Shown: positions 1 to 64,000 of the stretch, piece by piece
How the letters are laid out: each line of letters starts with the position of its first letter
Numbering within the stretch: position 1 is the stretch's first letter
From: Escherichia coli
GTDB taxonomy: Bacteria; Pseudomonadota; Gammaproteobacteria; Enterobacterales; Enterobacteriaceae
Assembly (NCBI RefSeq): GCF_041248615.1
Contig: NZ_CP158426.1
Reading direction: 5' to 3' (one strand)
DNA: 64,000 nucleotides
Translations under genes and position numbers: made by a program
The notes under the pieces: generated by a model
Databases searched by the model: none
What the model was told of the DNA's origin: nothing
The model's input: the letters and a program-made list of their open reading frames with translations, nothing else

Positions 1-856
1 GCACGGCGCTTTCCGTTTGCGGGAAGCGCGACATGCCGTCGATCAACTGCCGCGCCTTTTCCTGCTGTACCGCCATCTGCACACGCTGCTGATTAATGCT
101 TTCTAACGTCTGAGAAATCCCCGCTCCGCCCTGTTGCAGGCTTTGCACTAAGCGGTCCGCCTGCGACGGTTCGGCAAAGGTTTTTAGTGGCATAAACGCT
201 GATTTATCACCATCGGTGCGCACGCTTAGGGTGCTTTCAATGTTGGGCCACTGTTTTTCAGTGGTGGAGAAACTTATACCATCGGCGTTTTGATGCATCT
301 GCACGCCCACGCGGCGCAGGGCGTTGGTCAGCCGCGTTTGATACTGCGCGGCGCTGTCATCCTCAGACAGCATCACCGCCGAAAGCTGAGTCTGCCGCCC
401 GTCAGAGACGCTGAACATCCGCGTTCCCGGCGTGGGATTGTGTACCAGATTCGCCAGATCCGGCGAGTGAAAGCTCACCCGCGCTTCCCCCTGCAACACT
501 GGCTGCAACTGGCGGTCCACCGCACCGCCGGAAAGCGCGGTGCGTTTGTCCAGCATCTGCATCAGCGCCGTACTCTGCGCCTGCCCGCCCTTACGCTGGC
601 TGTGACGGTAATCGAGCAACTGCTGCTCCAGTTGCCCGAGATAATGATCCGCCTGCTGCAACGTGGTGAGCTGGTCGTTAAGCTGCACGCTGTAACGCTG
701 CGGGCGAGTGGTAATCAGCGGCGAGGCCGGATATTCACTCGCCGTCGCCGGGAGTTTTTGCCGCACCGCCTGAGTGGGCGCAACGGTTGACGACGATACC
801 GCAGCGCTATGCGCGCCGCCGGTGGTGAGTGACGAAGAAGTAAGTCCGACCTGCAT
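1..856 (-). CDS. Flag-2 cluster protein, partial (5' part only; gene continues past window start); family not recognised
   Basis: My own translation of the minus strand gives an open frame from ATG at 856 (AGGAG 4 nt upstream, directly after the lfgL stop) to position 1; absent from ORF track because no stop lies in the window; Gln-rich product. Confidence 0.45.
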   Translation of the reverse strand, partial: MQVGLTSSSLTTGGAHSAAVSSSTVAPTQAVRQKLPATASEYPASPLITTRPQRYSVQLNDQLTTLQQADHYLGQLEQQLLDYRHSQRKGGQAQSTALMQMLDKRTALSGGAVDRQLQPVLQGEARVSFHSPDLANLVHNPTPGTRMFSVSDGRQTQLSAVMLSEDDSAAQYQTRLTNALRRVGVQMHQNADGISFSTTEKQWPNIESTLSVRTDGDKSAFMPLKTFAEPSQADRLVQSLQQGGAGISQTLESINQQRVQMAVQQEKARQLIDGMSRFPQTESAV

Positions 857-872
857 ACTGCTCCTGAAAGAG

Positions 873-1802
873 TTAGAGAACGCTGAATAAATTCAACTCA
901 CTCACTTTCGAGTAAGTCTTGAGGGTAGCTTCCATTGCTACTTCCAGTCCGGTAAAGGTGATCGACGCCGGGCCGTAATCGAGATCCTGTAATGAACCAA
1001 TCAACTCATCATTAGAAGTAGAGATATCGGTCTGCGCATCGCTCAGCATCGACATGGTGTTCTGCGTCTCGCCGAGCGACGCAATCGAGGCGTTGAGGTC
1101 GTCCGAGGCGGTGTCCACCACGTTAACTGCGTTCTGAATATCGCTCTGCACCTGCGGATCGGCCGGGTCAACGTTTGGGTCTTGCAACTCCTGCGACAGG
1201 GTATTCAGTGTGTTGAGCACATCTAAATTGCTGCCGAAGAAATCGCTCGCCGCCACGTTGGTATCCACTTCCACGCCGTTCGACACCGTGGTCTGGCGGT
1301 GGTCGCTGTTGCCCTGATAGCTGTAGCTGTCGGTCACGCCATCGCCGTCATCGTCCACCGCCACAATCGGCGGCTGATCGTTGATGGTACCGCCAAACAC
1401 GTAATGCCCGTCTTCGTCCTGATAGTTCAGCGCCGCGACCATTGATTCGGTGAGCGACTCAATATCCTGCCCGAGACTTGCGAGCGAATCGGCGGTATTG
1501 GTACCATTCGCCGCTTCCAGCAGGTCGTCGCGCACCGCCAGCAGGCTGTTGTTGACGCCATCAAGAATTGATTCCTGCTGACTTAACCCCGCCGACGCGG
1601 AGTCGATATTGCTCTGATACTGCTCAATCGCCGACTGTTGGCGGTTCAACTGGGTGATGCGCGTGGCGGCGATCGGGTCATCCGACGGCTGCAAAATCTG
1701 CTTGCCGGTTGCCATCTGCTCGACCACATGCGCCAGATCGCCGGAGAGATTATTAAAACTTTGCGTCATCGAGACGTAGGTTTGTTGGGTGGTTACTCGC
1801 AT
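873..1802 (-). CDS. lfgL: Flagellar hook-filament junction protein FlgL-like (hook-associated protein 3)
   Basis: N-terminus MRVTTQQTY..PSDDPIAA matches FlgL/flagellin N-domain pattern; start moved to ATG at 1802 (GGGAG 9 nt upstream), ORF-track start 1826 would overlap flgK. Confidence 0.85.
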   Translation of the reverse strand: MRVTTQQTYVSMTQSFNNLSGDLAHVVEQMATGKQILQPSDDPIAATRITQLNRQQSAIEQYQSNIDSASAGLSQQESILDGVNNSLLAVRDDLLEAANGTNTADSLASLGQDIESLTESMVAALNYQDEDGHYVFGGTINDQPPIVAVDDDGDGVTDSYSYQGNSDHRQTTVSNGVEVDTNVAASDFFGSNLDVLNTLNTLSQELQDPNVDPADPQVQSDIQNAVNVVDTASDDLNASIASLGETQNTMSMLSDAQTDISTSNDELIGSLQDLDYGPASITFTGLEVAMEATLKTYSKVSELNLFSVL

Positions 1803-1816
1803 TTTCGCGCTCCCGC

Positions 1817-3193
1817 TTAGCTGCACATTTCCAGCACCGAATCGAAAATCTCGGCCCCGGCGGAAATGACTTTCAGATTGGCTTCATAAATTTGTTGATA
1901 GGTGATCAGGTTAACCGCCTCTTCGTCCATGCTGACGCCGCTGACGCTGCTCTGCTGGTTTTGCGCTGCGGAATAGACATTGGACGCGGCATCGACTTCC
2001 GTCTGGTTTTGCTGGCTGTAAATGCCGATATTGCTGATGATTGACGAGCACGCCTGCCCGACCGTCACGCTGCCGAGGTTGGCTATTTCCAGCGGTTCGG
2101 TGGAGATATTGATCAGCGCCTGGAGGTTGTCGCTGTTGCCGCTTTCGTCCGGCGAACTGGAGAACGCCAGCTCATCGGCGGTGATATCCGGGTTAACGGT
2201 CAGCGGGCCATCGGCGTTGCTGGCGTCATAAATAAACAGCGGCTCGCCGGGGTTACCGTTGAGATCGTAGCCCTGCGCCAGCTGGTTGTTAACCGCATCG
2301 GCGAACTGCGACGCCATACTGTTGATGGTGTCGGTCAGCGGCGTCAGCACGTCGTTTTGATAATCAAACAGTGCGCCTAATGAACCGCCGGTGTCGGTAG
2401 TCATCGTCGAGGTGGTGCCAGCGAAAGTCAGCGACATGGTCGGCGTGCCGTCGGCGTTGGTTTCCAGCGCGATGGTCGAGCTTTGCTGCCCGCTCACCAG
2501 CGGTTGACCGTTTTTCAGGGTAACGTTGTAGTTGCCCTGGTCGTCGATATTGACCTGCACATCCATCATCCCGCTGAGTTCTTCCACCATCTGGTCGCGG
2601 GCGTCGTACAGCGCGGAGGCGTTATCGCCGTTGGCTTCGGCCTGAGCGATTTGCTGGTTATAGCTGGCGATGCCGCTGGTGAGCGTGTTGATTTGCGACA
2701 CCATCGCCTGCTGCTGGCTGATGATTTCCGTGCTTTGCGAGTCGATGTAATCCAGCGTGTTGTCGATACGCAGCGACAGCGCCCCGGCTTCGCTGATCAC
2801 CTGCTCGCGCAGGGCGGAATCATCAGGGCTGGTGGTCGCTTCGTTAAGGGCGGCGAAGAAGTTATCGAACCCGCCGCTCAGGCTGCTGTTATCGTCGCTC
2901 AGTACCGCTTCCAGTTGCGTGAGATACCCCTGCTGGGTGCTGTAATAGCCGTAATCGCTGGCGGCATACCACACCTGATTCACCTGATACTGGTTAGAGA
3001 CGCGGCGAATGCTGTCGACCTGCACGCCGTTACCGGCGCTGTTTGGCGAACCGCCGCTGGCACCGATGGTGCTGATCTCCGCCACCTGACGGGTGTAGCC
3101 CGTGGTCATGGCGTTGGCGGTGTTTTGCGCCGTGACGTTCAGCTCCACCTGCGCGGTTGATGCCCCGCTGTAGCCGATGTTAATCATGTCCAT
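1817..3193 (-). CDS. lfgK: Flagellar hook-associated protein 1 FlgK-like
   Basis: 458 aa; conserved FlgK N-terminus (NTANAMTTGYTRQ) and C-terminus (SGVSMDEEAVNLITYQQIYEANLKVI). Confidence 0.9.
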   Translation of the reverse strand: MDMINIGYSGASTAQVELNVTAQNTANAMTTGYTRQVAEISTIGASGGSPNSAGNGVQVDSIRRVSNQYQVNQVWYAASDYGYYSTQQGYLTQLEAVLSDDNSSLSGGFDNFFAALNEATTSPDDSALREQVISEAGALSLRIDNTLDYIDSQSTEIISQQQAMVSQINTLTSGIASYNQQIAQAEANGDNASALYDARDQMVEELSGMMDVQVNIDDQGNYNVTLKNGQPLVSGQQSSTIALETNADGTPTMSLTFAGTTSTMTTDTGGSLGALFDYQNDVLTPLTDTINSMASQFADAVNNQLAQGYDLNGNPGEPLFIYDASNADGPLTVNPDITADELAFSSSPDESGNSDNLQALINISTEPLEIANLGSVTVGQACSSIISNIGIYSQQNQTEVDAASNVYSAAQNQQSSVSGVSMDEEAVNLITYQQIYEANLKVISAGAEIFDSVLEMCS

Positions 3194-3269
3194 GTTGGAT
3201 CCTTACCGGTAAATCGTGCCGGTTAAAAGCGGCGTTAGGTTGGGGATTCTTAAGTTCCTTAAACCGGGT

Positions 3270-3352
3270 GCCGGATGCGGCGTGAACGCCTTATCCGGCC
3301 TACATATGGGCGACTCGTAGGCCTGATAAGACGCGCCAGCATCGCATCAGGC
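3270..3352. repeat. REP/BIME element (two inverted REP units)
   Basis: gccggatgcggcgtgaacgccttatccggcctaca followed by inverted copy gtaggcctgataagacgcgccagcatcgcatcaggc in the flgK-flgJ intergenic. Confidence 0.7.
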
Positions 3353-3368
3353 ACCGAACGTCGGAGCC

Positions 3369-3668
3369 TCATTTATGCTTCGGCGATAACTGCTTCACAA
3401 TCATCGCCGCGATCCCAATCCCGTGCTGCTGCGCTAGGGTGTTACACAACTCATCGTCATAAAACCCCTGCATCATGCGCACCGAATCGCTGTTAAATGG
3501 GTTATCTTTCGAATCAAACAACTCGTTGGTTTTACGCATCTCTTTGAGCATGTTGCGTAAAAAAATCGCCTCAAACTGTTCCGCGGCCTGCCTGATATCA
3601 TTGGCCTGAACCTTCGGCCCCATTAACGCATCGCTGCCGTCAATCCCGCCACTGGCATTCACTTTCAT
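3369..3668 (-). CDS. lfgJ: FlgJ-like rod-binding protein (short, N-terminal rod-binding domain only; no muramidase domain)
   Basis: 99 aa; AAEQFEAIFLRNMLKEMRKT motif typical of FlgJ N-domain; ATGA overlap with flgI. Confidence 0.7.
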   Translation of the reverse strand: MKVNASGGIDGSDALMGPKVQANDIRQAAEQFEAIFLRNMLKEMRKTNELFDSKDNPFNSDSVRMMQGFYDDELCNTLAQQHGIGIAAMIVKQLSPKHK

Positions 3669-4783
3669 CAGATCACCTCCAGGTCGGCATCCAGCGCGCC
3701 CGCTTCATGCAGCGCCTGCAAAATCGACATAATGTCGTCCGGCGTCGCGCCTAAACTGTTCAGCGCATTGACCAGCGTTTTCAGGCTGCTCGACTCCGGC
3801 AAACTCACCACGCCAGGGCGCGCATGATTCACCGCGATATTACTCTGCGGCGTTACCGCCGTGCGCCCGCCCGCAAAGGCATTCGGCTGGCTGACGTTGC
3901 TGGTTTCGTTAATCGAAACGGTCAAACTACCGTGCGACACCGCCGCCGCGTGTAGCGCAACGCCATCGCCCATCACCACCGTGCCGGTACGCGAGTTAAA
4001 CACCACGCGAGCGCGGATTTTCTCCGCCTGCACCTGCACATCGTCCAGTTGCGACATAAACGCCACCCGCGCACCGGGGCTGGTAGGCGCGCGCACGGTG
4101 ACGTTGGTGGAACTCTGCGCCGTGGCAATGCCGCCAAACGAGGCGTTGATCGCCGCTGCAATATTATTGGCATCTTTAAACGACGGGCGTTTCAGATTGA
4201 GCGTGATGGTATCGCCCATCTGAAAATCGCTGGGGATCTCACGCTCCACCGTTGCGCCGTTGGGAATTAACCCGGCGGTCGGCGTGTTAACCGTCACGCT
4301 GGAACCGCTGGCCCCGGTGGCGTTCATCCCGCCCACCACCACGCTGCCCTGCGCGAGGGCATAAACTTCGCCATCCGCGCCGTGCAACTGCGTCAGCAAC
4401 AAAGTGCCGCCACGAATACTTTTCGCATCGCCAATCGACGAAACGGTGACATCAATGGTCTGCCCGCGCGAGTACATCGGCGGCAGCGTGGCGCTCACCG
4501 CCACCGCGGCGACGTTTTTCACCTTCGGGTCGATTTTATTCGGCAACTGCACGCCAAACTGGCGCAGCATATTGGTGATGGTCTGGTTAGTGAATTTGAC
4601 CTGGTTTTTATCGCCCGTACCGTCGAGGCCTACCACCAGGCTGTAGCCCACCAGTTGGTTTTCACGCACGCCCTGTACGTTGACCAACGACTCCAGCGAT
4701 TGCGCCAGCGCCACACCGGGCAGCGCCAGGCTTACGGCGATCGCTGCGGCCTTTATCCAGTTTTGCATTGCACTCTCCGGCAT
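3668..4783 (-). CDS. lfgI: Flagellar P-ring protein FlgI
   Basis: 371 aa, signal peptide, strong FlgI pattern ([12 protein letters not shown]...). Confidence 0.9.
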
Positions 4784-5448
4784 TAAATCGGGAACAGAGG
4801 ATGGTTAAACAGCCGCGTCAGCCAGCCTGCGGCGTTGGCGTCGCTTAACGCGCCGCGTCCGGCATAGGAGATACGGGCGTCGGCGATCCGCTGGGAGGAA
4901 ACCGAGTTGTCGTTCTGAATATCGTCGGCGCGTACCAGGCCGCTTAAGCGGATGTACTCATCGCCCTGGTTGAGGGTCAGCCATTTTTCGCCGCGAATTT
5001 CCAGGATGCCGTTGGGCTGCACCGCATGGACGGAAACGGTGATCTCCCCGCGCAGGCTGTTCTGCTGCTGGGAAGTGGCGCTGCCGTCAAAGTCGCGGTT
5101 GGCATCGATGGAGCCGGAAAGCTTATCTTTGGTGTGACCAAAAATGGTCGGTGCGCCGATGTCGACGGTGTTGTTTTTACCGAAGTTGGTTTTCGCCTGT
5201 TTGCTCGACTGGGTGGATTCTTCGAGGATCACCGTCAGGATATCGCCCACGCGGTAAGCCCGCCGATCGGCGGTGAGCGACCAGTTGTAGCCGGTTTCAA
5301 ACACGCCCCCGGCACGCCCGTCTGCCGGAGGCGGTGCTTCGGTTTTCGGTGGCGCAAAGTATGCGTCGTCTTTTTTGACCAGAATGGCCTGCGATTCACA
5401 CCCGCTAAGCAGGGGAAGCAGCGCCACCAGCCAGAGATAATTTTTCAC
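4783..5448 (-). CDS. lfgH: Flagellar L-ring lipoprotein FlgH
   Basis: Lipobox LLSGC; start moved to GTG at 5448 ([17 protein letters not shown]); the ORF-track N-terminal extension runs into a REP repeat. Confidence 0.85.
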
Positions 5449-5484
5449 GTTCTGCCTGTTTAAATACAGTGAGTTATGCGCTTT

Positions 5485-5530
5485 TGTAGGTCGGATAAGA
5501 CGCGTCAGCGTCGCATCCGACATTTCGGCC
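5485..5530. repeat. REP element
   Basis: tgtaggtcggataagacgcgtcagcgtcgcatccgac, REP-like palindrome between flgG and flgH. Confidence 0.6.
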
Positions 5531-6316
5531 TTACAGCGTCTGGCTGATGTACTGCAACATATCGTCCGCCGCCGACACCATTTTGGCGTTCATCTCGTAA
5601 GCGCGTTGCACCGTAATCATCGCCACCATTTCGTTGACGATATCCACGTTCGAGCCTTCCAGCGCATTGTCCTGCAAGGTGCCAAGCCCATCTTCGCCCG
5701 GTACGCCTTCGGTCGGCTGACCGCTGGCAGCGGTTTCCAGATAGAGGTTGTCGCCTTCAGCGGAAAGCCCCGCCGGGTTGGCGAAGTTCACCAGCGTCAG
5801 TTGCCCTAACTCAGTCACGTCGCTGTCGCCGGGTAAGATCGCTGTCACCGTGCCGTCCTCACCAAACGCAACATTCGTCGCCCCCGCCGGAACGTCGATT
5901 TCCGGCTGTAACGGCAAGCCTTGCGAGTTGGTCAGCACGCCGTCGGCGTTCACCTGCAAGTTGCCGTCGCGGGTATAGGCGATATCGCCGTTGGCCTTTT
6001 GCACCTGCAAAAACCCCTGCCCCATAATGGCGACATTCATCGCGTTGTCGGTGGTTTCGACGTTGCCTTCGGTGAAGGTTTTCTGAGTGCCAACAATGCG
6101 CACGCCGCTACCGAATTGCAGCCCGGTCGGCATGATGTTGTTCTGGTCGAGCATCGCGCCCGGCGCTTCCTGGGTCTGGTAGAACAGATCCTGAAACATC
6201 ACCCGGTCGCGCTTGAAGCCGGTGGTGTTAACGTTGGCGATGTTGTTGGCAATCGCGCTCATTTCAGCATCCTGCGCCGAGAGGCCGGTTTTGCTGATCC
6301 ATAATGCTGCGTTCAT
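5531..6316 (-). CDS. lfgG: Flagellar distal rod protein FlgG
   Basis: 261 aa; conserved rod N-terminus (ANNIANVNTTGFKRDR) and C-terminus (LEGSNVDIVNEMVAMITVQRAYEMNAK). Confidence 0.9.
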   Translation of the reverse strand: MNAALWISKTGLSAQDAEMSAIANNIANVNTTGFKRDRVMFQDLFYQTQEAPGAMLDQNNIMPTGLQFGSGVRIVGTQKTFTEGNVETTDNAMNVAIMGQGFLQVQKANGDIAYTRDGNLQVNADGVLTNSQGLPLQPEIDVPAGATNVAFGEDGTVTAILPGDSDVTELGQLTLVNFANPAGLSAEGDNLYLETAASGQPTEGVPGEDGLGTLQDNALEGSNVDIVNEMVAMITVQRAYEMNAKMVSAADDMLQYISQTL

Positions 6317-6342
6317 GGTGGTTTATTCCCTGGTGTCTGTTA

Positions 6343-7080
6343 TCACGAGCCGCGCAATAAGCGGTTGCCCGCGTCGCTGATATCTTCGGCGGTTTTCATC
6401 ATCTTGATCTGCGCTTCAAACTGGCGGTTCATGGCGATGGACGACATCATCTCGCTCACCGCCGAGACGTTACTGCCCTCCAGAAAACCGCCGCTAACTT
6501 TGATGTTTTCATCACGCTGGGCCGGAACGCCGTCGGCAGTTATCAGCATCCCTTCAGGATTTTTCGCCAGGTTAGCGACAGGAATATCCACCAGCTTCAG
6601 GCGGTCGATATCCATGGTTGCAGTCACGTCGCCGTCATCGGGCGTCACCGACAGCGTGCCGTCGCTGCCAAACGAAGCAATGGCGTTCGGCGGCAGAATG
6701 ATCGGGCCGTTATCCCCCAGCACCAGATTGCCGTCGATGGTCAGTTGCCCCTGGTCGTCCTGCTGAATGTTGCCGTTGCGGGTATACACTTCGTTGCCGT
6801 TTTTATCCTGCACCGCAATGTAACCCGCGCCCTGAATCGCCACGTCCAGCGGGCGTTCGGTTTTCTCCGCTACACCCGTGCTGTCGTTCACGCCGCTGGC
6901 CCCTTCCTGCGCCATATAGCGCGTGTCGAAGCCGCCGCCTTTCACCTTGTCGTTGGTCGCCATCGCCATGTCGGCGCGAAAACCGTTGGTGTTGACGTTC
7001 GCCAGGTTGTTGGCGCTAATCTGCTGCTCGTACAGGGTCTGAGAAGCACCGCTCAGGGCGGTATAAATCAGGCGGTCCAT
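6343..7080 (-). CDS. lfgF: Flagellar proximal rod protein FlgF
   Basis: 245 aa; rod-family N- and C-terminal motifs; gene order flgE-flgF-flgG. Confidence 0.85.
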   Translation of the reverse strand: MDRLIYTALSGASQTLYEQQISANNLANVNTNGFRADMAMATNDKVKGGGFDTRYMAQEGASGVNDSTGVAEKTERPLDVAIQGAGYIAVQDKNGNEVYTRNGNIQQDDQGQLTIDGNLVLGDNGPIILPPNAIASFGSDGTLSVTPDDGDVTATMDIDRLKLVDIPVANLAKNPEGMLITADGVPAQRDENIKVSGGFLEGSNVSAVSEMMSSIAMNRQFEAQIKMMKTAEDISDAGNRLLRGS

Positions 7081-8282
7081 TACATTGCCTGGAACAGCGC
7101 GTCATCGAGCTGCGTGCTGGTGGCGATAACTTTGGTGTTGGCCTGATAGTTACGCTGGGCGGTCATCAGGTTGACCAGTTCGCTGGTGATATCGACGTTA
7201 GAGCTTTCGAGCACGCCCGACGATAGCGTGCCGCAGGTGCCGGAGCCGGGAACGCCAATCAGCGGGGTGCCGGATTCCCCGGTTTGTACCCACGCGGTGC
7301 CGCTCACCGCTTCGAGTCCGTTTTCATTCGGGAAAGTCGCCAGCACCACCTGGCCCTGCAACATGCGCTCGCCGTTGCTGTAGGTGGCGTAAACTTTGCC
7401 ATCGTCATCGACCTGCACACCGTTTTGCGTTGCGGAGGCGTAGCCGTTGGCGGCGTTGGTGGTGACCGAAAATTCAGAGCCGTATTGCGTACAGGTGGAG
7501 TAATCGACGGTTAAGTCGATGGGTGCGGCGGCGTCGGTCTGAAACTCAATGGTCTGTGGCGTGGTTGGCGAGGTCAGCTTCCCGGTGTTCGGGTCGAAGG
7601 TTAATGTCGTCGCCGGAACGCCAGTCTGCTGCTGACCGTCGAAGGTGTACTGCACTTCCCAGGTGTTGTCGCTGGTTTTGGTGAAATACTGGCATACCGA
7701 GTGTTCGTTACCTAATGAGTCATATACCGTGGTGGTGTAGCTGTCGGTATACGAGCTGCTGTTGGTCGCGTCGAACGGTACGGTTGTACGGTCTATAGCC
7801 GCATCGCTGGCATCGAAGTTAGCGGTAAAGGTCAGGCTGCTGCTGGCCTGCGCCGGGATATTGCCGGTTTTGATCTGGATATCGGTGACCGTACCGGTTT
7901 GCAGAGTGCCCGTGTCATCGACCGGATAACCCTGTAAATAAGCGCCCGAGGCGTTGACAATATAGCCGTTTTTGTCGGTTTCAAACGATCCGGCGCGGGT
8001 ATAAGAAATGTTGCCCGCGCTGTCGCAGGTAACAAAAAAGCCGTCGTTGTTAATCGCCAGATCCAGCGCGTTACCGGTGGAGACCAGCGAACCGCCGCGC
8101 GAAATACTTTGCGCGGTGCCTGCCACGCTGACGCCCATCGCCTGACTTCCGGCATACATGGCTGAAAACTGGGTGGTCATCGACTTATAGCCTACCGTTC
8201 CGGCGTTGGCGATGTTGTTACTGATCCCGTCGAGCTGTTCGTTAACGGCATTCAGCCCCGTTGCGGCAATTTCATAACTCAT
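7080..8282 (-). CDS. lfgE: Flagellar hook protein FlgE
   Basis: 400 aa; hook-family termini (ISNNIANAGTVGYK ... LESSNVDITSELVNLMTAQRNYQANTKVI). Confidence 0.9.
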   Translation of the reverse strand: MSYEIAATGLNAVNEQLDGISNNIANAGTVGYKSMTTQFSAMYAGSQAMGVSVAGTAQSISRGGSLVSTGNALDLAINNDGFFVTCDSAGNISYTRAGSFETDKNGYIVNASGAYLQGYPVDDTGTLQTGTVTDIQIKTGNIPAQASSSLTFTANFDASDAAIDRTTVPFDATNSSSYTDSYTTTVYDSLGNEHSVCQYFTKTSDNTWEVQYTFDGQQQTGVPATTLTFDPNTGKLTSPTTPQTIEFQTDAAAPIDLTVDYSTCTQYGSEFSVTTNAANGYASATQNGVQVDDDGKVYATYSNGERMLQGQVVLATFPNENGLEAVSGTAWVQTGESGTPLIGVPGSGTCGTLSSGVLESSNVDITSELVNLMTAQRNYQANTKVIATSTQLDDALFQAM

Positions 8283-8329
8283 TGTTTCTTCCTGTTAATT
8301 CAAATTTTGACAGCGTGCCCGTTGTTTTG

Positions 8330-8410
8330 CCGGATGCGGCGTGAACGCCTTATCCGGCCTACAAAACCATGCAGTTTCATGTAGGCCTGATAAGCGAAGC
8401 GCATCAGGCA
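8330..8410. repeat. REP/BIME element (two inverted REP units)
   Basis: gccggatgcggcgtgaacgccttatccggcctaca ... tgtaggcctgataagcgaagcgcatcaggc between flgE and flgD. Confidence 0.7.
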
Positions 8411-8425
8411 ATTTGGCACCGGACA

Positions 8426-9139
8426 TCACGCCACATCACTGTCGGCATCGGGTACGCCAAACTGGCTAATCATGGTGAACGGCACTTCGCCCACGCCTGC
8501 AACATTGAGCACCGGAGAGCTGCCGTCGAGCGGGATGCGCACATCTTCCACTTCGCCGGAGACTTCAATCGGCACCTCTTCTTCCCCGGTGTTGGTGACC
8601 ACCGAGACGTCGTAATCGCCCGGCGGGATACCGTAATCCGCCGGATTAATCGAGAAATCGACCTGGCCTGGCCCGACGGACGAACTGCCTTCCGGGATCA
8701 GCGACACCGTATAGTCATCGCCTGCGGCATCGGTAAAGTGGAGATCGGCGGTGGTACAGGCGTCGTCAAGCGTGGCGCGACCATTAATGGTCTGGTCGCT
8801 CACCTGCAAGGCGGTGGTCTGCACCATAATGTCGTCACCCACCAGGTTGCCGAGCGCCATCACCTGAATGTTGCTCATCAGCACCGCGTTGGTGTTGGCC
8901 TGCACACTCATCTCTTCCATCATCGCCACCTGCGCCATCGAAGAAAGCTGGTCGATATATTCGGTGGCGTCAGTCGGGTCGGTCGGGTCCTGGTTTTGGA
9001 TCTCAGCGACAAACAGCGTCAGGAAAGTATCAACGGGCGAGCTATCGCTGCTACTTTGCGTGTCGCTGGCCGCCACGTTGTTGCTTTCCGCCGTGGCGGT
9101 CGGCTGCGGCGATTGCGCATTCAGCGCCAGGGTATTCAT
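8426..9139 (-). CDS. lfgD: Flagellar hook assembly/capping protein FlgD
   Basis: 237 aa; FlgD-like central motif (FLTLFVAEIQNQDPTDP); position between flgC and flgE. Confidence 0.85.
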   Translation of the reverse strand: MNTLALNAQSPQPTATAESNNVAASDTQSSSDSSPVDTFLTLFVAEIQNQDPTDPTDATEYIDQLSSMAQVAMMEEMSVQANTNAVLMSNIQVMALGNLVGDDIMVQTTALQVSDQTINGRATLDDACTTADLHFTDAAGDDYTVSLIPEGSSSVGPGQVDFSINPADYGIPPGDYDVSVVTNTGEEEVPIEVSGEVEDVRIPLDGSSPVLNVAGVGEVPFTMISQFGVPDADSDVA

Positions 9140-9570
9140 CAGGCTTCTCCCAGTTTCAGCAGGCTTTGCTGCATACTTTTCACGTTGTTGAGCACATCGA
9201 CATTGGTTTCAAAATCGCGCGAGGCCGACATCATGTCCGCCATCTGTTCCACCACGTTGACGTCGGGATACCAGACATCCCCGTTAGCATCGGCGAGCGG
9301 CGAATGCGGTTCATAGCGTTTCACCGCCCCGCCGGTTTGCAGCACGTCCTGCACCTGCACGCTGGCACCATCAATGGCATGGCGATGCGTTCCCGCCAGC
9401 AAGCTGTGGTGATACACCGCCGCAAACACCGGGCTGCGCGCTTTATACGCCTGCGCCTCGCTGCCGGCAGGTGCATTGGCATTCGCCAGGTTACTGGCAA
9501 CGGTATTCAGACGTAGCGTTTGCGCCGTCATCGCCGAGCCGGAAATCTGATAGATATCAGTAAATGACAT
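9139..9570 (-). CDS. lfgC: Flagellar rod protein FlgC
   Basis: 143 aa; MSFTDIYQISGSAMTAQ..NLANANA.. typical FlgC. Confidence 0.9.
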   Translation of the reverse strand: MSFTDIYQISGSAMTAQTLRLNTVASNLANANAPAGSEAQAYKARSPVFAAVYHHSLLAGTHRHAIDGASVQVQDVLQTGGAVKRYEPHSPLADANGDVWYPDVNVVEQMADMMSASRDFETNVDVLNNVKSMQQSLLKLGEA

Positions 9571-9572
9571 GC

Positions 9573-9908
9573 TTATTTCCCTTCAATGGCCTCTCTGATG
9601 CCGCTGATTTGCAGATTCAGAAAGGTCAGACTGCTTTGATAATCCATACTATTTTGTGAAAACCGCGCCTGTTCGCTGTTTAGTTCCACGGTGTTGCCAT
9701 CTTCCGACGGCTGCATCGGCACGCGGTACTGGACATCCACCGCCGCGTTATTTGCCCGTTGCATCTCCCTGGCAAAATCAATATCTTTAGCCTTGAAATT
9801 TGGCGTATCGACGTTCGCCAGATTCGCAGTCAGTAGCTCGGTCCTCTCAAGACGTAACTTCACTGCCTGCGGATGCACTCCCAATGCCTGTTGAAAACTG
9901 ATCCCCAT
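9573..9908 (-). CDS. lfgB: Flagellar rod protein FlgB
   Basis: FlgB motif LLTANLANVDTPNFKAKDIDF; start moved to ATG at 9908 because the ORF-track start 9938 lies upstream of the transcription start implied by the sigma-54 promoter. Confidence 0.85.
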   Translation of the reverse strand: MGISFQQALGVHPQAVKLRLERTELLTANLANVDTPNFKAKDIDFAREMQRANNAAVDVQYRVPMQPSEDGNTVELNSEQARFSQNSMDYQSSLTFLNLQISGIREAIEGK

Positions 9909-9944
9909 TTCCTGCGTCACTCCTGCTTCAATCCGCATACGCTA

Positions 9945-9960
9945 AGCAATCGCCGTGCCA
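9945..9960 (-). promoter_or_regulatory. sigma-54 (-24/-12) promoter for the lfgB operon
   Basis: Minus strand reads TGGCACGGCGATTGCT, a full match to TGGCACG-N4-TTGCW. Confidence 0.6.
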
Positions 9961-9989
9961 TTTTTTAAGTCACTGATGAGAAAGGGTTT

Positions 9990-10727
9990 ATGAGTTTTCA
10001 ATTTTGCAGGCGGAAGTTGTTCTTCCTCCTGGTGCTGGCCTTACCGGGCTACGCCGCCGTCCACCCCGTGCAACACAGCGCGCGGGAACAAGTCAACGCC
10101 CAGGTGCTGAATGCCGCGAGCCAGGAAATTGAATCGATGGCGCAGCAACGGCAGTGGCATGACTATCGCTACACCTTTAAGGTCTACATTCCCTCGCAGA
10201 TTGCGACCGCCGCCCCCTGTGCGACAACACCCGGCGTTACGCTCACTTCGCCTGCGGACATCGCCCTCAACCGGATGAACTTCACCGTCAGTTGCCCGCA
10301 AAGCTGGCAGATGAACGTGGCGGTGCGCCCGGATGTACTGGTGCCCGTGGTGATGACAAAGTCACTGGTTGCCCGCGATACGCCGCTCACGGCGAATGAT
10401 GTGGAGTTGAAGCCCTACAACTTCAGCGCCCAGCGGCGGGATGTGTTGATGGAGCTCGATGACGCAATTGGTTTAAGCAGTAAGCACGCGTTGCAACCGG
10501 GCAGGCCCATCACCAAAGAAGAGCTGGTTTCGCCAGTGCTGGTCGAACGCGATCAGCCGGTGATGATTGTTTACCAGAGCGCGGGGATCACCGCCTCGAT
10601 GCCCGGCGTGGCGCTGAAAAATGGCCGCAAAGGCGAGATGGTGAAAGTACGTAACGCAAGCAGCCAGCGGGTCATCAGCGCGATGGTGGCAGAAAGCGGC
10701 GTGGTGACGACGGTAAGCGCGGAGTAA
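9990..10727 (+). CDS. lfgA: Flagellar P-ring assembly chaperone FlgA-like
   Basis: 245 aa, signal peptide, divergent from flgB as in flagellar loci; moderate family resemblance. Confidence 0.75.
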   Translation: MSFQFCRRKLFFLLVLALPGYAAVHPVQHSAREQVNAQVLNAASQEIESMAQQRQWHDYRYTFKVYIPSQIATAAPCATTPGVTLTSPADIALNRMNFTVSCPQSWQMNVAVRPDVLVPVVMTKSLVARDTPLTANDVELKPYNFSAQRRDVLMELDDAIGLSSKHALQPGRPITKEELVSPVLVERDQPVMIVYQSAGITASMPGVALKNGRKGEMVKVRNASSQRVISAMVAESGVVTTVSAE

Positions 10728-10914
10728 TTTGCTGTAATACCGCGTAGCATATGTATGACTAGCTCCCAATATTCTGACTTTCTGACAAATTTCATTGTGT
10801 ATTTTGGATAATTATTGAGCACTCAATCACTACTGTTTAAATATCCAGATGATAACTATTTCATCTGGGTCAAATGAGTGATATTGTATCACCAATAAGA
10901 CCTACGGGGGTGCT

Positions 10915-12339
10915 ATGTCTGAATTTGAATTGCTCGTGAAAGATCTTCTTTTAAAATCAGAAGAAGACGAGAAAAAGCGACAAGAAAAAGATCGAGAATT
11001 AATTTCAAAGGTTCTTGAAATCTATGATCAAAAATATGTTGCAGAACTCCTACGAAAAGTAGGAAAAAATGAATGGAGCAGAGAAACACTTAACCGTTGG
11101 ATAAATGGTAAGTGTAACCCTAAACAATTAACTTCTGCTGAGGAAACTTTACTTCGAAAGATGCTCCCAGAACCTCCCGAACATCATCCTAACTATACAT
11201 TTCGTTTTATTGATTTATTCGCAGGGATTGGTGGTATTCGTAAAGGCTTCGAAAATATTGGTGGGCAGTGTGTTTTTACTAGCGAATGGAATAAAGAAGC
11301 GGTAAGAACCTACAAAGCTAATTGGTTTAATGATGAACTAAATCATAAATTTAATCTTGATATACGAGAAGTCACTTTAAGTGATAGAGATGATGTTTCC
11401 GAAATGGAAGCCTATAATCATATAGACAAAAATATTCCAGATCATGATGTCCTTCTGGCCGGTTTTCCATGTCAACCCTTTAGTCTGGCTGGGGTAAGCA
11501 AGAAAAATTCTCTGGGGCGTGCACATGGTTTTGAATGTGAGGCACAAGGAACACTATTTTTTGATGTCGCTCGAATTATTAAATCAAAAAAACCAGCTAT
11601 TTTTGTGCTTGAGAATGTGAAGAACCTTAAAAGTCATGATAAAGGTAAGACTTTTAAAGTCATCATGGAAACACTCAATGAATTAGGGTATGAAGTCGCC
11701 GATGCTGGTGTGACTGGCTCAGATGATCCTAAAATTATAGATGGAAAACATTTTTTACCCCAACATCGTGAGCGTATAGTGTTGGTAGGATTTCGTAGGG
11801 ATCTAAATATTCACAAGGATTTCACGTTACGAAATATTAACCGCTTTTACCCTCAAAACAGGCCAACATTTGGTGAATTATTAGATCATGATGTTGACGA
11901 CAAATATATTTTGACTCCAAGGTTATGGGAATATCTTTACAATTATGCAAAAAAACATGCAGCAAAAGGAAATGGATTTGGTTTTGGTTTAGTGGATCCT
12001 AAAAATCCAGATAGTATCGCACGAACGCTGTCTGCTCGTTACCATAAAGATGGCTCTGAAATACTGATCGATCGTGGCTGGGATAAGGCTGTCGGTGAAA
12101 TCGATTTTAGTAATCCAGCGAATCAAGAGAATCGACCAAGAAGACTGACACCTCATGAATGTGCCAGGTTAATGGGTTTTGAAAAACCAGGGGGAAGACC
12201 TTTTAGAATACCTGTATCAGATACTCAAGCTTATAGACAATTTGGGAACTCAGTTGTTGTGCCAGTATTTGAAGCTGTAGCAAGATTACTAGAACCGTAC
12301 ATACAAAAGGCTGTCAGCATGCAAGTTATTAACGATTAA
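10915..12339 (+). CDS. DNA cytosine-5 methyltransferase, Dcm/M.EcoRII family (predicted CCWGG specificity)
   Basis: 474 aa; motif I FAGIGG, motif IV PCQPFS, ENV, QFGNSV; near-collinear with M.EcoRII/Dcm as recalled; gene is AT-rich unlike flanks. Confidence 0.9.
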
Positions 12340-12362
12340 TAATAATTAACTTTCACTATTGT

Positions 12363-12386
12363 GAGGCCTTTTTTATTAAAGGCCTC
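12363..12386. terminator. Hairpin between convergent methyltransferase and endonuclease genes (candidate bidirectional terminator)
   Basis: gaggccttt-tttatt-aaaggcctc perfect 9-bp stem in AT-rich context. Confidence 0.4.
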
Positions 12387-12426
12387 TAAATATATAATCA
12401 TAAGTTATTATAAGTATACTTTTATA

Positions 12427-13632
12427 TTATACAAAATCTTCATACAGCGTTATTAACTGTGTGATAAAACCCTCTAACGTTAATAATCCCTCCCTGATTT
12501 CCTCCGGATATTTTTTATGAAGAGGGGAAGGTACAACCAAGGTGACACCTTCAGCTCTCATTTCGTTAAATTGAGCAACTGAGACACCCTCTTGTAAGGT
12601 AAACAAATATATTTTGTTGATTTTATTTGCTTCATTGAGTGCCTGACGCCACCGATCCTTACATGTTGTTTTTACAGCAAGCATACGGAGTTTTTCTCTT
12701 GGAAAGTGATCATCATGGTAAGCTGCCGCTGATGGAAAAAGAAAATCGGGTTTCTTTTTTCCTTCAGTAATACATTGAGTAGCAAAATGATGCAGTCCAT
12801 GCTCAATAAAAATTTGCTCAAGATGTAGCTCCAGTGATTTCCCGGCTCGAGATTTTCTTCGATTACTAACAGAGTTAGCCATAGCTATAAAATCATCTAC
12901 AGAACCAAACCCTTGACGGATGATGTCCAGTACGTGAATTTCTTCAACCATTAGAAAGAGATCATATTCAATACGGCGGCGTTCTAAAAGTTGGTCATCT
13001 GGACTGGTTACGCCTGTTGGGTAATAACCCGCAGCATATTGAATAATCTCTAAGCCAGAAGGAAAGCTATGTTTCCAGCTTTCCGGAATAACATATTCCT
13101 TTTGAGAGATTTTTGGCCTTGATGCGAGTACACCAAGTATTTCACTGGCAGGCCCAAACATTAAAGTTCCAGGAATGATCTCCCCAATAGCTGATTCCAG
13201 TACATCCTCTTCTTCTGGGCTAACACAAACCCATACATCAACACTTTTGCTGTCTCTCCCTGGCTCATGTTCAAACGCAAGCACAGACAAAGCACCTGTA
13301 TTTTCCGGATCCTGTAGGGGACTGCCAGCCCCCCACCGAGTGATGCGTTTTTCATTTCTTGTTTGCCCGAAATACTTATTATTGTAGTAAATAGCGCGAA
13401 CCTCACTGTCTACACATTCATGAGAGGAATAAGTTGCGCGCAATAAAACCGAAGGATTTTTTTCTGACGTATGATCTATAGATGGGAAAAGTTCAGCGAC
13501 GATACCAGAAGGGATATATACCCCCACTTGATGCCCTCCTGTTGCACCAGTGTCGTTTGCTGAAAGACGTTTAATATAGAGATAGTTGTTACCACCGACC
13601 TTATCAAGCAGCCAATCTTGTAATCCTGACAT
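12427..13632 (-). CDS. Type II restriction endonuclease, EcoRII-like
   Basis: 401 aa; N-terminal YIKRLSANDTGATGGHQVGVYIPSGI and overall layout match EcoRII as recalled; convergent with the MTase; AT-rich. Confidence 0.75.
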   Translation of the reverse strand: MSGLQDWLLDKVGGNNYLYIKRLSANDTGATGGHQVGVYIPSGIVAELFPSIDHTSEKNPSVLLRATYSSHECVDSEVRAIYYNNKYFGQTRNEKRITRWGAGSPLQDPENTGALSVLAFEHEPGRDSKSVDVWVCVSPEEEDVLESAIGEIIPGTLMFGPASEILGVLASRPKISQKEYVIPESWKHSFPSGLEIIQYAAGYYPTGVTSPDDQLLERRRIEYDLFLMVEEIHVLDIIRQGFGSVDDFIAMANSVSNRRKSRAGKSLELHLEQIFIEHGLHHFATQCITEGKKKPDFLFPSAAAYHDDHFPREKLRMLAVKTTCKDRWRQALNEANKINKIYLFTLQEGVSVAQFNEMRAEGVTLVVPSPLHKKYPEEIREGLLTLEGFITQLITLYEDFV

Positions 13633-13804
13633 AAGACATCCTTATTTTTGCATAGTATCCGATTCAGATTTTTCCACATATCCATCAGAACGACCAGAAC
13701 CAACATATCTGAACAAAAAGTAAATATGCGATAACGATTAAAGTTTTGCCGCCTGTTAACCGCTTTACCGGAGTAACCCACCTAAATACCGAGACGAGGT
13801 TGCG

Positions 13805-14080
13805 ATGAAAATCACCCCGACTATGCCAGGCAATCGCCCGACAGTCACAACGGCAGGCTCCAGCCAGCCGCGCAAAGGCACGGCGACCACCACGACGCTA
13901 AGCGCCGACGACATTACCCAGGCGGGATTGCAGTCTGCCCAGCAAACACTGAACGACCAGCAAGAGAGCGATATCGACAGCGATAAAGTGGCGCAAATGC
14001 AGGCGATGCTGGCCTCCGGCAGCCTGCAAGTGGACACCGAACAGTTAGCCAGCGACATGCTGAGTTTTTTCCAGAACTAA
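13805..14080 (+). CDS. lfgM: Anti-sigma-28 factor FlgM-like
   Basis: 91 aa; C-terminal pattern (IDSDKVAQMQAMLASGSLQVDTEQLASDML) typical of FlgM. Confidence 0.8.
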   Translation: MKITPTMPGNRPTVTTAGSSQPRKGTATTTTLSADDITQAGLQSAQQTLNDQQESDIDSDKVAQMQAMLASGSLQVDTEQLASDMLSFFQN

Positions 14081-14092
14081 GAGGCCGATGAA

Positions 14093-14521
14093 GTGAGTAT
14101 CCGGTTACAACAGGTGAAGGCGTTGTTGCAGGGAATTCGTGACGATGACGCGCTGTATGATTCCCTGCGCGAACTTCTCCAGCGTCAGCGGATCTGCATG
14201 ATTCGCCGCGCCAGCGAAGAGCTGCTGGCGGTAAACGAGGAGATAACCCATCACTATGAGCAGTTGCATGGGCATAGCCATCAGCGGCACAGCCTGCTGA
14301 AAATGCTTAATGTCAGTGTAAATCGTGACGGTCTGGCGCAGGTTTTTGCCTGGCTTCCGGCGGTACAAAAAGCGGCAGCACAACAGTTGTGGCAACGCCT
14401 TGAGCAAAAAGCGGAACGCTGCAAAGCCTACAACGACAAAAACGGCGAGCTGTTGATTCGCCAGTATGAATTTATTCAGTCTTTTTTAGGTAGCGAAGCA
14501 GATTTTCTCTATCAGGAATAA
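14093..14521 (+). CDS. lfgN: Flagellar export chaperone FlgN-like
   Basis: 142 aa helical protein directly downstream of flgM; weak but consistent family resemblance. Confidence 0.65.
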   Translation: MSIRLQQVKALLQGIRDDDALYDSLRELLQRQRICMIRRASEELLAVNEEITHHYEQLHGHSHQRHSLLKMLNVSVNRDGLAQVFAWLPAVQKAAAQQLWQRLEQKAERCKAYNDKNGELLIRQYEFIQSFLGSEADFLYQE

Positions 14522-14597
14522 CGCGAATACCTTCCCCATAGCGGAAATGGATTTTCCGCCTGATTCACAATCCTTTGTTTTTGATTATAAAAATTCC

Positions 14598-14613
14598 CGG
14601 CACGCTTATTGCA
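14598..14613 (+). promoter_or_regulatory. sigma-54 (-24/-12) promoter upstream of hypothetical/glycosyltransferase operon
   Basis: cGGCACGcttaTTGCA, 15/16 match to TGGCACG-N4-TTGCA, 35 nt upstream of ATG at 14648. Confidence 0.55.
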
Positions 14614-14647
14614 CATTCCGCAAAGTAATAAAGACTGGAAGCCACCT

Positions 14648-15580
14648 ATGAGTTTTATTGAATGTTACGAACCGGAATACGTGCGCAATTTTATGACGCA
14701 ATATCCCGATTCGCCTTTGTACATCCGCAAGGTGTGGAAAAACGAGATTCGCCAGAGCCTGATGCTGACAGAGCCAGAAAGCTGCGAAGCGGTGCTCAAC
14801 GATGCCAGGGCCTTTGATTTACAGCTCACCTACCGCCCGGCGGAAGATAATGCCGCAGAACTCTCCGCGCGCGATGCGATAGTAAACCAGGTCATTTTGA
14901 GCACCCTTACGCTCCCCGATTTACCCCCGGAGCTTTCACTGTACGCCGTCGGGATTTTGCTCTCCCGCGCCAGCAAAATGCCGGGCAGAGACGGAGATAT
15001 TCTTGCCCGCTTGACGACGCTGCCACAGGCGCTGGCCGATCATGCACAAAAAGGCACGCTACAGGCACAGTTCGCCCAGCTGCCGCCCGTGCCACAGCTG
15101 GCGCGCCAGTTGATGACGCTGCTCGGCAGTTGTGCGTTTGACTGGTCGATTCTGCCGGAAAGCCCGCGCAAAACTTCGCTGCCGTTGCAGATGCCTTTGC
15201 TGGCGCTACATGACGCCAACAGCGAAGCCCTGTTACAACAGCAGCTTCAGGCACAGTGGCAAACCACCTGGCAACAGCATTTTGCCACCGCGCCCTGGAT
15301 GATGCGTAACTGGCTGATTTACCGCGTTTACCATGAGGTGATTGGGCAGGCAGACGGAGCAGATTATTGCCCGCTGGTGTGCGATTTTTATCTTATCCGC
15401 ACGTTAATCAGTTTATGGACGCTGGATGGTTCTCCGCTGCGACAGGAGGATATTTTCGCCCTCTTTGCCATGTTTGAACGCTGGCGAGCCAGTGAAAATG
15501 CTGTGCTGATTCGCCAACAAATTCAGGCTGAACGTTCCGCAGATCCCCTGCTTTATGCGTTTTCACTGCTGTCTTGCTAA
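14648..15580 (+). CDS. Hypothetical protein (Flag-2 associated, family not recognised)
   Basis: Long ORF with ATG at 14648 downstream of the sigma-54 promoter; ORF-track start 14609 is a TTG inside the promoter. Confidence 0.6.
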   Translation: MSFIECYEPEYVRNFMTQYPDSPLYIRKVWKNEIRQSLMLTEPESCEAVLNDARAFDLQLTYRPAEDNAAELSARDAIVNQVILSTLTLPDLPPELSLYAVGILLSRASKMPGRDGDILARLTTLPQALADHAQKGTLQAQFAQLPPVPQLARQLMTLLGSCAFDWSILPESPRKTSLPLQMPLLALHDANSEALLQQQLQAQWQTTWQQHFATAPWMMRNWLIYRVYHEVIGQADGADYCPLVCDFYLIRTLISLWTLDGSPLRQEDIFALFAMFERWRASENAVLIRQQIQAERSADPLLYAFSLLSC

Positions 15581-15626
15581 CGCTTTTTGGCCGGTTTTCC
15601 CGGCCTTATCGACTTCGTAAACTATC

Positions 15627-18092
15627 ATGCAAACCCTCATCAAAACACTCGCCACCCAGCGCGAAAAACCGTTCGTCAGCGTCGTCACGCCCACATGGAA
15701 CCGTAGCGCATTCCTGCCGTACCTGCTCTATATGTACCGCTATCAGGACTACCCGGCAGACCGCCGCGAACTGGTCATCCTCGACGACTCGCCGCAAAGC
15801 CATCAGCACATCATCGACCGTTTGACCGATGGCACGCCGGAAGCCTTTAACATCCGCTACATCCATCATCAGGAAAGACTGCCGCTGGGCAAAAAACGCA
15901 ACATGCTCAATGAACTGGCAGTGGGGGAATATATCCTCTGCATGGATGACGACGACTACTACCCGGCAGATAAAATCTCTTACACCATCGCCATAATGCA
16001 AAAACACCGGGCGCTCATCTCCGGTTCCGACCAGATCCCCATCTGGTACAGCCACATCAATCGCATCTTCCAAAGCCGCAGCTTTGGCTCACATAACATC
16101 CTCAACGGCACCTTTTGCTATCACCGTAACTACCTGAAAAAGCACCGTTACGACGATGATTGTAATTTAGGCGAAGAGAAAAGTTTCACCAACAATTTCA
16201 GCGTTAACCCGCTACAACTGCCCGGCGAGCGCACGATTTTGTGTATCTCGCATAGCCACAACACCTTTGATAAAGACTTTATTCTCGGGGCCAGCACGCC
16301 AGTAAACGCGGCGCTTACGGATATCGTCCGCGATCCGCTGCTCCGCAACGCCTATCTGAGTCTGCATAACGCCACTCATCACCAGGCGATCAACCATCAG
16401 GCGATCGATCAGGTCGTACTGATCAATCTGGATAAACGCCCGGATCGCTTACAACAGATCCGTGAAGAACTGGCATTGCTGCATATTCCACCTGAGAAGA
16501 TCACCCGCCTTGCCGCCAGTGAAGATCAAAACGGCCAACGGGGACGACGCCAGTCGCACTTGCAGGCGCTGCGCCTGGCGCAACAGCACGGCTGGCAAAA
16601 CTACCTGCTGCTGGAAGATGACGCGGTTATTCTCAAGCAGGAAAAACATATTCAGGTACTGAACACGCTGCTGGCGAGCCTGGCGAAAATTCCCTGGCAG
16701 GTGATGATCCTTGGCGGCGAAATTTCGCAGGGAACGATGCTAAAAAGTTTGCCGGGGCTGGTGCACGCGCGGGACTGCCGCAAGGTGTGCGCTTATCTGG
16801 TGAACAGCCGCTACTACCCGCAACTGGCGCAGCAGATGAGCAACGATGAGCACTCGCTGGAAGAGTGCTGGCAGCCGCTGCTACACGCCGACAAATGGCT
16901 GGCCTGTTACCCGAGCCTTTGTTACCAGCGACCGGGCTTTAGTGATATCGAGAAAAAAACGACTGACAACATTGCTCACTATTTCAATAAGTTACCCGTA
17001 GCCACCAAGCCATCTACATTACCCATCGCCGATACCATCGGCTTTTTTATGGAAACCTCATTCCACTACGCGCTCTACCGCCCAATCATCACCGCTCTGC
17101 AGGCGCAGGGGCAGAGCTGTACGCTGGTGATCAATGACCGCGTATTTAAACCATTTCTGGATGAAATGCTGGCGACGCTAAAAAGCATTGACGATCCGCA
17201 GCTCAAAGGTATGCGCTTATCTGAAATGCAGGCGCACGGTCAGCGGGTAAAATGCCTGGTCAGCCCCTATCACACGCCCGCGCTCAGTGGCCTGGCAGCG
17301 GTGAACGTCCGCGCCATGTACGGCTTAGCCAAAGAGGCGTGGAACCACGCCGACTGGAATCGTTTTTACCAACGCATTTTGTGTTATAGCCACTACAGCC
17401 AGCAGACACTGGCGCATTTCGGTAGCGCAAAAGTGGTCGGCAATCCACGTTTCGACGCCTGGCATAACGGCACGTTTGCCCGCACTCTGCCGGAAAATAT
17501 TCAACCCGATTCCCGTAAACCTACGGTGCTCTACGCCCCCACGTTTGGCGCATTAAGCTCCCTGCCCCACTGGGCAGAAAAATTGGGGCGCTTAAGCGGT
17601 GATGTGAACCTGATTTGCAAACTGCACCACGGCACCTGCTCGCGCCCGGAAGAAGCTGCATCGCTGGCACTGGCGCGCAGGCATTTAAAACAGCGCACCG
17701 ACTCCGCCCGCCACACGCTGGCGCTACTGGCAAAGGCCGATTACGTGCTGACCGATAACAGCGGCTTTATTTTCGATGCTATCCACGTTGATAAGCGGGT
17801 GATCCTGCTCGACTTTCCGGGCATGAGTGAATTACTCGAAGGCGAGAAAAGCTACTCCACGCCGGAGAGCGCCGATCAGCAAATCCGCGAAATATTGCCG
17901 GTGGCTCATGATATGGCAGAGTTGCGTTACTTGTTGTCAGAGGCGTTTGACTGGGGGGCGGTGCAGGCGCGGCTTACGAAGATTCGTCATCACTATTGCG
18001 ATGCGTTTATGGATGGCAAGGCGGGAGAACGGGCGGCGATGGTGATTGTGGAGGCGCTGGCGGACAAGGAATCGTCAGGGATATGTCGATAA
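15627..18092 (+). CDS. Multidomain glycosyltransferase: N-terminal GT2-like, central GT25-like, C-terminal CDP-glycerol glycerophosphotransferase (TagB/TagF)-like
   Basis: 821 aa; GT2-type start (VSVVTPTWNRSAF..DD..DDDD), GT25-like VLINLDKRPDRL, TagF-like VLYAPTFG and LHHGT motifs. Confidence 0.75.
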   Translation: MQTLIKTLATQREKPFVSVVTPTWNRSAFLPYLLYMYRYQDYPADRRELVILDDSPQSHQHIIDRLTDGTPEAFNIRYIHHQERLPLGKKRNMLNELAVGEYILCMDDDDYYPADKISYTIAIMQKHRALISGSDQIPIWYSHINRIFQSRSFGSHNILNGTFCYHRNYLKKHRYDDDCNLGEEKSFTNNFSVNPLQLPGERTILCISHSHNTFDKDFILGASTPVNAALTDIVRDPLLRNAYLSLHNATHHQAINHQAIDQVVLINLDKRPDRLQQIREELALLHIPPEKITRLAASEDQNGQRGRRQSHLQALRLAQQHGWQNYLLLEDDAVILKQEKHIQVLNTLLASLAKIPWQVMILGGEISQGTMLKSLPGLVHARDCRKVCAYLVNSRYYPQLAQQMSNDEHSLEECWQPLLHADKWLACYPSLCYQRPGFSDIEKKTTDNIAHYFNKLPVATKPSTLPIADTIGFFMETSFHYALYRPIITALQAQGQSCTLVINDRVFKPFLDEMLATLKSIDDPQLKGMRLSEMQAHGQRVKCLVSPYHTPALSGLAAVNVRAMYGLAKEAWNHADWNRFYQRILCYSHYSQQTLAHFGSAKVVGNPRFDAWHNGTFARTLPENIQPDSRKPTVLYAPTFGALSSLPHWAEKLGRLSGDVNLICKLHHGTCSRPEEAASLALARRHLKQRTDSARHTLALLAKADYVLTDNSGFIFDAIHVDKRVILLDFPGMSELLEGEKSYSTPESADQQIREILPVAHDMAELRYLLSEAFDWGAVQARLTKIRHHYCDAFMDGKAGERAAMVIVEALADKESSGICR

Positions 18093-18184
18093 AATTCGAT
18101 TTTTTAAACATGTCGTTGGAATACGTTTATGCCATCGACATGTTTTAGGGATATGTCGAAAAAACGCGATTATTTAAACATATT
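18078..18184. repeat. Imperfect direct repeat pair (~38 bp) with internal hairpin at a convergent gene junction
   Basis: gggatatgtcga(t/a)aaaa..cgatt.tttaaacat twice; inverted arms aaacatgtcg / cgacatgttt. Confidence 0.3.
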
Positions 18185-18236
18185 TAACATAGCCAAACGG
18201 CAGACGGCATCATCTTCTCTCACTACGGGAATTAAA

Positions 18237-18641
18237 TCAGTAGGTGGCTGATTTACCCCTAATCACCTCAATAATCCCCGTCGTCGATACCGACGGCGTA
18301 CGGGGAAAATAGACCACCTCACAGACACACGAGAAATCGTCAAACTTCCCTGCCCAGTCATCACCCATCACTAAAATATCCGCACCGTACCCCCGCAAAT
18401 ACTCCGCTTTCTGCTCCAGCGATTCCTCCAGAAATACGCCATCCACGCACGCCAGCCCGGCGATAATCGCCATGCGGTCATCCTGATGGTAAACCGGTGC
18501 CCTGCCCTTTTTGGCGATGTTCAGGGCGTCGGACGATACGCCGACCAGCAGCCGCTCGCCCAGCTTGCGGGCGCGTTGTAAAAGGCGCAGATGACCGACG
18601 TGAAACACATCGAAGGTGCCGAAGGTGATGACCGTTTTCAT
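18237..18641 (-). CDS. Glycerol-3-phosphate cytidylyltransferase (TagD-like)
   Basis: MKTVITFGTFDVFHVGHLRLL (HxGH), DDWAG, EVVYFPRTPSVSTT, near-collinear with TagD as recalled; start set to ATG 18641 (GGAG upstream, abuts fliJ stop). Confidence 0.8.
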   Translation of the reverse strand: MKTVITFGTFDVFHVGHLRLLQRARKLGERLLVGVSSDALNIAKKGRAPVYHQDDRMAIIAGLACVDGVFLEESLEQKAEYLRGYGADILVMGDDWAGKFDDFSCVCEVVYFPRTPSVSTTGIIEVIRGKSATY

Positions 18642-18643
18642 CG

Positions 18644-19078
18644 CTACTCCGCTAATTTGTGCCGCAACCAGCACTGAACGGCGATGTCATCCACCGCTTT
18701 CTGCGCTTTCGCCGTGGCGCTTTCCTGCTGCTCGCGGCGTTTGTCGTCCAGCGTCAGGGCCACCACTTTCTCTTCGCACGCCGCCGCCGTCAGGTTTTTC
18801 TGCATTCGCGTGGCTTTGATGTTAGCCAGCGTTTTTTCCTGTTCCTGCCAGGCGATTACCTTGCGCAAAGTACCTTTGTAGCCGCTGACATTTTTCAGCG
18901 ATTCCACCGATGCCGCCGCGCCCGCAGACGTTTTCTCCACCAGGTAGCCTAATGCTTTGATATTGTTGTCATAGCCCGCACAAATCTGTTTTTGCTTTGC
19001 CAGCTCGACGGTTTTGTCTTTGACCGATTTATCCCGCAGGCGCTGCAACTGCGCCAGGGTGTCGATGATTTGTCGCAT
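18644..19078 (-). CDS. lfiJ: Flagellar export protein FliJ-like
   Basis: 144 aa coiled-coil protein immediately downstream of fliI. Confidence 0.7.
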   Translation of the reverse strand: MRQIIDTLAQLQRLRDKSVKDKTVELAKQKQICAGYDNNIKALGYLVEKTSAGAAASVESLKNVSGYKGTLRKVIAWQEQEKTLANIKATRMQKNLTAAACEEKVVALTLDDKRREQQESATAKAQKAVDDIAVQCWLRHKLAE

Positions 19079-19080
19079 AG

Positions 19081-20418
19081 TTACTGTTCTGCCTTTTTGG
19101 CACCAGGAAAGAGAATTTGCAGGCGGCTTTGCACCAGTTCCAGGGAGGCGGGTTCGCGCATCTCCTGGCGCAAAAACCGCTCGATAGCCGGGAACATTTT
19201 CACCGCTTTGTCGACGCTGGCGTCGGCACCTGCCACGTAGCCGCCGAGTGGGATCAGCGGTTTGATCTCCATATAGGCGACGTAGTTTTGCTTTAACGCG
19301 CGGGCAGATTGCTGATGTTCCAGGCTGGTCACCTGGTTCATGCAGCGGCTGATCGACTGGCCGATATCAATGGCCGGATAGAGCCCCGCTTCCGCCAGTT
19401 TGCGGGTTAATACGATATGCCCGTCCAGCACCGCACGGGCGCAGTCGACAATCGGATCTTGCTGGTCGTCGCCTTCCGCCAGCACGGTGTAGATAGCGGT
19501 CATCGATCCCGCGCTTTCGCTGTTGCCTGCGCTCTCGACCAGTTTGGGGATCATGCCGAATGCCGATGGCGGATAGCCTTTGGTGGCGGGTGGTTCGCCG
19601 AGCGAGAGGGCGATTTCCCGCTGCGCCATCGCGTAGCGGGTCAGGGAATCCACCAGCAGTAAAACGTGATGCCCGCGGTCGCGAAACCAGGCGGCGATGG
19701 AGTGGCACAGTTCGGTGGCTTTCAGGCGCATCAGCGGCGATTCATCGGCGGGGGCGACAACGACGATAGACTTCGCCAGCCCGTCCGCGCCCAGCGAGTG
19801 GTCGATAAACTCTTTCACTTCGCGCCCGCGTTCGCCAATCAGCCCAACCACCACGATATCGGCTTTGGTCTGGCGGGTGATCATCCCCAGCAGCACGCTT
19901 TTCCCGACGCCGCTGCCCGCCATCAGCCCGACGCGCTGGCCTTTGCCGATGGTCAGTAGGCCGTTGATCGCTTTCACGCCCACGTCCAGCGGTTCGTCCA
20001 CTGAACGGCGGGTTAAGGGATTGACCGACGGCGGCAGCGGCGGCAGAAGGTCGTTGCCGTTCAGGCGGCCTTTGCCATCCAGCGGTTCGCCGAGGCCATT
20101 CACCACGCGGCCTAACCAGCTTTCGCCAATCAGGATGTCGTGGGCTTTTTCTTCCGGGAAGACGCGCGCCCCCGCCATCAGGCCGACCGGCTGTTTAAAG
20201 GGCATTAAGTAGGTGATGTCGCGGTTAAAGCCCACGGCCTGCGCGTCGATAAGCGTGTGATTGGCGCTTTCGATGCGGCACAGCTGCCCGGTCATTAGCG
20301 GGCAGCCGACACTCTCCAGCAGGATGCCGTTTAGGCGCACCAGCCGCCCGGCGACGCGGGCCAGCGGGATCGACTCCAGCGAGCGCAGCGCGTTATCGAA
20401 AGCGGAAAAATCACTCAC
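19081..20418 (-). CDS. lfiI: Flagellum-specific ATPase FliI
   Basis: 445 aa; Walker A GSGVGKS, F1/FliI-type ATPase core. Confidence 0.95.
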   Translation of the reverse strand: MSDFSAFDNALRSLESIPLARVAGRLVRLNGILLESVGCPLMTGQLCRIESANHTLIDAQAVGFNRDITYLMPFKQPVGLMAGARVFPEEKAHDILIGESWLGRVVNGLGEPLDGKGRLNGNDLLPPLPPSVNPLTRRSVDEPLDVGVKAINGLLTIGKGQRVGLMAGSGVGKSVLLGMITRQTKADIVVVGLIGERGREVKEFIDHSLGADGLAKSIVVVAPADESPLMRLKATELCHSIAAWFRDRGHHVLLLVDSLTRYAMAQREIALSLGEPPATKGYPPSAFGMIPKLVESAGNSESAGSMTAIYTVLAEGDDQQDPIVDCARAVLDGHIVLTRKLAEAGLYPAIDIGQSISRCMNQVTSLEHQQSARALKQNYVAYMEIKPLIPLGGYVAGADASVDKAVKMFPAIERFLRQEMREPASLELVQSRLQILFPGAKKAEQ

Positions 20419-21121
20419 CCTGAGACTCCGGCGTGAGTGTTTCTTTCAGTGCGGTCATGCATTGTTCCAGGCGATGCTCGCAGCCGATATCCAGTTCAGA
20501 TTTGTCGGTGATCACCCGGCATTCGCCCGGCGGCAGATCCGGCGTAGGCGTCAGCCCCCATTCACTGACCTTTTCCGGTACCGCGTCGCGCAGGCGGTTA
20601 AACTCTTCTGTACTCAGCATCACTCGCAGGGTCTCCGGCATCGCCGGGAAGGCCGCCAGCGCCTCTTCCACCAGCGCCAGTAACTGCGTCGGTTGCAGCG
20701 CCAGTTCGCAGCGGATCACCTGGCGGGTGACTTTTTCCACCAGTTGCAGCAAATCTTCCCGCTGTTTACGTTCGATATGGGCGAGGAAATCGTTCACTTT
20801 ACCGGTGATGGCTTCCAGCGGCTGCGCCGCCTCAACAAACTGTTTGCGCCCTTCCTGCTGCCCGGCGAGGCTGCCTTCGGTGTAACCCTGGCGTCGCCCC
20901 TCGGCAAAACCTTGCTGATGACCTTCGCTAAAGCCCTGTTCCTGGCCTTCGGTCATTCCCTGAGCAAACCCTTTTTGCAGCCCTTCCTGAAAACCGTCCA
21001 TCAGCTGGCGCTGGTAATCGGCGGCGCTAATGCTGGCGGTGAGCGGTTCTCCGGTCACCGCACGCTGGCGCGGCGGAAAACGGTGCAGGCGATAGCGCCC
21101 GCGCAGTGTTTCAATGGTCAT
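20411..21121 (-). CDS. lfiH: Flagellar assembly protein FliH
   Basis: 236 aa; Gln/Glu-rich repeat region and position between fliG and fliI. Confidence 0.8.
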   Translation of the reverse strand: MTIETLRGRYRLHRFPPRQRAVTGEPLTASISAADYQRQLMDGFQEGLQKGFAQGMTEGQEQGFSEGHQQGFAEGRRQGYTEGSLAGQQEGRKQFVEAAQPLEAITGKVNDFLAHIERKQREDLLQLVEKVTRQVIRCELALQPTQLLALVEEALAAFPAMPETLRVMLSTEEFNRLRDAVPEKVSEWGLTPTPDLPPGECRVITDKSELDIGCEHRLEQCMTALKETLTPESQGE

Positions 21122-21124
21122 GGG

Positions 21125-22135
21125 TTACTCCGCCGTCTGTTCCGCAAAGAGCTGTAGCTGAATTTCGCCCGCCTCTTCCAGTTCACGGGCGATGCCCATG
21201 ATTTCGCGGCGGATCTGTTCGATACGGCTGACCGGCACCGGCCCCAGGCGCGCGGTGATCGCTTCCAGTTGCTGCGCCTGACGTTTTGGCATTACCGCGT
21301 AAATCGAGCGGCGCAACAGGGCTTCGGTGCCTTTCAGCGCCACCGCCCAGTCTTCCATCGGCACTTCGTCGAGCAGACGTCGACGCACCTCTTCGTTCTG
21401 GCGGCTGAGGATAAAGAAGTCGTACATCTCATCCTGAAGCTGCTCCAGCACGTCCTCGTCGCGCTCGCGCATCTGGTCGAGGATCACCTGCTGGTTACCC
21501 TGGAAGCGGTTGACGATATCCGCCGCCTGTTTGATGCCTTTCACCTTCGAGCCGTGTTCAGAGAGCACCGACAGACCGCGTTCGATCAGCCTGTCCAGTT
21601 CATCCACCACGTCGCGGTTGACGTCGTTGAGTTTCGCCACCCGATAGAGAATTTCGTTTTGCACTGATTCGTTGAGATACGAGAGCACCGCCGCCGAGAT
21701 TTCCGGCGTCAGAAACGCGAGGAACACCGCCTGCAATTGCAGATGTTCTTCGGAGATCAGCATCGCCAGCTGGCGTGGTTCCACCCATTGCAGGCGCGCC
21801 ATCCGCGAGCGGATCTCATCGCCATAAATGCCGTTGATCACGCTGCTGGCGATCTCGGTGCCGAGGGCTTTGTTGAGAATGCCCTGCAACATGGATCGCG
21901 ACGCACCGTTGATCCCGCTCTGCTCCCTGAATTCATCAAAGAAGTTGTTGATCACTTTGCGCGCCATGCTGGTTTTAACGCCGGAAAGCCGCGCCATGTT
22001 TTCGCTCAGGCGCACCACTTCTTCGCGGCTGAGTTTTTGCATCACCGTCGCCGCCGCTTCTTCGCCAAGGCACAGCAGCAGGATCGCCGCCTGTTCCAGG
22101 TAGCTGTTGCTCTTATTTGTTGTCAATTCGCTCAT
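21125..22135 (-). CDS. lfiG: Flagellar motor switch protein FliG
   Basis: 336 aa; FliG family pattern throughout. Confidence 0.9.
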   Translation of the reverse strand: MSELTTNKSNSYLEQAAILLLCLGEEAAATVMQKLSREEVVRLSENMARLSGVKTSMARKVINNFFDEFREQSGINGASRSMLQGILNKALGTEIASSVINGIYGDEIRSRMARLQWVEPRQLAMLISEEHLQLQAVFLAFLTPEISAAVLSYLNESVQNEILYRVAKLNDVNRDVVDELDRLIERGLSVLSEHGSKVKGIKQAADIVNRFQGNQQVILDQMRERDEDVLEQLQDEMYDFFILSRQNEEVRRRLLDEVPMEDWAVALKGTEALLRRSIYAVMPKRQAQQLEAITARLGPVPVSRIEQIRREIMGIARELEEAGEIQLQLFAEQTAE

Positions 22136-23759
22136 TGCTGGTGATCCATTGTCTGAGAACTTCGGCTACGCGATCGGTGTCGCTCATGGCCAGTTTTTGC
22201 AGGAACTCGAGTTTTACTTCCAGGCCGGAACTCTGAGACGGCAGGCTGTCATCGCCGGGCAGCGACGGCAGATCGACGTTTTTGCGCTCCTCTTCCGGCA
22301 TGGCAATCCACGGTTCGCTGACGGCTTCCGGTTCTGGTGTGATAACCGGCGCACGCACCGCCATCAGGCGTTTCATTACCGGGCGCACCACAAAGAACAG
22401 CAACAACAGAGCCAGCAGGCCGCAACCAATCAGCCGCACCCAGGCCAGCACGCTGTCATCTTTCCACAGCGGGATCACCGGTTCGACCGGAGCCACCTGC
22501 GGCACAAAGTTCAGCAGCGATAAGGTGAGATTGTCTCCACGTTGCACGTCGATCCCGGCAGCATTGTTCAGCAATGCGGTAAGCTGCGTGGTCTGCTCCG
22601 GCTTCCAGTTTTTCAGCGCCGGAGCGTTTTGATTGAGCACCACCGCCACGTTAAGGCGTTTCACCGCAAATCCGGGATGCTGAATATGCTGGACGCTGCG
22701 GTCGTAAGAGTAATCGCGCTTGCTTTCGCTGTGTTTGGATAACGCTTCCGGCGAGCGATTTTCTTCCGTACCGTTGGTCATCTGATTCGCCGCAACGGGC
22801 GGACGGTTGCTGAGCGAGCCGGGTACGCCCATCGCCACCTGATTAGTGTCGCTGTCCAGCACGTTTTCTTCGCGGTTGATTTTCGGCGTGTCGCCGTAGT
22901 GTTCCTGGGTTTCGTCGATGGTGCTGAGATCGAGATCCGGCATCACGCTGACGCGGTAATTCCCGCTGCCGACCAGCGAATCCAGCACGTTCGCCACGCT
23001 GGCGCGGGTTTTGTCCTGGATGTCTTTGAGGATCTGATCGCGTTTACGGGTTGCGGCAGAAACCGCCTCGCCTGCGCCAATGCCGTCGGTCAGCAGATTT
23101 CCCGCCTGATCGACGACGCTAACTTTGCTGGCGTGCAGCCCCGGAATGCTGCCGGACACCAGATGCACAATGGCGTTCACCTGGTCCATATTCAGCTTCG
23201 CGCCGTAGTGCAGGCGCACCACCACCGAGGCGCTGTTTTGCGGCTCATCGCTGACCACAAACGAACTTTCTTCGTTAAGCGCCAGATGCACCCGCGCACT
23301 CTCCACCGCGTCCAGCGACATAATGCTCTGCGCCAGCTCCCCTTCGAGGCTGCGTTTGTAGCGCACGTTCTGCACGAACTGGCTGCTGCCGAGCACTTCG
23401 TCTTTGTCCATCAGCTCGTAGCCGCTGGGCAATATCGCCTGCACGCCTTTGGCGGCAAGGGTCATGCGCGTTTTCGACAGTTCATCTTCCGGCACCAGAA
23501 TTTGCCCGCTCTGCGGGTCAATGCGGTAGCTGAGCTTTTCACCGTCCAGCACGGTGACAATCTGCGACACGGGCAGATTTTCCTGGCGTCCGTAGAGCGA
23601 GACGTAGCCGCGATTACCGGTCCACAGCACACTAACGATAATCGCCGTCGCCGCAACGGCAAGCCCCACTCCCGCCATCAATGCCCAGCGTTTGTTATCT
23701 GCAAGACGCAGTCGAAACGCCGGAAACGCCTGGGTTAACTTCTTTATTTGTGCATTCAT
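22113..23759 (-). CDS. lfiF: Flagellar MS-ring protein FliF
   Basis: 548 aa with N- and C-proximal transmembrane segments. Confidence 0.9.
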   Translation of the reverse strand: MNAQIKKLTQAFPAFRLRLADNKRWALMAGVGLAVAATAIIVSVLWTGNRGYVSLYGRQENLPVSQIVTVLDGEKLSYRIDPQSGQILVPEDELSKTRMTLAAKGVQAILPSGYELMDKDEVLGSSQFVQNVRYKRSLEGELAQSIMSLDAVESARVHLALNEESSFVVSDEPQNSASVVVRLHYGAKLNMDQVNAIVHLVSGSIPGLHASKVSVVDQAGNLLTDGIGAGEAVSAATRKRDQILKDIQDKTRASVANVLDSLVGSGNYRVSVMPDLDLSTIDETQEHYGDTPKINREENVLDSDTNQVAMGVPGSLSNRPPVAANQMTNGTEENRSPEALSKHSESKRDYSYDRSVQHIQHPGFAVKRLNVAVVLNQNAPALKNWKPEQTTQLTALLNNAAGIDVQRGDNLTLSLLNFVPQVAPVEPVIPLWKDDSVLAWVRLIGCGLLALLLLFFVVRPVMKRLMAVRAPVITPEPEAVSEPWIAMPEEERKNVDLPSLPGDDSLPSQSSGLEVKLEFLQKLAMSDTDRVAEVLRQWITSNERIDNK

Positions 23760-23763
23760 AGGG

Positions 23764-24105
23764 TTAGATCGACATACTCATCAGATCGTTAAATCCGGTG
23801 GCGATTTTGTTGCGCACCTGCACCAGCGCGGAGAAAGAGAGCGACGCCTGCTGGCTGGCGATCATCGCACCTGCTAAATCATCACTTTTGCCCGTGTCGA
23901 TAGCTGTTTGCTGCTGCTCCGCCACCTGCTGGAACTGGTCAACGTGACCGAGCGCGCCGGACATAATGCGGTTAAACGAAACGTCCGGGTCGGTGGAACT
24001 GAAGGCCATGGCGGGCAGCACCGGTGCCTGGGCGTTGGCCTGCATCCGCTGCACGTCCTGCATGATTTGCGCCTGCATGGTGCTGTTGATTGTGGTAATG
24101 CTCAT
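23764..24105 (-). CDS. lfiE: Flagellar hook-basal body protein FliE
   Basis: 113 aa; C-terminal ASLSFSALVQVRNK typical of FliE. Confidence 0.75.
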   Translation of the reverse strand: MSITTINSTMQAQIMQDVQRMQANAQAPVLPAMAFSSTDPDVSFNRIMSGALGHVDQFQQVAEQQQTAIDTGKSDDLAGAMIASQQASLSFSALVQVRNKIATGFNDLMSMSI

Positions 24106-24119
24106 TTTTAACTTCCGGG

Positions 24120-25106
24120 TCAGGAGAAAACTTCGATACCTTGCTTGCGCATGGAGGCCAGTCGATAGCGCAGTGCGCGCGGGGTAATGCCTAACAGGTC
24201 GGCAATTTTGCTGCGGTTGCCCTGATATTTACGCATCAGGTCGGCGATATATTGATACTGGGCGCTACGTCCGGCCTGGCCTAAATCGCTGGTTTCCGCA
24301 ACAGATACGGAGGGCTGAACAGGCCATTGCAGTTCACTGTGATCGGCAACGTCTATTTCCGGCAGGCCTAAGGCATCCGGGAAAATCACGCCGTCGCGAT
24401 TTAAAATCATTCCACGCTGAATGGCGTTCTCCAGCTGGCGCACGTTGCCGGGCCAGCGGTAATTGAGCAGCGCCCGGCGAGTAGATTCTGAAAGGGTGAT
24501 ATTTTTCACCAGCACTGTGGAGTATTTTTTAATAAATGACTCTGCCAGCGGGATAATATCGTTCAGGCGTTCACGCAGCGGCGGCATGGTAATAGGAATA
24601 ACCGCCAGACGATAATAGAGATCTTCACGAAAACGCCCGGCGGCGACTTCCTGCTCAAGGTTTTTATTGGTGCAGGCAATCAGGCGAAAATTGAGTTTAA
24701 TTTGTCGGTTACTGCCTAATCGCTCAACCTGCTGTTCCTGCAATACGCGTAATATTTTGGCCTGTAGCGCCAGCGGCATATCGCCAATTTCATCGAGCAA
24801 TAAGGTGCCGTTATTCGCCAGTTCCATTTTTCCTGGCACGCTGGCAATTGCGCCGGTAAATGCGCCTTTGTCGTAGCCAAATAAGGTAGATTCCAGCATG
24901 TTTTCCGGGATCGCCGCGCAGTTCACGCCGATATAGGGCGCGTTATCATTTTCACCAAAGGCTACGGTGTGAATATATTTCGCCACGCATTCTTTGCCCG
25001 CGCCGGTTTCGCCCTGAATGAGCACCGGCACGTTAAATGCGGCGACACGCTTTGCCAGAGTAAAAGCGTTAATGCTGGAAGCGGCAGTTGCAATAAGTTC
25101 AGACAT
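24120..25106 (-). CDS. lafK: sigma-54-dependent transcriptional activator (LafK-like), no N-terminal receiver domain
   Basis: 328 aa; Walker A GETGAGKE, GAFTGA sigma-54 contact motif, C-terminal HTH. Confidence 0.9.
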   Translation of the reverse strand: MSELIATAASSINAFTLAKRVAAFNVPVLIQGETGAGKECVAKYIHTVAFGENDNAPYIGVNCAAIPENMLESTLFGYDKGAFTGAIASVPGKMELANNGTLLLDEIGDMPLALQAKILRVLQEQQVERLGSNRQIKLNFRLIACTNKNLEQEVAAGRFREDLYYRLAVIPITMPPLRERLNDIIPLAESFIKKYSTVLVKNITLSESTRRALLNYRWPGNVRQLENAIQRGMILNRDGVIFPDALGLPEIDVADHSELQWPVQPSVSVAETSDLGQAGRSAQYQYIADLMRKYQGNRSKIADLLGITPRALRYRLASMRKQGIEVFS

Positions 25107-25261
25107 AGGGTGAACGATATAAGTAGCGACAGAAAACAGGATGTTCTGAAGCGTATCACCGGCGGGATTAACAAGTTCGAATTAAACGATAATAAAAATA
25201 TTATTTGATGGTAAACAATTAGTTAGATATTAATACTGTTAATTTGGACATCTGTGATGCC

Positions 25262-25303
25262 CCCTCACCCTAACCCTCTCCCCGGATGGGGCGAGGGGAC
25301 AGA
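25262..25303. repeat. GC-rich imperfect palindromic intergenic repeat (copy A)
   Basis: cccctcaccctaaccctctccccggatggggcgaggggacag; reverse complement shares ctgtcccctcgcccc..ggggagaggg with the copy at 31735. Confidence 0.35.
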
Positions 25304-25478
25304 CCGCAGACTGATTGGCGAAAATCACTCCCATTAAGCAATTAATCGATTAATTATTTTTTCATCCTATTAATAATTTGCCCCTTTCACTCCCCCTCTA
25401 TTTAATACCTCACCTTGTGTCACTGCCTGATTTGCGTGCACAAAATCGCCCATACCATTACAGCAGAGAAAGTAAGCC

Positions 25479-26330
25479 ATGCTGAAGTACAGTAAAACGC
25501 CAGGCATCTTTAAATTAGAAGGTAATCGGCTCGGACGCCCCTACCATCGCCTGCCGACCCTGTTCACGGGGAATTTTGACGTGATTGATTCGCATCTTGG
25601 CAGCTACTTTCTCAAAAAGCATCGCAGCAATATCACCTTAAAAAAGATTGGCTGCGAAATGGATATCATTAATAAAAACGCCGAGCTGATGGTTTCCCAG
25701 GTCGGGCATCTGGCGTTTGATATTGATCGCTCCTTGCTGTTAATGCTGCTGGGCAATTTTTATGGTCTGGAGTCGTCTCTTGAAGAGGCGAAAGACCATA
25801 ATGGCCTGCCGACCAAAACCGAAACGCGGTTAAAGAACCGCCTCGCGCTGGATATCTGTACGCTGATTTTTAATCTGCAAACCTCCGGTATTGCGCTGAA
25901 ATTAAAGCTGGATAGCAGCACGGTGATTACCCACTGGGCGTATCAATTAACCTTTACCCTCGCGGGTGATGAAGAGAGCAGTTTTCGTATTTTGCTCGAC
26001 GACGCCCATACCGATTTTATTTTAAATCTGATCCGCCACAGCGAGCACAGTAAACCGCAGCAGGTGGCGAAATCCGTTAATAAACCGGCCCTGATTAAAG
26101 AAATCATCCGCTCCCTGCCGTTGACTCTGAACGTCAAAATCGCCGAGCTGTCGCTGAATGTCGCGGATCTCACGCAGATAAAAGCCGGGGATATTTTACC
26201 CATCTCGCTGGGAGAAACGTTCCCGGTGGCGATTGGGCAATCTGAATTATTTAGCGCCCTGATTGTGGAAGACAAAGACAAACTGTTTTTGTCGGAGCTG
26301 GCGGGCAAAAATGAGAATAGCCATGAGTAA
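25479..26330 (+). CDS. lfiM: Flagellar motor switch protein FliM-like
   Basis: 283 aa; position upstream of fliN; moderate family resemblance. Confidence 0.75.
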   Translation: MLKYSKTPGIFKLEGNRLGRPYHRLPTLFTGNFDVIDSHLGSYFLKKHRSNITLKKIGCEMDIINKNAELMVSQVGHLAFDIDRSLLLMLLGNFYGLESSLEEAKDHNGLPTKTETRLKNRLALDICTLIFNLQTSGIALKLKLDSSTVITHWAYQLTFTLAGDEESSFRILLDDAHTDFILNLIRHSEHSKPQQVAKSVNKPALIKEIIRSLPLTLNVKIAELSLNVADLTQIKAGDILPISLGETFPVAIGQSELFSALIVEDKDKLFLSELAGKNENSHE

Positions 26331-26694
26331 GCAAGAAGATATTTTAGCCGGGGATTTTGGCCTCACCGATGAAGTTGCGCCTGTCGCGAAATCCGCCGAC
26401 GCTGAAACGCTGGTCACCCGCCTGGAAGACCGCTTTTCCGACTCGATGACGCTGCTGAAACGCATTCCGGTGACCTTAACGCTGGAAGTGTCGTCGGTGG
26501 AAATTATGTTAGCCGACCTGCTTAACATCGACGACGACACGGTGATTGAGCTGGATAAGCTCGCCGGGGAGCCGCTGGATATCAAAGTGAACAATATCCT
26601 GCTGGGCAAAGCGGAAGTGGTGGTGGTCAACGAGAAGTACGGCCTGCGCGTGCTGGAGTTTAACACCCGCGATATCAACGACCTGGCACCATGA
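26323..26694 (+). CDS. lfiN: Flagellar motor switch protein FliN
   Basis: SpoA-type C-terminus (LDIKVNNILLGKAEVVVVNEKYGLRVLE); ATG at 26323 overlaps fliM stop; alternative start 26311. Confidence 0.85.
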   Translation: MSKQEDILAGDFGLTDEVAPVAKSADAETLVTRLEDRFSDSMTLLKRIPVTLTLEVSSVEIMLADLLNIDDDTVIELDKLAGEPLDIKVNNILLGKAEVVVVNEKYGLRVLEFNTRDINDLAP

Positions 26695-27443
26695 AACGCC
26701 GCACTCAACTGACGCTGGGCCTTGGGCTGCTGGCGCTTGCGCCGCTGGCGTTGGCCCAGGGGGGCGATATTGCGCTGCTTAACGTGGTCACCCACGGCAA
26801 CACTCAGGAGTACAGCGTCAAAATCCAGGTTCTGATTCTGATGACCCTCGTCGGTTTGCTGCCGACGATGGTGCTGATGATGACCTGCTTTACGCGCTTT
26901 ATTATCGTGCTGTCGCTGCTGCGCCAGGCGCTGGGGCTGCAACAAACGCCGCCAAACCGTATTCTGATTGGCATTGCGCTCTCCCTCACCATGCTGGTGA
27001 TGCGCCCTATCTGGCTCAATATTTACGACCACGCGGTGGTGCCGTTCGAAAACGATCGGATTACGCTGACCGATGCGTTAAGCACCGCCGCGACGCCGCT
27101 GAAACGCTTTATGCTGGCGCAGACCGACAAAAAAGCGATGGCGCAAATCATGACCATCGGCGGCGCAAAGGGCAATGCCGCCGACCAGGATCTCTCGATT
27201 GTGGTGCCCGCCTATGTGTTGAGCGAGCTGAAAACGGCCTTCCAGATTGGCTTTATGATTTACATCCCGTTTCTGGTTATCGACCTGATTGTCGCCAGCG
27301 TATTGATGGCGATGGGGATGATGATGCTGTCGCCGCTGATTGTTTCGCTGCCCTTTAAACTGATGCTGTTTGTGCTGATCGACGGCTGGTCGCTGACAAT
27401 CGGTACGCTCACCACCAGCATTCGCGGGCTGGGGCTGGGCTGA
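26691..27443 (+). CDS. lfiP: Flagellar export apparatus protein FliP
   Basis: 250 aa; signal peptide plus conserved FliP membrane core. Confidence 0.9.
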   Translation: MKRRTQLTLGLGLLALAPLALAQGGDIALLNVVTHGNTQEYSVKIQVLILMTLVGLLPTMVLMMTCFTRFIIVLSLLRQALGLQQTPPNRILIGIALSLTMLVMRPIWLNIYDHAVVPFENDRITLTDALSTAATPLKRFMLAQTDKKAMAQIMTIGGAKGNAADQDLSIVVPAYVLSELKTAFQIGFMIYIPFLVIDLIVASVLMAMGMMMLSPLIVSLPFKLMLFVLIDGWSLTIGTLTTSIRGLGLG

Positions 27444-27445
27444 TT

Positions 27446-27718
27446 ATGTTGACCGTAGACGTAGCCGCCGACATTGTCGCCAGCGGCATTAAAGTGGTGA
27501 TTTTACTGGTTTCGGTACTGGTAGTGCCAAGCTTGCTGGTTGGCCTGCTGGTGAGCGTGTTCCAGGCGGTGACGCAGATTAACGAACAGACCCTGAGTTT
27601 TTTGCCGAGGCTGATTGTCACGCTGGTGGTGCTGGGCGTGTGCGGTAAATGGATGATTATCCAGTTGCATGATCTGTGCATTCATCTGTTTACCCAGGCC
27701 GCCCTGCTGGTGCATTAA
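27446..27718 (+). CDS. lfiQ: Flagellar export apparatus protein FliQ
   Basis: 90 aa, two-TM FliQ pattern. Confidence 0.9.
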   Translation: MLTVDVAADIVASGIKVVILLVSVLVVPSLLVGLLVSVFQAVTQINEQTLSFLPRLIVTLVVLGVCGKWMIIQLHDLCIHLFTQAALLVH

Positions 27719-27719
27719 G

Positions 27720-28502
27720 ATGCGCACAAGCGACGTTACGCAACTGATGGATCTGGCGCTGGGGCTGTGGTTTCCCTTCGTGCGCATTATGGCGTTTCTG
27801 CGCTATGTGCCGGTGCTGGATAACAGCGCCCTGACCGTGCGCGTGCGGATTATTTTGTCGCTGGCGCTGGCAATCATCATCACGCCGTTGATCCCCCATC
27901 CCATTCCCCACGATCTGCTTTCACTCAACAGCCTGATCCTGACGGTGGAGCAAATTTTATGGGGCATGTTGTTCGGGCTGATGTTTCAGTTTCTGTTTCT
28001 CGCGCTACAACTGGCCGGACAAATTCTCTCGTTCAATATGGGGATGAGCATGGCGGTGATGAACGACCCGAGCAGCGGCGCATCGACCACCGTGCTGGCG
28101 GAGTTAATCAACGTCTATGCGATCCTGCTGTTTTTTGCCATGGACGGGCATCTGCTGCTGGTAAGCGTGCTGTATAAGGGCTTCACCTACTGGCCGATTG
28201 GCAACGCGCTGCATCCGCAAACCCTGCGCACCATCGCGCTGGCCTTTAGCTGGGTGCTGGCGTCCGCATCACTGCTGGCGCTGCCGACCACCTTCATCAT
28301 GCTGATTGTGCAGGGCTGCTTTGGCCTGCTCAACCGCATCGCGCCGCCGCTGAACCTCTTTTCGCTCGGCTTTCCCATCAACATGCTGGCGGGGCTGGTT
28401 TGCTTTGCCACCCTGCTCTACAACCTGCCGGATCACTATCTGCATCTGGCGAATTTTGTGTTGCAGCAACTCGACGCGCTGAAAGGTCACTATGGCGGAT
28501 AG
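27720..28502 (+). CDS. lfiR: Flagellar export apparatus protein FliR
   Basis: Multi-TM; start set to ATG 27720 immediately after fliQ stop. Confidence 0.85.
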   Translation: MRTSDVTQLMDLALGLWFPFVRIMAFLRYVPVLDNSALTVRVRIILSLALAIIITPLIPHPIPHDLLSLNSLILTVEQILWGMLFGLMFQFLFLALQLAGQILSFNMGMSMAVMNDPSSGASTTVLAELINVYAILLFFAMDGHLLLVSVLYKGFTYWPIGNALHPQTLRTIALAFSWVLASASLLALPTTFIMLIVQGCFGLLNRIAPPLNLFSLGFPINMLAGLVCFATLLYNLPDHYLHLANFVLQQLDALKGHYGG

Positions 28503-29631
28503 CAGCAGCGAAGAAAAAACAGAGAAACCCTCGGCGCAAAAGCTGCGTAAAGCGCGTGAAGAGGGGCAACTGCCGCGCTCGAAGGATATGGGGCTGGCAG
28601 CGAGCCTGTTTGCGGCGTTTGTGGTGATCTCCAGCAGCTTCCCGTGGTATGCCGATTTTGTGCGCGAGAGTTTTATCAGCGTGCATCAGTACGCGCAGGA
28701 GATTAATAACCCGCAGGTGATCGGTCAGTTTCTGCGCCACCACCTGTTAATTCTCGGCAAGTTTATCCTTACGTTGCTGCCGATGCCCGCCGCCGCGCTG
28801 CTCTCTTCGCTGGTGCCGGGCGGCTGGCTGTTTCTGCCGAAAAAAATCCTCCCGGATTTCAGCAAAATTAGCCCGTTAAAAGGCATTGGGCGTCTGTTTT
28901 CCAGTGAACATCTGGCGGAAACGGGAAAGATGACGGTGAAGTCTGCCGTGGTGCTGGTGATGCTGTGGGTAAGCCTGCGCAATAACTTTGCCGCCTTTCT
29001 CGGCCTGCAGGCGCTGCCGTTCAAACTGGCGATGAATGACGGTTTGTCGCTCTACGCCAGCGTGATGCGCAACTTTGTCATCCTGTTTATTTTCTTTGCG
29101 CTTCTCGACGTGCCGCTGGCGAAAGCCCTGTTCACCAAAGGGCTGAAGATGACCAAACAAGAACTGAAAGAAGAGTACAAAAATCAGGAAGGCAAGCCGG
29201 AAGTGAAGGCGCGCGTGCGGCGGCTGCAACGGCAGCTGGCGATGGGGCAAATTCGCAAAGTGGTGCCAAAGGCCAACGTGGTGATCACCAACCCGACCCA
29301 CTACGCCGTGGCGTTGCAGTATGACCAGTCGCGTGCCGCCGCGCCGTTTGTGGTGGCGAAAGGCACCGATGAAATCGCCCTCTATATTCGCCAGGTCGCT
29401 GCTGAAAGTCAGGTGGAAGTGGTCGAGTTCCCGCGGCTGGCGCGCTCGGTTTACTACACCACTCAGGTGAATCAGCAAATTCCTTTTCAGCTTTACCGGG
29501 CTATCGCCCACGTTCTGACCTACGTCCTGCAAATGAAACACTGGCGCGAGGGCGCACAGCCGCGCCCGGCCCTGAACAGACATATTTCCATTCCCAAAGA
29601 GGTGCTTAAACTGGATGGCGAAAACAACTAA
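28492..29631 (+). CDS. lfhB: Flagellar export apparatus protein FlhB
   Basis: 379 aa; N-terminus EKTEKPSAQKLRKAREEGQLPRS typical of FlhB; NPTH autocleavage motif present. Confidence 0.9.
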   Translation: MADSSSEEKTEKPSAQKLRKAREEGQLPRSKDMGLAASLFAAFVVISSSFPWYADFVRESFISVHQYAQEINNPQVIGQFLRHHLLILGKFILTLLPMPAAALLSSLVPGGWLFLPKKILPDFSKISPLKGIGRLFSSEHLAETGKMTVKSAVVLVMLWVSLRNNFAAFLGLQALPFKLAMNDGLSLYASVMRNFVILFIFFALLDVPLAKALFTKGLKMTKQELKEEYKNQEGKPEVKARVRRLQRQLAMGQIRKVVPKANVVITNPTHYAVALQYDQSRAAAPFVVAKGTDEIALYIRQVAAESQVEVVEFPRLARSVYYTTQVNQQIPFQLYRAIAHVLTYVLQMKHWREGAQPRPALNRHISIPKEVLKLDGENN

Positions 29632-31708
29632 ATCGTTCCTCGCGCTGCTGCGCGGCGGCAATCTCGGCGTGCCGCTGGTGATCCTGTGTATTCTGGCGAT
29701 GGTTATTCTGCCGCTGCCGCCTGCGTTGCTGGATATTCTGTTCACCTTCAACATTGTGCTGGCGGTGATGGTGCTGCTGGTGGCCGTGTCGGCGAAACGT
29801 CCGCTGGAATTCAGCCTGTTCCCGACCATTTTGCTGATCACCACCTTAATGCGCCTGACGCTCAACGTTGCTTCTACGCGCGTGGTGTTGCTGCACGGGC
29901 ATCTCGGCGCGGGCGCGGCGGGTAAGGTGATTGAGTCATTTGGTCAGGTGGTGATTGGCGGCAACTTTGTCGTCGGCTTCGTGGTGTTTATCATCCTGAT
30001 GATCATCAACTTTATCGTCGTCACCAAAGGGGCCGAGCGTATTTCCGAGGTTTCTGCCCGCTTTACCCTGGACGCGATGCCCGGCAAACAGATGGCGATT
30101 GACGCCGATCTTAACGCCGGGTTGATCAACCAGGCGCAGGCGCAAACCCGGCGTAAAGATGTTGCCAGCGAGGCCGATTTCTACGGCGCAATGGACGGGG
30201 CATCGAAGTTTGTGCGCGGGGATGCCATCGCCGGGATGATGATTCTGGCGATCAACCTGATCGGCGGCGTCTGTATCGGGATCTTCAAATACAACCTGAG
30301 CGCCGATGCCGCCTTCCAGCAATATGTGCTGATGACCATCGGCGACGGCCTGGTGGCGCAGATCCCGTCCCTGCTGCTTTCCACCGCGGCGGCGATTATC
30401 GTCACCCGCGTCAGCGACAACGGCGATATTGCCCATGACGTGCGTAACCAGTTGCTGGCAAGCCCGTCGGTGCTCTACACCGCCACCGGGATCATGTTTG
30501 TGCTGGCGGTTGTGCCGGGGATGCCGCATCTGCCGTTTTTGCTGTTCAGCGCCCTGCTTGGTTTTACCGGCTGGCGGATGAGCAAACGCCCGCAGGCGGC
30601 GGAGGCGGAAGAGAAAAGCCTCGAAACACTGACCCGAACCATCACCGAAACCAGCGAGCAACAGGTCAGTTGGGAAACTATTCCGCTGATCGAGCCCATC
30701 AGCTTAAGCCTCGGCTACAAGCTGGTGGCGCTGGTGGACAAAGCACAGGGTAACCCGCTCACCCAGCGGATTCGCGGCGTGCGGCAGGTGATTTCTGACG
30801 GTAACGGCGTGCTGCTGCCGGAGATCCGCATTCGGGAAAACTTCCGCCTCAAGCCCAGCCAGTACGCCATTTTCATCAATGGCATTAAGGCTGATGAAGC
30901 GGATATTCCGGCGGATAAACTGATGGCCCTGCCCTCCAGCGAAACCTACGGCGAGATTGACGGCGTGCTGGGGAACGACCCGGCGTACGGGATGCCGGTG
31001 ACCTGGATCCAGCCCGCGCAGAAAGCGAAAGCGCTGAATATGGGGTATCAGGTGATCGACAGCGCCAGCGTGATTGCCACCCATGTGAACAAGATTGTCC
31101 GCAGCTATATTCCTGATTTGTTTAACTATGATGACATCACGCAGTTGCATAACCGTTTGTCGTCGATGGCACCGCGCCTGGCGGAAGATTTGAGCGCGGC
31201 GCTCAATTACAGCCAATTGCTGAAAGTGTACCGGGCGCTGCTGACCGAAGGCGTTTCCCTGCGCGATATTGTCACCATCGCCACCGTGCTGGTCGCCAGT
31301 AGCACAGTGACCAAAGATCATATCCTGCTGGCGGCCGATGTGCGCCTGGCATTGCGGCGCAGCATTACCCATCCGTTCGTTCGCAAGCAGGAGCTGACGG
31401 TGTATACGCTGAATAATGAGCTGGAAAATCTGCTCACCAACGTGGTGAATCAGGCGCAACAGGGCGGGAAAGTGATGCTCGACAGCGTGCCGGTCGATCC
31501 GAATATGCTCAACCAGTTCCAGAGTACGATGCCGCAGGTAAAAGAGCAGATGAAAGCGGCGGGGAAAGACCCGGTGCTGCTGGTGCCGCCGCAGTTGCGT
31601 CCTTTGCTGGCGCGTTATGCAAGGTTGTTTGCGCCGGGGCTGCATGTGCTGTCGTATAACGAAGTGCCGGACGAGCTGGAGTTGAAGATTATGGGGGCGT
31701 TGAGTTGA
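29615..31708 (+). CDS. lfhA: Flagellar export apparatus protein FlhA
   Basis: 697 aa; FlhA N-terminal TM domain and FHIPEP motif region. Confidence 0.95.
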   Translation: MAKTTKSFLALLRGGNLGVPLVILCILAMVILPLPPALLDILFTFNIVLAVMVLLVAVSAKRPLEFSLFPTILLITTLMRLTLNVASTRVVLLHGHLGAGAAGKVIESFGQVVIGGNFVVGFVVFIILMIINFIVVTKGAERISEVSARFTLDAMPGKQMAIDADLNAGLINQAQAQTRRKDVASEADFYGAMDGASKFVRGDAIAGMMILAINLIGGVCIGIFKYNLSADAAFQQYVLMTIGDGLVAQIPSLLLSTAAAIIVTRVSDNGDIAHDVRNQLLASPSVLYTATGIMFVLAVVPGMPHLPFLLFSALLGFTGWRMSKRPQAAEAEEKSLETLTRTITETSEQQVSWETIPLIEPISLSLGYKLVALVDKAQGNPLTQRIRGVRQVISDGNGVLLPEIRIRENFRLKPSQYAIFINGIKADEADIPADKLMALPSSETYGEIDGVLGNDPAYGMPVTWIQPAQKAKALNMGYQVIDSASVIATHVNKIVRSYIPDLFNYDDITQLHNRLSSMAPRLAEDLSAALNYSQLLKVYRALLTEGVSLRDIVTIATVLVASSTVTKDHILLAADVRLALRRSITHPFVRKQELTVYTLNNELENLLTNVVNQAQQGGKVMLDSVPVDPNMLNQFQSTMPQVKEQMKAAGKDPVLLVPPQLRPLLARYARLFAPGLHVLSYNEVPDELELKIMGALS

Positions 31709-31734
31709 TGGGGGAGACTATATAAGGTCTCGGA

Positions 31735-31764
31735 CTGTCCCCTCGCCCCTTTGGGGAGAGGGAG
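31735..31764. repeat. GC-rich imperfect palindromic intergenic repeat (copy B, inverted relative to copy A)
   Basis: ctgtcccctcgcccctttggggagagggag downstream of lfhA. Confidence 0.35.
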
Positions 31765-31805
31765 AAAAACGTGTACGACTTTAACTTTTTCGCAGTATTG
31801 CCGTC

Positions 31806-32564
31806 CTACAAAATCGTCTCTTCCGTCAAAATCCTGCGCGCGCCTAAAAAATGATCCTGCCAGAAAGGTTCAGCTAACCGACTTACCCGAATGGTTTCCC
31901 CGGTGCGCGGCGACTCGATAAACTGACCGTCTCCCAGATACACGCCCATATGATCGGCAATCTCGCGGCTGTGGATATGGAAAAACAGCAAATCTCCCCG
32001 GCGCAGGTCGTTGTTCGCCACAATCGTTGCCCGATGGTAGTGATACATCTCATTGGCCGTGCGCGGGAGCTTCGCCTCGAGGATCTTGTTGTAGGCATAA
32101 AAAACCAACCCGCTACAGTCGAAGCCTTGATCGGGCCGCGTGCCGCCCCAGACGTAAGGCTTGCCAAGCTGCTGCTCCAGGCGGTGAATCGCCACTTCGG
32201 TGATGTTGTGTAGATGGTCGCTGCTTAAGAAATGGTTGTTCTCCGCCAGCGCCTGCCAGCGTCTGTCACTTGCCTTGAGCGGCGCAGGAAACCATTCTGG
32301 ATGCTGTTTTATCTGTTCGCGGTTGTGCTGGCGCAGCGCCTTTCTGCTTTCGGCATTGCCTTCCACAATATAGCTGGCCTGTTTTTTCAGATGGGTTTGG
32401 TACTGTTTTAATAAACGCGCACGGTTTTGCATCCGCTGGCGGGCGGCGTAGCTGAAAGAGATATGTGATGTGGTGGCGCTGGCGAGTAAAGGGAGCAAAA
32501 CGCATAACGAAAACACGCCTGGATGCAGAAATCTGCCGTGAAAGAACGAAGACATGAAGGACAT
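31806..32564 (-). CDS. yafL: NlpC/P60 family peptidase YafL
   Basis: 252 aa; catalytic Cys context GFDCSGLV; near-identical to E. coli YafL as recalled. Confidence 0.85.
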   Translation of the reverse strand: MSFMSSFFHGRFLHPGVFSLCVLLPLLASATTSHISFSYAARQRMQNRARLLKQYQTHLKKQASYIVEGNAESRKALRQHNREQIKQHPEWFPAPLKASDRRWQALAENNHFLSSDHLHNITEVAIHRLEQQLGKPYVWGGTRPDQGFDCSGLVFYAYNKILEAKLPRTANEMYHYHRATIVANNDLRRGDLLFFHIHSREIADHMGVYLGDGQFIESPRTGETIRVSRLAEPFWQDHFLGARRILTEETIL

Positions 32565-32855
32565 AAACCGGCTGAATGAAGGTGAGAATTTTAAAAGACC
32601 AGAGGAGTAAACGGGATTATTAATTGCTTATTTGCATATTACTATTGAGGTTTCATAATCTTAGGAAATAAATGATACATGCGCTTTTCGGACTAATGAA
32701 AACTGCCCCTGTGCTAAATTTGTAAACCCTGCGCCGACAGGCTTGCGTAAAACTCTTTTGGTGATAATGTGAGCCTTCCAAATCCAGACTATTCCGATTT
32801 GGGATCCATTTTGCCGTCCTGGCGTGTGTAACCGTTTTATCAAGGAATAAGCAGT

Positions 32856-33596
32856 ATGCGTAAAATCGCATTAATTCTTGCGATGTTGTTGATCCCGTGC
32901 GTTTCGTTTGCCGGTTTGCTGGGCAGCAGTAGCTCGACCACGCCAGTGAGCAAAGAGTATAAGCAGCAGTTGATGGGATCCCCTGTCTACATCCAGATCT
33001 TCAAGGAAGAACGTACGCTCGATCTCTACGTCAAAATGGGCGAGCAATATCAACTGCTCGACAGCTATAAAATCTGTAAATATTCCGGCGGCTTGGGGCC
33101 AAAACAGCGTCAGGGCGATTTCAAAAGCCCGGAAGGGTTTTATAGCGTCCAGCGTAATCAGTTAAAACCAGACAGCCGTTACTACAAAGCGATTAATATT
33201 GGATTCCCCAATGCCTATGACCGTGCGCATGGTTATGAAGGGAAATACCTGATGATCCACGGTGATTGTGTTTCCATCGGCTGCTACGCAATGACCAATC
33301 AGGGTATTGATGAGATCTTCCAGTTCGTTACTGGTGCGCTGGTGTTTGGTCAGCCGAGCGTGCAAGTGAGTATTTACCCGTTCCGCATGACCGACGCCAA
33401 TATGAAGCGCCATAAATATTCCAACTTTAAGGACTTCTGGGAGCAGCTGAAGCCAGGTTACGACTACTTTGAGCAAACCCGTAAGCCACCGACCGTTTCT
33501 GTGGTCAATGGTCGTTACGTGGTCAGCAAGCCGTTAAGCCACGAAGTTGTGCAACCACAGCTGGCATCAAACTACACGCTCCCCGAGGCAAAATAA
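32856..33596 (+). CDS. yafK: L,D-transpeptidase family protein YafK
   Basis: 246 aa; YkuD-type [14 protein letters not shown]; matches E. coli YafK; 30-bp convergent overlap with yafJ as in K-12. Confidence 0.9.
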
Positions 33597-34334
33597 GCGC
33601 CATTCGCCTGGCATAATCTTTTGCCAGGTTTCATTGCCCGTCAGCGGCTGTGTCGCAATCACCGTGACCACATCATTCGGTGTGGTCTGCGAGCTGAAGT
33701 CGATTTCCACATCCTGATCCAGCAACGTTGCCACGCCAAACGGCGCACGACGGGTGATCCAGTGTAAATTAGTCGAGCAATACGCCATCACATAGCGCCC
33801 GTCAGAAAGCAACATGTTGAAAACGCCCTTCTGCCGCAGTTCATCCGCCAGTGAGGCGATATATTTAAATACCGCCGCCATATTGCCCGGTGTGCGCGGG
33901 TAACGCTGCGTTAATTTATGCAGGAGCCAGCAGAAGGCTTTTTCGCTATCGGTTTCACCGACCGGGCGGAAGTTGCCGGTTTCCAGTGATTTGTACCCCG
34001 TCAGTTGCCCGTTATGGGCATAAGTCCAGTTGCGTCCCCATAACTCGCGGGTAAACGGGTGAGTATTTTCCAGCGCCACCTCGCCCCGATTCGCCTGGCG
34101 AATATGAGCCACCACCGAACAGGATTTTATCGGGTAGTCCTGGACAAGTTTGGCGATGGGGGAATTAAAGCTGGGTTGTGGATCTTTAAATGTGCGACAG
34201 CCTTTACCTTCGTAAAAGGTAATGCCCCAGCCATCTTTATGTGGCCCGGTTCCACCACCACGCTGCACCAGACCGGTGAAACTAAAGCAGATATCGGTAG
34301 GGACGTTGGCGCTCATCCCGAGCAATTCGCACAT
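33567..34334 (-). CDS. yafJ: Class II glutamine amidotransferase YafJ
   Basis: Start set to MCELLGM (Cys2 nucleophile), matching E. coli YafJ; ORF-track start is 27 nt upstream. Confidence 0.9.
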
Positions 34335-34411
34335 GGGTAACCTCCACAACAGCGGGAGCACATGGCCCCCGGCGAAGATTGATTTAAGAATTTTCAGGCC
34401 GGATGCGGCGT

Positions 34412-35168
<757 letters not shown>

Positions 35169-35272
35169 ATCAGCATACTTGTCCTTAGCCTTCTGCAGTG
35201 ACAGCTGGTAGTACAGCGTGCTTCTGGCCAGCCCTGCAGCCTTTAACAGGTCAGACTGGCAGTGTCCGCACC

Positions 35273-35803
35273 TCAGGCTCCGGATGACTTTCGTTTTTTC
35301 TCCAGCTCCTGGCGCTTTTTTTCCAGGAGATGCTCCTGCATGGCTTTCAGATATGCATTTTCTGCGCGAAGATAACGCAGCTCATTCTTCATCTCTTCCG
35401 GCGTCATGTTTGCCTCGTTTTCATGGGTATCATCAGAACGGGTCATGCTTTTCTCCTTCCTGCGCCTGATAAAGGCCTCATTACCAGATTTGCGGTAGCC
35501 TTTTATCCAGTTTTTAACCGTGTTGTGGCTGGGAATGTTAAACCGGGCAGCTACCCGGGGTAGAGACTCAGAATGCCCGAGAGCATAAAGAACCACGCAA
35601 AGTTTATCTTCAGGAGAATAGCTACGCTTGTGTCTGCAATCCAGTGCCCGAGGACCGTGAAGAAGAAAAAGATTAATCCAGTGTGAGAGGCTGGTGTGAG
35701 AAAGTTGAAAGAGTTTTGCCGTAGAAATGATGCCTGCATGACCAGCCAGGTAATGATTTACAGCGGCAAGTTTTACTTCAAATGAATGTTTCATAAACTG
35801 CAC
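35273..35803 (-). CDS. IS3-family transposase OrfA (HTH/leucine zipper)
   Basis: 176 aa; HTH and C-terminal leucine zipper typical of IS3 OrfA. Confidence 0.85.
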   Translation of the reverse strand: MQFMKHSFEVKLAAVNHYLAGHAGIISTAKLFQLSHTSLSHWINLFLLHGPRALDCRHKRSYSPEDKLCVVLYALGHSESLPRVAARFNIPSHNTVKNWIKGYRKSGNEAFIRRRKEKSMTRSDDTHENEANMTPEEMKNELRYLRAENAYLKAMQEHLLEKKRQELEKKRKSSGA

Positions 35804-35874
35804 CTTCAGATGTCAGATTATGTCCAACATTTGGGGTGCAGTTCAGTAAACGTCTTATCCGGCCTACGCCAGAC

Positions 35875-36453
35875 TTACTTAACCATCTCTTTTTCAATCA
35901 ACTGGATCAGGATATGGATCACTTTAATGTGAATCTCCTGAATGCGGTCGGCATAACCAAAGTGCGGTACGCGAATTTCGATATCCGCCGTGCCAGCCAT
36001 TTTGCCGCCATCTTTACCGGTCAAGGTGATCACTTTCATCCCCTTCTCACGCGCCGCTGCGATCGCTTTGATCACGTTTGCAGAGTTACCGGAGGTAGAG
36101 ATCCCCAGCAGTACATCGCCTTCGCGACCTACCGCTTCAACGTAACGGGAGAAAATATCATTGAAACCAAAATCGTTACCGACGCAGGAAATATGACTAA
36201 CGTCAGAAATGGCAATCGCCGGGTAGCCCGGACGGTTTTCACGGTAGCGACCGGTCAACTCTTCGGCAAAGTGCATAGCGTCGCAATGGGAGCCGCCGTT
36301 GCCGCAGGAAAGCACTTTGCCACCAGCTTTAAAGCTGTCTGCTAACAGGACCGCCGCGCGCTGAATGGCGTGAATATTGGCGTCATCTTTTAAAAAGTTA
36401 GCCAGCGTTTCCGCCGCTTCGTTCAGTTCGTTACGAATAAGATCCTGGTACAT
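35875..36453 (-). CDS. gmhA: Phosphoheptose isomerase GmhA
   Basis: [17 protein letters not shown]... identical in pattern to E. coli GmhA (192 aa); ORF-track start 36615 is a spurious upstream extension. Confidence 0.95.
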
Positions 36454-36692
36454 GAGGATATCCTTCAGCATAAATGTAATAGACAAAATGCAGTGTACCG
36501 GATACCGCCAAAAGCGAGAAGTACGGGCAGGTGCTATGACCAGGACTTTTTGACCTGAAGTGCGGATAAAAACAGCAACAATGTGAGCTTTGTTGTAATT
36601 ATATTGTAAACACATTGCTAAATGTTTTTACATCCACTACAACCATATCATCACAAGTGGTCAGACCTCCTACAAGTAAGGGGCTTTTCGTT

Positions 36693-39137
36693 ATGATGAT
36701 TTTGAGTATTCTCGCTACGGTTGTCCTGCTCGGCGCGTTGTTCTATCACCGCGTGAGCTTATTTATCAGCAGTCTGATTTTGCTCGCCTGGACAGCCGCC
36801 CTCGGCGTTGCTGGTCTGTGGTCGGCGTGGGTACTGGTGCCTCTGGCCATTATCCTCGTGCCATTTAACCTTACGCCTATGCGTAAGTCGATGATTTCCG
36901 CGCCGGTATTTCGCGGTTTCCGTAAGGTGATGCCGCCGATGTCGCGCACTGAGAAAGAAGCGATTGATGCGGGCACCACCTGGTGGGAAGGCGATTTGTT
37001 CCAGGGCAAGCCGGACTGGAAAAAGCTGCATAACTATCCGCAGCCGCGCCTGACCGCAGAAGAGCAAGCGTTTCTCGACGGCCCGGTAGAAGAAGCCTGC
37101 CGGATGGCGAATGATTTCCAGATTACTCATGAGCTGGCTGATTTGCCGCCGGAGTTGTGGGCGTACCTTAAAGAGCATCGTTTCTTCGCGATGATCATCA
37201 AAAAAGAGTACGGCGGGCTGGAGTTCTCGGCTTATGCCCAGTCTCGCGTGCTGCAAAAACTCTCCGGCGTGAGCGGGATCCTGGCGATTACCGTCGGCGT
37301 GCCAAACTCATTAGGCCCGGGTGAGCTACTGCAACATTACGGCACTGACGAGCAGAAAGATCACTATCTGCCGCGTCTGGCGCGTGGTCAGGAAATCCCT
37401 TGCTTTGCACTGACCAGCCCGGAAGCGGGTTCCGATGCGGGCGCGATTCCGGATACCGGGATTGTCTGCATGGGCGAATGGCTGGGCCAGCAGGTGCTGG
37501 GCATGCGTCTGACCTGGAACAAGCGTTACATTACGCTGGCACCGATTGCGACTGTGCTTGGCCTGGCGTTTAAACTCTCCGACCCGGAAAAACTGCTGGG
37601 TGGCGCAGAAGATTTAGGTATTACCTGTGCGCTGATCCCGACCACCACGCCGGGCGTGGAAATTGGTCGTCGCCATTTCCCGCTGAACGTACCGTTCCAG
37701 AACGGACCGACGCGCGGTAAAGATGTCTTCGTACCGATCGATTACATTATCGGCGGACCAAAAATGGCCGGGCAAGGCTGGCGGATGCTGGTGGAGTGCC
37801 TCTCGGTAGGCCGCGGTATCACCCTGCCTTCCAACTCAACCGGCGGCGTGAAATCGGTAGCGCTGGCAACGGGTGCGTATGCGCACATCCGCCGTCAGTT
37901 CAAAATCTCTATTGGTAAGATGGAAGGGATTGAAGAGCCGCTGGCGCGTATTGCCGGAAACGCTTATGTAATGGATGCTGCGGCATCGCTGATTACCTAC
38001 GGCATTATGCTCGGTGAAAAACCTGCCGTGCTGTCGGCTATCGTTAAGTATCACTGTACCCACCGCGGGCAGCAGTCGATTATTGATGCGATGGATATCA
38101 CTGGTGGTAAAGGCATTATGCTCGGGCAAAGCAACTTCCTGGCCCGTGCTTACCAGGGCGCACCGATTGCCATCACCGTTGAAGGGGCCAACATTCTGAC
38201 CCGTAGCATGATGATCTTCGGTCAGGGGGCGATTCGTTGCCATCCGTACGTGCTGGAAGAGATGGAAGCGGCGAAGAACAATGACGTAAACGCGTTCGAT
38301 AAACTGCTGTTCAAACATATCGGTCACGTCGGTAGCAACAAAGTTCGCAGCTTCTGGCTGGGCCTGACGCGCGGTTTAACCAGCAGCACGCCAACCGGCG
38401 ATGCCACTAAACGCTACTATCAGCACCTGAACCGCCTGAGCGCCAACCTCGCCCTGCTTTCTGATGTCTCGATGGCTGTGCTGGGCGGCAGCCTGAAACG
38501 TCGCGAGCGTATCTCGGCACGTCTGGGGGATATTTTAAGCCAGCTTTACCTCGCCTCTGCCGTTCTGAAGCGTTATGACGACGAAGGCCGTAATGAAGCC
38601 GACCTGCCGCTGGTGCACTGGGGCGTACAGGATGCGCTGTATCAGGCAGAACAGGCGATGGACGATTTACTGCAAAACTTCCCGAACCGCGTGGTTGCCG
38701 GGCTGCTGAATGTGGTGATCTTCCCGACCGGACGTCATTATCTGGCACCGTCTGACAAGCTGGATCATAAAGTGGCGAAGATTTTACAAGTGCCGAACGC
38801 CACTCGTTCACGTATTGGTCGCGGTCAGTACCTGACGCCAAGCGAGCATAACCCGGTTGGTTTACTGGAAGAGGCGCTGGTGGATGTGATTGCCGCCGAC
38901 CCGATTCATCAGCGGATCTGTAAAGAGCTGGGTAAAAATCTGCCATTTACCCGTCTGGATGAACTGGCGCACAACGCGCTGGCGAAGGGGCTGATTGATA
39001 AAGATGAAGCCGCTATTCTGGTGAAAGCTGAAGAAAGCCGTCTGCGCAGTATTAACGTTGATGACTTTGATCCGGAAGAGCTGGCGACGAAGCCGGTAAA
39101 GTTGCCGGAGAAAGTGCGGAAAGTTGAAGCCGCGTAA
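36693..39137 (+). CDS. fadE: Acyl-CoA dehydrogenase FadE
   Basis: 814 aa from [20 protein letters not shown], matching E. coli FadE. Confidence 0.95.
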
Positions 39138-39144
39138 TTGAATA

Positions 39145-39170
39145 ACGGAGCCGAAAGGCTCCGTTTCTTT
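39145..39170 (+). terminator. Rho-independent terminator after fadE (may also serve convergent ivy)
   Basis: acggagcc-gaaa-ggctccgt hairpin followed by TTCTTT. Confidence 0.6.
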
Positions 39171-39179
39171 ATCCGCTAA

Positions 39180-39653
39180 TTATTTAAAATTAAAGCCATC
39201 CGGATGGTTTTCCAGGCTGCCGGTCAACGCCGCGAACAGCACCGTTTTACCATCAATCGAAAGCGCATCGTTCACATTCAACCAGGTGAGTTTCTCTTGC
39301 GACGTTTTCTCATCAATAGTCGAGAATAGCCCCGTCATCTGATTAGATTTCGCGGACCACATCACAGCGATACGTTGCGAGCCACAATCATGCGGTTTGC
39401 ACGCGCTCATCACCTGATACGTCTCATCTCCCAACGTTACGGTTTGTGCGGGAGTATAAGTACCGCCTTTCATCACCCATGCAGGTAGCTTATGCCCTTG
39501 CACCATCTGATTAAACGCAGCTTTGGTGGTTTCGCCCTTTGCAAGGCTGCTAATGGTTAAATCATCCTGCGCCATTGCACTGGTGGCGATGACCAGAGCG
39601 GCAACTGTCGTTATTGCCTTAAACATCATTCCTCCCGAGCTTATCCTGCCCAT
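39180..39653 (-). CDS. ivy: Inhibitor of vertebrate lysozyme Ivy
   Basis: 157 aa; MGRISSGGMMFKAITTVAALVIATSAMA signal and CKPHDC motif, matches E. coli Ivy. Confidence 0.95.
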   Translation of the reverse strand: MGRISSGGMMFKAITTVAALVIATSAMAQDDLTISSLAKGETTKAAFNQMVQGHKLPAWVMKGGTYTPAQTVTLGDETYQVMSACKPHDCGSQRIAVMWSAKSNQMTGLFSTIDEKTSQEKLTWLNVNDALSIDGKTVLFAALTGSLENHPDGFNFK

Positions 39654-39806
39654 GTTATTAACCTCCTAAAGCCTGGCGATAACACGATAATTTGCAAATC
39701 AGATATTTCCAATATCAGCATTTGTTATCAATTTATTCTGCGCTAAGGCAACTGCCTGATAAGGTGTTAGAGTTATAAAACCCTTCGCATAAAGGAGTTG
39801 TACACC

Positions 39807-40577
39807 GTGTCTGGTTTGAAGATTACGCTTTTACAGCAACCACTGGTGTGGATGGATGGTCCTGCCAACCTGCGTCATTTTGATCGTCAACTGGAAGGTA
39901 TTACCGGACGCGATGTGATCGTTCTACCGGAGATGTTTACCAGCGGCTTTGCCATGGAAGCGGCAGCTTCGTCGCTAGCACAAGATGACGTAGTGAACTG
40001 GATGACAGCCAAAGCGCAGCAGTGCAATGCGCTGATTGCAGGCAGTGTTGCATTACAAACGGAGTCTGGTTCGGTTAACCGCTTTTTGCTGGTTGAGCCG
40101 GGCGGCACGGTACATTTTTATGATAAGCGTCATCTGTTCCGCATGGCAGATGAGCATCTACATTATAAAGCGGGCAATGCGCGAGTGATTGTGGAATGGC
40201 GCGGCTGGCGTATTTTGCCGCTGGTGTGCTACGACTTACGTTTTCCGGTGTGGTCGCGCAATCTCAACGATTATGACCTCGCCATCTACGTTGCCAACTG
40301 GCCTGCTCCGCGCTCTCTGCACTGGCAGGCATTGCTGACGGCCCGCGCGATTGAGAATCAGGCGTATGTGGCGGGATGCAATCGCGTCGGCAGCGATGGC
40401 AACGGCTGCCATTATCGCGGTGACAGCCGGGTGATTAATCCACAGGGCGAGATTATCGCTACTGCCGACGCGCATCAGGCAACGCGCATTGATGCGGAGC
40501 TGTCGATGGTGGCATTGCGGGAATATAGAGAAAAGTTTCCGGCATGGCGGGATGCGGATGAGTTTAGGTTGTGGTGA
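39807..40577 (+). CDS. yafV: Nitrilase-superfamily omega-amidase YafV
   Basis: Start set to GTG 39807 (AAGGAG 9 nt upstream); catalytic Cys context LPLVCYDLRFP; matches E. coli YafV. Confidence 0.9.
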   Translation: MSGLKITLLQQPLVWMDGPANLRHFDRQLEGITGRDVIVLPEMFTSGFAMEAAASSLAQDDVVNWMTAKAQQCNALIAGSVALQTESGSVNRFLLVEPGGTVHFYDKRHLFRMADEHLHYKAGNARVIVEWRGWRILPLVCYDLRFPVWSRNLNDYDLAIYVANWPAPRSLHWQALLTARAIENQAYVAGCNRVGSDGNGCHYRGDSRVINPQGEIIATADAHQATRIDAELSMVALREYREKFPAWRDADEFRLW

Positions 40578-40671
40578 GTGGGTGTTGTGTTTAGGGGCGG
40601 GGTAAGACTACGGGTCAGGGCAAGATTACGAAAGCCCGGAGCCTGTCCATCATTCTGTGTAAATGCCTTTC

Positions 40672-40990
40672 TCAGAAGTGACCGTCAAGGCGGTCACCGA
40701 ACTCGATAATAAAGCGACTCTTCCCTATCCGCCAGTCCTGAAGTGGCATCGTCCATTTTTGCGACGCTGACTGGAAAGCCAGCCACACCACTTTTTTCAC
40801 CGACTCATCTGTCGGGAACACTTTCCGTTTCTTTATCGCATGTGTGATGATGCTATTCAGCGATTCGATTGCGTTAGTGGTGTAGATAACCTTGCGGATC
40901 GCCTCCGGGTACACGAAGAATGTGGCAACATTCGGCCAGTTTGCCCGCCAGCTGCGACTTATCTGCGGGTACCGTGCATCCCATTCCTTC
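40672..40990 (-). pseudogene. IS256-family (mutator-type) transposase, C-terminal fragment only
   Basis: Encodes ..ANWPNVATFFVYPEAIRKVIYTTNAIESLN...KWTMPLQDWR.. which matches only the last ~105 aa of IS256-like transposases. Confidence 0.6.
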
Positions 40991-41001
40991 CCAGGGAAAG
41001 A

Positions 41002-42119
41002 TTACGAAAGCCCGCTCCCCGCAAGGACTGACGCCAGATAGTTTCTGTCCATGGCTGCTTTTCGCATCTTACGTCTTAACCCTGCCTTGAATACCTTATC
41101 ATTCGTCAAAATATTAATAGCGATGTGCCGTATCCCTGAAAATAATTCTGCTGCATTTCCTCTTCTTATTTTGCAGTCGTCTTCATTCATTACCACGTCC
41201 AGACGCCAGTGCAGCTTATTCTCCACGTGCCAGTGGTTTCGGATTGCTGTGGCGAACTTCTCTGCGGTTAAATCAGCAGAACTAATATAATATCTGACCG
41301 TCATTTCTGGCTCTTTCTTTTGTTCTGCTATTATTGACCGAAAGGAGACTGCCACGCATAATTTCTTCAGACCTTTCCATTCAAACGTGAAATCAATAAG
41401 TTCATCAGGGACATCGCAAACAATGTGAAGACGGATTTCTTCTCTGCCGTGACTCTTTTCACTCATTGCGTAACTGTCATGCTCTGGATTATTTAATTCT
41501 TTCAGCGGAAATTCTCGAAGGCTTTATTTAGCCGCCCCTGGTTTCCTTTTACAGCGAATAAATAATCACCTCCCTGTTTTTGTATCTTCTCTGCAATATC
41601 TTTCTGGCAACCCATCGCATCAGTTGTGATGATTTTTCCTTTAATATCCAGCATGTTAAGAAGTTCTGGGATAGCTGTAATTTCATTGGATTTCTCATCC
41701 GTCCTGATCTGTCCGATGACCAGACTGTGCATTGTTGAGAACGCACTAATGACATGAATCGCTCCCTTGCGGCGACTCTTGTCATAAGAATGCCGGAGTG
41801 TTTTTCCATCAATTGCGATGACGTCTTTATCATCTGAAGTATGGCAATCTCGCATCCAGTTAATAAAGCACTCGTGAAATTTTGCAGGACTGATACAGGA
41901 TACAACTCTGGCGATGGTATCGTGAACAGGAATACCATTTTCAAAATCACCGTATTGTTTTAAAAAATCGAGATGTGTTTCCCCAAAATCCTCTATATCT
42001 TCCCAACCTTCCGCACCCGAAATAACAGCACAAATAGTCAACAGTAGAATATCCGATAATTTATGTTCCACTTTCCAGGCTTGTCTGTAATCGGGGATAA
42101 TAGAAATATGCCCCATCAA
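41002..42119 (-). pseudogene. ISAs1-family (H-repeat-associated) transposase, frameshifted
   Basis: Two ORFs (41502-42119 and 41002-41466) cover N- and C-terminal parts; reading continues in another frame across 41466-41505 ([15 protein letters not shown]), showing a small deletion near KAFE|NF. Confidence 0.75.
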
Positions 42120-42306
42120 TTTTTTAAGTTCTATTTTGTTCTCCTTAATTATGTAAGGAGTATTTGATCATGTATAAGCAATAAAAAACAGCTTTAGGTA
42201 ATGAGGAATATCTCAATTTTTAAGCATAAAATGCGAATTGTTTAGTACAAAAAAGCAGCGTTACGTGATCTTTCCCTGCACTTCACCCTAACTTTAATTT
42301 AACTTC

Positions 42307-42346
42307 AAGAAGTATTAAGGCCTCAATAGCGAACTTAATACTTCTT
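42307..42346 (-). terminator. AT-rich hairpin downstream of Rhs immunity gene (weak terminator candidate)
   Basis: aagaagtattaag-N14-cttaatacttctt perfect 13-bp inverted repeat. Confidence 0.3.
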
Positions 42347-42354
42347 AAAGAATA

Positions 42355-42732
42355 TCACTCCTGACCAAAATCTTTCCACACTAATGCATGAGACTTTGAT
42401 TTATCACCCAAAAATTTACTTACATCTTTCCAAAGTAAAGAATTGCTATCGGTCGCAGTGACTATTGCCTCTATAAGCCCTGTAGCTACAACTGTGGCCA
42501 ATTCATCATCAATCGAGACCATACCATCTTCGACATGTTTAAATATTTTTTCTCTTTCAATATCACCCATTTCATAAAAATTTTTTACAATCGTTTTTCC
42601 AATCTGAGAGAACAACATAACCACCGGTGGAGTTTCTGGATGCCAGTATTCATTAGCTAATGAGACTGTCTCAGACAAAACAGTGGAAAACGATGCCATT
42701 TTTTCTATATAATTAGCAATATATTGGTTCAT
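42355..42732 (-). CDS. Putative immunity protein for the Rhs C-terminal toxin
   Basis: 125 aa AT-rich ORF immediately downstream of the rhs stop; family not recognised. Confidence 0.55.
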   Translation of the reverse strand: MNQYIANYIEKMASFSTVLSETVSLANEYWHPETPPVVMLFSQIGKTIVKNFYEMGDIEREKIFKHVEDGMVSIDDELATVVATGLIEAIVTATDSNSLLWKDVSKFLGDKSKSHALVWKDFGQE

Positions 42733-45700
42733 TACTTGCCTCCCAAAGCATTCTGTAAATCCTGAAGAACGTTTTCTGCTGCTGCTCGATCCCCTGGAGA
42801 TGCTGTTGGATTCTTATCCAACCAATCCTGTAAAGCCCTTGTATAATCCTGTGCTTTCAATACATGTCCTCTACCACCAACTTTTTCACCTGTGGCCAAT
42901 TCATAACGAACAGCATCTGCTGTGCTTCCACTTCCTACTTTTGCATTTGGCCGATAAAGATCGTCTATAATATTTTTCAAATTTGAATCTGTAACGTCAG
43001 GTTTTCCCATCTTCTGTCGCAATTCATCTTTATACCGTTCATGCTGCATACGATCTCTTGCGCTATTCTCATCTTCTGGTCCCCATCCTCCCGGGCTTCC
43101 CGTACTGCCACCACCCAGGCAGTTCTTCTCTTCCTCCGTCAAATCCTTCCCGACATTTGGATTCTCTTTTGATGAATCATCATTTCCAAACACGCTGGAA
43201 AAAGCACCATAGGGATCTCGCCAGAATTCCATTTGACTTTGTGCATTTAATAATTCGGCTTCACCCTGCATCTCCATACTTTTCTCAATCGCGTCCCCAA
43301 CAGCCTCGCGATTGTTGTATATTATTATACCACCACCAATAACCACCGTACCGACTGCCGCACCGACTAACATCCCCGGAGGGCCTCCTACCGAACCGAT
43401 CTCTGTACCTACTTCAGAACCAGTTCCCATGGCAGTTAATGCTCCTGCGCCCAACGCCGCACTTAATCCCAGCGGATCCAGCCGTTGCACCGGGTTCAGT
43501 GGATACGCATACAGGTTCCATCCCCCCTTCAGCCCAATCGGATCCTGGGTGATATACCTCCCCTGTAGCGGGTCATAGTACCGGTGACGGTTGTAGTACA
43601 GCCCCGACTCCTCATCATACTGCTGCCCCGGCAGACGGAGTGACTGTTGAAGGTGCTGCGTGCTTTCCTCTCCCAGCAGGTTTCCCCACTCGTCATACTC
43701 CCCGCGCCACGCCGTTTCCCCTTCCGGGCTGATAAGCGCCTGCGGCAGCCCACGGTGGTCACAGTGGTAAAGATGAAGTTTCCTCTCCGGGATGTATTCC
43801 GCCTCCAGTTGCGCCGCCATCTGTTCCGCCGTCAACCCACACTGTGCAAGCCACTGCTGGCTTTCTTCACTCACGCTGCCCTGCCGCAGTTCCCGCTCCA
43901 GCCTCCCCAGCATCACCGCCAGCTCCGCCGGTAGCGTCACACCCGTGTCCTCCTGCAACACCTCCGCCAGGCTACGGTGCCGCGCCTTCGCCTGTTCGCC
44001 ATTCTCTGTTTCGATTCTCAGGAGCGGCGTGAAGCTCCCCGGCTGGTATACCGTCTGGATACGCGTGGTGTCGGTCTGTACCGTCGTCAGCCTGTCGCCG
44101 TCCCACCCGTACCAGGTCACCTCCGGTTTACGCGACAGCGACATCCACCCCGTCAGGTCACGCTCCCGCCGCCACACCCGTTTTCCCGTCCGGCGGCCCA
44201 GCGGGTCATAGAGGTAGCGGCTCTCCACCTGTGGCTCGCCGTGCTGTATCCGCGTGTAGAACACCAGGCGGTGCTGGCTGTCGTAATGGTAGTGGTGCGT
44301 CCGCTCGTCGTGCATCCGTATCACCCCTTCCGGGATACGGTCCGTCTTCTCCGCCAGCCTGCCGTATTCATCGTAGCGGTAGACATAGTGCGCATCTTCC
44401 GTGATGCGGTTATCCGGCCACGCCGTGAAGGTGCTGTCCGGGTGCAGTTCCGGGTCCGGCAGCCGGTTTCCTGCCGGGTCCGTCGCATACGGGATATCAA
44501 TGTCCAGGTTCGCTGCCGTGGTGTGGACGCCCGTCAGCCTTCCCGTGTCGCTGTAACGGTACTCCCGGCTCTCCTGCGGGCCGCTGATGCGAATTAGCTG
44601 TCCGTTGTCGTTCCAGTCGTAGTCACGGTCAAGCTGCGGAAGGTTCAGGTGCCTGCTCCGGAGCTGGCCGCTGGTATTCCAGGCGGTGGCAAGCTCATAT
44701 GCCTCCCCGCCGAAGCTGCGGGCCGTCTCACGGTGCAGCCGGTCCCGCGTGTACTCGACCAGTGGCGTACCACCCAGCTTCATTCCCGCAAGATAACCGC
44801 TGCCATACGTCAGCCACTCCACCGGCGGCAGACCGTCCGGCTCCTGACGGGTCGCCAGCCCCTGTTCGCTGTACGCGTGCTTCGTCTCATGCTCCCACAG
44901 CATCTCCCCCGTCTCCGGGTTCTCCACCGTCTGCCGTTCGCCCGTCAGGCGGCCTTTATCGTCGTGGCCGTAGTGGACCGCCACACGGTGGCCTTCGCTG
45001 ATATGGCTGATTTCTGTCAGCCAGCCGTGCTCATCATACTGCCACTGCTCCGCCGGGTCGCCGTTCACCGTCCGGTGCGTGATGCGGTCCGACGCATCGT
45101 AATGCCAGAGGGTGATAAGCCCCTCATCTTCACTCTGCGTGAGTTTTCCGGTCAGGTCATAGTGGTAACGTTGCGTCCGCCCGTCAAAGCCGCGCTGCTC
45201 CGTCAGCCTGTCCACCGGGTCATACCGGAACGTGGACTGGCTGCCGTTCTCGTTGGTCAGCACGGTGGTGCGACCGGCGGCGTCATACCCCATGCTGCGC
45301 GTCAGTCCGCCTTCCGTCACACTCACCGGACGCCCGCGTTTATCATATTCGATGGTGCTGCGTTTACCGTCCGGTGATATCGTCGCTGTCAGGTCGCCTG
45401 CGGTGCTGTACTCATAACGGGTTTCACGCCCCTGCGCATCCTTCTGACTGACCAGTTGGCCACGCGGGTTATAACTGCTGTAAGTGCTGATGCCTTCTTC
45501 CCGGTGAACGGCGATTTGTTGACCGTACCGGTCATACTCATACCGCGTCGTGTACCCCGAGCAGTCCGTAAACGCCTGAAGCTGACCGTACCGGTTTCGC
45601 GTTATTCTCCGCATCACCCCGGTTCCGTCTTCCACCGCGCCGGGCAGGCTACTGCGGGGGGAGTCATAAAACCAGCGCGTAATGTTACCGTTGCGCGAGA

Positions 45701-47231
45701 TCTCTTCCGCCAGCCTGCCCTGACGGTCATATTTCCGGCTGCTGCGCAGCCCGTCCGGGTACGTCACTGACGTCAGTTGCAACTGGTTGTTGTAACCATA
45801 CCGTACCGTCCTGCCGTCCGGAAGTATCACTGAAGTCAGCTTTCCAGACGCCATATGCAGCCGATACTCCGTCCGCCGTCCCGCCGCATCCGTCTGCGCC
45901 TTCAGCCTCCCCGCCTCATCATACTCGCTGCGGGTGATGCTCCCGTCCGCATGTTCCTTCTTCACCACCCGCTTCAGGCCACCTTCGCCTTCCGTGTACA
46001 GCACCTCCCGCCTGTTCAGGCTGTCCGTGATGATTACCCGGCTCTCTCCGTACTCAAAGCGGTAGTCCAGCCCCTCCGGGTTGACCTGCTCCGTCACCCG
46101 GCCGGTATCATCATACCGGTAGCGGCTCTCCGGCCTCCCCGCATAATGGTGCGCCACCATCCGCCCGGCGTGCGCCACATCATAAGTAACCCCGCGCACC
46201 TGCGTCCCGCTGCGGTCATACACCGCCCGCAGTTCTCCGCTGGCCGTGTACGTGTAGCGCGCCAGCGGCGCAGTCGGCTGTTCATCCGGGTATGCCGGGT
46301 CGTGTGTCAGCCACACCGCCTCCAGCCGGATACCGTTATCGGCACCGTATTCTGTACCGACGGGCAGCGTATCGGGGAAAACCTGAGAAGAGGAAACAGA
46401 ACGGGGACCGGCAGGGGAAGATAAGGAAGACTCGCGCTGTTTACGGGACGCTTCCGCCCGCTGTGACTGTGTGGTCAGCGCCAGGTGAAAACAGCGGCCC
46501 GCGCCGTCCGTCACCCTGGTGATTTCACCAGCCAGTTCGCCTGCGGCCTCGCGGTGGAAAGTCAGTGAACGCCCGAAGCCGTCCACCACGCCCGTCAGCA
46601 CCCGGTATGCGGGTGGCTCCGGCGGCAACACCTCGTCCACCCCCGGCACCCGCTCCGGCCAGCCGAGTACCAGCCACTGCCCGGTTGTGCTGACAGCCAT
46701 CATATAGGTGTGTGGACTCAGGCGGACCGCTTCCGGCAACGCCCGCCAGAGCCGGGCCAGCGGGTGGCCTTTCTGCTGTTTCAGCACCCCGCCCCGCGCC
46801 AGCCAGAACGACTCGCTGCGGCTGTAGCTTATCTCGCCGGGAAACAGCGGCTCAAAGTGAATGCTCCTGCCGCCGCTGTCGTTGAGTATCAGGCCTTCAT
46901 CGCGTATCTGTAAGCGGATATCGAAGGGGGCTTTCCAGCCGGGACCAAACACCCCCACCGGCGCGGGCGTCCTGGTCCGGTAGCTGCTGTAGGCGCGGAA
47001 AAGAACAAACGGCAGCGGGCCGGACAGTGCCAGGTCGGTTTCAGCAGGCAGCACCTTCGCTCCCAGCAGCGGGTTTACCGGATTACCCTTCTGCTCCTCT
47101 ATCGGGCTGTTGGGACATACCGAACAGGCCACACCGGTTGGCGCACCTATCAGCACCCCTGCTGAACCCTGCACAATATCCAGTCCCTTGCGGGTCATGT
47201 CACCCTGCCGCGCCGCCGGTTTTCCACCCAT
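42732..47231 (-). CDS. rhs: PAAR-domain Rhs repeat protein with polymorphic C-terminal toxin domain (T6SS effector)
   Basis: 1499 aa; N-terminal [15 protein letters not shown] motif, YD repeats, DPxGL demarcation (RLDPLGL) then ~243-aa tip; tip (42735-43463) is markedly AT-rich relative to the core. Confidence 0.9.
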
Positions 47232-47306
47232 GAATCAATTCCTTCTGCTTTTAATATGGTTTATCTGGTCACTGCACCAGTTCCGTTTTAATTTTTTGCA
47301 CCTGAC

Positions 47307-49448
47307 TCAAAATTGCCGCATATCCGGCATTCCGGGGGGTAAATCTTTCGGCACAGGCGCATCCGGTACAGGTTGTGTGGCACCACAGTTCCAGTTAATC
47401 ACCGGCGCATCACCGTTCACATCCGACTCTCCTTCCAGATGAATGTGCGTACCATTGAGAAATATGCTTCCGTCCTTCGTCAGCACCAACCTTGCCTTAC
47501 CGCAGCAGAGTTCCAGATGCTCACCGGCAGAATAAACTGCTGTTTGTCCGGTGTTTTCCTTCATCGTCTTGCCCACCGAGAAGGTGACGTTATTCCCTAC
47601 ATTGACGCTGTAGCCCATTCCCACCATCAGTGATTTATGCAGCCCTACCTGTGAGGACTGCAACAACGCCACCGAGGTATTCATGATGCCGCCTACCGTC
47701 GTCTGGTAAGCCACGCCCACCGTCAGCGCACGAATGATCCCCACCTTTTCAACCTGGTTTGAACCCACTTTGACAATCTGGTTGCTGCCTACCGTTTCCA
47801 CCTGGTTGACACCAACCGTCTGTATCTGATTAACGCCAATGTTCTGGATCTGGTTATTGGTAACGGTGATCGCCTGGTTGTTACCTATTTTTTCGGCATG
47901 GTTGTTTATCACATCCGTGGTGCGGTTATTCAGCACCTCGGTGTTCATGTTCTTCTGCGCGTGGATGTAGACCTGTTCTTTCCCTGTCGCATCGTCAAAC
48001 TTCAGTTCATTAAACCCGCTGCCCTTATAGGTTTTCGAACGAATGGTCATCTGCGTCTTTGTTCCCGGCAGGCTGCCGGGGGTGCGGTTTTCCTGGTGGT
48101 AGGTACGCCCCATAATAATCGGCTGGTCCGGATCGCCGTTGAGGAAGTCCACAATGACTTCCTGACCCACACGCGGTATCGCCAGGTTGCCAAAGCCGGT
48201 GCCTGCCCACGCCTGTGCCACACGGATCCAGCATGAACTGTCCTGGTTTGACGGGTTATAGCGGTCCCAGTTAAATTTCACCCGCACGCGGCCATGTTCA
48301 TCACAGAAGATTTCTTCTCCTGCCGGTCCCGTCACGACGGCGCTCTGCGGGCCGTCCACCAGCGGTTTCAGCAACGGCTGTGGCCGCCATGTTCTGTCTG
48401 CCGGTATTACCGCAAAGTGGTTATTCAGCGTGGTACCTGAACCCCTGCGTCCCGGCACCGCCTGCGGCTGCTCGCCGTGCAGTTCACTTGCCACCACCTG
48501 CCATTCCCGGTTCAGGTTCGCCTGCGGATGCCCCGTCAGCGCAATTCGCCGTCCCGGCCATATCTCCGGCGAACGGCTTGTTCCGCGCGCCACTTCTGCG
48601 TTGTTTCGCCAGCCATCCATCTGCCAGCAGGCAAAGTTCTGCCCGTGGGCACCCTTGAAACGTCCGGGGTAGTCATACACTTCATACTGTGTGCGCTGGT
48701 AATCCTGGTGCTGGCCTTCCTGATCAAAACGCCCTGCCCAGCCGGGTCGTTTAAAGGTGTAGTCTTTGGTCACCACGGAAGATGGGCGGATTTGTGCGCT
48801 GTAGAGGAACTGGCTGATGCATAGGGTGCTCACCTCGGTACGGGTGTTCGGATTCCAGGGGATCTCAAAGGACTCCGGCAGATAACGCACGGTGTCGCAC
48901 AGGACCAGGCTCTGGTCGGTACTTTTTTGCGCGTGCTCCTCATAAAAGAAGATGCCTTCCTCCGCCGCCATCCGGCACAGGAAATCGTAATCGGTTTCGC
49001 CGTACTGGACACAAAACTCACGGGAAGGATGCGGCTCGCTGAACAGCGGACTCCACTCGGTCACCCCGTTTTCTTTCAGGATCGTCGCGAGTATGCTTTC
49101 GATGTCCTCATTCTGGAAGATACGGAAGTTCTGGCGCAGCCCTGTGCGCCACAGCGGTGGGCACACCTTCATGCTGTACAGCATCTGGTTTTTGTCGTTC
49201 TCCCCCAGTTCAAACCAGGTCACCACACCTTTCACCCGGCGCTGTACGTCATCGCCCTGCCATACCGTCAGGTAGGCCATTTTGTCCAGCACCTGCGCAA
49301 ATTCAAGGGAGAGAAACTGCTGGCTGACCAGAGAGAGATCGAGGGAAAAGAGCGAAGAGAGTGACTGGTTCAGATGAAAGGAGACCACCGCAAACGCGTC
49401 CGGTGGCAGGCCGTCCACTTCCAGCGTGAAACGTAATCCGGTTGACAT
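47307..49448 (-). CDS. vgrG: T6SS spike protein VgrG (TssI)
   Basis: 713 aa; gp27/gp5-like VgrG pattern, position between hcp and PAAR-rhs; GGAGG RBS. Confidence 0.9.
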   Translation of the reverse strand: MSTGLRFTLEVDGLPPDAFAVVSFHLNQSLSSLFSLDLSLVSQQFLSLEFAQVLDKMAYLTVWQGDDVQRRVKGVVTWFELGENDKNQMLYSMKVCPPLWRTGLRQNFRIFQNEDIESILATILKENGVTEWSPLFSEPHPSREFCVQYGETDYDFLCRMAAEEGIFFYEEHAQKSTDQSLVLCDTVRYLPESFEIPWNPNTRTEVSTLCISQFLYSAQIRPSSVVTKDYTFKRPGWAGRFDQEGQHQDYQRTQYEVYDYPGRFKGAHGQNFACWQMDGWRNNAEVARGTSRSPEIWPGRRIALTGHPQANLNREWQVVASELHGEQPQAVPGRRGSGTTLNNHFAVIPADRTWRPQPLLKPLVDGPQSAVVTGPAGEEIFCDEHGRVRVKFNWDRYNPSNQDSSCWIRVAQAWAGTGFGNLAIPRVGQEVIVDFLNGDPDQPIIMGRTYHQENRTPGSLPGTKTQMTIRSKTYKGSGFNELKFDDATGKEQVYIHAQKNMNTEVLNNRTTDVINNHAEKIGNNQAITVTNNQIQNIGVNQIQTVGVNQVETVGSNQIVKVGSNQVEKVGIIRALTVGVAYQTTVGGIMNTSVALLQSSQVGLHKSLMVGMGYSVNVGNNVTFSVGKTMKENTGQTAVYSAGEHLELCCGKARLVLTKDGSIFLNGTHIHLEGESDVNGDAPVINWNCGATQPVPDAPVPKDLPPGMPDMRQF

Positions 49449-49607
49449 AGCAACCTCCGGGTTTAAGGAAAAACAGACAGTTCGCTGTTAAAGCGGCTGT
49501 AACAGTACAGTGTTACGCTTGCGTTCAGGCACGCTACCGCCGAAGTTTCCGGCATCCGCCATCTCCCGTGAACGTAACCCCTTACTGACAACCTTTCTTT
49601 TTACGGC

Positions 49608-49647
49608 GTAATACAAAAACAGCATCCGGCCTAATAGCCGGATGCTG
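49608..49647 (-). terminator. Rho-independent terminator/attenuator just downstream of hcp
   Basis: GC-rich hairpin cagcatccggc-ctaata-gccggatgctg followed on the minus strand by TTTTTGTATT, about 10 nt after the hcp stop. Confidence 0.6.
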
Positions 49648-49657
49648 TTGGCTTAAC

Positions 49658-50176
49658 TTATGCTTCCAGCGGTGCGCGCCAGTCGTCGGCACCGGAGGTG
49701 CCAGACTTGACGTGTTCCCACTCTATTTTGCGGTAGGCCAGTGAAACTTCGAGCAACTGGGTGAACTCGCGTTTCGCCGGATCCTGGCAATGCGGCATAT
49801 GCAGTTTCATATCGACAATCGTCGAATCGGTCAGGCGGGTGGTGAAATAATGCTCCTGTTTGCCTTCCACAGAGGTACGCCACCAGTGAAGTTCAGTGGT
49901 TGGCAGCATTTCGCCGGAGGCCAGTGCGTTGTACATCAGCGGAACAGCTTTGTTCAGCGCCACGGTAAAAATGAACGGCTTGTGAGCACGCTGACCCGCA
50001 GGCTGGCCGGACTGAGGATCGGTCGGGACAGTAACGTTATGCAGGAATTCCTGCACCAGCATCTCGTCTTCGTGCCCCTGCACATAGATGTTGCCGACAG
50101 AATCAGCGGTAAATGCACCTGCAGTAATATTTCCCTGGGTCTGACCAGTGATGGAGATATAACACGGTGTTGGCAT
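49658..50176 (-). CDS. hcp: T6SS tube protein Hcp (TssD)
   Basis: 172 aa; Hcp family pattern. Confidence 0.9.
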   Translation of the reverse strand: MPTPCYISITGQTQGNITAGAFTADSVGNIYVQGHEDEMLVQEFLHNVTVPTDPQSGQPAGQRAHKPFIFTVALNKAVPLMYNALASGEMLPTTELHWWRTSVEGKQEHYFTTRLTDSTIVDMKLHMPHCQDPAKREFTQLLEVSLAYRKIEWEHVKSGTSGADDWRAPLEA

Positions 50177-50474
50177 TTGTAAACTCCTTGTTAACGTGGT
50201 TAATTACTACTTACAATGACCTGCCGTTAATCCCAGACAGGCAGATGCAGCTCACTTCACGGAACCGCATCATTTTTCAGTATTTTTTACATACAAACCG
50301 AGCTAGAATTTACGGTTGTCGTAAAAACTATTTTTAAAATCATTAAATCTCTTATTCAGCAATAAGTTAATAATATATATCTGGATAACCATACCCAACT
50401 ATTCAAAGTCCGTATTGCCTCCATAAAATGGCCAAAGCTGAATCATGAATAAATATTGTATTTATCCTTTCTGA

Positions 50475-50491
50475 ATTATCATTTTGATAAT
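50475..50491. promoter_or_regulatory. Candidate Fur-like palindrome in T6SS divergent control region
   Basis: ATTATCATTTTGATAAT perfect palindrome containing GATAAT/ATTATC hexamers; spacing is non-canonical. Confidence 0.25.
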
Positions 50492-50872
50492 TTTTGAGAT
50501 ATTCCTTAAAAATACCCACTTAATCAATCACAAAACAAATATATAAACAAGCAATCATCAGATTAGCTTATGTTTAATGAAATTATTATATAATTCAATA
50601 AGTTACATAAAAACTCTATATTTAAATTATTGCCATAATACACCTGACGCGAATTTCGAAGGTTCACACAATCTATTTAACGCTTGCAGAATACCTCTCT
50701 TTACGATCGATAAAAAGTCCTTTTCTTATTTATTTTGAAGCGTAGAATGCGGGGTGATGAAGGAGTGGTGATTTTATTTTCACCGCCATTAGGGCGGCAT
50801 TGCCGATATTTTTTTGCGGTACAAATATGCCGTGTTCATGGCCTGTACGAGATAACATGACGGATCACTTTT

Positions 50873-51373
50873 ATGAGCAAAAAATTTGAAGGCAGCGTCG
50901 CGCCTCGCGAGCGTATAAATATATCCTATGTCCCGAAGACGGACGGCCAGACGGCTGAAGTGGAGCTTCCGCTTAACATGCTCGTTGTCGGCGATACCGG
51001 AAATACGCAGGAGACATCCCCACTGGATGAACGTCAGGCAGTTTCCGTTAACAAGCACAATTTCGGTGCGGTGATGGCTGAAGCAGCCATTGGCCTCAAT
51101 TTTACCGTCCCCGCCACGCTGAAGGGAAGCACAACGGACGATGAACTGAATGTGGCGCTGAATATCAAGTCACTGGATGATTTTTCACCGGACAGCGTGG
51201 CCCGGCAGGTTCCGGAAGTTAATAAATTGCTGGAATTGCGTGAAGCACTGACTGCGCTGAAGGGGCCGATGGGCAACCTTCCGGCATTCCGTACCCAGCT
51301 CCAGGCATTGCTGGAAAATGAGGAGTCCCGCGAGCAGTTGCTCAAAGAAATCGGCCAAGTGAGTGGGAAATAA
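50873..51373 (+). CDS. tssB: T6SS sheath small subunit TssB
   Basis: 166 aa; TssB/VipA family pattern; first gene after the AT-rich region. Confidence 0.9.
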   Translation: MSKKFEGSVAPRERINISYVPKTDGQTAEVELPLNMLVVGDTGNTQETSPLDERQAVSVNKHNFGAVMAEAAIGLNFTVPATLKGSTTDDELNVALNIKSLDDFSPDSVARQVPEVNKLLELREALTALKGPMGNLPAFRTQLQALLENEESREQLLKEIGQVSGK

Positions 51374-51407
51374 CCACCACTATTTCATTAAACAGGGTTA
51401 TCCAGAC

Positions 51408-51632
51408 ATGGCGGCACACAAAAATATCTCCGGGAAAAACCCCCTCTCTGACGAAGACATTTTGCAGGCGGTTTACCGGGTATGTTTCAGCCCGTCCGGT
51501 GAAATCAACCGGGATGGCGTGGATGCGCTGATTACAACACTGGATCGCCGTATCAGTGATCTATTGGATGAGATTATCCATTTTTGTGAGTTTCAGCAGA
51601 GCGCGTCGCACTGGCAGCGCGTACTTCACTGA
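51408..51632 (+). CDS. Short ORF resembling a diverged N-terminal segment of TssC (paralogous fragment)
   Basis: 74 aa from ATG 51408; VDALITTLDRRISDLLDEIIHFCEFQQSASHWQ aligns with VDSMIADIDERISRQMDVIIHAPAFQQVESFWR of the adjacent full-length TssC. Confidence 0.45.
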   Translation: MAAHKNISGKNPLSDEDILQAVYRVCFSPSGEINRDGVDALITTLDRRISDLLDEIIHFCEFQQSASHWQRVLH

Positions 51633-51682
51633 TGGCGAAAAGCCGGTTTCAGAAACACAGCTAAAACAGAAGGATTTTCAGT

Positions 51683-53158
51683 ATGTCTTTACAGGAAGAG
51701 GAACTCGTTTCCAGTCATGCCGGGCAGCCTGAGCAGGCATCGTCGCTGCTTGATCAAATCATGGCACAGACCCGTATTCAGCCCGGTTCGGAAGGTTATG
51801 ACGTTGCCCGCCAGGGTGTGACAGCCTTTATTGCCAGCATCCTGCAATCCACTGCATCTGCCGAACCGGTCAATAAACTGGCCGTGGACAGCATGATTGC
51901 AGATATTGATGAACGCATCAGCCGCCAGATGGATGTCATCATCCATGCGCCTGCCTTTCAGCAGGTCGAGTCGTTCTGGCGCTCACTGAAAACCATGGTG
52001 GATCGCGTTGATTTCCGTGAAAACATCAAGGTCAACGTGCTTCATGTCACCAAGCAGGAACTTCTGGAAGACTTTGAGTTTGCGCCAGAAATTATTCAGT
52101 CCGGATTTTATAAGCACGTTTATTCGTCCGGTTTCGGACAGTTTGGCGGTGAACCCATCGCTGCCGTGCTGGGCGCTTATGAGTTCAAAAATACCGCGCC
52201 TGACATGAAACTGCTGCAATACGTCAGTGCCGTGGGCGCAATGGCGCACGCACCGTTCCTGTCCTCCGTTTCCCCGGAGTTTATGGGGCTGAACTCGTGG
52301 ACCGAACTGCCTAATATCAAAGATCTTTATGCCATCTTTGAAGGTCCGGCCTACACCAAATGGCGCGCCCTGCGAGACTCGGAAGATTCGCGCTATATAG
52401 GGCTTACGGCACCCCGCTTCCTGCTTCGCCAGCCTTATTCACCAACAGATAACCCTGTTAAGAACTTTAACTATCACGAAGATGTCAGCCGGAACCACGA
52501 AGATTATCTGTGGGGTAATACGGCCTGGATGCTGGCGTGCAATGTCGCAGACAGTTTTGCCAAATACCGCTGGTGTCCAAATATCATCGGTCCGCAAAGC
52601 GGCGGCGCAGTGAAAGATCTGCCGGTGCATCTGTTCGAAACGATGGGTCAGATTCAGGCCAAAATCCCAACCGAGGTGCTGGTCACCGATCGCCGCGAAT
52701 TTGAACTGGCTGAAGAGGGTTTTATCACCCTTACCATGCGTAAAGACTCTGATAATGCAGCCTTTTTCTCTGCAAACTCGGTACAAAAACCGAAGCACTT
52801 TCCGGGCAAAGACGCAGAAACCAACTATAAGTTGGGTACGCAGCTTCCTTATCTCTTCATCATCAATCGGTTAGCGCACTACATCAAGGTGTTGCAGCGT
52901 GAACAACTGGGGTCATGGAAAGAAAGGAGCGACTTAGAGAGGGAGCTTAATACCTGGATCCGTCAGTATGTTGCCGACCAGGAAAACCCGCCTGCGGACG
53001 TGCGCAGCCGCAAGCCTCTGCGTGCTGCCAGAGTTGAGGTTATGGATGTGGAAGGCGAACCCGGCTGGTACCAGGTCGCGCTGAGCGTGCGGCCCCATTT
53101 TAAATTTATGGGGGCAAACTTTGAGCTTTCCCTGGTTGGCCGGTTAGACAGGGAGTAA
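51683..53158 (+). CDS. tssC: T6SS sheath large subunit TssC
   Basis: 491 aa; TssC/VipB pattern throughout. Confidence 0.95.
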   Translation: MSLQEEELVSSHAGQPEQASSLLDQIMAQTRIQPGSEGYDVARQGVTAFIASILQSTASAEPVNKLAVDSMIADIDERISRQMDVIIHAPAFQQVESFWRSLKTMVDRVDFRENIKVNVLHVTKQELLEDFEFAPEIIQSGFYKHVYSSGFGQFGGEPIAAVLGAYEFKNTAPDMKLLQYVSAVGAMAHAPFLSSVSPEFMGLNSWTELPNIKDLYAIFEGPAYTKWRALRDSEDSRYIGLTAPRFLLRQPYSPTDNPVKNFNYHEDVSRNHEDYLWGNTAWMLACNVADSFAKYRWCPNIIGPQSGGAVKDLPVHLFETMGQIQAKIPTEVLVTDRREFELAEEGFITLTMRKDSDNAAFFSANSVQKPKHFPGKDAETNYKLGTQLPYLFIINRLAHYIKVLQREQLGSWKERSDLERELNTWIRQYVADQENPPADVRSRKPLRAARVEVMDVEGEPGWYQVALSVRPHFKFMGANFELSLVGRLDRE

Positions 53159-53164
53159 CACGCC

Positions 53165-53578
53165 ATGATACCGGATCGGGAAAGAACCACAGGTTCTCTT
53201 TTTGAGCGTATGGAAGCCTCACCGGCCAGAAACTGGCAAGGAAGCAGTATTCATGCGCTCAGGCAGTCCATTCGCCAGAACCTGCGAAACATTCTTAATA
53301 CCCGATCCGGTAGTTGCCGGGGTGCGCCTGAACTGGGCATTGATGAACCTGAAGGGGCTGAAAACTTCCGCGAATCAATGAGTCTGGCCATCGCGCAATG
53401 TATAGAACGCTATGAACCCCGGATCTCACACGCTGAAGTGCAGGCTGTGGTTTCATCCGCCGCCAGCCCGCTGGATATGACGTTTCGTATTACAGCCTGG
53501 GTGACATTTAACGAAACGCATGAGGTGCTTGAATTTGATATGGCACCGAATGGCAGCCAGCATTACCGGGTGGACTGA
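53165..53578 (+). CDS. tssE: T6SS baseplate protein TssE (gp25-like)
   Basis: 137 aa; position and gp25-like pattern. Confidence 0.85.
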   Translation: MIPDRERTTGSLFERMEASPARNWQGSSIHALRQSIRQNLRNILNTRSGSCRGAPELGIDEPEGAENFRESMSLAIAQCIERYEPRISHAEVQAVVSSAASPLDMTFRITAWVTFNETHEVLEFDMAPNGSQHYRVD

Positions 53579-53581
53579 CAA

Positions 53582-55432
53582 ATGGAATTTGAAGAACGCT
53601 ATTTCCGGGAAGAACTCGATTACCTGCGCCAGCTTAGCAAGCTGCTGGCAACGGAAAAACCCCATCTGGCCCGCTTCCTGGCCGAAAAAGATGCAGATCC
53701 GGATATTGAACGCCTGCTGGAAGGGGTGGCTTTTCTTACCGGCAATCTCCGCCAGAAAATTGAGGATGAATTCCCAGAACTGACGCACGGGCTTATTAAG
53801 ATGCTATGGCCTAATTACCTGCGTCCGGTTCCGGCAATGACCCTTATTGAATATACGCCGGATATGGATAAGTCTTCTGTACCGGTGTTAATCCCCCGTA
53901 ATGAGCAGTTTACAACCAACGCCGGGGAAATCAGAGTTGATGAAGTGCTGCCCTCTGATGCTAAAAAGGAGGAGCCTCCTCCCTGTACCTTCACCCTCTG
54001 CCGGGATATCTGGCTGCTGCCCGTTCGCCTGGAGCAGATTGAAAACCGCAGTACGACCCGTAATGGTGTTATCAACATCACCTTTTCGGTCGCACCGGGA
54101 ACGGACTTCCGCACGCTGGATCTGAACAAACTTCGCTTCTGGCTCGGCAATGACGACAACTATACCCGTGACCAGCTTTATTTATGGTTCTGTGAATACT
54201 TGCAGGGTGCCGACCTGACTGTGGGTGAACAGCATATTCGCCTGCCTGAGTTTATGCTGAAAGCTGTCGGTTTTGAGCCGCAGGATGCCATGCTGCCCTG
54301 GCCGAAAAACGTCCACAGCGGCTACCGGATCCTTCAGGAGTATTTCTGTTACCCCGATGCGTTTCTCTTTTTTGATCTTTGTGGTTGTCCGGCTTTGCCT
54401 GACGGATTGCAGGCGGAATTCTTTACCCTGCAACTGCGTTTTTCGCGCCCTTTGCCCGTGGACATCCGGCTGCGCCGCGATTCCCTGCGCCTGTATTGCG
54501 CACCTGCCATTAATTTATTTATCCACCATGCAGAAGCCATCACGCTGGACAACCGGCGGGCAGACTATCCGCTGGTTCCCAGCCGCCATTACCCACAACA
54601 TTACGATGTATTTTCCGTTAACAGTGTGGTGAGCCAGGTCCAGGATATGTTCAGGAAAAAAGATCTGGGGCGTCCTGTTTCGACGCAGGCCGCGCGCCAG
54701 TGGCCAGCCTTTGAAAGTTTCAGCCATCAGATGGAATACAGCCGGAAGCGGGAAGTGGTGTACTGGCATCACCGGACCAAAACATCCCTGTTCCATCGCG
54801 GCTTTGATCATACTCTTGCCTTTATACATGCTGATGGCAGTTATCCGTCAGATGAATCTCTGCTCAGTAATGAAGTGGTTTCGGTATCGCTGACCTGTAC
54901 CAACCGTGAGCTTCCGTCACAAATTCGTTCCGGCGATATCACCGGCACAACCGGTAAAAATGCGGCTGTTGCTTCATTTCGCAACATTACCCGCCCGACG
55001 CAACCACTCTGGCCGGTCATTGATGGCAGCCTGCACTGGTCCCTACTCTCCGCCATGAACCTGAATTATCTGTCATTACTGGATACGGACGCGCTGAAGC
55101 AGGTCATCGCCAACTTTGATCGCCACGCAATCCATCATCCGCAGACGGCGCGGCTGTCACAACAAAAGCTGGATGCCATTGAGCGTCTGGAGACTCGCCC
55201 TGTCGACCGCCTGTTTACGGGCATTCCCGTCCGGGGGCTGGCCTCCACGCTGTATCTGCACCCGGAGCCGTTTGTCTGTGAAGGGGAAATGTATCTGCTC
55301 GGTACGGTGCTTTCGCATTTTCTGTCGCTGTACGCCAGCGTTAACTCATTCCACATGCTGACCGTTGTGAACACAGAAAGCCAGGAGACATGGAAATGGA
55401 CGGAAAGAACCGGGCAGCATCCTCTTATCTGA
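53582..55432 (+). CDS. tssF: T6SS baseplate protein TssF
   Basis: 616 aa; N-terminus MEFEERYFREELDYLRQL typical of TssF. Confidence 0.9.
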   Translation: MEFEERYFREELDYLRQLSKLLATEKPHLARFLAEKDADPDIERLLEGVAFLTGNLRQKIEDEFPELTHGLIKMLWPNYLRPVPAMTLIEYTPDMDKSSVPVLIPRNEQFTTNAGEIRVDEVLPSDAKKEEPPPCTFTLCRDIWLLPVRLEQIENRSTTRNGVINITFSVAPGTDFRTLDLNKLRFWLGNDDNYTRDQLYLWFCEYLQGADLTVGEQHIRLPEFMLKAVGFEPQDAMLPWPKNVHSGYRILQEYFCYPDAFLFFDLCGCPALPDGLQAEFFTLQLRFSRPLPVDIRLRRDSLRLYCAPAINLFIHHAEAITLDNRRADYPLVPSRHYPQHYDVFSVNSVVSQVQDMFRKKDLGRPVSTQAARQWPAFESFSHQMEYSRKREVVYWHHRTKTSLFHRGFDHTLAFIHADGSYPSDESLLSNEVVSVSLTCTNRELPSQIRSGDITGTTGKNAAVASFRNITRPTQPLWPVIDGSLHWSLLSAMNLNYLSLLDTDALKQVIANFDRHAIHHPQTARLSQQKLDAIERLETRPVDRLFTGIPVRGLASTLYLHPEPFVCEGEMYLLGTVLSHFLSLYASVNSFHMLTVVNTESQETWKWTERTGQHPLI

Positions 55433-56478
55433 GTCCGGGAAATCCCCCGGCAGATAAAGAGCAGAATGATCCGCTGGCACAGGTTTTTCATAACGCCTGC
55501 TCTTACAATTTTTTTGCGATGGCGGAGCTGTTGCACCGCCTGGCACAGGGTGAAAAGGGGACGCCGGAATTATCCCTGCGCGACGATCCGGCACAGGAAA
55601 CCCTGCGTTTCAGCGCCGATGCCAGCCTTGCGTTTCCCCTGAGTGATATCAGTGCGCTGAAACGGGATACGTCAGGGGCATTCAGGATGACCACTACCTT
55701 TATGGGGTTACAGGGGAGCCAGTCGCCTCTCCCCGGTTATTACCTCGATCACCTGGCCTGGAAAGCGGTACATGAACAAAGTCCGGTAGGTGATTTTCTG
55801 GATATGTTCAGCCACCGCCTGACCCAGTTTGTCTGGCATATCTGGCGTAAGTACCGCTATCACATCAGTTTTCGTAACGGCGGTGTGGATGCGTTCTCGC
55901 AGCGCATGTACTCCCTTGTTGGGCTGGGCCACCGCCAGCTTCGCGATAAGCTGGCGATTAATCACAGCAAAATGCTGGCGTATTCCGGGATCCTGGCAAA
56001 TCCGGGACGATCCCCGGAAATAATCTGCGGTCTGGTGTCCCACTGTTTTGATTTGTCAGACGTGACGCTGCAAAACTGGCAACGTCGCAAGGTGGATATT
56101 GAACCGGATCAGCAAAATAGCCTGGGGAGTTATTCACTTAAAAATGGCGAAAAACTGGCAGGAAGATCGGTACTGGGCAACTTTGTTCTGGGTACACGGG
56201 TGCCCGATCTCAGCGGAAAATTCCAGCTCAGTATTACCAGCCTGACCCGAAAACAGTTCCTCTCTTTTCTGCCGTCCGGCGAAAACTTCCTGCCACTGAC
56301 GATGTTTGTGTCCTTCATCCTGCGCGATCAGCTTGCCTGGGACTTACATCTGGGGCTGGCGCCGGAGCAGGTGGGCGCAATGCGCCTGGGCGATAACAAA
56401 AGTGCGCTGCTGGGCTGGACCAGCTTCCTCGGCACACCGGAAGAACGACCTTCAGTCACCATCAGGGTACGGTCGTAA
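55396..56478 (+). CDS. tssG: T6SS baseplate protein TssG
   Basis: Overlaps tssF end; ATG 55396 preferred (AGGAG 8 nt upstream). Confidence 0.85.
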   Translation: MDGKNRAASSYLSPGNPPADKEQNDPLAQVFHNACSYNFFAMAELLHRLAQGEKGTPELSLRDDPAQETLRFSADASLAFPLSDISALKRDTSGAFRMTTTFMGLQGSQSPLPGYYLDHLAWKAVHEQSPVGDFLDMFSHRLTQFVWHIWRKYRYHISFRNGGVDAFSQRMYSLVGLGHRQLRDKLAINHSKMLAYSGILANPGRSPEIICGLVSHCFDLSDVTLQNWQRRKVDIEPDQQNSLGSYSLKNGEKLAGRSVLGNFVLGTRVPDLSGKFQLSITSLTRKQFLSFLPSGENFLPLTMFVSFILRDQLAWDLHLGLAPEQVGAMRLGDNKSALLGWTSFLGTPEERPSVTIRVRS

Positions 56479-56481
56479 ATT

Positions 56482-57783
56482 ATGATAATCACGGAGCAGA
56501 ATATGCCGGAAGAGAAACTACAGACGCTTTCATTGCAGGTCATTAACGGCAGTGAGCTGGAAAGCGGGCGGGCGGCGCGCTGTCTGTTCACACAGCAGGG
56601 AAATGTCGGCCATGGCCCCGAATGCCACTGGTCGGTACAGGATCGTCAGCAGAGCATTCCGGCTCAGGCTTTTACCGTTATCCTGCACGATGGCACATTT
56701 TGTCTGCGCCCGCAGACGGCACAACTGTGGCTGAACCAAGCAAAAGTCACAGCAACATCAGACCTGATACAGCTGCGCCAGGGCGATGAGATCCAGATAG
56801 GGCGTCTGATGGTGAGGGTTCATCTGAACCGGGGAGATATCCCCCATTACGATGAGGAAATGGCCACTCCCGAAACCATCGTCACCAATCGCGATATGCT
56901 CACGGATACCCTGCTGTCAACGGAGGGTGCGCCACACTATCCGGGAATGACTCACCGGCATCAGCTTGCAGACACCGTGGTAAACGGTTTTTCTGCCGAT
57001 CCACTCCAGGCTCTTCAGTCCGAAAGCCTGATTACCACGGGCGATCCGCTTTCAGGCATTGCGGCTGTCCGGCCATCGGCACCGCTGTCCGATCCGGCAA
57101 GTAATGGGGGGATCAATACGCCGTTTATGGATCTGCCGCCCATTTATGCCAGCCCCGGCGATCGTAATGATGACGTCTCTGTGGCAGAAATGGCGCAACG
57201 CCACCTTGCGGTCACCCCCTTACTGCGCGGTCTCGGCGGTTCGCTTACCGTGAGCAATTCCGACGATGCGGATGATTTTCTGGAAGAGGCCGGACGAACG
57301 TTACAGGCCGCAATAAAAGGTCTGCTCGATTTGCAGCAACAGCGTAACAGCCTCTCAGACAAACATTTGCGCCCGCTGGAAGATAACCCGCTGCGCCTGA
57401 ACATGGATTACGCCACCGCGCTCGACGTGATGTTTGCCGAAGGTAAAAGTCCGGTACATCTGGCGGCTCCCGCCGCTGTCAGTGAAAGCCTGCGCAATGT
57501 CCGCCACCACGAAGAAGCTAACCGGGCAGCGATTGTGGAGTCGCTTCGTGTCCTGCTGGATGCTTTCTCACCACAAAATCTGCTGCGCCGCTTTGTGCAG
57601 TACCGCCGCAGCCATGAACTGCGCCAGCCGCTGGATGATGCCGGAGCATGGCAAATGTACAGCCATTATTACGAAGAACTGGCCTCCGATCGCCAGCAGG
57701 GGTTTGAGATGCTGTTTAACGAGGTCTACGCCCAGGTCTATGACCGGGTGCTTCGTGAAAAACAGCGGGAGCCGGAAGCATGA
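56482..57783 (+). CDS. tagH: T6SS FHA-domain protein TagH
   Basis: 433 aa; N-terminal FHA-like domain, long low-complexity C-terminal region. Confidence 0.8.
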   Translation: MIITEQNMPEEKLQTLSLQVINGSELESGRAARCLFTQQGNVGHGPECHWSVQDRQQSIPAQAFTVILHDGTFCLRPQTAQLWLNQAKVTATSDLIQLRQGDEIQIGRLMVRVHLNRGDIPHYDEEMATPETIVTNRDMLTDTLLSTEGAPHYPGMTHRHQLADTVVNGFSADPLQALQSESLITTGDPLSGIAAVRPSAPLSDPASNGGINTPFMDLPPIYASPGDRNDDVSVAEMAQRHLAVTPLLRGLGGSLTVSNSDDADDFLEEAGRTLQAAIKGLLDLQQQRNSLSDKHLRPLEDNPLRLNMDYATALDVMFAEGKSPVHLAAPAAVSESLRNVRHHEEANRAAIVESLRVLLDAFSPQNLLRRFVQYRRSHELRQPLDDAGAWQMYSHYYEELASDRQQGFEMLFNEVYAQVYDRVLREKQREPEA

Positions 57784-58304
57784 ACAGGAAGGCGTTTCTG
57801 GCCTGCGTGCTGATGTGCGTCATATTAACCGGCTGCGAAACGGCGAAAAAAATCAGCGAGGTGATCAAAAACCCGGATATCCAGGTCGGGAGCCTGAAGG
57901 AGCAACCTTCGGAAATAACCGTCACCCTGCTGACCGAACCGGACACAAATACCAATGCGGAGGGTGAATCAGCCGCCGTGGATGTGCAACTGGTGTACCT
58001 GACTGACGACTCAAAATTGCTGGCAGCCGACTATGACCAGATAGCCAGTACGCCGCTACCGGATGTGCTGGGTAAAAACTATATCGACCACCAGGATTTC
58101 AACCTGTTGCCGGACACCATCAAAACCCTGCCGCCGGTAAAGCTGGATGAGAAAACGCAGTTTATTGGTGTCGTGGCCTATTTCTCCGATGACCAGGCCA
58201 CTGAATGGAAACAAATCGAGACGGTGGAAGGAACCGGCCACCATTACCGCCTGCTGGTGCATGTACGTCAAAGCAGCATCGAAATGAAAAAAGAGGATGA
58301 ATAA
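57780..58304 (+). CDS. tssJ: T6SS outer-membrane lipoprotein TssJ
   Basis: 174 aa; lipobox LTGC. Confidence 0.85.
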   Translation: MNRKAFLACVLMCVILTGCETAKKISEVIKNPDIQVGSLKEQPSEITVTLLTEPDTNTNAEGESAAVDVQLVYLTDDSKLLAADYDQIASTPLPDVLGKNYIDHQDFNLLPDTIKTLPPVKLDEKTQFIGVVAYFSDDQATEWKQIETVEGTGHHYRLLVHVRQSSIEMKKEDE

Positions 58305-58306
58305 TT

Positions 58307-59638
58307 ATGGCAACCACCCGCAACAAGGTGATGTGGCAGGAAGGGATGCTGATGCGCCCACACCATTTCCAGCAACAGCAGCGTTACAACGACTACCTGG
58401 ATAACCAGCGTTTCCGGGCCATGAATGATTTATCCTGGGGATTTACCGAACTCACCCTCAACAATGAACTGCTGGCGCAGGGTAAGATCATGATTGACAG
58501 CGCGTCAGGCACACTGCCCGACGGCACCGTCTTTTCTATCCCCGACCAGGACGCACTGCCCGATCCGCTGCACCCGCAACATTTTCCGGACGAAAGAAGC
58601 CGCAATATTTACCTCGCTCTGCCGGTCGCCAGTGATGTGAGAAATGAAATCAGCGACGGGCGGCGAATCGGGCGTTACCGGCTGAATTATGCCGATGTCC
58701 GGGATCTGCATTCAGAAGAAGGTGACGCGCGAACACTGACGCTGGGTCAACTGACGCCGCGCATTATGAGCGGTGCAGAAGATATGAGCGCCTATATTAC
58801 GCTCCCGCTTTGCCGTATCAGCGATCGCCATGCCGACGGCTCCCTGACGCTGGATGACGATTTTATCCCCTCCTGCCAGAATATTCAGGTCAGTAAGAAA
58901 CTGCGTGTTTATCTCAAAGAGGTACAGGGGGCCATTGGCGGACGGGCAAGCGATCTGGCAAACCGCATTGGCTCTCCGGCGCAGAGCGGCATCGCGGATG
59001 TGGCGGAATTTATGATGTTGCAGTTACTTAACCGTAACCAGACCCGGTTTACCCATCGCGCTCGTCGATCCCAGCTCCACCCAGAAGATTTCTACCTTGA
59101 TCTTGCCGGGTTGCTGGGTGAACTGATGACCTTTACCGAGCCGTCGCGCCTGCCCTGCCCGCTTGATGTGTATGATCATCATGACCTGACCAAAACATTT
59201 AAAACGCTGTTACCGGAAGTCAAACGGGCGCTGCATACCGTACTGTCGCCAAGAGCCGTTAATCTGCCGCTGCATCTGCGTGACGGTATCTGGCAGGCCG
59301 ATATCCATGACACAGAACTGCTGCAATCTGCCACCTTTGTGCTGGCCGTGGCGGCAAACATGCCGGTCGATCAGATCCAGCGCCAGTTTATCCAGCAGTC
59401 GAAAATTTCCTCGCCGGAAAAAATCCGCAATATGGTCAGTGTGCAGATACCCGGCATTCCATTGCGTGCCCTGATGGTGGCTCCCCGCCAGCTTCCTTAC
59501 CATTCCGGGTTCAGCTATTTCGAACTCGACAAGAGCGGCCAGGCCTGGACAGAAATGGCTGCCGCCGGGGCCGTTGCACTGCATGTATCCGGCAGTTTCC
59601 CGGATCTGAACATGCAACTGTGGGCGATAAGAGGGTAA
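58307..59638 (+). CDS. tssK: T6SS baseplate protein TssK
   Basis: 443 aa; N-terminus KVMWQEGMLMRPHHFQQQQRY typical of TssK. Confidence 0.9.
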   Translation: MATTRNKVMWQEGMLMRPHHFQQQQRYNDYLDNQRFRAMNDLSWGFTELTLNNELLAQGKIMIDSASGTLPDGTVFSIPDQDALPDPLHPQHFPDERSRNIYLALPVASDVRNEISDGRRIGRYRLNYADVRDLHSEEGDARTLTLGQLTPRIMSGAEDMSAYITLPLCRISDRHADGSLTLDDDFIPSCQNIQVSKKLRVYLKEVQGAIGGRASDLANRIGSPAQSGIADVAEFMMLQLLNRNQTRFTHRARRSQLHPEDFYLDLAGLLGELMTFTEPSRLPCPLDVYDHHDLTKTFKTLLPEVKRALHTVLSPRAVNLPLHLRDGIWQADIHDTELLQSATFVLAVAANMPVDQIQRQFIQQSKISSPEKIRNMVSVQIPGIPLRALMVAPRQLPYHSGFSYFELDKSGQAWTEMAAAGAVALHVSGSFPDLNMQLWAIRG

Positions 59639-59642
59639 GACG

Positions 59643-60404
59643 ATGGATGAGGGGTCACTGTCTCTGCCACCATTTACCGGACACCACGAAAAAAGCCAGC
59701 GCGACTATCATCTCGCGCTTCGTGGCAACAGCCTGAATCCGATGATCGACGCAGCCACGCCGCTCCTCGGTATGGTGATGCGCCTTTCAACCATGAACAG
59801 TCAGACGATGCCGGAGCATCTTTTTGCTCAGGTGGTGACGGATGTTCAGGCCGTGGAGCAACTGCTTCAGGAGCAGGGCTACGAACCGGGCGTGATTATC
59901 TCGTTTCGCTACATCCTCTGCACGTTTATTGATGAAGCGGCGCTCGGTAACGGCTGGTCGAACAAGAACGAGTGGATCAAGCAGTCATTGCTGGTCCATT
60001 TCCACAACGAAGCCTGGGGTGGAGAGAAAGTTTTCATCCTGCTGGAGCGCCTGATCCGTGAACCCAAACGTTACCAGGATCTGCTGGAATTTCTCTGGCT
60101 CTGTTTTTCTCTGGGATTTCGCGGGCGCTACAAAGTGGCAGCACAGGATCAGGGGGAATTTGAGCAGATCTACCGCCGCCTGTACCACGTCCTGCATAAA
60201 CTACGCGGCGATGCCCCTTTCCCGCTGTTACACCAGGACAAAAAAACCCAGGGCGGGCGTTATCAGCTCATCAGTCGCCTGACCATTAAACATATTTTTT
60301 GTGGTGGCGTTGTCGTGCTGGCGTTGTTTTACCTGTTCTATCTGTTGCGGTTGGACAGCCAGACGCAGGACATCCTGCACCAGCTAAACAAATTACTTCG
60401 ATAA
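59643..60404 (+). CDS. tssL: T6SS membrane protein TssL (DotU-like, no peptidoglycan-binding extension)
   Basis: 253 aa; cytoplasmic DotU-like domain plus single C-terminal TM helix. Confidence 0.85.
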   Translation: MDEGSLSLPPFTGHHEKSQRDYHLALRGNSLNPMIDAATPLLGMVMRLSTMNSQTMPEHLFAQVVTDVQAVEQLLQEQGYEPGVIISFRYILCTFIDEAALGNGWSNKNEWIKQSLLVHFHNEAWGGEKVFILLERLIREPKRYQDLLEFLWLCFSLGFRGRYKVAAQDQGEFEQIYRRLYHVLHKLRGDAPFPLLHQDKKTQGGRYQLISRLTIKHIFCGGVVVLALFYLFYLLRLDSQTQDILHQLNKLLR

Positions 60405-60412
60405 GGACGTTT

Positions 60413-63232
60413 ATGATCCAGATTGATCTTCCCACGCTGGTAAAACGGCTTAACCTGTTCTCCCGCCAGGCGCTGGAGATGGCCGCCTCTGAATGTATGA
60501 GCCAGCAGGCAGCGGAAATTACCGTCAGCCATGTGCTTATTCAGATGCTCGCCATGCCACGCAGCGACCTGCGGGTTATTACCCGCCAGGGCGATATTGG
60601 CATGGAAGAGTTGCGCCAGGCGCTGACGGTGGAGAACTACACAACTGCCCGTTCTGCGGACAGCTACCCGGCATTTTCCCCGATGCTGGTTGAGTGGCTG
60701 AAAGAGGGCTGGCTGCTGGCGTCGGCTGAGATGCAGCACAGCGAATTGCGTGGCGGCGTGTTGCTGCTGGCCCTGCTGCATTCGCCGCTGCGTTATATAC
60801 CGCCTGCTGCCGCCCGGTTGTTGACCGGCATTAACCGTGACCGTCTGCAACAGGACTTTGTACAGTGGACACAGGAGTCGGCGGAATCAGTCGTGCCGGA
60901 TGCAGACGGTAAAGTCGCAGGCACACTGACGGACGCTGCTGACACCCTGCTTGCCCGCTACGCCAAAAACATGACCGCAGACGCCCGTAACGGCAGGCTT
61001 GACCCGGTACTGTGCCGCGACCACGAAATCGACCTGATGATCGACATTCTCTGCCGCCGCCGCAAGAACAACCCGGTGGTGGTGGGCGAAGCAGGCGTGG
61101 GTAAAAGTGCCTTAATCGAAGGGCTGGCGCTGCGCATCGTGGCAGGCCAGGTGCCGGACAAACTGAAAAACACCGATATCATGACCCTTGACCTAGGCGC
61201 ATTGCAGGCCGGGGCGTCGGTGAAGGGCGAATTCGAAAAACGCTTCAAGGGGCTGATGGCGGAGGTCATTTCCTCTCCGGTGCCGGTCATTCTGTTTATT
61301 GACGAAGCACATACCCTGATTGGCGCGGGCAACCAGCAGGGCGGGCTGGATATCTCCAACCTGCTCAAACCGGCGCTGGCGCGCGGCGAACTGAAAACCA
61401 TCGCCGCCACCACCTGGAGCGAATACAAAAAATACTTCGAGAAAGATGCCGCCCTGTCGCGCCGCTTCCAGCTGGTGAAGGTCAGCGAACCCAACGCCGC
61501 CGAAGCCACCATTATTCTGCGTGGTCTGTCGGCGGTCTATGAACAGTCTCACGGCGTGCTGATTGATGATGACGCCTTGCAGGCCGCAGCAACGCTGAGC
61601 GAACGTTATCTCTCCGGGCGTCAGTTGCCGGACAAAGCCATTGATGTGCTGGATACCGCCTGCGCCCGCGTCGCCATTAACCTTTCCTCGCCGCCGAAGC
61701 AAATCTCGGCGCTGACCACTCTGAGCCACCAGCAGGAGGCGGAAATTCGCCAGCTTGAGCGCGAGCTTCGCATCGGGCTGCGTACCAACACCTCACGGAT
61801 GACCGAGGTGCTGGTGCAGTACGATGAAACGCTGACGGCGCTGGATGAACTGGAAGCGGCCTGGCATCAGCAGCAGGCGCTGGTCCGGGAGATTATCGCG
61901 CTGCGCCAGCAGTTGCTGGGCGTGGCAGAAGACGATGCGGCGTCGTTGCCGGACGCAGATGCCGCGGAGGATACGCCGCCAGAGTCAGAGTCAGAGTCAG
62001 AGTCAGAGTCAGAGTCAGAGTCAGAGTCAGAGTCAGAGTCAGAGTCAGAACAGGATAATACCGGTGCCGTACCGGCTGATGAGGCCGACAGAGAACAGCC
62101 GGAAGAGACCGCTGAAACAGTTTCCCCGGTACAGCGGCTGGCCCAGCTCACTGCCGAACTGGACGCCCTGCATAACGACCGGTTGCTGGTCTCCCCGCAC
62201 GTCGATAAAAAACAGATTGCGGCGGTGATTGCCGAATGGACCGGCGTGCCGCTCAACCGCCTGTCGCAGAATGAAATGTCGGTCATCACCGACCTGCCGA
62301 AATTGCTGGGCGACACCATCAAAGGCCAAGACCTGGCGATTGCCAGCCTGCATAAGCATCTACTGACCGCACGCGCCGACCTGCGTCTTCCGGGACGCCC
62401 GCTCGGTGCGTTCCTGCTGGCTGGCCCCAGCGGTGTGGGTAAAACCGAAACCGTCCTGCAACTGGCAGAGCTGCTCTACGGCGGTCGCCAGTACCTGACC
62501 ACCATCAATATGTCCGAATTCCAGGAGAAACACACCGTCTCGCGGCTGATTGGTTCGCCTCCGGGCTACGTTGGCTACGGTGAAGGCGGCGTACTGACCG
62601 AAGCGATTCGCCAGAAACCCTACTCGGTAGTACTGCTCGATGAAGTGGAAAAAGCGCACCCGGATGTGCTCAACCTGTTCTACCAGTCGTTCGATAAGGG
62701 CGAAATGGCAGACGGTGAAGGCCGCCTGATTGACTGCAAAAATATCGTCTTCTTCCTGACGTCCAACCTCGGCTACCAGGTAATAGTCGAGCACGCCGAT
62801 GACCCGGAAACCATGCAGGAAGAACTGTATCCGGTGCTGGCCGACTTCTTCAAACCTGCCCTGCTGGCGCGTATGGAAGTGGTGCCGTATCTGCCGCTGT
62901 CGAAAGAGACGCTCGCCACCATTATCGCCGGAAAACTGGCCCGTCTGGATAACGTGCTGCGCAGTCGCTTTGGTGCAGAAGTGGTCATTGAACCGGAAGT
63001 GACGGACGAAATCATGAGCCGCGTCACCCGCGCGGAAAACGGCGCGAGGATGCTGGAATCGGTCATCGATGGCGACATGCTACCGCCGCTCTCGCTGCTG
63101 CTGTTGCAGAAAATGGCGGCTAACACGGCGATTGCCCGGATTCGGTTGTCGGCGGTGGACGACGCATTTACGGCAGACGTGGAAGATGCTCAGAACGACG
63201 AGTCCGTCACAAAGGATGAAACGGTTTTATGA
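60413..63232 (+). CDS. clpV: T6SS AAA+ ATPase ClpV (TssH) carrying an internal (Glu-Ser)11 repeat
   Basis: Two AAA+ modules (GEAGVGKS, GPSGVGKT Walker A); start set to ATG 60413 (AAGGA upstream, just after tssL stop). Confidence 0.95.
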   Translation: MIQIDLPTLVKRLNLFSRQALEMAASECMSQQAAEITVSHVLIQMLAMPRSDLRVITRQGDIGMEELRQALTVENYTTARSADSYPAFSPMLVEWLKEGWLLASAEMQHSELRGGVLLLALLHSPLRYIPPAAARLLTGINRDRLQQDFVQWTQESAESVVPDADGKVAGTLTDAADTLLARYAKNMTADARNGRLDPVLCRDHEIDLMIDILCRRRKNNPVVVGEAGVGKSALIEGLALRIVAGQVPDKLKNTDIMTLDLGALQAGASVKGEFEKRFKGLMAEVISSPVPVILFIDEAHTLIGAGNQQGGLDISNLLKPALARGELKTIAATTWSEYKKYFEKDAALSRRFQLVKVSEPNAAEATIILRGLSAVYEQSHGVLIDDDALQAAATLSERYLSGRQLPDKAIDVLDTACARVAINLSSPPKQISALTTLSHQQEAEIRQLERELRIGLRTNTSRMTEVLVQYDETLTALDELEAAWHQQQALVREIIALRQQLLGVAEDDAASLPDADAAEDTPPESESESESESESESESESESESEQDNTGAVPADEADREQPEETAETVSPVQRLAQLTAELDALHNDRLLVSPHVDKKQIAAVIAEWTGVPLNRLSQNEMSVITDLPKLLGDTIKGQDLAIASLHKHLLTARADLRLPGRPLGAFLLAGPSGVGKTETVLQLAELLYGGRQYLTTINMSEFQEKHTVSRLIGSPPGYVGYGEGGVLTEAIRQKPYSVVLLDEVEKAHPDVLNLFYQSFDKGEMADGEGRLIDCKNIVFFLTSNLGYQVIVEHADDPETMQEELYPVLADFFKPALLARMEVVPYLPLSKETLATIIAGKLARLDNVLRSRFGAEVVIEPEVTDEIMSRVTRAENGARMLESVIDGDMLPPLSLLLLQKMAANTAIARIRLSAVDDAFTADVEDAQNDESVTKDETVL
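61982..62047 (+). repeat. Perfect hexanucleotide tandem repeat (GAGTCA)x11, in frame within clpV
   Basis: Eleven consecutive GAGTCA units counted directly; translated as ESESES... Confidence 0.95.
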
Positions 63233-63972
63233 GCAGGTTGCGCGTTTTCCGGCAGACAGGATGGTTTATCGCGGGCCTGATGACGGGCTTACCCGCCACT
63301 GCCGCGCCCGCAGAAACATCGTCAATGGCCGGTGTGGCGGTCGCCGTCGCCACCACGACCCCGCCGGATGCGACAGCCACGTCACAGGCCATGCAGTCCT
63401 GTCAGCGGGAGTCCGCGGCGCTGGAGCGGCTTGACTGCTATGACCGCCTGCTGGCACCGCTGTCCCCGTCAGGGTTTGACGGGGCGCTGGTCAAAGCCGG
63501 TTTTGTGGGCGAGGCCTGGACCCGCGCCACAGAGCAGGAAAAACGCCGCGAGGGCAACACCACAGAACTGCTGGTGACGCAGGTGCCGGGGGAGCGCCCG
63601 ACGGTGGTGATAACCACCCCGGCTATCGGCCATGTTCCGCCGCGCCCGGTGCTGATGTTCAGTTGCGTGGACAATATCACCCGGATGCAGGTGGCGCTGA
63701 TGCACCCTCTGGATGTCCATGATATCGCCGTCACTCTGAATGCCGACAGCCGGGCATTGCGTAGCCACTGGTTTGTGCGCGAGAACGGCACCCTGCTGGA
63801 GTCCAGCCGGGGGCTGTCCGGGATTGATGAAATTAAGCAACTGTTCGGCGCAAAAACGCTGACAGTGGATACCGGCGCAGATAACGCCGCAGGAAAGCTG
63901 ACCTTTAACATTGACGGGCTGGCAAGGGCGATTGCCCCCCTGCGCGTTGCCTGCCACTGGGCGGGAGAATAA
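63229..63972 (+). CDS. T6SS-associated exported protein (family not firmly assigned)
   Basis: 247 aa; start overlaps clpV stop (ATGA); N-terminal hydrophobic signal-like segment. Confidence 0.5.
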   Translation: MSRLRVFRQTGWFIAGLMTGLPATAAPAETSSMAGVAVAVATTTPPDATATSQAMQSCQRESAALERLDCYDRLLAPLSPSGFDGALVKAGFVGEAWTRATEQEKRREGNTTELLVTQVPGERPTVVITTPAIGHVPPRPVLMFSCVDNITRMQVALMHPLDVHDIAVTLNADSRALRSHWFVRENGTLLESSRGLSGIDEIKQLFGAKTLTVDTGADNAAGKLTFNIDGLARAIAPLRVACHWAGE

Positions 63973-64000
63973 AAATATGGCAATGGACTTACGCGATCCG

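Follow-up and report, generated by a model that had tools for sequence, protein, structure and literature searches.

A rod-binding-only FlgJ, LfgJ, in the Flag-2 flagellar cluster of Escherichia coli

The Flag-2 flagellar cluster of Escherichia coli encodes a FlgJ of 99 residues that consists of little more than a rod-binding domain. We analysed a 64-kb stretch of E. coli DNA, hereafter the window, in which this gene is lfgJ, the intact Flag-2 (lateral-type) orthologue of flgJ. Its shortness is the normal, conserved state of Flag-2 clusters, and single-domain Flag-2 FlgJ proteins are already known and annotated. In the reading that we consider likely, lfgJ is an ordinary gene of this kind whose product serves as a rod cap, while an enzyme from another locus opens the cell wall. 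Flag-2 and the gene name lfgJ reportedly go back to work by Ren and colleagues in 2005.

Table 1. Positions of lfgJ, its parts and its neighbours in the window
Feature	Position	Strand	Remark
lfgJ coding sequence	3369-3668	minus	99 aa and TGA stop; single-domain FlgJ of Flag-2, WP_001589748.1
Shine-Dalgarno GGAGG	3676-3680	minus	7 nt 5' of the lfgJ ATG, within the 3' end of lfgI
Pfam PF10135 Rod-binding domain	3390-3545	minus	codons 42-93; E 3.2e-14; inside predicted helices
LfgJ N-terminus	3612-3668	minus	codons 1-19; predicted disordered (pLDDT <50), variable alignment columns
lfgI, Flag-2 P-ring protein FlgI	3668-4768	minus	directly upstream of lfgJ, same operon
lfgK, Flag-2 hook-associated protein 1	1817-3193	minus	next gene downstream of lfgJ
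Two REP hairpins, opposite orientation (BIME)	3267-3355		fill the lfgJ-lfgK spacer
TTAAGAA-N13-GCCGCTTT	3226-3253	minus	5' of lfgK; invariant in an alignment of 15 Flag-2 loci from seven genera
lafW (Flag-2, conserved)	1-856	minus	part in the window; full gene L001:16780-17757
Part of Flag-2 in the window	1-31708		lafW 3' part, lfgL to lfgA, R-M insertion, lfgMN, variable region 1, lfiJ to lfiE, lafK, lfiMNPQR, lfhBA
yafL, NlpC/P60 endopeptidase	31806-32555	minus	starts 98 bp past lfhA
dpaA/yafK, YkuD fold, Lpp-detaching amidase	32856-33596	plus	after yafL

The identity of the gene follows from its sequence and its place. The ORF listing gives a minus-strand frame of exactly 99 codons. At 100% identity, the window corresponds to part of the chromosome of E. 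coli NRZ14408 (NZ_LT599825.1; a window coordinate is the coordinate in that record minus 4195545), where RefSeq labels the ORF 'rod-binding protein' and flanks it with FlgI and FlgK. The orthologue in E. coli 042 is likewise 99 aa long (L002:3270-3569), and the Flag-2 stretch is present in 1225 of 5426 complete E. coli genomes. On inspection of the sequence, the start codon of lfgJ (ATG, 3666-3668) and the stop codon of lfgI (TGA) share bases in an ATGA (3666-3670); this overlap and the GGAGG upstream suggest that lfgJ is translationally coupled to lfgI.

The surrounding genes place lfgJ firmly in Flag-2, a locus known from the description by De Maayer et al. 2020 (PMC6993521), which covers E. 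coli 042 and the Enterobacterales. One half of the cluster reads lafU-motA-sigma28-fliL-fliK-...-lafA-...-flgL-flgK-[lfgJ]-flgI-flgH-flgG-flgF-flgE-flgD-flgC-flgB and the other flgA ... flgMN ... fliJIHGFE-lafK / fliMNPQR-flhBA, with dinB and yafL flanking the whole. In the published nomenclature this is lfhAB-lfiRQPNM-lafK-lfiEFGHIJ / lfgNMABCDEFGHIJKL / lafW...lafU, as PMC6993521 describes. The Flag-2 DNA of the window shares 96.6% nucleotide identity with the E. coli 042 locus. LfgI of the window is 48% identical to the Flag-1 FlgI of the same genome, versus 68–100% to other Flag-2 LfgI proteins. Gene content, gene order and flanking genes thus agree with a preliminary description of this DNA, made from its letters alone, which had placed the ORF in a Flag-2 cluster.

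LfgJ is a single-domain protein. Its match to PF10135 scores 53.6 bits against a cut-off of 25.1 and covers the full 51-position model. Rod-binding is the sole Pfam family found at E <= 1, and only 6 residues separate the domain from the C-terminus. The NCBIfam FlgJ model TIGR02541, which has 294 positions, matches LfgJ at 21-91 only and at 67.9 bits against a cut-off of 193; a canonical bifunctional FlgJ matches this model over its full length above 193 bits, and LfgJ does not. Indeed, LfgJ lies far under every curated NCBIfam cut-off. The C-terminal GH73 domain with its catalytic glutamates, present in the Flag-1 paralogue, is missing. With no GH73, SLT or M23 domain in the polypeptide, LfgJ is of the single-domain PF10135 type, and its position between flgI and flgK, which recurs in 80 related loci, is that of the FlgJ rod-binding family. 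Names of the 'peptidoglycan hydrolase' kind persist for FlgJ homologues of ~100 aa in NCBIfam NF009349 and NF009351, and they are wrong for LfgJ.

The predicted structure is largely helical. An AlphaFold2 model of LfgJ, of only moderate confidence (mean pLDDT 63), places helices at residues 22-51, 61-80 and 86-94. We infer that residues 1-19, ahead of the first helix, are the flagellar type III export signal region. A profile search of the PDB returned no solved structure of a rod-binding domain.

Is the short ORF the remains of a longer gene? In such a case it would be the stump of a two-domain FlgJ cut by a frameshift, a REP insertion or a sequencing error. Mobile REP sequence does lie in the spacer behind the lfgJ stop, and a syntenic cluster in Plesiomonas carries a two-domain FlgJ of 328 aa. 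However, a glucosaminidase-domain HMM, derived from three two-domain FlgJ proteins, detected no GH73 remnant when run over the 64 kb in six frames; its best hit had E = 2. The lfgJ-lfgK spacer (3194-3368) has stops in all three minus-strand frames and consists largely of the two REP hairpins; at only 175 bp it leaves no room for a glucosaminidase domain.

The length of the protein is also conserved well beyond this strain. The 104 closest LfgJ homologues, from Escherichia, Citrobacter, Leclercia, Scandinavium, Buttiauxella, Dryocola and Pseudescherichia, are mostly about 99–106 aa long apart from fragments, and Rod-binding is nearly always their only recorded domain. We also scanned loci in one genome per species, taking the best 80 of 255 matches, all of them named. 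Every Flag-2-type locus of a named Enterobacterales species in this set (67 of 67, REP-free ones included) has a rod-binding-only FlgJ of 97–142 aa between lfgI and lfgK. The LfgI proteins of these 67 loci are 68–100% identical to that of the window and about 45% to Flag-1 FlgI, and in Enterobacterales loci without REP the lfgI/lfgJ/lfgK spacers measure 0–130 bp. Conserved length (identical in E. coli 042), a dN/dS of 0.05 and the absent GH73 remnant rule out lfgJ as a truncated gene; we give the stump reading practically no chance of being right.

These results bear out everything checkable that the preliminary description, which named no strand, had read from the letters. It had reported a 99-aa product with an N-terminal rod-binding signature of FlgJ and no C-terminal muramidase domain, which is what the PF10135 match, the TIGR02541 match confined to the first third of that model and the lack of any second Pfam family or GH73 signal show. 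The domain search that it proposed as a check returned Rod-binding alone, at residues 42-93. Neither of the two observations that it named as contrary to its reading, a muramidase domain in the ORF or a truncating frameshift, was made.

Substitution patterns likewise point to a working gene. lfgJ has a dN/dS of 0.046 against the E. coli 042 allele and of 0.05–0.16 across comparisons, and against Citrobacter pN is 0.08 with pS saturated. Judged by these ratios, lfgJ is under strong purifying selection, which argues for a function somewhere in the life cycle. Strain EC958 of E. coli ST131 did not express Flag-2 in the laboratory conditions tested (PMC4637896), and a frameshift mutation reportedly inactivates the locus of E. 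coli 042 (PMC6993521), so function of Flag-2 in E. coli itself is uncertain.

Within E. coli, lfgJ alleles can be far apart: those of the window and of strain 042 differ with a dS of 0.27 at synonymous sites. A 701-bp region is matched at >=99% by only 8 of 5469 records. Flag-2 alleles are thus unusually divergent within the species, which fits the recombination reported for the Flag-2 locus.

The spacer behind lfgJ is itself variable. Its length varies between 75 and 795 bp in relatives; there the REP part is absent or different, and this part has no alignment to E. whittamii or Pseudocitrobacter. The REP hairpins account for the 183,150 places returned by megablast. In Escherichia the REP pair lies between the lfgJ stop and the TTAAGAA motif. 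This motif with its partner (Table 1) resembles the sigma-28 consensus, and we regard it as a candidate sigma-28 (LafS)-type late promoter of lfgKL-lafW. If this is true, lfgJ would be the last gene of an lfgB-J operon and lfgKL-lafW would form a late operon, as in Flag-1. A scan around lfgJ for sigma-70 promoters and intrinsic terminators found none.

Between lfgA and lfgM (10915-13632), Flag-2 is interrupted by a DNA cytosine methyltransferase gene and a gene for a type II restriction endonuclease. Related Escherichia and Pseudocitrobacter loci align to about 10732 and again from about 13735, so this R-M insertion is lineage-specific. Over window positions 1-14000, the Flag-2 DNA of Pseudocitrobacter faecalis and P. 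vendiensis (L012, L013) is 92–94% identical to the window; for comparison, the values are 93.6% for Escherichia whittamii and 82% for Citrobacter youngae. The closeness between Pseudocitrobacter and E. coli suggests a recent horizontal transfer of Flag-2 between the genera. A record titled 'Chryseobacterium sp. 18061' (L024) also holds an enterobacterial Flag-2, with LfgJ 80% and LfgI 79% identical to E. coli; this assembly is probably mislabelled or contaminated. Downstream of Flag-2, at about 34446-42000 and 42700-64000, come a copy of IS1397, an ISAs1 transposase with a frameshift, an Rhs core protein accompanied by VgrG and Hcp, and a type VI secretion cluster that is complete from tssB to tssA.

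RefSeq annotation, together with Pfam searches of ORFs of no assigned family, revealed no peptidoglycan glycosidase in the window or in the rest of the Flag-2 locus. The preliminary description had seen no separate hydrolase, and neither the window nor the remainder of Flag-2 contains a lytic transglycosylase or muramidase. No SLT gene with a signal peptide lies inside the E. coli Flag-2 cluster, the arrangement that defines the SltF type. Across the 67 Enterobacterales loci, no GH73 or FlgJ-type SLT domain occurs within 10 kb on either side of lfgJ; the SLT HMM was trained on FlgJ-fused SLT domains only, and other hydrolase families would escape it in the 80 loci. Pfam-level checks of the neighbours covered five loci. 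In the Flag-2 loci of Tatumella and Budvicia, the 10 kb to each side are free of hydrolase domains.

Four uncharacterized products of the locus were considered as hidden hydrolases and rejected. LafW is conserved in 70 of 82 loci and has no match to a sequence family. Its AlphaFold2 model (pLDDT 74) is confident in the core and shows terminal helices and a central alpha/beta domain, Foldseek matches the model to flagellins (FliC, FlaA-D), HAP3 and FliD, and the C-terminus bears the axial-protein motif TVRSLLG. The flagellin/HAP-like predicted fold points to an axial-type protein and not an enzyme. In variable region 1, a 310-aa 'hypothetical protein' (14648-15580, plus strand) resembles the flagellin lysine-N-methylase FliB, with a weak match below cut-off (NF038110, E 5.7e-12). 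Next to it, an 821-aa ORF is a GT2 glycosyltransferase and a 134-aa ORF a cytidylyltransferase. Together with the FliB-like ORF, these two probably form a flagellin-modification island. For a 103-aa ORF at the LafD position, the family search gave noise only.

Two peptidoglycan-active proteins, YafL and DpaA/YafK, are encoded in the window just outside Flag-2, and neither is a glycosidase. Beyond their genes lies ivy, for a lysozyme inhibitor (39180-39626), which makes a small wall-related gene cluster adjoining Flag-2. Elsewhere in the NRZ14408 genome, about 1.0 Mb from Flag-2, the Flag-1 FlgJ (313 aa, 3197634-3198575) combines Rod-binding with Glucosaminidase; the preliminary description had proposed a search of the genome for such a muramidase.

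How could a FlgJ of this kind work? By analogy with Salmonella, Rhodobacter and Borrelia as described in the literature, LfgJ would be exported via the Flag-2 type III apparatus. It would then cap the growing rod, guide the rod subunits LfgB/C/F/G into place as their scaffold, and be displaced before the hook forms. A gene elsewhere would supply the enzyme that breaches the peptidoglycan. On the precedent of SltF and BB0259, this enzyme would most likely be a housekeeping lytic transglycosylase, exported by Sec and either active at the rod tip or drawn to it.

The preliminary description went one step further and held that wall clearance must come from a separate hydrolase. That neither LfgJ nor the locus supplies a glycosidase agrees with this claim, but the word 'must' goes beyond what is observed. 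Given a long incubation, flgJ mutants of Salmonella remain able to swim (review, PMC8781033), so lysis helps and may not be absolutely required.

One alternative source of lysis is the canonical two-domain FlgJ of Flag-1, whose glucosaminidase could open the wall for Flag-2 rods in trans. Both proteins are encoded in the same genome, and the N-domain of the Flag-1 protein is 35% identical to LfgJ over 77 residues. Yet each FlgJ passes through its own basal body and works at the tip of that structure, and the two systems have separate regulators, with lafK and a sigma-28 gene of its own in the Flag-2 locus. Comparative evidence weighs against the idea as well. According to De Maayer et al. (PMC6993521), Flag-1 is missing from Budvicia, Pragia and Tatumella although these genera are described as motile, and each carries a single-domain LfgJ (Budvicia aquatica, 106 aa; Pragia fontium, 103 aa; Tatumella ptyseos, 124 aa). 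Flag-1 FlgJ is therefore not a general source of wall cutting, and we consider its action in trans unlikely. In Budvicia and Tatumella, reported to be Flag-1-less and motile and with no hydrolase in the 10 kb around, a non-flagellar enzyme must suffice.

About equally unlikely is a reading in which no dedicated or recruited lysis is needed, with rods crossing the wall at openings made by growth and turnover and LfgJ acting purely as a cap. Such a reading would account for the finding of a hydrolase in none of the Flag-2-type loci examined. However, GH73 or SLT fusions have been retained or gained independently in related lateral-type clusters, which suggests that lysis is advantageous, and a specific transglycosylase is required in every experimentally studied single-domain FlgJ system that we found (Rhodobacter, PMC7277832; Borrelia, PMC8517470). 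A very slim chance attaches to YafL or DpaA/YafK as the Flag-2 wall opener. Their genes stand directly beyond lfhA, but nothing links either to flagella, and both are presumably also present in K-12, which we take to be without the Flag-2 locus. We also regard as very improbable the broader proposal that the whole Flag-2/lateral lineage uses a non-lytic cap with a co-opted general wall enzyme, possibly the non-glycosidase YafL or DpaA in E. coli. If such co-option were true, it would amount to a different chemical route of flagellar wall penetration. Our preference remains a rod cap served by an enzyme encoded elsewhere.

The FlgJ proteins of clusters with Flag-2 gene order come in three architectures: Rod-binding alone, Rod-binding with GH73 and Rod-binding with SLT. 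The first is found in all Enterobacterales Flag-2 loci examined and in Photobacterium (167–175 aa), which represented the Vibrionaceae; sequence searches for further lateral FlgJ proteins reached Plesiomonas, polar-type FlgJs and Photobacterium. The SLT fusion occurs in Pseudomonas indica (398 aa, L078:9971-11167) and in five metagenomic proteins (P0136, P0145, P0167, P0171, P0174). The Pseudomonas indica fusion sits in a lateral-type cluster with a LafW-like gene. A glucosaminidase domain is present in 55 and absent in 85 of the best 140 new representatives from a profile search (150 listed minus representatives fetched earlier). That the rod-binding domain occurs fused to GH73 and to SLT argues for its acting in concert with an enzyme that cuts glycan. 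One syntenic lateral-type family thus holds the domain alone, GH73-fused and SLT-fused, and species reported to have Flag-2 only retain the short LfgJ. This makes enterobacterial Flag-2 a genetically tractable setting in which to ask which housekeeping wall enzyme serves an enzyme-less cap.

Among two-domain proteins, the Flag-1 FlgJ of Salmonella and E. coli shares with LfgJ a homologous N-terminal domain and the same slot between flgI and flgK. It differs in carrying GH73 at residues 160-295, whereas LfgJ stops where the FlgJ linker starts. The lateral cluster of Plesiomonas shigelloides follows the Flag-2 gene order (fliHIJ, flgNMA, flgB-L, lafA onward), and the N-domain of its FlgJL is 38% identical to LfgJ. 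Unlike LfgJ, FlgJL has 328 aa with a Glucosaminidase domain, a two-domain form tabulated in PMC4481668. Its best match outside Plesiomonas lateral FlgJ is the polar FlgJ of Plesiomonas, at 43% identity. The glucosaminidase domain of FlgJL may have been retained, regained or borrowed; a tree to decide the direction of evolution would be unreliable, given the mere 75 residues of the rod-binding domain.

FlgJ proteins with a single domain have been a recognised category since Nambu et al. 2006, according to the accounts in PMC8517470 and PMC8781033. In Borrelia burgdorferi a rod-binding-only FlgJ interacts with a separately encoded SLT enzyme, BB0259, which is required to get through the wall (PMC8517470). 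The Borrelia system differs in being a spirochaete periplasmic flagellum, and its FlgJ is needed for hook/filament and not for rod assembly (PMC8517470). Fla1 of Rhodobacter sphaeroides resembles Flag-2 in having a short rod-binding-only FlgJ encoded in a rod-gene operon, with wall cutting provided separately (PMC7277832). There the single-domain FlgJ works with SltF, a Sec-exported lytic transglycosylase (PMC7277832). The difference lies in where the enzyme is encoded: sltF is within the flgG operon, whereas the E. coli Flag-2 locus has no transglycosylase gene.

Follow-up and report, generated by a model that had tools for sequence, protein, structure and literature searches.

The closest described counterparts of the E. 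coli lfgB promoter are the promoters of the lateral rod/hook operons of Vibrio and Aeromonas. LafK, together with sigma-54, is the activator of class II lateral genes (PMC4481668, PMC3658858, PMC11242183), a role described for V. parahaemolyticus in particular (PMC4481668, PMC3658858). In this species, the promoter of flgB2 (VPA0264) reads ATGGCACGTATCTTGTTTG and binds RpoN in EMSA, and flgB2C2D2 expression is reduced in an rpoN mutant (PMC9817140). In A. hydrophila, promoter-reporter assays placed the lateral PflgB(L) in class II, up-regulated by LafK, and PfliM in class I (PMC5013049). In many enterobacteria, Flag-2 is reported to be cryptic or decayed (PMC6993521) and the clusters have been called non-functional (PMC4481668), so the lfgB promoter may rarely fire. 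For Flag-2 transcription in E. coli (mapped start, rpoN or lafK mutants, LafK binding), no study was found in the literature searched.

Within E. coli, the pspA promoter offers a further parallel. Its activator PspF is a receiver-less sigma-54 activator with an AAA+ domain and a C-terminal HTH, and its upstream site, some 80-100 bp away from the start, is separated from the promoter by bent or AT-rich DNA. The two systems differ in regulon, binding sequence and control logic, PspA being a negative regulator of PspF. LafK has been classed as a receiver-less activator and grouped with PspF and HrpR/S as type Ic (PMC3162934).

The window, that is, the whole stretch of 64 kb that was analysed, is E. 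coli chromosome. Its segment 9400-10800 is 100% identical to NZ_OW967178.1, a record annotated with the Flag-2 (lateral-type) locus, and a homologous segment was found in 1279 of 5426 complete E. coli genomes, about a quarter. The features around lfgB, together with lafK, are the following:

873..9570, minus strand: lfgC-D-E-F-G-H-I-J-K-L, the downstream genes of a putative operon, co-directional and tightly spaced (PGAP annotation of the identical record).
9573..9908, minus strand: lfgB, a FlgB-type proximal rod protein of 111 aa with its start codon at 9908-9906 (PGAP CDS; Pfam Flg_bb_rod).
9920..9924, minus strand: Shine-Dalgarno AGGAG of lfgB, 11 nt before the ATG (read from the sequence; the (C/A)AGGAG spacing is kept in most orthologues).
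9933..9935, minus strand: predicted start of transcription, at about 9934; the leader would measure about 26 nt (from sigma-54 geometry, with the C of GC as -12).
9945..9960, minus strand: predicted sigma-54 core promoter of lfgB, with the -24 GG at 9959-9958 and the -12 GC at 9947-9946.
9961..9977, minus strand: AT-rich stretch between dyad and -24, ATCAGTGACTTAAAAAA, with an IHF-like core; its other strand includes the lfgA ribosome-binding region.
9990..10727, plus strand: lfgA, a FlgA-type P-ring chaperone, divergent from lfgB (PGAP CDS; Pfam ChapFlgA).
10012..10026, no strand assigned: dyad GGAAG-AACAA-CTTCC (minus-strand reading), candidate LafK enhancer (UAS), centred at about -85 within lfgA codons 8-13.
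24120..25106, minus strand: lafK, a receiver-less sigma-54 activator of 328 aa (Pfam Sigma54_activat 6-172, AAA_lid_14, HTH_8 284-317).

As assumed by an earlier reading made from the sequence only, a rod/hook operon follows the promoter: lfgB heads an lfgBCDEFGHIJKL run in the Flag-2 locus, although the extent of the lfgB-L operon is itself predicted from gene order. REP/BIME-type palindromic elements (GCCGGATGCGGCGTGAACGCCTTATCCGGCCTAC...) were observed within this run at 3194-3368, in the lfgK/lfgJ gap, and at 8283-8425, in the lfgE/lfgD gap; possible roles there are stabilisation of the mRNA or partial termination.

The minus strand from 9960 to 9945 reads TGGCACGGCGATTGCT and fits TGGCAC-N5-TTGCW at 11 of 11 specified positions, with the GG and GC doublets exactly 10 nt apart. 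The match to the -24/-12 consensus at every specified position, as claimed in the sequence-only reading, was thus confirmed. The site lies on the lfgB strand within the 81-bp lfgB-lfgA gap, and its -12 C is 38 nt from the ATG at 9908, a distance repeated in 12 orthologues and ranging from 34 to 83 nt in the remainder. A transcription start near 9934 had also been proposed, and the arithmetic is correct with C(-12) at 9946; the exact start of E. coli lfgB is a prediction from the promoter geometry, and the sigma-54 (RpoN) dependence of the gene is likewise predicted. A generic sigma-70 and terminator scan of 9700-10250 returned nothing.

Considering both strands of the whole 64 kb window, TGGCACGGCGATTGCT is the sole exact consensus match. 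Dinucleotide-preserving shuffles gave 0.11 exact matches expected per window, with at least one match in 11 of 100 shuffles, so that the window count on its own carries little significance. When up to two mismatches were allowed, sites were no more numerous than expected by chance (32 found and 44 expected). It is position and conservation, and not the window count, that place the lfgB site beyond chance. The near-consensus matches at 3058 (+), 22399 (-), 47378 (+) and 55475 (+) were set aside as chance, being intragenic, on the wrong strand, or without the GC or a dyad.

Conservation was assessed by a scan for LfgB with one genome per species, which gave 79 loci. Of these, 29 are Enterobacterales Flag-2 loci, including Escherichia, Pseudocitrobacter, Citrobacter, Phytobacter, Enterobacter, Pseudescherichia, Buttiauxella, Pantoea and Leminorella. 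The motif TGGCA[C/T]-N5-TTGC was found upstream of lfgB in 29 of 29 Flag-2 loci of other Enterobacterales, with a variable spacer; since the loci are phylogenetically related, this count and the 30/30 given below for the dyad do not represent independent events. When a sense-strand GG-N10-GC site was sought within 120 nt upstream of lfgB, the score was at least 9/11 in 29/29 loci and at least 10/11 in 28/29. The background in the same loci was 10 sites of at least 9/11 in 299 kb of strand, or 0.004 per 120 nt, and eight of these ten sites correspond to a second genuine promoter. In an alignment of 23 sequences, TGGCA and TTGC are invariant, while the leader and the 5-nt spacer (GGCGA, GGTAA, ATATA, ACATA, GCTTG and others) diverge freely. 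Overall, the core promoter is conserved across at least 15 genera.

Within E. coli, five strains with 92-100% identity kept both GG and GC. In one of them, strain RMDEC465 (locus L089, NZ_CM177019.1 2131722-2131974), a weakened -24 element (TGGCGC) is accompanied by a stop at lfgB codon 7 (CAA TAA), and PGAP calls a shortened gene there, an example of promoter and gene decaying jointly.

The position of the promoter also bears on the start codon of lfgB, which the sequence-only reading had moved from 9938 to 9908. The start at 9908 is the correct one, since it is the PGAP start, it follows the conserved AGGAG, and it is aligned in the orthologues: the equivalent codon is conserved as ATG/GTG-GGN-ATN-AGT-TTT (M-G-I-S-F) in all 23 aligned sequences. 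The ATG at 9938 is confined to the Escherichia/Pseudocitrobacter clade, has no ribosome-binding site and falls between the -12 element and the predicted +1; with the latter at about 9934, it would be upstream of the transcript.

On the opposite side, lfgA begins in the interval that separates the dyad from the -24 element of lfgB. It had been noted that under 30 bp were left for the divergent lfgA promoter. The figure itself was right, as 9961-9989 comprises 29 bp, but the crowding was understated, since the probable enhancer inside lfgA puts the lfgA start within the enhancer-to-core interval of lfgB. With its gene starting there, any promoter of lfgA has to share sequence with the core promoter, the leader or the coding region of lfgB. 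On the plus strand, the search for an lfgA promoter gave no sigma-54 site, no sigma-28-like site and no relaxed sigma-70-like site. The sigma-28 scan also failed upstream of lfgM and lafA, so it may not fit the lateral sigma-28.

The AT-rich stretch between dyad and -24 resembles an IHF site. Compared with the IHF consensus WATCAANNNNTTR, the window sequence CATCAGTGACTTA has one to two mismatches, at the W and the second A. A TCA-N5-TTA pattern is invariant in the 23-sequence alignment and resembles the IHF core, but on the other strand these positions also serve as the lfgA ribosome-binding region. Only 2 of 30 lfgB promoters have the strict core, a difference from the pspA promoter. Beyond lfgA, a Dcm-type cytosine methyltransferase (474 aa, plus strand) and an EcoRII-type restriction endonuclease (401 aa, minus strand) were observed at 10915-13632, an insertion that separates lfgA from lfgMN. 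This cargo is already known from 21 Escherichia strains, which carry it in their flag-2 loci (PMC6993521).

The dyad GGAA-N7-TTCC was found in 30/30 Enterobacterales lfgB promoters (related loci, as stated above), 66-69 nt upstream of the -24 T, with all seven spacer bases varying. At lfgB, the minus strand from 10026 to 10007 reads GGAAG-AACAA-CTTCCGCCTG. Because of its overlap with lfgA codons, the dyad could owe some of its conservation to coding constraint. In Buttiauxella-type loci, the dyad is at lfgA codons 2-6, with the lfgA start codon abutting it, and the offset to -24 is still kept; since the offset is maintained where the lfgA start has moved, the dyad goes with the promoter rather than with the LfgA protein. 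This fixed offset and the existence of non-coding copies argue against the coding explanation.

In total, the 29 loci contain 63 dyads, of which 29 precede the lfgB promoter and 21 follow lfgN. All 21 post-lfgN dyads are followed by a sigma-54 site of at least 9/11, at 55-56 or 64-67 nt; of random positions, only 5% are followed in range by a site of at least 8/11. The composite of a dyad, 37-57 nt and GGCAY-N5-TTGC occurs twice in the window (0.00 expected) and was found in all the Enterobacterales Flag-2 loci examined. With 0.00 expected per 64 kb, it is specific enough for annotating LafK-dependent promoters in genomes. Two other dyads, one within lfgG at 5889 and one within the EcoRII cargo gene at 13085, were discarded as chance, no credible sigma-54 site following them.

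In more distant lateral systems, TGGCAY-N5-TTG(T/A/C) with a dyad at the same place was found in lateral loci of Shewanella, Parashewanella, Marinobacter, Aeromonas, Vibrio, Ferrimonas and a Budvicia-like contig, the -12 element of these systems being TTGT, TTGA or TTGC. Counted from the dyad start to the -24 T, the offsets were:

Vibrio ziniensis: 56 nt.
Ferrimonas: 68 nt.
Shewanella halifaxensis: 68 nt.
Budvicia-like contig: 68 nt.
Shewanella OPT22: 69 nt.
Marinobacter (N8 spacer): 77 nt.
A. hydrophila: 80 nt.

Over all taxa, the offsets fall at 55-56, 64-69 and 77-80 nt, in classes about 11 bp, or one helical turn, apart (55/66/77). Such classes are as expected for an activator confined to a single face of the helix. 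To control for specificity, 47 non-lateral flgB loci (Nitrosomonas, Sphingomonas, Methylophaga and others) were examined: 42 of them have a sigma-54 site upstream, and the dyad is present in 0 of these 42.

Extra TTTCC/GGAAA half-sites were observed 15-25 nt upstream of the main dyad in several genera (loci L017, L019, L022, L037 and L085), for example TTTCCGCCAGCGGAAA-N8-GGAAAAGGGCTTTCC in L019, and in Vibrio ziniensis the main dyad is preceded, 44 nt further upstream, by another one with an N8 spacer. These additional elements may reflect multiple LafK dimers.

Two further promoters of the same design belong to the E. coli locus:

14543..14613, plus strand: second promoter, just after lfgN, with dyad GGAAATGGATTTTCC (14543-14557) and, 55 nt on, CGGCACGCTTATTGCA (14598-14613).
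8006-8076 of locus L001, minus strand: third promoter, upstream of lafB/fliD, GGAAACACCATTTCCGCCTG and, 55 nt on, TGGCACGCCTTTTGCC; same genome, ~2.5 kb beyond the left end of the window.

The three sigma-54 promoters thus share an upstream dyad located 55-69 nt from -24. In the second one, positions 14543-14562 read GGAAA-TGGAT-TTTCCGCCTG, and 21 of 29 orthologous loci have kept the promoter at this place after lfgN. It reads into a 310-aa hypothetical gene (14648-15580), for which Pfam gave no match, and an 821-aa glycosyltransferase (15627-18092). This arrangement suggests that LafK also controls the variable, probably flagellin-glycosylation, region after lfgN. In the third promoter, the 3' end of TGGCACGCCTTTTGCC is 31 nt before the lafB/fliD ATG; the site agrees with the RpoN site predicted for lafB of V. 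parahaemolyticus (PMC9817140). An IHF-like core (AATCAATAGATTG, opposite strand) was also seen there between the dyad and the -24/-12 site.

In the literature searched, no DNA site for LafK is described, and older primary papers could already list one. The dyad is most probably the LafK enhancer, since it is specific to the LafK lineage, it is symmetric, which fits a dimeric HTH_8, and it is positionally coupled to sigma-54 promoters. Consistency with LafK control had been claimed from the promoter match, and the comparison upholds it: lafK is present in the window, and experiments in V. parahaemolyticus (PMC9817140) and in A. hydrophila (PMC5013049) have shown sigma-54/LafK dependence of the orthologous promoters. 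The encoded protein is intact, with GAFTGA at residue 81, a C-terminal HTH_8 and no receiver domain. From these data, we infer that E. coli lfgB depends on LafK and that the dyad is where LafK binds.

Taken together, the lfgB element is very likely a sigma-54 (RpoN) class II promoter of the Flag-2 rod/hook operon, activated by LafK through the upstream dyad. In the proposed mechanism, the sigma-54 holoenzyme would bind GG(-24)/GC(-12), 9959-9946, as a closed complex, and LafK, whose gene lies in this locus at a distance of 14 kb, would bind GGAA-N7-TTCC about 85 bp upstream, in the first lfgA codons. LafK would then reach the holoenzyme across the AT-rich DNA and open the promoter by ATP hydrolysis, with transcription from about 9934 and LfgB translation from 9908. 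The promoter itself is an expected kind of element; what is new here is the conserved upstream dyad in the neighbouring gene and the predicted three-promoter LafK regulon. The Vibrio/Aeromonas model is thereby extended to E. coli, with a predicted activator site added, and the current understanding is not overturned. The analysis concerns the regulatory logic of the E. coli Flag-2 rod/hook operon and the correct lfgB start, and the -24/-12 core with its candidate enhancer, found from Enterobacterales to Vibrio, Aeromonas and Shewanella, gives a handle on whether and when Flag-2 is expressed.

Other readings of the site were weighed against the same data. That the match arose by chance, with lfgB transcribed from another promoter (sigma-70 or sigma-28), could draw on the exact match that appears somewhere in 11 of 100 window shuffles. 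However, neither a sigma-70-like site in 9700-10250 nor a sigma-28-like site was found, the element occupies the same position in 29/29 loci with a variable spacer, and the composite with the dyad is expected 0.00 times; the comparative data effectively refute this reading, and its probability is negligible. It is harder to dismiss, though still quite improbable, that the site is conserved but non-productive, either as the relic promoter of a never-activated Flag-2 or as a 'parking' site where the holoenzyme represses the divergent lfgA. Flag-2 clusters are often degraded and have been called non-functional in several enterobacteria (PMC6993521, PMC4481668), promoter and gene have decayed jointly in one sampled E. 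coli strain, and since only 29 bp separate the lfgA start from the -24 element, the lfgA leader would be covered by a closed complex bound there. In the present strain, however, lafK is intact and no Flag-2 gene under the NZ_OW967178.1 match is annotated as a pseudogene. That the -24/-12 bases and the dyad are under purifying selection in many genera implies that they are used, and the orthologous promoters are active and LafK/RpoN-dependent in Vibrio (PMC9817140) and Aeromonas (PMC5013049).

A sigma-54 promoter whose dyad is not the LafK site is unlikely as well, yet it is the alternative to which we give most weight. The dyad would then serve another factor, or lfgA coding or translation, and LafK would act from elsewhere or from solution. 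In its favour, the dyad at lfgB overlaps lfgA codons 8-13, the basic/hydrophobic start of the signal peptide, and some activators are enhancer-free, as FlgR and FleT have no DNA-binding domains (PMC3162934). LafK, in contrast, retains its HTH_8 DNA-binding domain, and the dyad is also found in non-coding DNA before two other sigma-54 promoters of the locus. Moreover, its offset is fixed to -24 and not to the lfgA ATG and steps by about 11 bp, and it is absent from all 42 sigma-54 flgB promoters of lineages without lateral flagella. Binding of LafK to the dyad is therefore the reading we prefer.

A broader proposal, held with somewhat less assurance than the LafK-activated promoter itself but still favoured on balance, is that GGAA-N7-TTCC is the LafK site of gammaproteobacterial Flag-2/lateral loci and defines a compact LafK regulon, phased at 55, 66 or 77 nt. 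In E. coli, it would have three members, namely the operons of lfgB and lafB and the hypothetical-plus-glycosyltransferase unit, with the lfgA start in the enhancer-to-promoter loop. If this is true, lfgA expression would be physically coupled to lfgB activation, the enhancer being written into the lfgA signal-peptide codons.

Compared with the known systems, the E. coli promoter resembles that of V. parahaemolyticus flgB2 in the orthologous gene and its position, first in the lateral rod/hook operon and divergent from flgA(L), and in the -24/-12 element. It differs at -12, where E. coli has the canonical TTGC and the Vibrio/Shewanella group TTGT, and in the lfgB-lfgA gap, which is much shorter in E. 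coli, so that the dyad falls inside lfgA, whereas it is intergenic in Vibrio ziniensis. PflgB of A. hydrophila AH-3 belongs to the same operon and is controlled by the same activator family, and an A. hydrophila genome (L081) shows the same dyad and -24/-12-like design. Here, the differences are the offset of 80 nt, the -12 region TTGA and the overlap of the called flgA(L) start with the -24 box. In that genome (L081, 2437-2449), the called start codon is the complement of the CAT in the TGGCAT -24 box. Polar or primary flgB promoters (Vibrio polar flgB VP0775, PMC9817140; Nitrosomonas, Sphingomonas, Methylophaga) also have a -24/-12 element, 40-70 nt upstream of flgB, but they use other activators (FlrC/FleR type) and none of the 42 examined has the dyad.

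Finally, the lafK-lfiM intergenic region (25107-25478) was scanned and contained no sigma-54 site scoring at least 8/11. Since the region has no such site, the lafK-lfiM operons are presumably LafK-independent class I, as in Aeromonas (PMC5013049). This divergent region is 372 bp long and AT-rich; within it, one palindromic segment (CCCTCTCCCCGGATGGGGCGAGGGGACAG) is GC-rich and looks similar to a repetitive extragenic element.

Follow-up and report, generated by a model that had tools for sequence, protein, structure and literature searches.

The Flag-2 (lateral flagella) gene cluster of Escherichia coli NRZ14408 carries, as cargo, a block of DNA that is very probably a self-contained, horizontally acquired type II restriction-modification unit of the EcoRII type; we put the probability of this reading at roughly 0.88. 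The block was analyzed within a stretch of 64,000 nucleotides, referred to here as the window, in which the Flag-2 cluster spans lfgL to lfhA. Positions 9000-15600 of the window are 100% identical to positions 4204545-4211145 of the chromosome of E. coli NRZ14408 (NZ_LT599825.1), for which the RefSeq annotation gives, in this order, flgA, a DNA cytosine methyltransferase, a type II restriction endonuclease, flgM, and flgN. The left neighbor of the block is lfgA, the Flag-2 homologue of flgA (9990-10727, plus strand; assigned by TIGR03170 and annotation). To the right follow lfgM, encoding the anti-sigma-28 factor (13805-14080, plus strand; TIGR03824 and annotation), and lfgN (14093-14521, plus strand; annotation).

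A sequence-only reading of this DNA had described an AT-rich block of about 3 kb placed between lfgA and lfgMN, at a position where these genes are normally contiguous. Analysis of the base composition bore out the first part of this description: windowed GC content was 0.35-0.42 over positions 10750-13500 as compared to 0.55-0.60 in the flanks, and the GC3 values of the methylase and endonuclease genes were 0.24 and 0.31, respectively, as compared to 0.75 for lfgA. The second part was borne out by 1249 complete E. coli genomes in which lfgA and lfgM are contiguous and separated by a spacer of 80 bp, representing the empty site. The whole lfgA-lfgM intergenic stretch comprises positions 10728-13804; when it was aligned with the empty sites L002, L003, and L009 plus five further occupied loci, the inserted DNA proper was found to span positions 10733-13734. 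These 3002 bp, with an overall GC content of 0.382 as compared to 0.54-0.57 in the flanks, replace 5 bp, GC(A/G)GG, of the 80-bp spacer. The empty site reads GCGGAGTAATTTGC GC(A/G)GG CGATTAAAGTTTTGCC; the occupied site reads TAATTTGC / TGTAATACC at its left end and ATATGCGATAA / CGATTAAAG at its right end, with the slashes marking the junctions.

A search at the insert ends (10733 and 13734) revealed neither terminal inverted repeats nor a duplication of the target; furthermore, no transposase, integrase, or other mobility gene is present among the two genes of the insert. Hence, a transposon, an integron cassette, and an integrase-borne island were rejected as explanations. A scan of positions 9800-14700 against Rfam at E ≤ 1 gave zero matches. 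The insert shows no avoidance of CCWGG, with four sites as compared to about 2.4 expected from base composition by a rough estimate. Homology to related modules elsewhere is confined to positions 10812-13634, and about 80-100 bp of DNA unrelated to other modules are located at each end of the insert. From the extent of this homology, the transferred unit essentially consists of the methylase gene with its control region, a hairpin, and the endonuclease gene, in addition to these unrelated ends.

The two genes of the insert are convergent, as had been noted before, with the methylase gene on the plus strand (10915-12339) and the endonuclease gene on the minus strand (12427-13632). The latter encodes a protein of 401 amino acids which had been called EcoRII-like, and detailed comparison supported its assignment as an EcoRII-type (type IIE, CCWGG) restriction endonuclease. 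Residues 1-400 match residues 3-403 of the EcoRII structure 1NA6, that is, its full length, with E = 3e-188, and the N and C domains of EcoRII that were crystallised on their own are matched as well. Both Pfam domains, EcoRII-N (PF09217, E = 4e-60) and EcoRII-C (PF09019, E = 3e-70), are present, so that no loss of a domain was seen. The functional residues of EcoRII were taken from Golovenko et al. (2009; PMC2770665); the endonuclease keeps 26 of these 27 residues, and the sole change, K92Q, affects one of six phosphate contacts. The 21 residues that take part in catalysis, read CC:GG, form the flipped-base pocket, or contact bases from the effector domain are all kept. The complete PD-(D/E)XK active site formed in EcoRII by E271, D299, K324, and E337 (4/4) corresponds to E268, D296, K321, and E334 here. 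In EcoRII numbering, the CC:GG readers K328, D329, R330, and N260, the flipped-base pocket R222, E225, Y226, F229, R265, and A266, and the seven effector-domain base contacts N28, H36, Q37, Y85, R94, E96, and R98 are likewise all retained. The endonuclease is 69.5% identical to EcoRII, evenly across both domains, and it is from the conservation of residues at this level of identity that its activity and its CCWGG specificity are predicted. The region upstream of the endonuclease gene (13633-13734, minus strand), its presumed promoter, is without homology to other modules; a GAACGACCA repeat located there shows an 18-bp expansion in strain ETEC1738.

The methylase gene encodes a C5 cytosine methyltransferase of the M.EcoRII type with 474 amino acids. 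Its proposed membership in the Dcm/M.EcoRII family was confirmed by a score of 912 bits with NCBIfam PRK10458 (NF007772), for which the cut-off is 710. The protein contains the Pfam domains PF00145 (E = 1e-78) and DNA_meth_N (PF18284, E = 1.6e-26, residues 28-84), and the C5-methyltransferase motifs FAGIGG, PCQ, ENV, and GNS were seen in the alignment. Its identity to the methylases from plasmid EcoRII-type modules amounts to 84-87%, as compared to 68% for the Dcm protein of the host. Being closer to the plasmid enzymes than to Dcm, the methylase is an orthologue of M.EcoRII and not a copy of dcm.

The methylase gene is preceded by a region of about 83 bp before the ATG (10832-10914, plus strand), which is conserved in the modules of EcoRII-type plasmids, Yokenella, K. 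spallanzanii, and K. grimontii, whose endonucleases are 59-78% identical to the present one. Two inverted repeats were found in this region, namely CCAGATGA-N8-TCATCTGG (10845-10868) and GTGATA-N3-TATCAC (10878-10892). A binding site of M.EcoRII was reportedly mapped by Som and Friedman in 1994. According to a review, M.EcoRII represses its own gene via a fused repressor domain, and does so only when CCWGG is already methylated, for example by Dcm (PMC12707154). By analogy, we regard the region 10832-10914 as a candidate promoter/operator for autorepression of the methylase.

The 87-bp spacer between the convergent genes contains the hairpin that had also been pointed out in the sequence-only reading. 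It is located at positions 12363-12386 and consists of GAGGCCTTT-N6-AAAGGCCTC, with a GC-rich stem of 9 bp and a loop of 6 nt. The hairpin was supported both by folding and by an inverted-repeat search; a stretch of 96 nt holding it gave folding z-values of -3.9 for the plus strand and -4.5 for the minus strand as compared to shuffled sequences. A scan for consensus terminators did not flag the hairpin, and a canonical T-tail is absent. A bidirectional transcription stop is the probable role of this structure.

The same two-domain endonuclease and a methylase composed of DNA_meth_N and a C5-methyltransferase core are found in the plasmid EcoRII system (type IIE, CCWGG; 1NA6, 3HQF, 3HQG), and plasmid EcoRII-type modules also share the convergent gene order and the conserved region upstream of the methylase gene. 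In contrast to plasmid EcoRII, the block is chromosomal, lies inside a flagellar cluster, and has a GC content of 0.37-0.41 as compared to 0.51 for the plasmid genes. Differences from the plasmid EcoRII-type modules were also found between the genes, where the hairpin sequence is a different one and the spacer comprises 87 bp instead of 34-43 bp.

The block was detected in 28 of 5426 complete E. coli genomes, in all cases on the chromosome and with 96.4-100% identity; these 28 belong to about 1277 complete genomes bearing Flag-2. The junctions were identical in all six occupied loci examined, the most divergent ones included, which indicates a single insertion event. Both open reading frames were intact in six of six occupied loci examined, and a pseudogene annotation at the block was found in none of the 28 occupied genomes. 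The ratio dN/dS was 0.02-0.12 for both genes, with maximal dS values of 0.21 (methylase) and 0.13 (endonuclease). Intact genes, low dN/dS, and dS values up to 0.2 together indicate that the block is old and has been kept by purifying selection. It might instead be a decaying or inactive remnant, consisting of an orphan methylase and a dead endonuclease that are tolerated since Dcm covers CCWGG. The host Dcm indeed renders the methylase redundant and removes addiction pressure, and DNA as rich in AT as this may be transcriptionally silenced. However, full-length reading frames without pseudogene annotation, purifying selection over such a dS, and the retention of every catalytic residue make a remnant decidedly unlikely; as judged from its sequence, the block is probably functional.

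Comparison of the window with strain ETEC1738 showed that positions 10710-14100 are nearly identical, whereas the adjoining lfgA differs with a dS of 0.155. The history of the block is thus decoupled from that of its neighbors, and evidently the block or its flanks moved among divergent Flag-2 haplotypes by homologous recombination.

The age of the module alleles and their one common junction would also fit a block that was part of Flag-2 from the beginning and has been lost by deletion in most lineages, the more so as deep alleles exist in neighboring Flag-2 genes too. We consider such an origin highly improbable. The GC3 values of 0.24-0.31 differ from the 0.75 of lfgA, the 80-bp spacer is clean and without a scar in the 1249 genomes with an empty site, and the canonical order lfgNMAB... 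holds across the Enterobacterales according to a published comparison (De Maayer et al. 2020; PMC6993521). Furthermore, the nearest relative found outside E. coli is located in an unrelated AT-rich island. The view that the block is an insertion and not a constant ancestral part of Flag-2 is therefore upheld by its presence in a small number of Flag-2 genomes and by the clean empty sites in the others.

This nearest relative, an island of K. spallanzanii (L012), encodes an endonuclease with 78% amino acid identity and has a methylase gene with about 78% DNA identity. It is also AT-rich (about 0.40 GC) in a GC-rich chromosome and shares the gene order and the conserved upstream region; it differs by its other genomic context, its larger size of about 4.5 kb, and an extra reading frame of 320 amino acids. 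A scan of GTDB species representatives revealed no relative above 78% outside E. coli. In the plasmid collection, nearly all relatives showed protein identities below 80%, with one record in the band of 80-90%, and the plasmid module genes were GC-richer (0.43-0.52). The best full-length plasmid relatives among the matches listed reached about 70-74% protein identity, and on these grounds we rejected a known plasmid as the source of a recent transfer.

Recognition of a sequence different from CCWGG, such as the CCNGG of Ecl18kI/SsoII, could be suspected from the distance of the endonuclease to EcoRII (69.5% identity) and from the distant relationship of its catalytic domain to Ecl18kI, but it can practically be dismissed. 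The residues kept include E225 and F229 of the pocket, which are linked to discrimination of the central W, as well as Q37, Y85, and R98 of the N domain, which read the central T:A pair. The methylase, in turn, shows 84% identity to a plasmid EcoRII-type enzyme and 68% to Dcm along its entire length, the variable inter-motif stretch included.

E. coli had been expected to carry a chromosomal dcm gene of the same specificity, which would pre-protect the host and thereby ease acquisition of the block. An intact dcm-vsr locus is present on the same chromosome (NZ_LT599825.1, 2186255-2188124), its Dcm being 99.8% identical to K-12 Dcm, and a full-length relative of the methylase gene occurs in 5347 of 5426 complete E. 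coli genomes. Dcm has the same predicted target and domain layout as the Flag-2 methylase, to which it is 68% identical; however, Dcm is an orphan with vsr as its partner, its GC content is 0.52, and it is encoded at another locus, whereas the Flag-2 methylase has an endonuclease partner and no vsr. Protection by Dcm against EcoRII attack has been published, host killing after loss of EcoRII being attenuated (PMC3874152; PMC3424554). The postulated pre-protection agrees with this work, and a role of Dcm in easing acquisition is consistent with it. Since Dcm is present in the host, the block is unable to addict it, and DNA arriving from other Dcm-positive enterobacteria would escape restriction.

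For a functional, horizontally acquired EcoRII-type unit, the history and the mode of action can be summarized as follows. As the comparison of loci shows, a single event of illegitimate recombination brought the unit into the lfgA-lfgM spacer, where it took the place of 5 bp and left no sign of a transposon. Owing to the host Dcm of the same specificity, the chromosome was already protected when the unit arrived. Based on homology, the methylase would place 5-methylcytosine on the inner C of CCWGG, and the endonuclease would cut unmethylated CCWGG, cleavage being expected only once the N-terminal effector domain has bound a second CCWGG copy, as in EcoRII. Both genes converge on the hairpin, with the methylase gene bringing along its own upstream control region conserved in the EcoRII family, and the methylase is probably autorepressed through its N-terminal domain, in analogy to M.EcoRII. 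Going by published work on M.EcoRII and Dcm, a Dcm-positive host should survive losing the unit, and tight repression of the methylase is predicted. The unit has persisted under purifying selection, and homologous recombination has shuffled it among divergent Flag-2 haplotypes.

Additionally, we have considered the consequences of the insertion for the flagellar genes. The sequence-only reading had lfgMN cut off from the lfgA promoter and dependent on one of their own, which is plausible. Separation by 3 kb, together with the hairpin and a gene in antisense orientation, would make it unlikely that read-through from lfgA reaches lfgM. A candidate sigma-28 (LafS)-type promoter of lfgMN is located on the plus strand at positions 13739-13766 and reads TAAAGTTT-N12-ACCGCTTT, with the TAAAGTTT box (13739-13746) starting 4 bp right of the insertion junction. 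No second match of this kind occurs in the window, with 0.03 expected by chance; a search with the sigma-28 consensus found a perfect -35 element and a -10 element that agrees at no more than 4 of 8 positions. Across nine loci with a divergence of 5-10% in their coding flanks, the 44 bp adjoining the junction on its right side hardly vary, and the next 15 bp or so do vary. As a lead, the nearly invariant 44 bp and the TAAAGTTT match fit the retention of a sigma-28/LafS-type promoter for lfgMN. Probably, lfgMN would still be expressed from this candidate promoter of their own, uncoupled from lfgA read-through. In E. coli, H-NS or another silencer may act on AT-rich DNA like this block, and its expression is not guaranteed.

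The insertion might be relevant to flagellar regulation rather than to defence, as it interrupts read-through from lfgA into lfgMN and brings 3 kb of AT-rich DNA, perhaps bound by H-NS, close to the lfgM promoter; we regard this as unlikely. If true, the balance between the anti-sigma factor and sigma-28, and hence Flag-2 expression, could change in the 2% of strains carrying the block, and a flagellar role might help to explain purifying selection in a Dcm-positive host, in which the block should bring about no addiction and should not restrict DNA derived from E. coli.

De Maayer, Pillay & Coutinho (2020; PMC6993521) described EcoRII (401 aa) and Dcm (474 aa) as cargo that 21 Escherichia strains carry in their flag-2 loci. 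With this report, the occurrence of the pair in Flag-2 is already in the literature, and the present locus evidently belongs to the described set or is a sibling of it. The available text of the report lists the genes without giving junctions, the empty site, a single-event origin, selection, or regulatory elements (PMC6993521). The present analysis extends it by placing the junctions exactly, by tracing the block to a single event, and by documenting purifying selection and mosaic spread; it also adds support for CCWGG at the level of residues and the conserved control region of the methylase.

The block is an ordinary feature that matters little beyond bookkeeping, namely a textbook minimal restriction-modification unit in an operon-like cluster, without mobility genes. 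It represents an EcoRII-type system coexisting with the host Dcm, the published 'vaccine' against EcoRII of the same specificity. The age of the block (dS up to 0.2), combined with tight purifying selection in Dcm-positive hosts, makes it mildly interesting for the debate on restriction-modification systems as selfish elements or as defence. Finally, the precise empty and occupied junctions constitute a clean natural pair for the dependence of lfgMN on lfgA read-through.

The presumed promoter region of the endonuclease gene is polymorphic in length. A 9-bp repeat unit, GAACGACCA, lies upstream of this gene at window positions 13688-13701; in E. coli ETEC1738 the repeat was found to be longer by 18 bp, corresponding to two extra copies. 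Outside E. coli, the closest EcoRII-like module was that of Klebsiella spallanzanii (locus L012), which lies within an AT-rich island approximately 4.5 kb long (5500-10000). Immediately upstream of the methylase gene, the same island contains an uncharacterised ORF of 320 aa (9069-10031). The E. coli chromosome NZ_LT599825.1, which carries dcm-vsr, also harbors a lambdoid prophage (2150000-2175500) that adjoins zinT about 10 kb from dcm-vsr.

Mobile elements were also identified elsewhere in the window. A copy of IS1397 (IS3 family; 34446-35794) is inserted between yafJ and lpcA; further along, a frameshifted ISAs1 transposase and a truncated transposase, both within 40672-42134, adjoin an RHS element starting at about 42732.

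The segment 14609-18641 contains cargo of Flag-2 variable region 1. It includes genes for a glycosyltransferase of 821 aa, a cytidylyltransferase and a FliB-like lysine-N-methylase, the latter assigned with an NCBIfam score of 45.7 bits, which is under the cut-off of 85. The lysine-N-methylase gene carries a frameshift in ETEC1738. From about 15530 onward, some strain pairs were essentially non-homologous, with >100 mismatches per 200 bp.

Comparison of the window with loci L004-L008 revealed an unusually high polymorphism of lfgA within E. coli. Between-strain dS of lfgA was 0.08-0.32, and nucleotide divergence was about 10% in the last 400 bp of the gene (3' half, 10300-10727). The divergence of lfgA thus exceeds that of the adjoining foreign restriction-modification block, so that Flag-2 seems to hold deep allelic lineages.

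Follow-up and report, generated by a model that had tools for sequence, protein, structure and literature searches.

Which promoter drives the two genes that occupy variable region 1 (VR1) of the Flag-2 (lateral-type) flagellar locus in Escherichia coli, and with which part of the flagellar regulon are they expressed? We approached this question in a 64,000-nt stretch of DNA, referred to below as the window, which covers most of the Flag-2 locus of E. coli NRZ14408 (100% identical). The 310-aa product of the first gene is the LafV protein described for Flag-2 variable region 1 by De Maayer et al. (2020, PMC6993521). The VR1 of that study contains the same genes (LafV, GT2-1) in the same place between lfgN and lfiJ. 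That paper does not analyse promoters and uses the word 'promoter' 0 times (PMC6993521); what the present work contributes is the regulatory wiring. Our literature search, whose coverage did not extend to the original Flag-2 description, returned no LafK binding site, no data on LafK in Flag-2 and no report of the promoter discussed here; a search on 'lafV' gave nothing relevant, the Vibrio 'lafV' being an unrelated gene name. The features on which the analysis rests are collected in Table 1.

Table 1. Genes and regulatory elements of the Flag-2 locus considered in this work (positions refer to the window)
Feature	Position	Strand	Remarks
lfgB	9573-9908	-	
sigma-54 site TGGCACGGCGATTGCT, perfect, before lfgB	9945-9960	-	internal reference promoter, same class
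lfgA	9990-10727	+	
palindrome GGAAGTTGTTCTTCC	10012-10026	.	within first codons of lfgA; centre 60 nt upstream of lfgB -24 GG
Dcm/EcoRII restriction-modification cassette	10915-13632		dcm 10915-12339 (+), EcoRII-like 12427-13632 (-)
sigma-28-like promoter TAAAGTTT-N12-ACCGCTTT	13739-13766	+	upstream of lfgM
lfgM	13805-14080	+	
lfgN	14093-14521	+	
perfect palindrome GGAAATGGATTTTCC	14543-14557	.	candidate LafK enhancer (UAS); centre 49 nt upstream of -24 GG
IHF-like site AAACAAAGGATTG	14568-14580	-	1 mismatch to WATCARNNNNTTR
sigma-54 -24/-12 promoter element CGGCACGCTTATTGCA	14598-14613	+	GG 14599-14600, GC 14611-14612
Shine-Dalgarno GGAAG	14637-14641	+	6 nt 5' of lafV ATG
lafV ATG	14648-14650	+	start annotated in RefSeq, identical E. 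coli record
lafV	14648-15580	+	310 aa; FliB_C domain PF27117; first gene of proposed operon
GT2 glycosyltransferase	15627-18092	+	821 aa, N-terminal GT2 domain; 46 nt after lafV
long hairpin, arms AAACATGTCG / CGACATGTTT plus flanking pairs, then TTTT	18095-18160	+	convergent gap after GT2
TagD-like cytidylyltransferase	18237-18641	-	TIGR01518, 115 bits, below cut-off
lafK	24120-25106	-	328-aa sigma-54 activator: AAA+ domain and HTH_8, without receiver domain

LafV homologues carry the name lysine-N-methylase, and 'hypothetical protein' is also used in RefSeq for near-identical proteins. In comparison with the Salmonella lysine-N-methylase FliB, LafV matches the C-terminal part. It scores 45.8 bits against the FliB model NF038110, below the cut-off of 85, and aligns with positions 105-364 of 373, so that the N-terminal third (the first ~100 profile positions) is missing. 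We therefore regard LafV as a putative FliB-like flagellin lysine methylase homologue. The first-pass annotation had spoken of glycan genes at this place, a description that suits the second gene, which encodes a GT2 glycosyltransferase, and not the first.

The two genes are probably co-transcribed, and a terminator scan of the plus strand between them found no terminator-like site. The gap itself measures 46 nt here (15581-15626) and in DP033, and in other E. coli lineages it reaches ~160-180 nt. The lafV-GT2 transcript could plausibly end at the long hairpin behind GT2, which has a folding energy of -22.2 kcal/mol (z = -4.15; none of 200 shuffles was equally stable) and was missed by the simple terminator scan, probably owing to its over-long loop. 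The same gap between GT2 and the cytidylyltransferase gene contains ~35-nt direct repeats (AGGGATATGTCGA...TTAAACAT, at 18078-18112 and 18147-18181) that flank a 10-bp inverted repeat, the first of them overlapping the GT2 stop codon. The cytidylyltransferase gene is convergent to GT2 and closes the minus-strand run lafK-lfiE-F-G-H-I-J; because it starts 3 nt after the end of lfiJ, it is assigned to the operon lafK-lfiE..J and not to lafV-GT2. In related genera, genes for CDP-glycerol glycerophosphotransferases (PF04464) are found in the cytidylyltransferase region. Together with the TagD-like cytidylyltransferase encoded here, they hint at a flagellin modification containing glycerol-phosphate.

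The 16-nt motif upstream of lafV is intergenic, lies on the plus strand and points at lafV, with 35 nt between its last base and the ATG. Compared with TGGCACG-N4-TTGCW, it has exactly the GG-N10-GC spacing and agrees at 15 of 16 positions, or 11 of the 12 specified bases. The sole deviation, C for T at the first base, may weaken sigma-54 binding. Thus the near-consensus motif proposed by the first-pass annotation was confirmed in its coordinates, its spacing, its single deviating base and its distance from the start codon. The position of the motif predicts a transcription start near 14624. Only two sites with at most one mismatch are present in the 64-kb window, this one and the perfect site before lfgB, and this count is not significant alone, since shuffled windows contain a mean of 1.12 such sites and two or more in 26% of shuffles. 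The location of the sites is more informative. The chance of finding such a site on the right strand in the 126-nt lafV intergenic region is ~0.001, and in the whole Flag-2 locus all three sites with at most one mismatch are intergenic, correctly oriented and located 31-36 nt from a start codon. Their owners are lfgB, lafB (fliD) and lafV, the lafB site having been seen in the complete locus.

Each of these three sites is accompanied by a second element, a palindrome of the form GGAAR-N5-YTTCC. The 44.5-kb locus contains three copies, all of them upstream of a sigma-54 site (lfgB, lafB and lafV), at an expectation of ~0.25 per 64 kb. To our knowledge, it matches no known activator site of NtrC, NifA, PspF, FleQ or FlbD. 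Before lafV the palindrome extends to GCGGAAA-N5-TTTCCGC (14541-14559), with an additional CTTCC half-site at 14531-14535, and the 9-mer TTCCGCCTG at its promoter-proximal end is common to the three promoters of the locus. The distance from the palindrome centre to the -24 GG is 49 nt for lafV, 49 nt for lafB and 60 nt for lfgB, which gives two spacing classes one helical turn apart. The same classes recur in related loci, where lafV promoters have a spacing of 49-50 nt (59-60 nt in Leminorella and one Citrobacter) and lfgB promoters a spacing of 60-62 nt, including those of Paramixta, Erwinia oleae, Cedecea and the Enterobacter cloacae complex. Nearly all lafV and lfgB promoters examined have a palindrome free of mismatches (one locus has one), the N5 centre varying freely, whereas sigma-54-like matches elsewhere in the related loci are accompanied by at least two, and mostly at least three, palindrome mismatches. 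Overall, the pairing of palindrome and sigma-54 site is observed in more than 20 species and in Vibrio campbellii. In this strain, moreover, an ungapped alignment of the lafV promoter with the lafB promoter has 56 of 85 positions identical (66%).

A third element lies between the other two. The centre of the IHF-like site before lafV is 25 nt upstream of the -24 GG, and the match to WATCARNNNNTTR is perfect at lafB in this strain and at lafV in Citrobacter. Of 57 promoters that combine palindrome and sigma-54 motif, 53 have a WATCARNNNNTTR-like site with zero or one mismatch, and its position is constant; these 57 instances come from phylogenetically linked loci and are therefore not independent, and AT-rich DNA easily gives such matches. 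Columns A52, A53 and T59 are invariant in the nine-sequence alignment described below.

To analyse conservation we took a single genome from each species that gave a LafV alignment and so obtained 24 loci. Of these, 19 (Escherichia spp., Pseudocitrobacter, many Citrobacter species, Phytobacter and Leminorella) have the motif GGCAY-N6-TTGC before lafV, at 34-96 nt from the ATG and within flanking intergenic DNA that is largely different. The -24 GGCA and the -12 TTGC are invariant before lafV in these 19 loci of other species and in five other E. coli. Within E. coli, the lafV intergenic region is carried by ~1277 of 5426 complete genomes, and the 16-mer is identical in all five genomes sampled across the identity range. 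In an alignment of nine diverse genera and species the mean column identity is 55% and 19 of 111 columns are invariant, namely those of the -24 GGCA, the -12 TTGC, the palindrome arms and three bases between. That all eight core positions (GGCA and TTGC) fall among the 19 invariant columns has a probability of ~2e-7 under random placement. E. coli strain 74-2 provides a natural disruption: an IS1 element (748-1445 of its locus) has integrated upstream of the palindrome, where lfgN ends, and the palindrome and sigma-54 module before lafV is kept despite its separation from lfgN.

Other Enterobacterales connect lafV differently. In two Enterobacter spp., ENT03 and kpr-6, lafV abuts lfgN and has no promoter of its own, and in Cedecea, the E. 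cloacae complex, Erwinia oleae and a metagenomic locus the genes GT2-FliB_C(-cytidylyltransferase) directly follow lfiJ. In these differently wired genomes the palindrome and sigma-54 module is kept only at lfgB, where the sigma-54 site is present in all loci examined, including those of Erwiniaceae and Cedecea. Since lafV is placed behind lfgN or within an lfiJ-GT2 arrangement in these lineages, its sigma-54 control is not obligatory, and the module before it is a lineage-specific solution.

The natural candidate for a protein acting through the palindrome is LafK, in which the AAA+ and DNA-binding domains are recognized (Sigma54_activat 2e-64, HTH_8 8e-9). The enterobacterial and the Vibrio loci alike encode it as their sole sigma-54 activator. 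For comparison we used chromosome 2 of V. campbellii (filed among plasmids), which has a true lateral flagellar locus. The LafK proteins of E. coli and V. campbellii are 48% identical and share the recognition helix RALRY(R/K)LA. In V. campbellii, the fliD_L (lafB) promoter AGGCACACATCTTGCG is preceded by the palindrome GGAAAAGCCGCTTCC at 62 nt, and the flgB_L promoter TGGCATGCATCTTGTT by GGAAGCGAGGCTTCC at 50 nt. The presence of the palindrome at these orthologous promoters, next to a LafK of 48% identity, indicates that it travels with LafK across orders, and this is the main argument for considering it a LafK enhancer. A second perfect palindrome of V. campbellii (18836 of its locus) falls within a coding sequence, has no sigma-54 site in its vicinity and was attributed to chance. 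A candidate locus of Aeromonas caviae was dropped as polar-type, and a search for distant LafK loci via protein representatives was not useful, giving mostly metagenome sequences or polar-flagellum regulators.

Experimental data from Vibrio parahaemolyticus bear on this comparison in both directions. RpoN sites are listed there for flgB2 and lafB, the same operons as those with the V. campbellii pairs, and an EMSA in the same work counts against the sigma-54/LafK reading, as the lafB promoter fragment was not shifted by RpoN (PMC9817140). The class-2 promoters flgB_L and fliD_L/lafB of V. parahaemolyticus share the regulator family and the sigma motif with Flag-2, and their V. campbellii orthologues have both the palindrome and the -24/-12 element. 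The E. coli locus differs from the Vibrio lateral system in that the lafV promoter serves VR1 cargo genes without a Vibrio counterpart, and the Flag-2 side is known from sequence. The region between lafK and the divergent lfiM contains at 25250-25310 a dispersed repeat rich in GC (CCCTCACCCTAACCCTCTCCCCGGATGGGGCGAGGGG), which E. coli genomes carry at a median of 14 places each and which we take to resemble the boxC type of element. A scan of the complete locus found neither a sigma-54 site nor a palindrome in this divergent region, in agreement with the reported LafK independence of the Vibrio fliM_L operon (PMC3930126). The V. campbellii LafK ORF (444 aa, 19635-20969 of its locus) has a ~120-aa receiver-like N-terminal domain that is absent from E. 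coli LafK. Because of this absence, the enterobacterial LafK may be constitutively active and controlled solely via its own expression.

Enhancer-dependent sigma-54 promoters with an IHF site between the UAS and the -24 element are known from nifH, glnHp2 and the PspF-activated pspA. The lafV promoter resembles these canonical examples in having a candidate activator palindrome ~75-85 nt upstream, an IHF-like site between and the GG-N10-GC core. As an activator without a regulatory domain, E. coli LafK is also similar to PspF (PMC3162934).

The neighbouring lfgMN genes look as if they belonged to a different promoter class from lafV-GT2. The sigma-28-like motif upstream of lfgM is a candidate for a separate class 3 promoter of lfgMN. 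Related motifs of the form TAAGTT(T)-N11-13-G(Y)CGCTTT also precede lafA (4839-4864 on the minus strand of the complete locus) and lfgK (~3230-3260 of the window), a similar motif is present before lfgM in Paramixta, Cedecea, Erwinia and the E. cloacae complex, and we propose this form as a candidate consensus of promoters recognized by LafS (lateral sigma-28). In the lafV intergenic region no sigma-28 motif was found, either of the TAAAGTTT-N11-GCCGATAA-like type or of the variant TAAGTTT...GYCGCTTT, the pattern scan of the locus returning lfgM and lafA only. Likewise, no sigma-70-like promoter was detected at 13500-15700 and no known RNA family at 14300-14800. The Dcm/EcoRII cassette sits between lfgA and lfgM (insert region 10728-13738), where the typical E. 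coli gap is 80 nt; its junction lies just 5' of the sigma-28-like lfgM motif, which stays intact. The cassette has been described in 21 Escherichia strains (De Maayer 2020, PMC6993521). Neither a terminator scan nor folding revealed an intrinsic terminator between lfgN and lafV, and for this reason lafV need not depend on the sigma-54 promoter, and read-through from lfgN may add to its expression. This limits the claim of the first-pass annotation that the downstream genes are separate from the flgMN transcript: the sigma-28-like promoter of lfgM speaks for separate control, and the missing terminator leaves room for read-through.

Taken together, we consider it probable that 14598-14613 is the core of an enhancer-dependent, LafK-activated sigma-54 promoter that drives lafV and most likely also GT2. 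According to the model suggested by the sequence elements, sigma-54 RNA polymerase would bind the -24 GG and the -12 GC as a closed complex, and a LafK oligomer would occupy GGAAA-N5-TTTCC, centred ~74 nt upstream of the predicted start, via its C-terminal HTH. A bend at the IHF-like site between the two elements would bring LafK to the polymerase, and ATP hydrolysis by LafK would open the complex for transcription from near 14624, making expression dependent on rpoN, a gene located outside the window, and on lafK. Transcripts from the sigma-28-like lfgM promoter may in addition run on into lafV. The assignment of the downstream genes to the sigma-54/LafK regulon, as put forward in the first-pass annotation, is thereby supported by the conservation of the promoter, by the palindrome shared at a fixed phase and by a LafK that has HTH_8. 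Given the conserved three-part region of palindrome, IHF-like site and sigma-54 promoter, LafK most likely switches on lafV-GT2.

Three other explanations have to be weighed against this model. The palindrome might serve something other than LafK: the sigma-54 promoter would be real, and the palindrome would form an RNA hairpin ending or stabilising the lfgMN transcript, or be the target of another protein, activation then coming from solution, as type Ic enhancer-binding proteins work without DNA binding (PMC3162934), or from a different enhancer-binding protein. Indeed, the lfgN stop is immediately followed by the palindrome, which is able to form a hairpin with a 7-bp stem (14541-14559), and the literature search gave no experimentally determined LafK site. 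In fact, we first took it for a terminator hairpin with compensatory changes, an interpretation that was rejected because the hairpin has no U tract, the region is no more stable than shuffled sequences (z = -0.65), the GGAAR and YTTCC arms are conserved in sequence and not covarying around a variable loop, and the element is also found upstream of lfgB and lafB. The copy before lfgB is embedded in the coding sequence of lfgA, and the one at lafB comes after a distinct GC-rich hairpin, which has a partial T-run and resembles the lafA terminator. The spacing classes one helical turn apart, as well as the retention of HTH_8 in the only sigma-54 activator common to the enterobacterial and Vibrio loci, also argue against this alternative, which we consider unlikely.

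Another possibility is that the motif is non-functional, a chance match or a relic, and that lafV-GT2 is expressed only as the tail of an lfgMN transcript from the sigma-28-like lfgM promoter. The number of near-consensus sites in the window, which is not above chance, the lack of a terminator after lfgN and the promoterless lafV genes of Enterobacter sp. ENT03 and kpr-6 would all fit. We nevertheless judge it very unlikely, as it leaves unexplained a core that is invariant across genera within divergent flanks, its fixed-phase pairing with a palindrome and an IHF-like site that are common to lfgB, lafB and Vibrio, and the persistence of the module in strain 74-2 beyond the IS1 that cuts it off from lfgN. 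Finally, the site could bind the sigma-54 holoenzyme and act mainly as a roadblock or attenuator of lfgN read-through rather than as a productive promoter. Closed complexes of this holoenzyme are stable, and intragenic or non-productive RpoN sites are common; ChIP-seq in Yersinia identified 103 inter- and intragenic RpoN sites, the main text of that paper containing nothing on Flag-2 (PMC7657599). A roadblock would hardly account for the full enhancer and IHF-like architecture of the productive promoters of the locus, or for the ideal distance to the Shine-Dalgarno sequence and ATG, and this role for the site seems extremely improbable to us.

The preferred model of a LafK-activated promoter has an evolutionary extension, to which we give about an even chance: that GGAAR-N5-YTTCC is an undescribed LafK enhancer used from Vibrio to Escherichia, and that the lafV promoter is a lafB-type module copied in front of the VR1 cargo genes, a process that may be called 'promoter capture'. 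If this is true, horizontally acquired flagellin-modification genes were re-wired into flagellar class 2 in the Escherichia-Citrobacter lineage, and in other genera these genes were joined to the lfiJ or lfgN operon instead.

The proposed wiring would place the flagellin-modification genes in the LafK/sigma-54 class 2, together with lfgB (hook-basal body) and lafB (fliD...sigma-28) and before the sigma-28-driven flagellin. This is an addition to the known regulon that leaves the general picture of sigma-54 flagellar regulation unchanged. It also provides an example of how cargo genes of a variable region may be wired into the host regulon differently in each lineage. Finally, the candidate LafK site and the three-part promoter signature could serve to delimit the LafK regulon wherever a genome encodes a lateral flagellar system.

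Follow-up and report, generated by a model that had tools for sequence, protein, structure and literature searches.

Repeats at a Flag-2 junction of Escherichia coli as the probable remains of the control region of a deleted SoFic gene

Results

The repeats and their genomic setting

The window, a 64-kb stretch of E. coli DNA, represents the Flag-2 (lateral-flagella) locus, and the junction considered here lies in its variable region 1 (VR1), a known hotspot for cargo genes. A glycosyltransferase gene and a gene for a tagD-like adenylyl/cytidylyltransferase converge at this point, with a gap of 144 bp between them (stop codons at 18090-18092 and 18237-18239), which agrees with the first-pass annotation to within a base pair. 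That annotation had placed two imperfect direct repeats and an inverted pair in the gap, and a repeat search recovered both: the direct repeats span 35 nt at 89% identity (18077-18111 and 18147-18181, spacing 70), and the inverted pair has 18-nt arms with 89% complementarity (18106-18123 and 18128-18145). The degenerate consensus proposed for the repeats likewise held up, with two exact matches in the window against 0.00 expected from 100 shuffles. Absent from the earlier description is the fact that repeat copy 1 begins inside the glycosyltransferase ORF, in its final four codons, and provides its stop codon (GTCGATAA). RNA folding bore out the hairpin, which is stable on either strand (-18.9 kcal/mol, z = -4.7 on the + strand; about -16 kcal/mol, z = -3.5 on the other), while the direct-repeat copies folded singly did no better than shuffles (z = -0.8 and -0.4).

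Both repeats have the form ATATGT-N21-ACATRT, in which inverted half-sites flank a long fixed spacer. When the more general pattern AYRTGT-N21-ACAYRT was searched for across all 64 kb of the window, the two repeats were its only matches (0.03 expected). We refer to these 33-bp quasi-palindromes as P1a and P1b (Table 1). The shorter palindrome lying between them, P2', carries the P1 half-sites in inverted order, separated by a spacer that is 10 bp shorter, and its left hexamer is degenerate in the window (ATACGT versus AYRTGT).

Table 1. Features at the glycosyltransferase/tagD-like junction (positions in the window)
Feature	Position	Strand	Remarks
Flag-2 VR1 glycosyltransferase ORF, 821 aa	15627..18092	+	Stop codon TAA inside P1a
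P1a, 33-bp quasi-palindrome ATATGTCGATAAAATTCGATTTTTTAAACATGT (ATATGT-N21-ACATGT)	18081..18113		First direct-repeat copy
Hairpin-forming inverted repeat, 40 nt (AAACATGTCG...CGACATGTTT)	18106..18145		Takes in P1a's right half-site and all of P2'
P2', 23-bp short palindrome ATACGTTTATGCCATCGACATGT	18121..18143		Between P1a and P1b
P1b, 33-bp quasi-palindrome ATATGTCGAAAAAACGCGATTATTTAAACATAT	18151..18183		Second direct-repeat copy
fic remnant A, codons ~316-327 (NIAKRQTASS.., wHTH helix)	18185..18222	+	36/38 identical to the intact allele
fic remnant B, last codons (..RELNQ)	18223..18243	+	Aligned to the intact allele; stop codon TAG at 18241-18243
tagD-like adenylyl/cytidylyltransferase (CTP_transf_like)	18237..18641	-	Conserved right-hand neighbour of the SoFic cassette

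Homology to the array upstream of intact SoFic genes

SoFic is a Fic AMPylase with a wHTH domain that functions in abortive-infection (anti-phage) defence. We found an intact SoFic gene (fic) at exactly this junction in other E. coli strains as well as in E. albertii, where its stop overlaps the tagD-like gene by 7 bp. The protein of the intact allele matches the NCBIfam equivalog NF046030 (590 bits) and the PADLOC SoFic model (E = 4e-121), both of which are passed by the intact allele L003, as well as the Pfam domains Fic_N, Fic and SoFic-like_C and the PDB entries 9vjc and 3eqx. When the complete intact cassette was used as a BLAST query, REP matches dominated the results, and the search served only to count the genomes that carry the entire insertion, of which there were 9. 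Other cargo genes occupy this junction at loci L007 and L008, and these had no significant Pfam or PADLOC match.

Directly upstream of the intact gene is an array of 173 bp in which three 33-bp P1 sites alternate with two 23-bp P2' sites at a 70-bp period. It spans -171 to +2 of fic, such that the last P1 overlaps the start codon ATG, and a sigma-70-like promoter (10/12) falls within the last P2'. The half-site of the Enterobacterales array is ATATGTYKAW, and the two spacer classes are 10-N13-10 and 10-N3-10 (N11 between hexamers in the short form), which put the half-site centres 23 bp apart in P1 and 13 bp apart in P2'. The same array, again from -171 to +2, precedes SoFic in such unrelated contexts as an ICE, a Pantoea plasmid and a Cedecea plasmid, and it is expanded to ~9 units (long sites) in the 55989/ST131/O104:H4-type locus. 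An HMM built from the arrays of the ICE and the two plasmids has a sole match in the window, at 18079-18182 (E = 1.7e-20). Pairwise alignment to strain UCPROB-002, our reference with an intact fic at the same junction, similarly pairs window positions 18079-18184 with -173 to -68 of fic, with 91 of the 106 positions identical. Both approaches indicate that the repeat-bearing segment is homologous to the region directly 5' of intact SoFic genes: P1a corresponds to the first P1 of the SoFic arrays and keeps 24 of the 24 P1 columns that are at least 90% conserved, and P1b corresponds to the second and keeps 23 of them.

Remnants of the fic gene

What the window retains of the cassette is P1-P2'-P1 and 59 bp of the 3' end of fic. 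Directly 5' of remnant A, 1011 bp have been lost, which took away the last P2' and the predicted promoter in it, the last P1, and fic from its start codon to codon 315. A further deletion of 74 bp separates remnants A and B; the latter shares 7 bp with the tagD-like stop, an overlap seen in every intact allele. Relic alleles number 107, and relic-bearing strains include NRZ14408 and WP4-S18-ESBL-07. Only ~19 codons thus survive of a gene that, as a functional SoFic defence gene, would encode full-length Fic_N, Fic and SoFic-like_C domains, and the sites in the window stand at neither the promoter nor the start codon of an intact cognate gene. The glycosyltransferase gene has also been altered. 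In intact alleles it encodes 812 aa ending in ..EALG*, and is followed by a REP-containing spacer; in the window its last ~10 codons (..ADKESSGICR*), from about 18061, are a new tail that arose because a ~220-bp deletion joined the ORF to the operator relic.

Taken with the homology described above, these remnants make it likely that the repeats and the hairpin are the leftover 5' control region of a deleted SoFic gene, best read as an autoregulatory operator that has lost its gene and no longer has any activity. The strong hairpin is itself a peculiarity of the relic allele, in which 16 of 18 positions pair, versus 6-13 of 18 in the homologous segments of intact arrays.

The motif in distant SoFic homologues

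Of 32 distant SoFic homologues, 11 have the pattern AYRTGT-N21-ACAYRT in the 220 bp upstream of the gene, and three further loci have it with an N22 spacer (14/32 in total); shuffles gave a mean of 0.01 matches, with a maximum of 1 per spacer. The pattern thus reaches from Proteobacteria to Actinomycetota, Clostridia, Bacteroidota, Poribacteria and Chlamydiota, and both the half-site sequence and the exact spacing are kept from E. coli to Actinomycetota, Clostridia and Poribacteria. There are also conserved P1 positions that are not complementary to each other (CGAT versus TTAA). The combination of conserved half-sites, exact spacing and non-complementary positions is the signature of recognition by a protein rather than of base pairing. 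On the protein side, R320 and T322 of the wHTH motif (RQTAS) are nearly invariant across the 32 homologues. A scan of genome contigs returned no enterobacterial and no complete Shewanella locus among the matches listed (L039 is incomplete), and the upstream sequence of S. oneidensis was taken from Table S2 of a preprint (bioRxiv 10.64898/2026.07.09.737422). From these comparisons of sequence we derive a candidate operator code for SoFic, consisting of the half-site AYRTGTMKAN and fixed site lengths of 33 bp and 23 bp.

Modules in virulent phages

Virulent Vequintavirinae phages that infect Klebsiella, Escherichia, Salmonella and Cronobacter share a conserved module of 33+7+23 bp (P1+7+P2'), which lies in a non-coding region. 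No SoFic gene was detectable in these module-bearing phages, which implies that an adjacent fic is not strictly needed for the module to persist. The strict P1 pattern had no match in viral contigs, and a 14-mer scan drew mostly chance single matches, from which the real modules were separated by means of the HMM and a check of their geometry. That the P1+7+P2' module might be a free-standing DNA signal for SoFic, with a role beyond that of a promoter operator, is a speculative proposal that we regard as improbable.

Alternative explanations

The first-pass annotation had offered a bidirectional terminator or a small repeat element as possible identities for the repeats. A bidirectional intrinsic terminator serving the two convergent genes, whether incidental or co-opted after the loss of fic, would account for the position of the hairpin between the convergent stop codons and for its stability on both strands, features shared with Rho-independent bidirectional terminators in short convergent gaps, and the better pairing in the relic than in intact arrays may point to later sequence changes, after fic was lost, that strengthened it. 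However, a consensus scan of the gap found no terminator, and the G+C-rich stem, the U-tract directly after it and the 5' A-tract expected for bidirectional action are lacking: the stem is AU-rich and interrupted by mismatches, no more than 3-4 U come after it, mostly paired to the 5' AAA, and the T6 run on the + strand lies 5' of the stem, not 3'. Moreover, the hairpin is made of half-sites inherited from the SoFic array, so that no terminator function is needed to explain its existence, and we consider such a function unlikely, although a weak incidental termination may occur. The second suggestion survives to the extent that the units do belong to a real repeat family, but they form a tandem array that accompanies a single gene and is neither dispersed nor mobile. 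Palindromic repeats are abundant between E. coli genes, REP/BIME and ERIC elements being, like the element in the window, short imperfect intergenic palindromes, and BLAST returned a median of 7 places per genome; these 7 places, however, are registers of one tandem array upstream of fic. The expectation of further copies elsewhere in the genome was not borne out, as there is one locus per genome instead of many copies, and in the 11 relic-bearing genomes among the matches listed the relic is the sole copy, with no other in the window. SoFic-less phage modules aside, all homologous copies lie directly 5' of a SoFic gene. The element displays no terminal inverted repeats, target duplications or Rfam family, and the genuine REP elements that adjoin the array in the intact allele are unrelated to it in sequence. 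It is thus extremely improbable that a small dispersed or mobile repeat of the REP/BIME, ERIC or MITE kind was inserted at the junction. An iteron or replication origin was separately considered and rejected, there being no rep gene and the sites being palindromic rather than direct 17-22-mers.

Tandem repeats directly 5' of an abortive-infection toxin, expanding to ~9 units at the 55989/ST131/O104:H4-type locus, are also the hallmark layout of type III toxin-antitoxin systems, which raises the prospect that the array is an RNA element, either a ToxI-like repeat RNA able to neutralise the toxin or a structured 5' leader, and that the window holds two dead RNA repeats. Against this, SoFic is an AMPylase and not an endoRNase of the ToxN/AbiQ type, and no terminator separates the repeats from fic. 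The type III layout would place a promoter ahead of the repeats, whereas the best promoter of the SoFic array is found within its last unit, so that most of the array would not be transcribed with fic. The P1 units fold no better than shuffles, the hairpin between units is not conserved, and the corresponding S. oneidensis DNA is bound directly by SoFic. When the gap and the intact arrays were searched against Rfam, the only matches were sub-threshold ones of plant-miRNA-type hairpins and a REP-derived match to naRNA4, from which we conclude that no RNA family applies. While ToxI/ToxN arrays act through processed RNA repeats and an endoRNase, the SoFic array points to recognition of DNA by a protein, and we hold an RNA element to be very unlikely. 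The orphan module could instead be a site that still works for a SoFic made elsewhere or for another protein, as the phage modules may be. The half-sites are intact and the relic varies at only 7 of 107 columns among six alleles, versus 14-16% in the flanking coding DNA; undecayed sites and low diversity of this kind could reflect a retained function, and the conservation of the 33+7+23-bp module in phages without a detectable SoFic gene is consistent with it. However, across the same six alleles the dead fic remnant has accumulated as few substitutions as the repeats, which indicates a young or recombining haplotype instead. The left hexamer of P2' has degenerated, and the relic-bearing genomes among the matches listed have no second array, so that they probably encode no SoFic of the enterobacterial type. 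A site that still works is, on this evidence, quite unlikely.

Discussion

Proposed history and mechanism

Our preferred reading of the repeats as the remains of a SoFic control region suggests the following history. An ancestor of this E. coli lineage would have carried SoFic in Flag-2 VR1 between the glycosyltransferase and the tagD-like gene, and three deletions, of ~220 bp, 1011 bp and 74 bp, would have taken away the spacer that followed the glycosyltransferase, 1.5 repeat units on the promoter side and nearly the whole fic ORF. The array of intact loci is most likely an operator for autorepression, at which a dimeric SoFic would contact the widely spaced ATATGTYKAW half-sites via its two C-terminal wHTH domains. 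Its five sites over -171 to +2 would cover both the promoter (last P2') and the start codon (last P1), and this coverage would hold a toxic gene tightly shut. Beyond giving the glycosyltransferase its stop codon and filling the gap, the repeats in the window are most likely now idle, since there is no promoter and no gene for them in the window and no second array in the genome.

Comparison with known systems

The closest parallel is CccR of Yersinia pseudotuberculosis, a Fic-wHTH toxin that is a proven autorepressor acting on a 10-N26-10 inverted repeat (PMC9755527). As in the case of SoFic, the protein is a Fic dimer whose C-terminal domain is a wHTH, and its inverted repeat has an unusually long spacer; the CccR site overlaps the -35/-10 elements (PMC9755527). 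The two differ in that CccR uses a single site (AGATAATCAT-N26-ATGATAATCT), whereas SoFic has five sites in an array of 70-bp period with two spacer classes; in addition, the fic gene of the window is gone. In S. oneidensis, a 100-bp fragment, F1, co-elutes specifically with dimeric SoFic in qualitative size-exclusion experiments (preprint, bioRxiv 10.64898/2026.07.09.737422). F1 contains TTATGTCGATAAAAGAAGGTTTTTTTAAAC abutting the ATG, and ACATGTCGATTGAATCGACATAA, which correspond to P1 and P2': just as in the E. coli array, P1 (TTATGTCGATAAAA-N-TTTTTTTAAAC) runs directly into the start codon and the P2' is of 23 bp. The S. oneidensis gene is intact, unlike that of the window, and the F1 study mapped binding to 100 bp, with no motif or repeat architecture. 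By analogy, we infer that a SoFic dimer would bind the E. coli sites and repress from them.

Implications

The repeats in the window are best regarded as the mark of a lost defence gene, and we suggest that the annotation of the junction should name a SoFic pseudogene or relic and not a terminator or repeat element. Tracing the relic also yields a candidate SoFic operator code at base resolution; the papers on SoFic that we consulted either map binding no finer than a 100-bp fragment or leave the upstream DNA unmentioned. The motif makes autoregulation of SoFic directly testable.

The phage-borne modules provide a concrete lead on the interplay between phages and SoFic. If the SoFic wHTH binds in trans, the phage copies could serve as decoys that sequester the toxin or switch it off, and would then be an anti-defence device; or else they could be what signals infection to the SoFic defence. 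The latter idea has a parallel in a Fic enzyme of Coxiella, in which (de)AMPylation is reportedly induced by DNA. Under the same condition of binding in trans, chromosomal orphans such as the relic in the window could buffer SoFic activity.

Identification of an orphaned SoFic control region

The 144 bp that separate the glycosyltransferase and tagD-like ORFs contain paired direct repeats and an inverted repeat, as the first-pass annotation had described, and its repeat consensus found 2 matches in 64 kb against 0.00 expected. The first repeat copy extends over the final codons of the glycosyltransferase, its stop codon included. The window represents the Flag-2 (lateral flagella) locus of E. 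coli, with 100% identity to strain NRZ14408, and the junction sits between lfiJ and lfgN in 'variable region 1', a published hotspot for cargo genes with glycosyltransferases and TagD among them (PMC6993521). A sensitive BLAST search of 5,426 complete E. coli genomes with the 177-bp gap as query recovered the same arrangement in 107 genomes, and its weaker matches (75-86%) were always directly 5' of a 1,077-bp 'fic' gene. In strain UCPROB-002, our intact reference allele, fic occupies the very same junction, while in other strains it lies within a genomic island or ICE, and related genes are found on Pantoea, Cedecea and Salmonella plasmids. The fic product combines the Pfam domains Fic_N, Fic and SoFic-like_C (a wHTH). 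NCBIfam equivalog NF046030 recognizes it with 590 bits and the PADLOC SoFic model with E = 4e-121, and it also matches the PDB entries 9vjc and 3eqx. It is a SoFic orthologue; SoFic is a single-gene abortive-infection defence that is toxic on expression (PMC12249575).

Global alignment of the window with the intact fic allele resolved the gap into an operator part and two fic remnants, separated by two missing blocks. A ~220-bp REP-containing spacer 3' of the glycosyltransferase is also missing, so that the glycosyltransferase is fused to the first repeat and has 821 aa instead of 812 aa. Pieces of the fic coding sequence remain in their proper order, so the locus changed by deletion and not by insertion. 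We identify the feature as the orphaned control region of SoFic; as a relic in a genome it is ordinary.

Coordinates of the junction, its correspondence to the intact fic allele, and the related phage modules
Feature	Coordinates	Strand	Correspondence or remark
Glycosyltransferase ORF, 821 aa	window 15627-18092	+	left flank of gap
tagD-like cytidylyltransferase ORF	window 18237-18641	-	right flank of gap
Direct repeat, 35 nt	window 18077-18111 / 18147-18181		89% identity, spacing 70 bp (repeat finding)
Inverted repeat, 18-nt arms	window 18106-18123 / 18128-18145		89% complementary (repeat finding)
Operator part	window 18079-18184		-173..-68 from fic ATG; 91/106 identical
First missing block			1,011 bp of intact allele: last 1.5 repeat units, start codon, codons 1-~315
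fic remnant	window 18185-18222		codons ~316-327 (NIAKRQTASS); 36/38 identical
Second missing block	between window 18222 and 18223		74 bp of intact allele
fic 3' remnant	window 18223-18243		last codons + stop; 7-bp overlap with tagD-like stop, exactly as in intact alleles
Phage module	L141 1567-1629		vB_KpnM_BIS47 KY652726.1, about 102319-102381
Phage module	L202 897-959
Phage module	L225 about 1597-1658
Phage module	L226 about 1577-1691
Phage module	L227 about 1501-1562

A second E. coli allele, which is widespread, and E. albertii also have intact SoFic at the Flag-2 junction, and the insertion is therefore old. In these intact alleles a tagD-like copy lies upstream of the SoFic array, partial in E. 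coli (L098-L101, about 2005-2290) and full in E. albertii (L102, with tagD-like sequence at 1794-2195 and 3571-3975). The cassette is thus bracketed by direct tagD-like copies, which may be a trace of its insertion or a substrate for its deletion. One of these E. coli loci (L098 528-1985) has a GAD-like/T6SS_Tdi1_C protein and an unknown 236-aa ORF beside SoFic. In other strains the cargo of the junction is unrelated; at two such loci (L007 3116-5504, L008 3166-4519) it consists of sets of 2-3 small ORFs with no significant Pfam or PADLOC matches, the one DUF4347 hit being below the Pfam gathering cut-off. A further defence cargo of the Flag-2 flagellar cluster is a type II restriction-modification pair, a DNA cytosine methyltransferase with a restriction endonuclease, inserted at about 10915-13632 of the window between flgA and flgM.

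Present role of the relic

Given that the window lacks the fic gene, its start codon and the repeat unit that bore the promoter, and that no second array was found in 11 relic-bearing genomes among the BLAST matches listed (one place each), the relic most likely has no present-day function, except for supplying the glycosyltransferase stop codon. Across six relic alleles (L093-L097 and the window), 7 of 107 columns of the operator part are variable; the flanking coding DNA, by comparison, varies at 14-16% of its columns and at about 29% of third codon positions. The relic as a whole (18078-18236) has about half the variable columns of its flanks (17660-18077 and 18237-18636). However, the certainly dead fic remnant is equally substitution-poor (substitutions in 3 of its 52 columns, and a single 7-bp deletion), which suggests a young or recombining deletion haplotype rather than selection.

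Architecture of the intact arrays

In four unrelated contexts the intact array spans exactly -171 to +2, and the sequence upstream of -171 is unrelated between them. Each array has three 33-bp quasi-palindromes (P1; consensus ATATGTCGATAAAA-N5-TTTTTTTAAACATAT) with a period of 70 bp, alternating with two 23-bp elements (P2'; consensus ACATGTTTATGGCATCGACATAT) across gaps of 7 bp (33 + 7 + 23 + 7 = 70). The reverse complement of P2', ATATGTCGAT-GCC-ATAAACATGT, contains both P1 half-sites with a spacer shorter by 10 bp, or one helical turn. The last P1 runs into the start codon (ACAT-ATG), and the last P2' holds a predicted sigma-70-like promoter (GTGACA-17-TATGAT or TATTAT; 10/12). The two P1 copies in the window agree with the P1 columns of at least 90% conservation at 24/24 (P1a) and 23/24 (P1b).

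In loci of the 55989/ST131/O104:H4 type the array has grown to about nine P1 copies, which accounts for the '7 places per genome' reported by BLAST. In E. coli 55989 (L002 1018-1606) it fills the 630-bp gap from an HTH regulator gene to fic, and this allele is at least 99% the same in 233 complete genomes, ST131 and O104:H4 included. It contains 140-bp higher-order repeats with 96% identity, suggesting recent amplification. Upstream of the regulator gene is a second, unrelated tandem repeat (L002 204-379; 59-60 bp x 3) that contains the palindrome ACCTATTGAT..ATTGATAGGT. Many fic-bearing short-read contigs (protein clusters P0020-P0120) are about 2,074-2,080 bp long, which suggests that assemblies routinely break in the array; hence it is probably under-represented in draft genomes.

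A candidate operator for SoFic

We compared the upstream regions of 32 listed SoFic homologues (36-57% identity) from Gamma-, Beta- and Alphaproteobacteria, Bacteroidota, Actinomycetota, Clostridia, Poribacteria, Kiritimatiellae and Chlamydiota. Inverted repeats with 10-nt arms are hugely enriched upstream of their start codons, those with a spacer of 13 being seen at 12 loci against 0.54 in shuffles. The pattern AYRTGT-N21-ACAYRT occurs at 11 loci, with 3 more having N22 (shuffle expectation 0.01 per spacer, maximum 1); no other spacing was enriched in this set except N11 (2 loci). The Poribacteria locus has adjoining 23-bp and 33-bp sites. The S. oneidensis SoFic dimer, and not the monomer, binds specifically to the 100 bp that precede its start codon (2026 preprint, bioRxiv 10.64898/2026.07.09.737422), and the sequence in Table S2 of that preprint contains TTATGTCGATAAAAGAAGGTTTTTTTAAAC|ATG, which is P1, ACATGTCGATTGAATCGACATAA, which is P2', and more sites of 32-33 bp farther upstream. 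In the wHTH, the RQTAS motif hardly varies among SoFic homologues. A precedent is offered by CccR, likewise a Fic-wHTH protein and a proven autorepressor, with a 10-N26-10 palindrome at its -35/-10 region (PMC9755527). Going a step beyond the homology to the SoFic-bound region, we infer that the P1/P2' array would act as an operator repressing fic.

The first-pass annotation had proposed a bidirectional terminator or a small repeat element. The former was not borne out: the gap has no consensus terminator match, and the AU-rich hairpin lacks a proper U-tract, its T-run being misplaced to the other side of the stem. How strong the hairpin is depends on the allele, and the long hairpin is not kept in intact arrays. 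It may have a weak incidental effect on termination. A ToxI-like RNA array has a similar layout, but the toxin class, the promoter position and the want of a terminator and of conserved folding make it very improbable. P1 folds no better than shuffles, and base pairing is not conserved among sites; what is conserved is half-site sequence and spacing, including non-complementary positions (CGAT versus TTAA), a pattern that speaks for DNA sites recognized by a protein. The repeat-element proposal holds for a gene-linked array, a putative operator, and fails for a dispersed repeat: the consensus occurs only twice in 64 kb, and an HMM from three independent arrays has its sole window match at 18079-18182 (E = 1.7e-20).

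Related modules in virulent phages

A 14-mer scan of viral contigs, followed by an HMM and geometry test, picked out two contigs, one of them Klebsiella phage vB_KpnM_BIS47 (Vequintavirinae). A module of P1, 7 bp and P2' (33 + 7 + 23) is conserved in BIS47, Escherichia phage 4MG, Cronobacter phage GAP31 and Salmonella phage SalP219. The Vequintavirinae with the module are virulent phages of these four host genera; a GC-rich phage contig carries it as well. It is located in a large non-coding stretch, of which it is the only alignable part in some phages, and tblastn (E <= 0.01) detected no SoFic homologue in any Vequintavirinae genome. The phage modules could act as decoys or as triggers, could be bound by another protein, or could be relics.

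The relic in the window is informative in that it reveals a candidate operator architecture of a defence toxin, one that spans phyla and is apparently undescribed.
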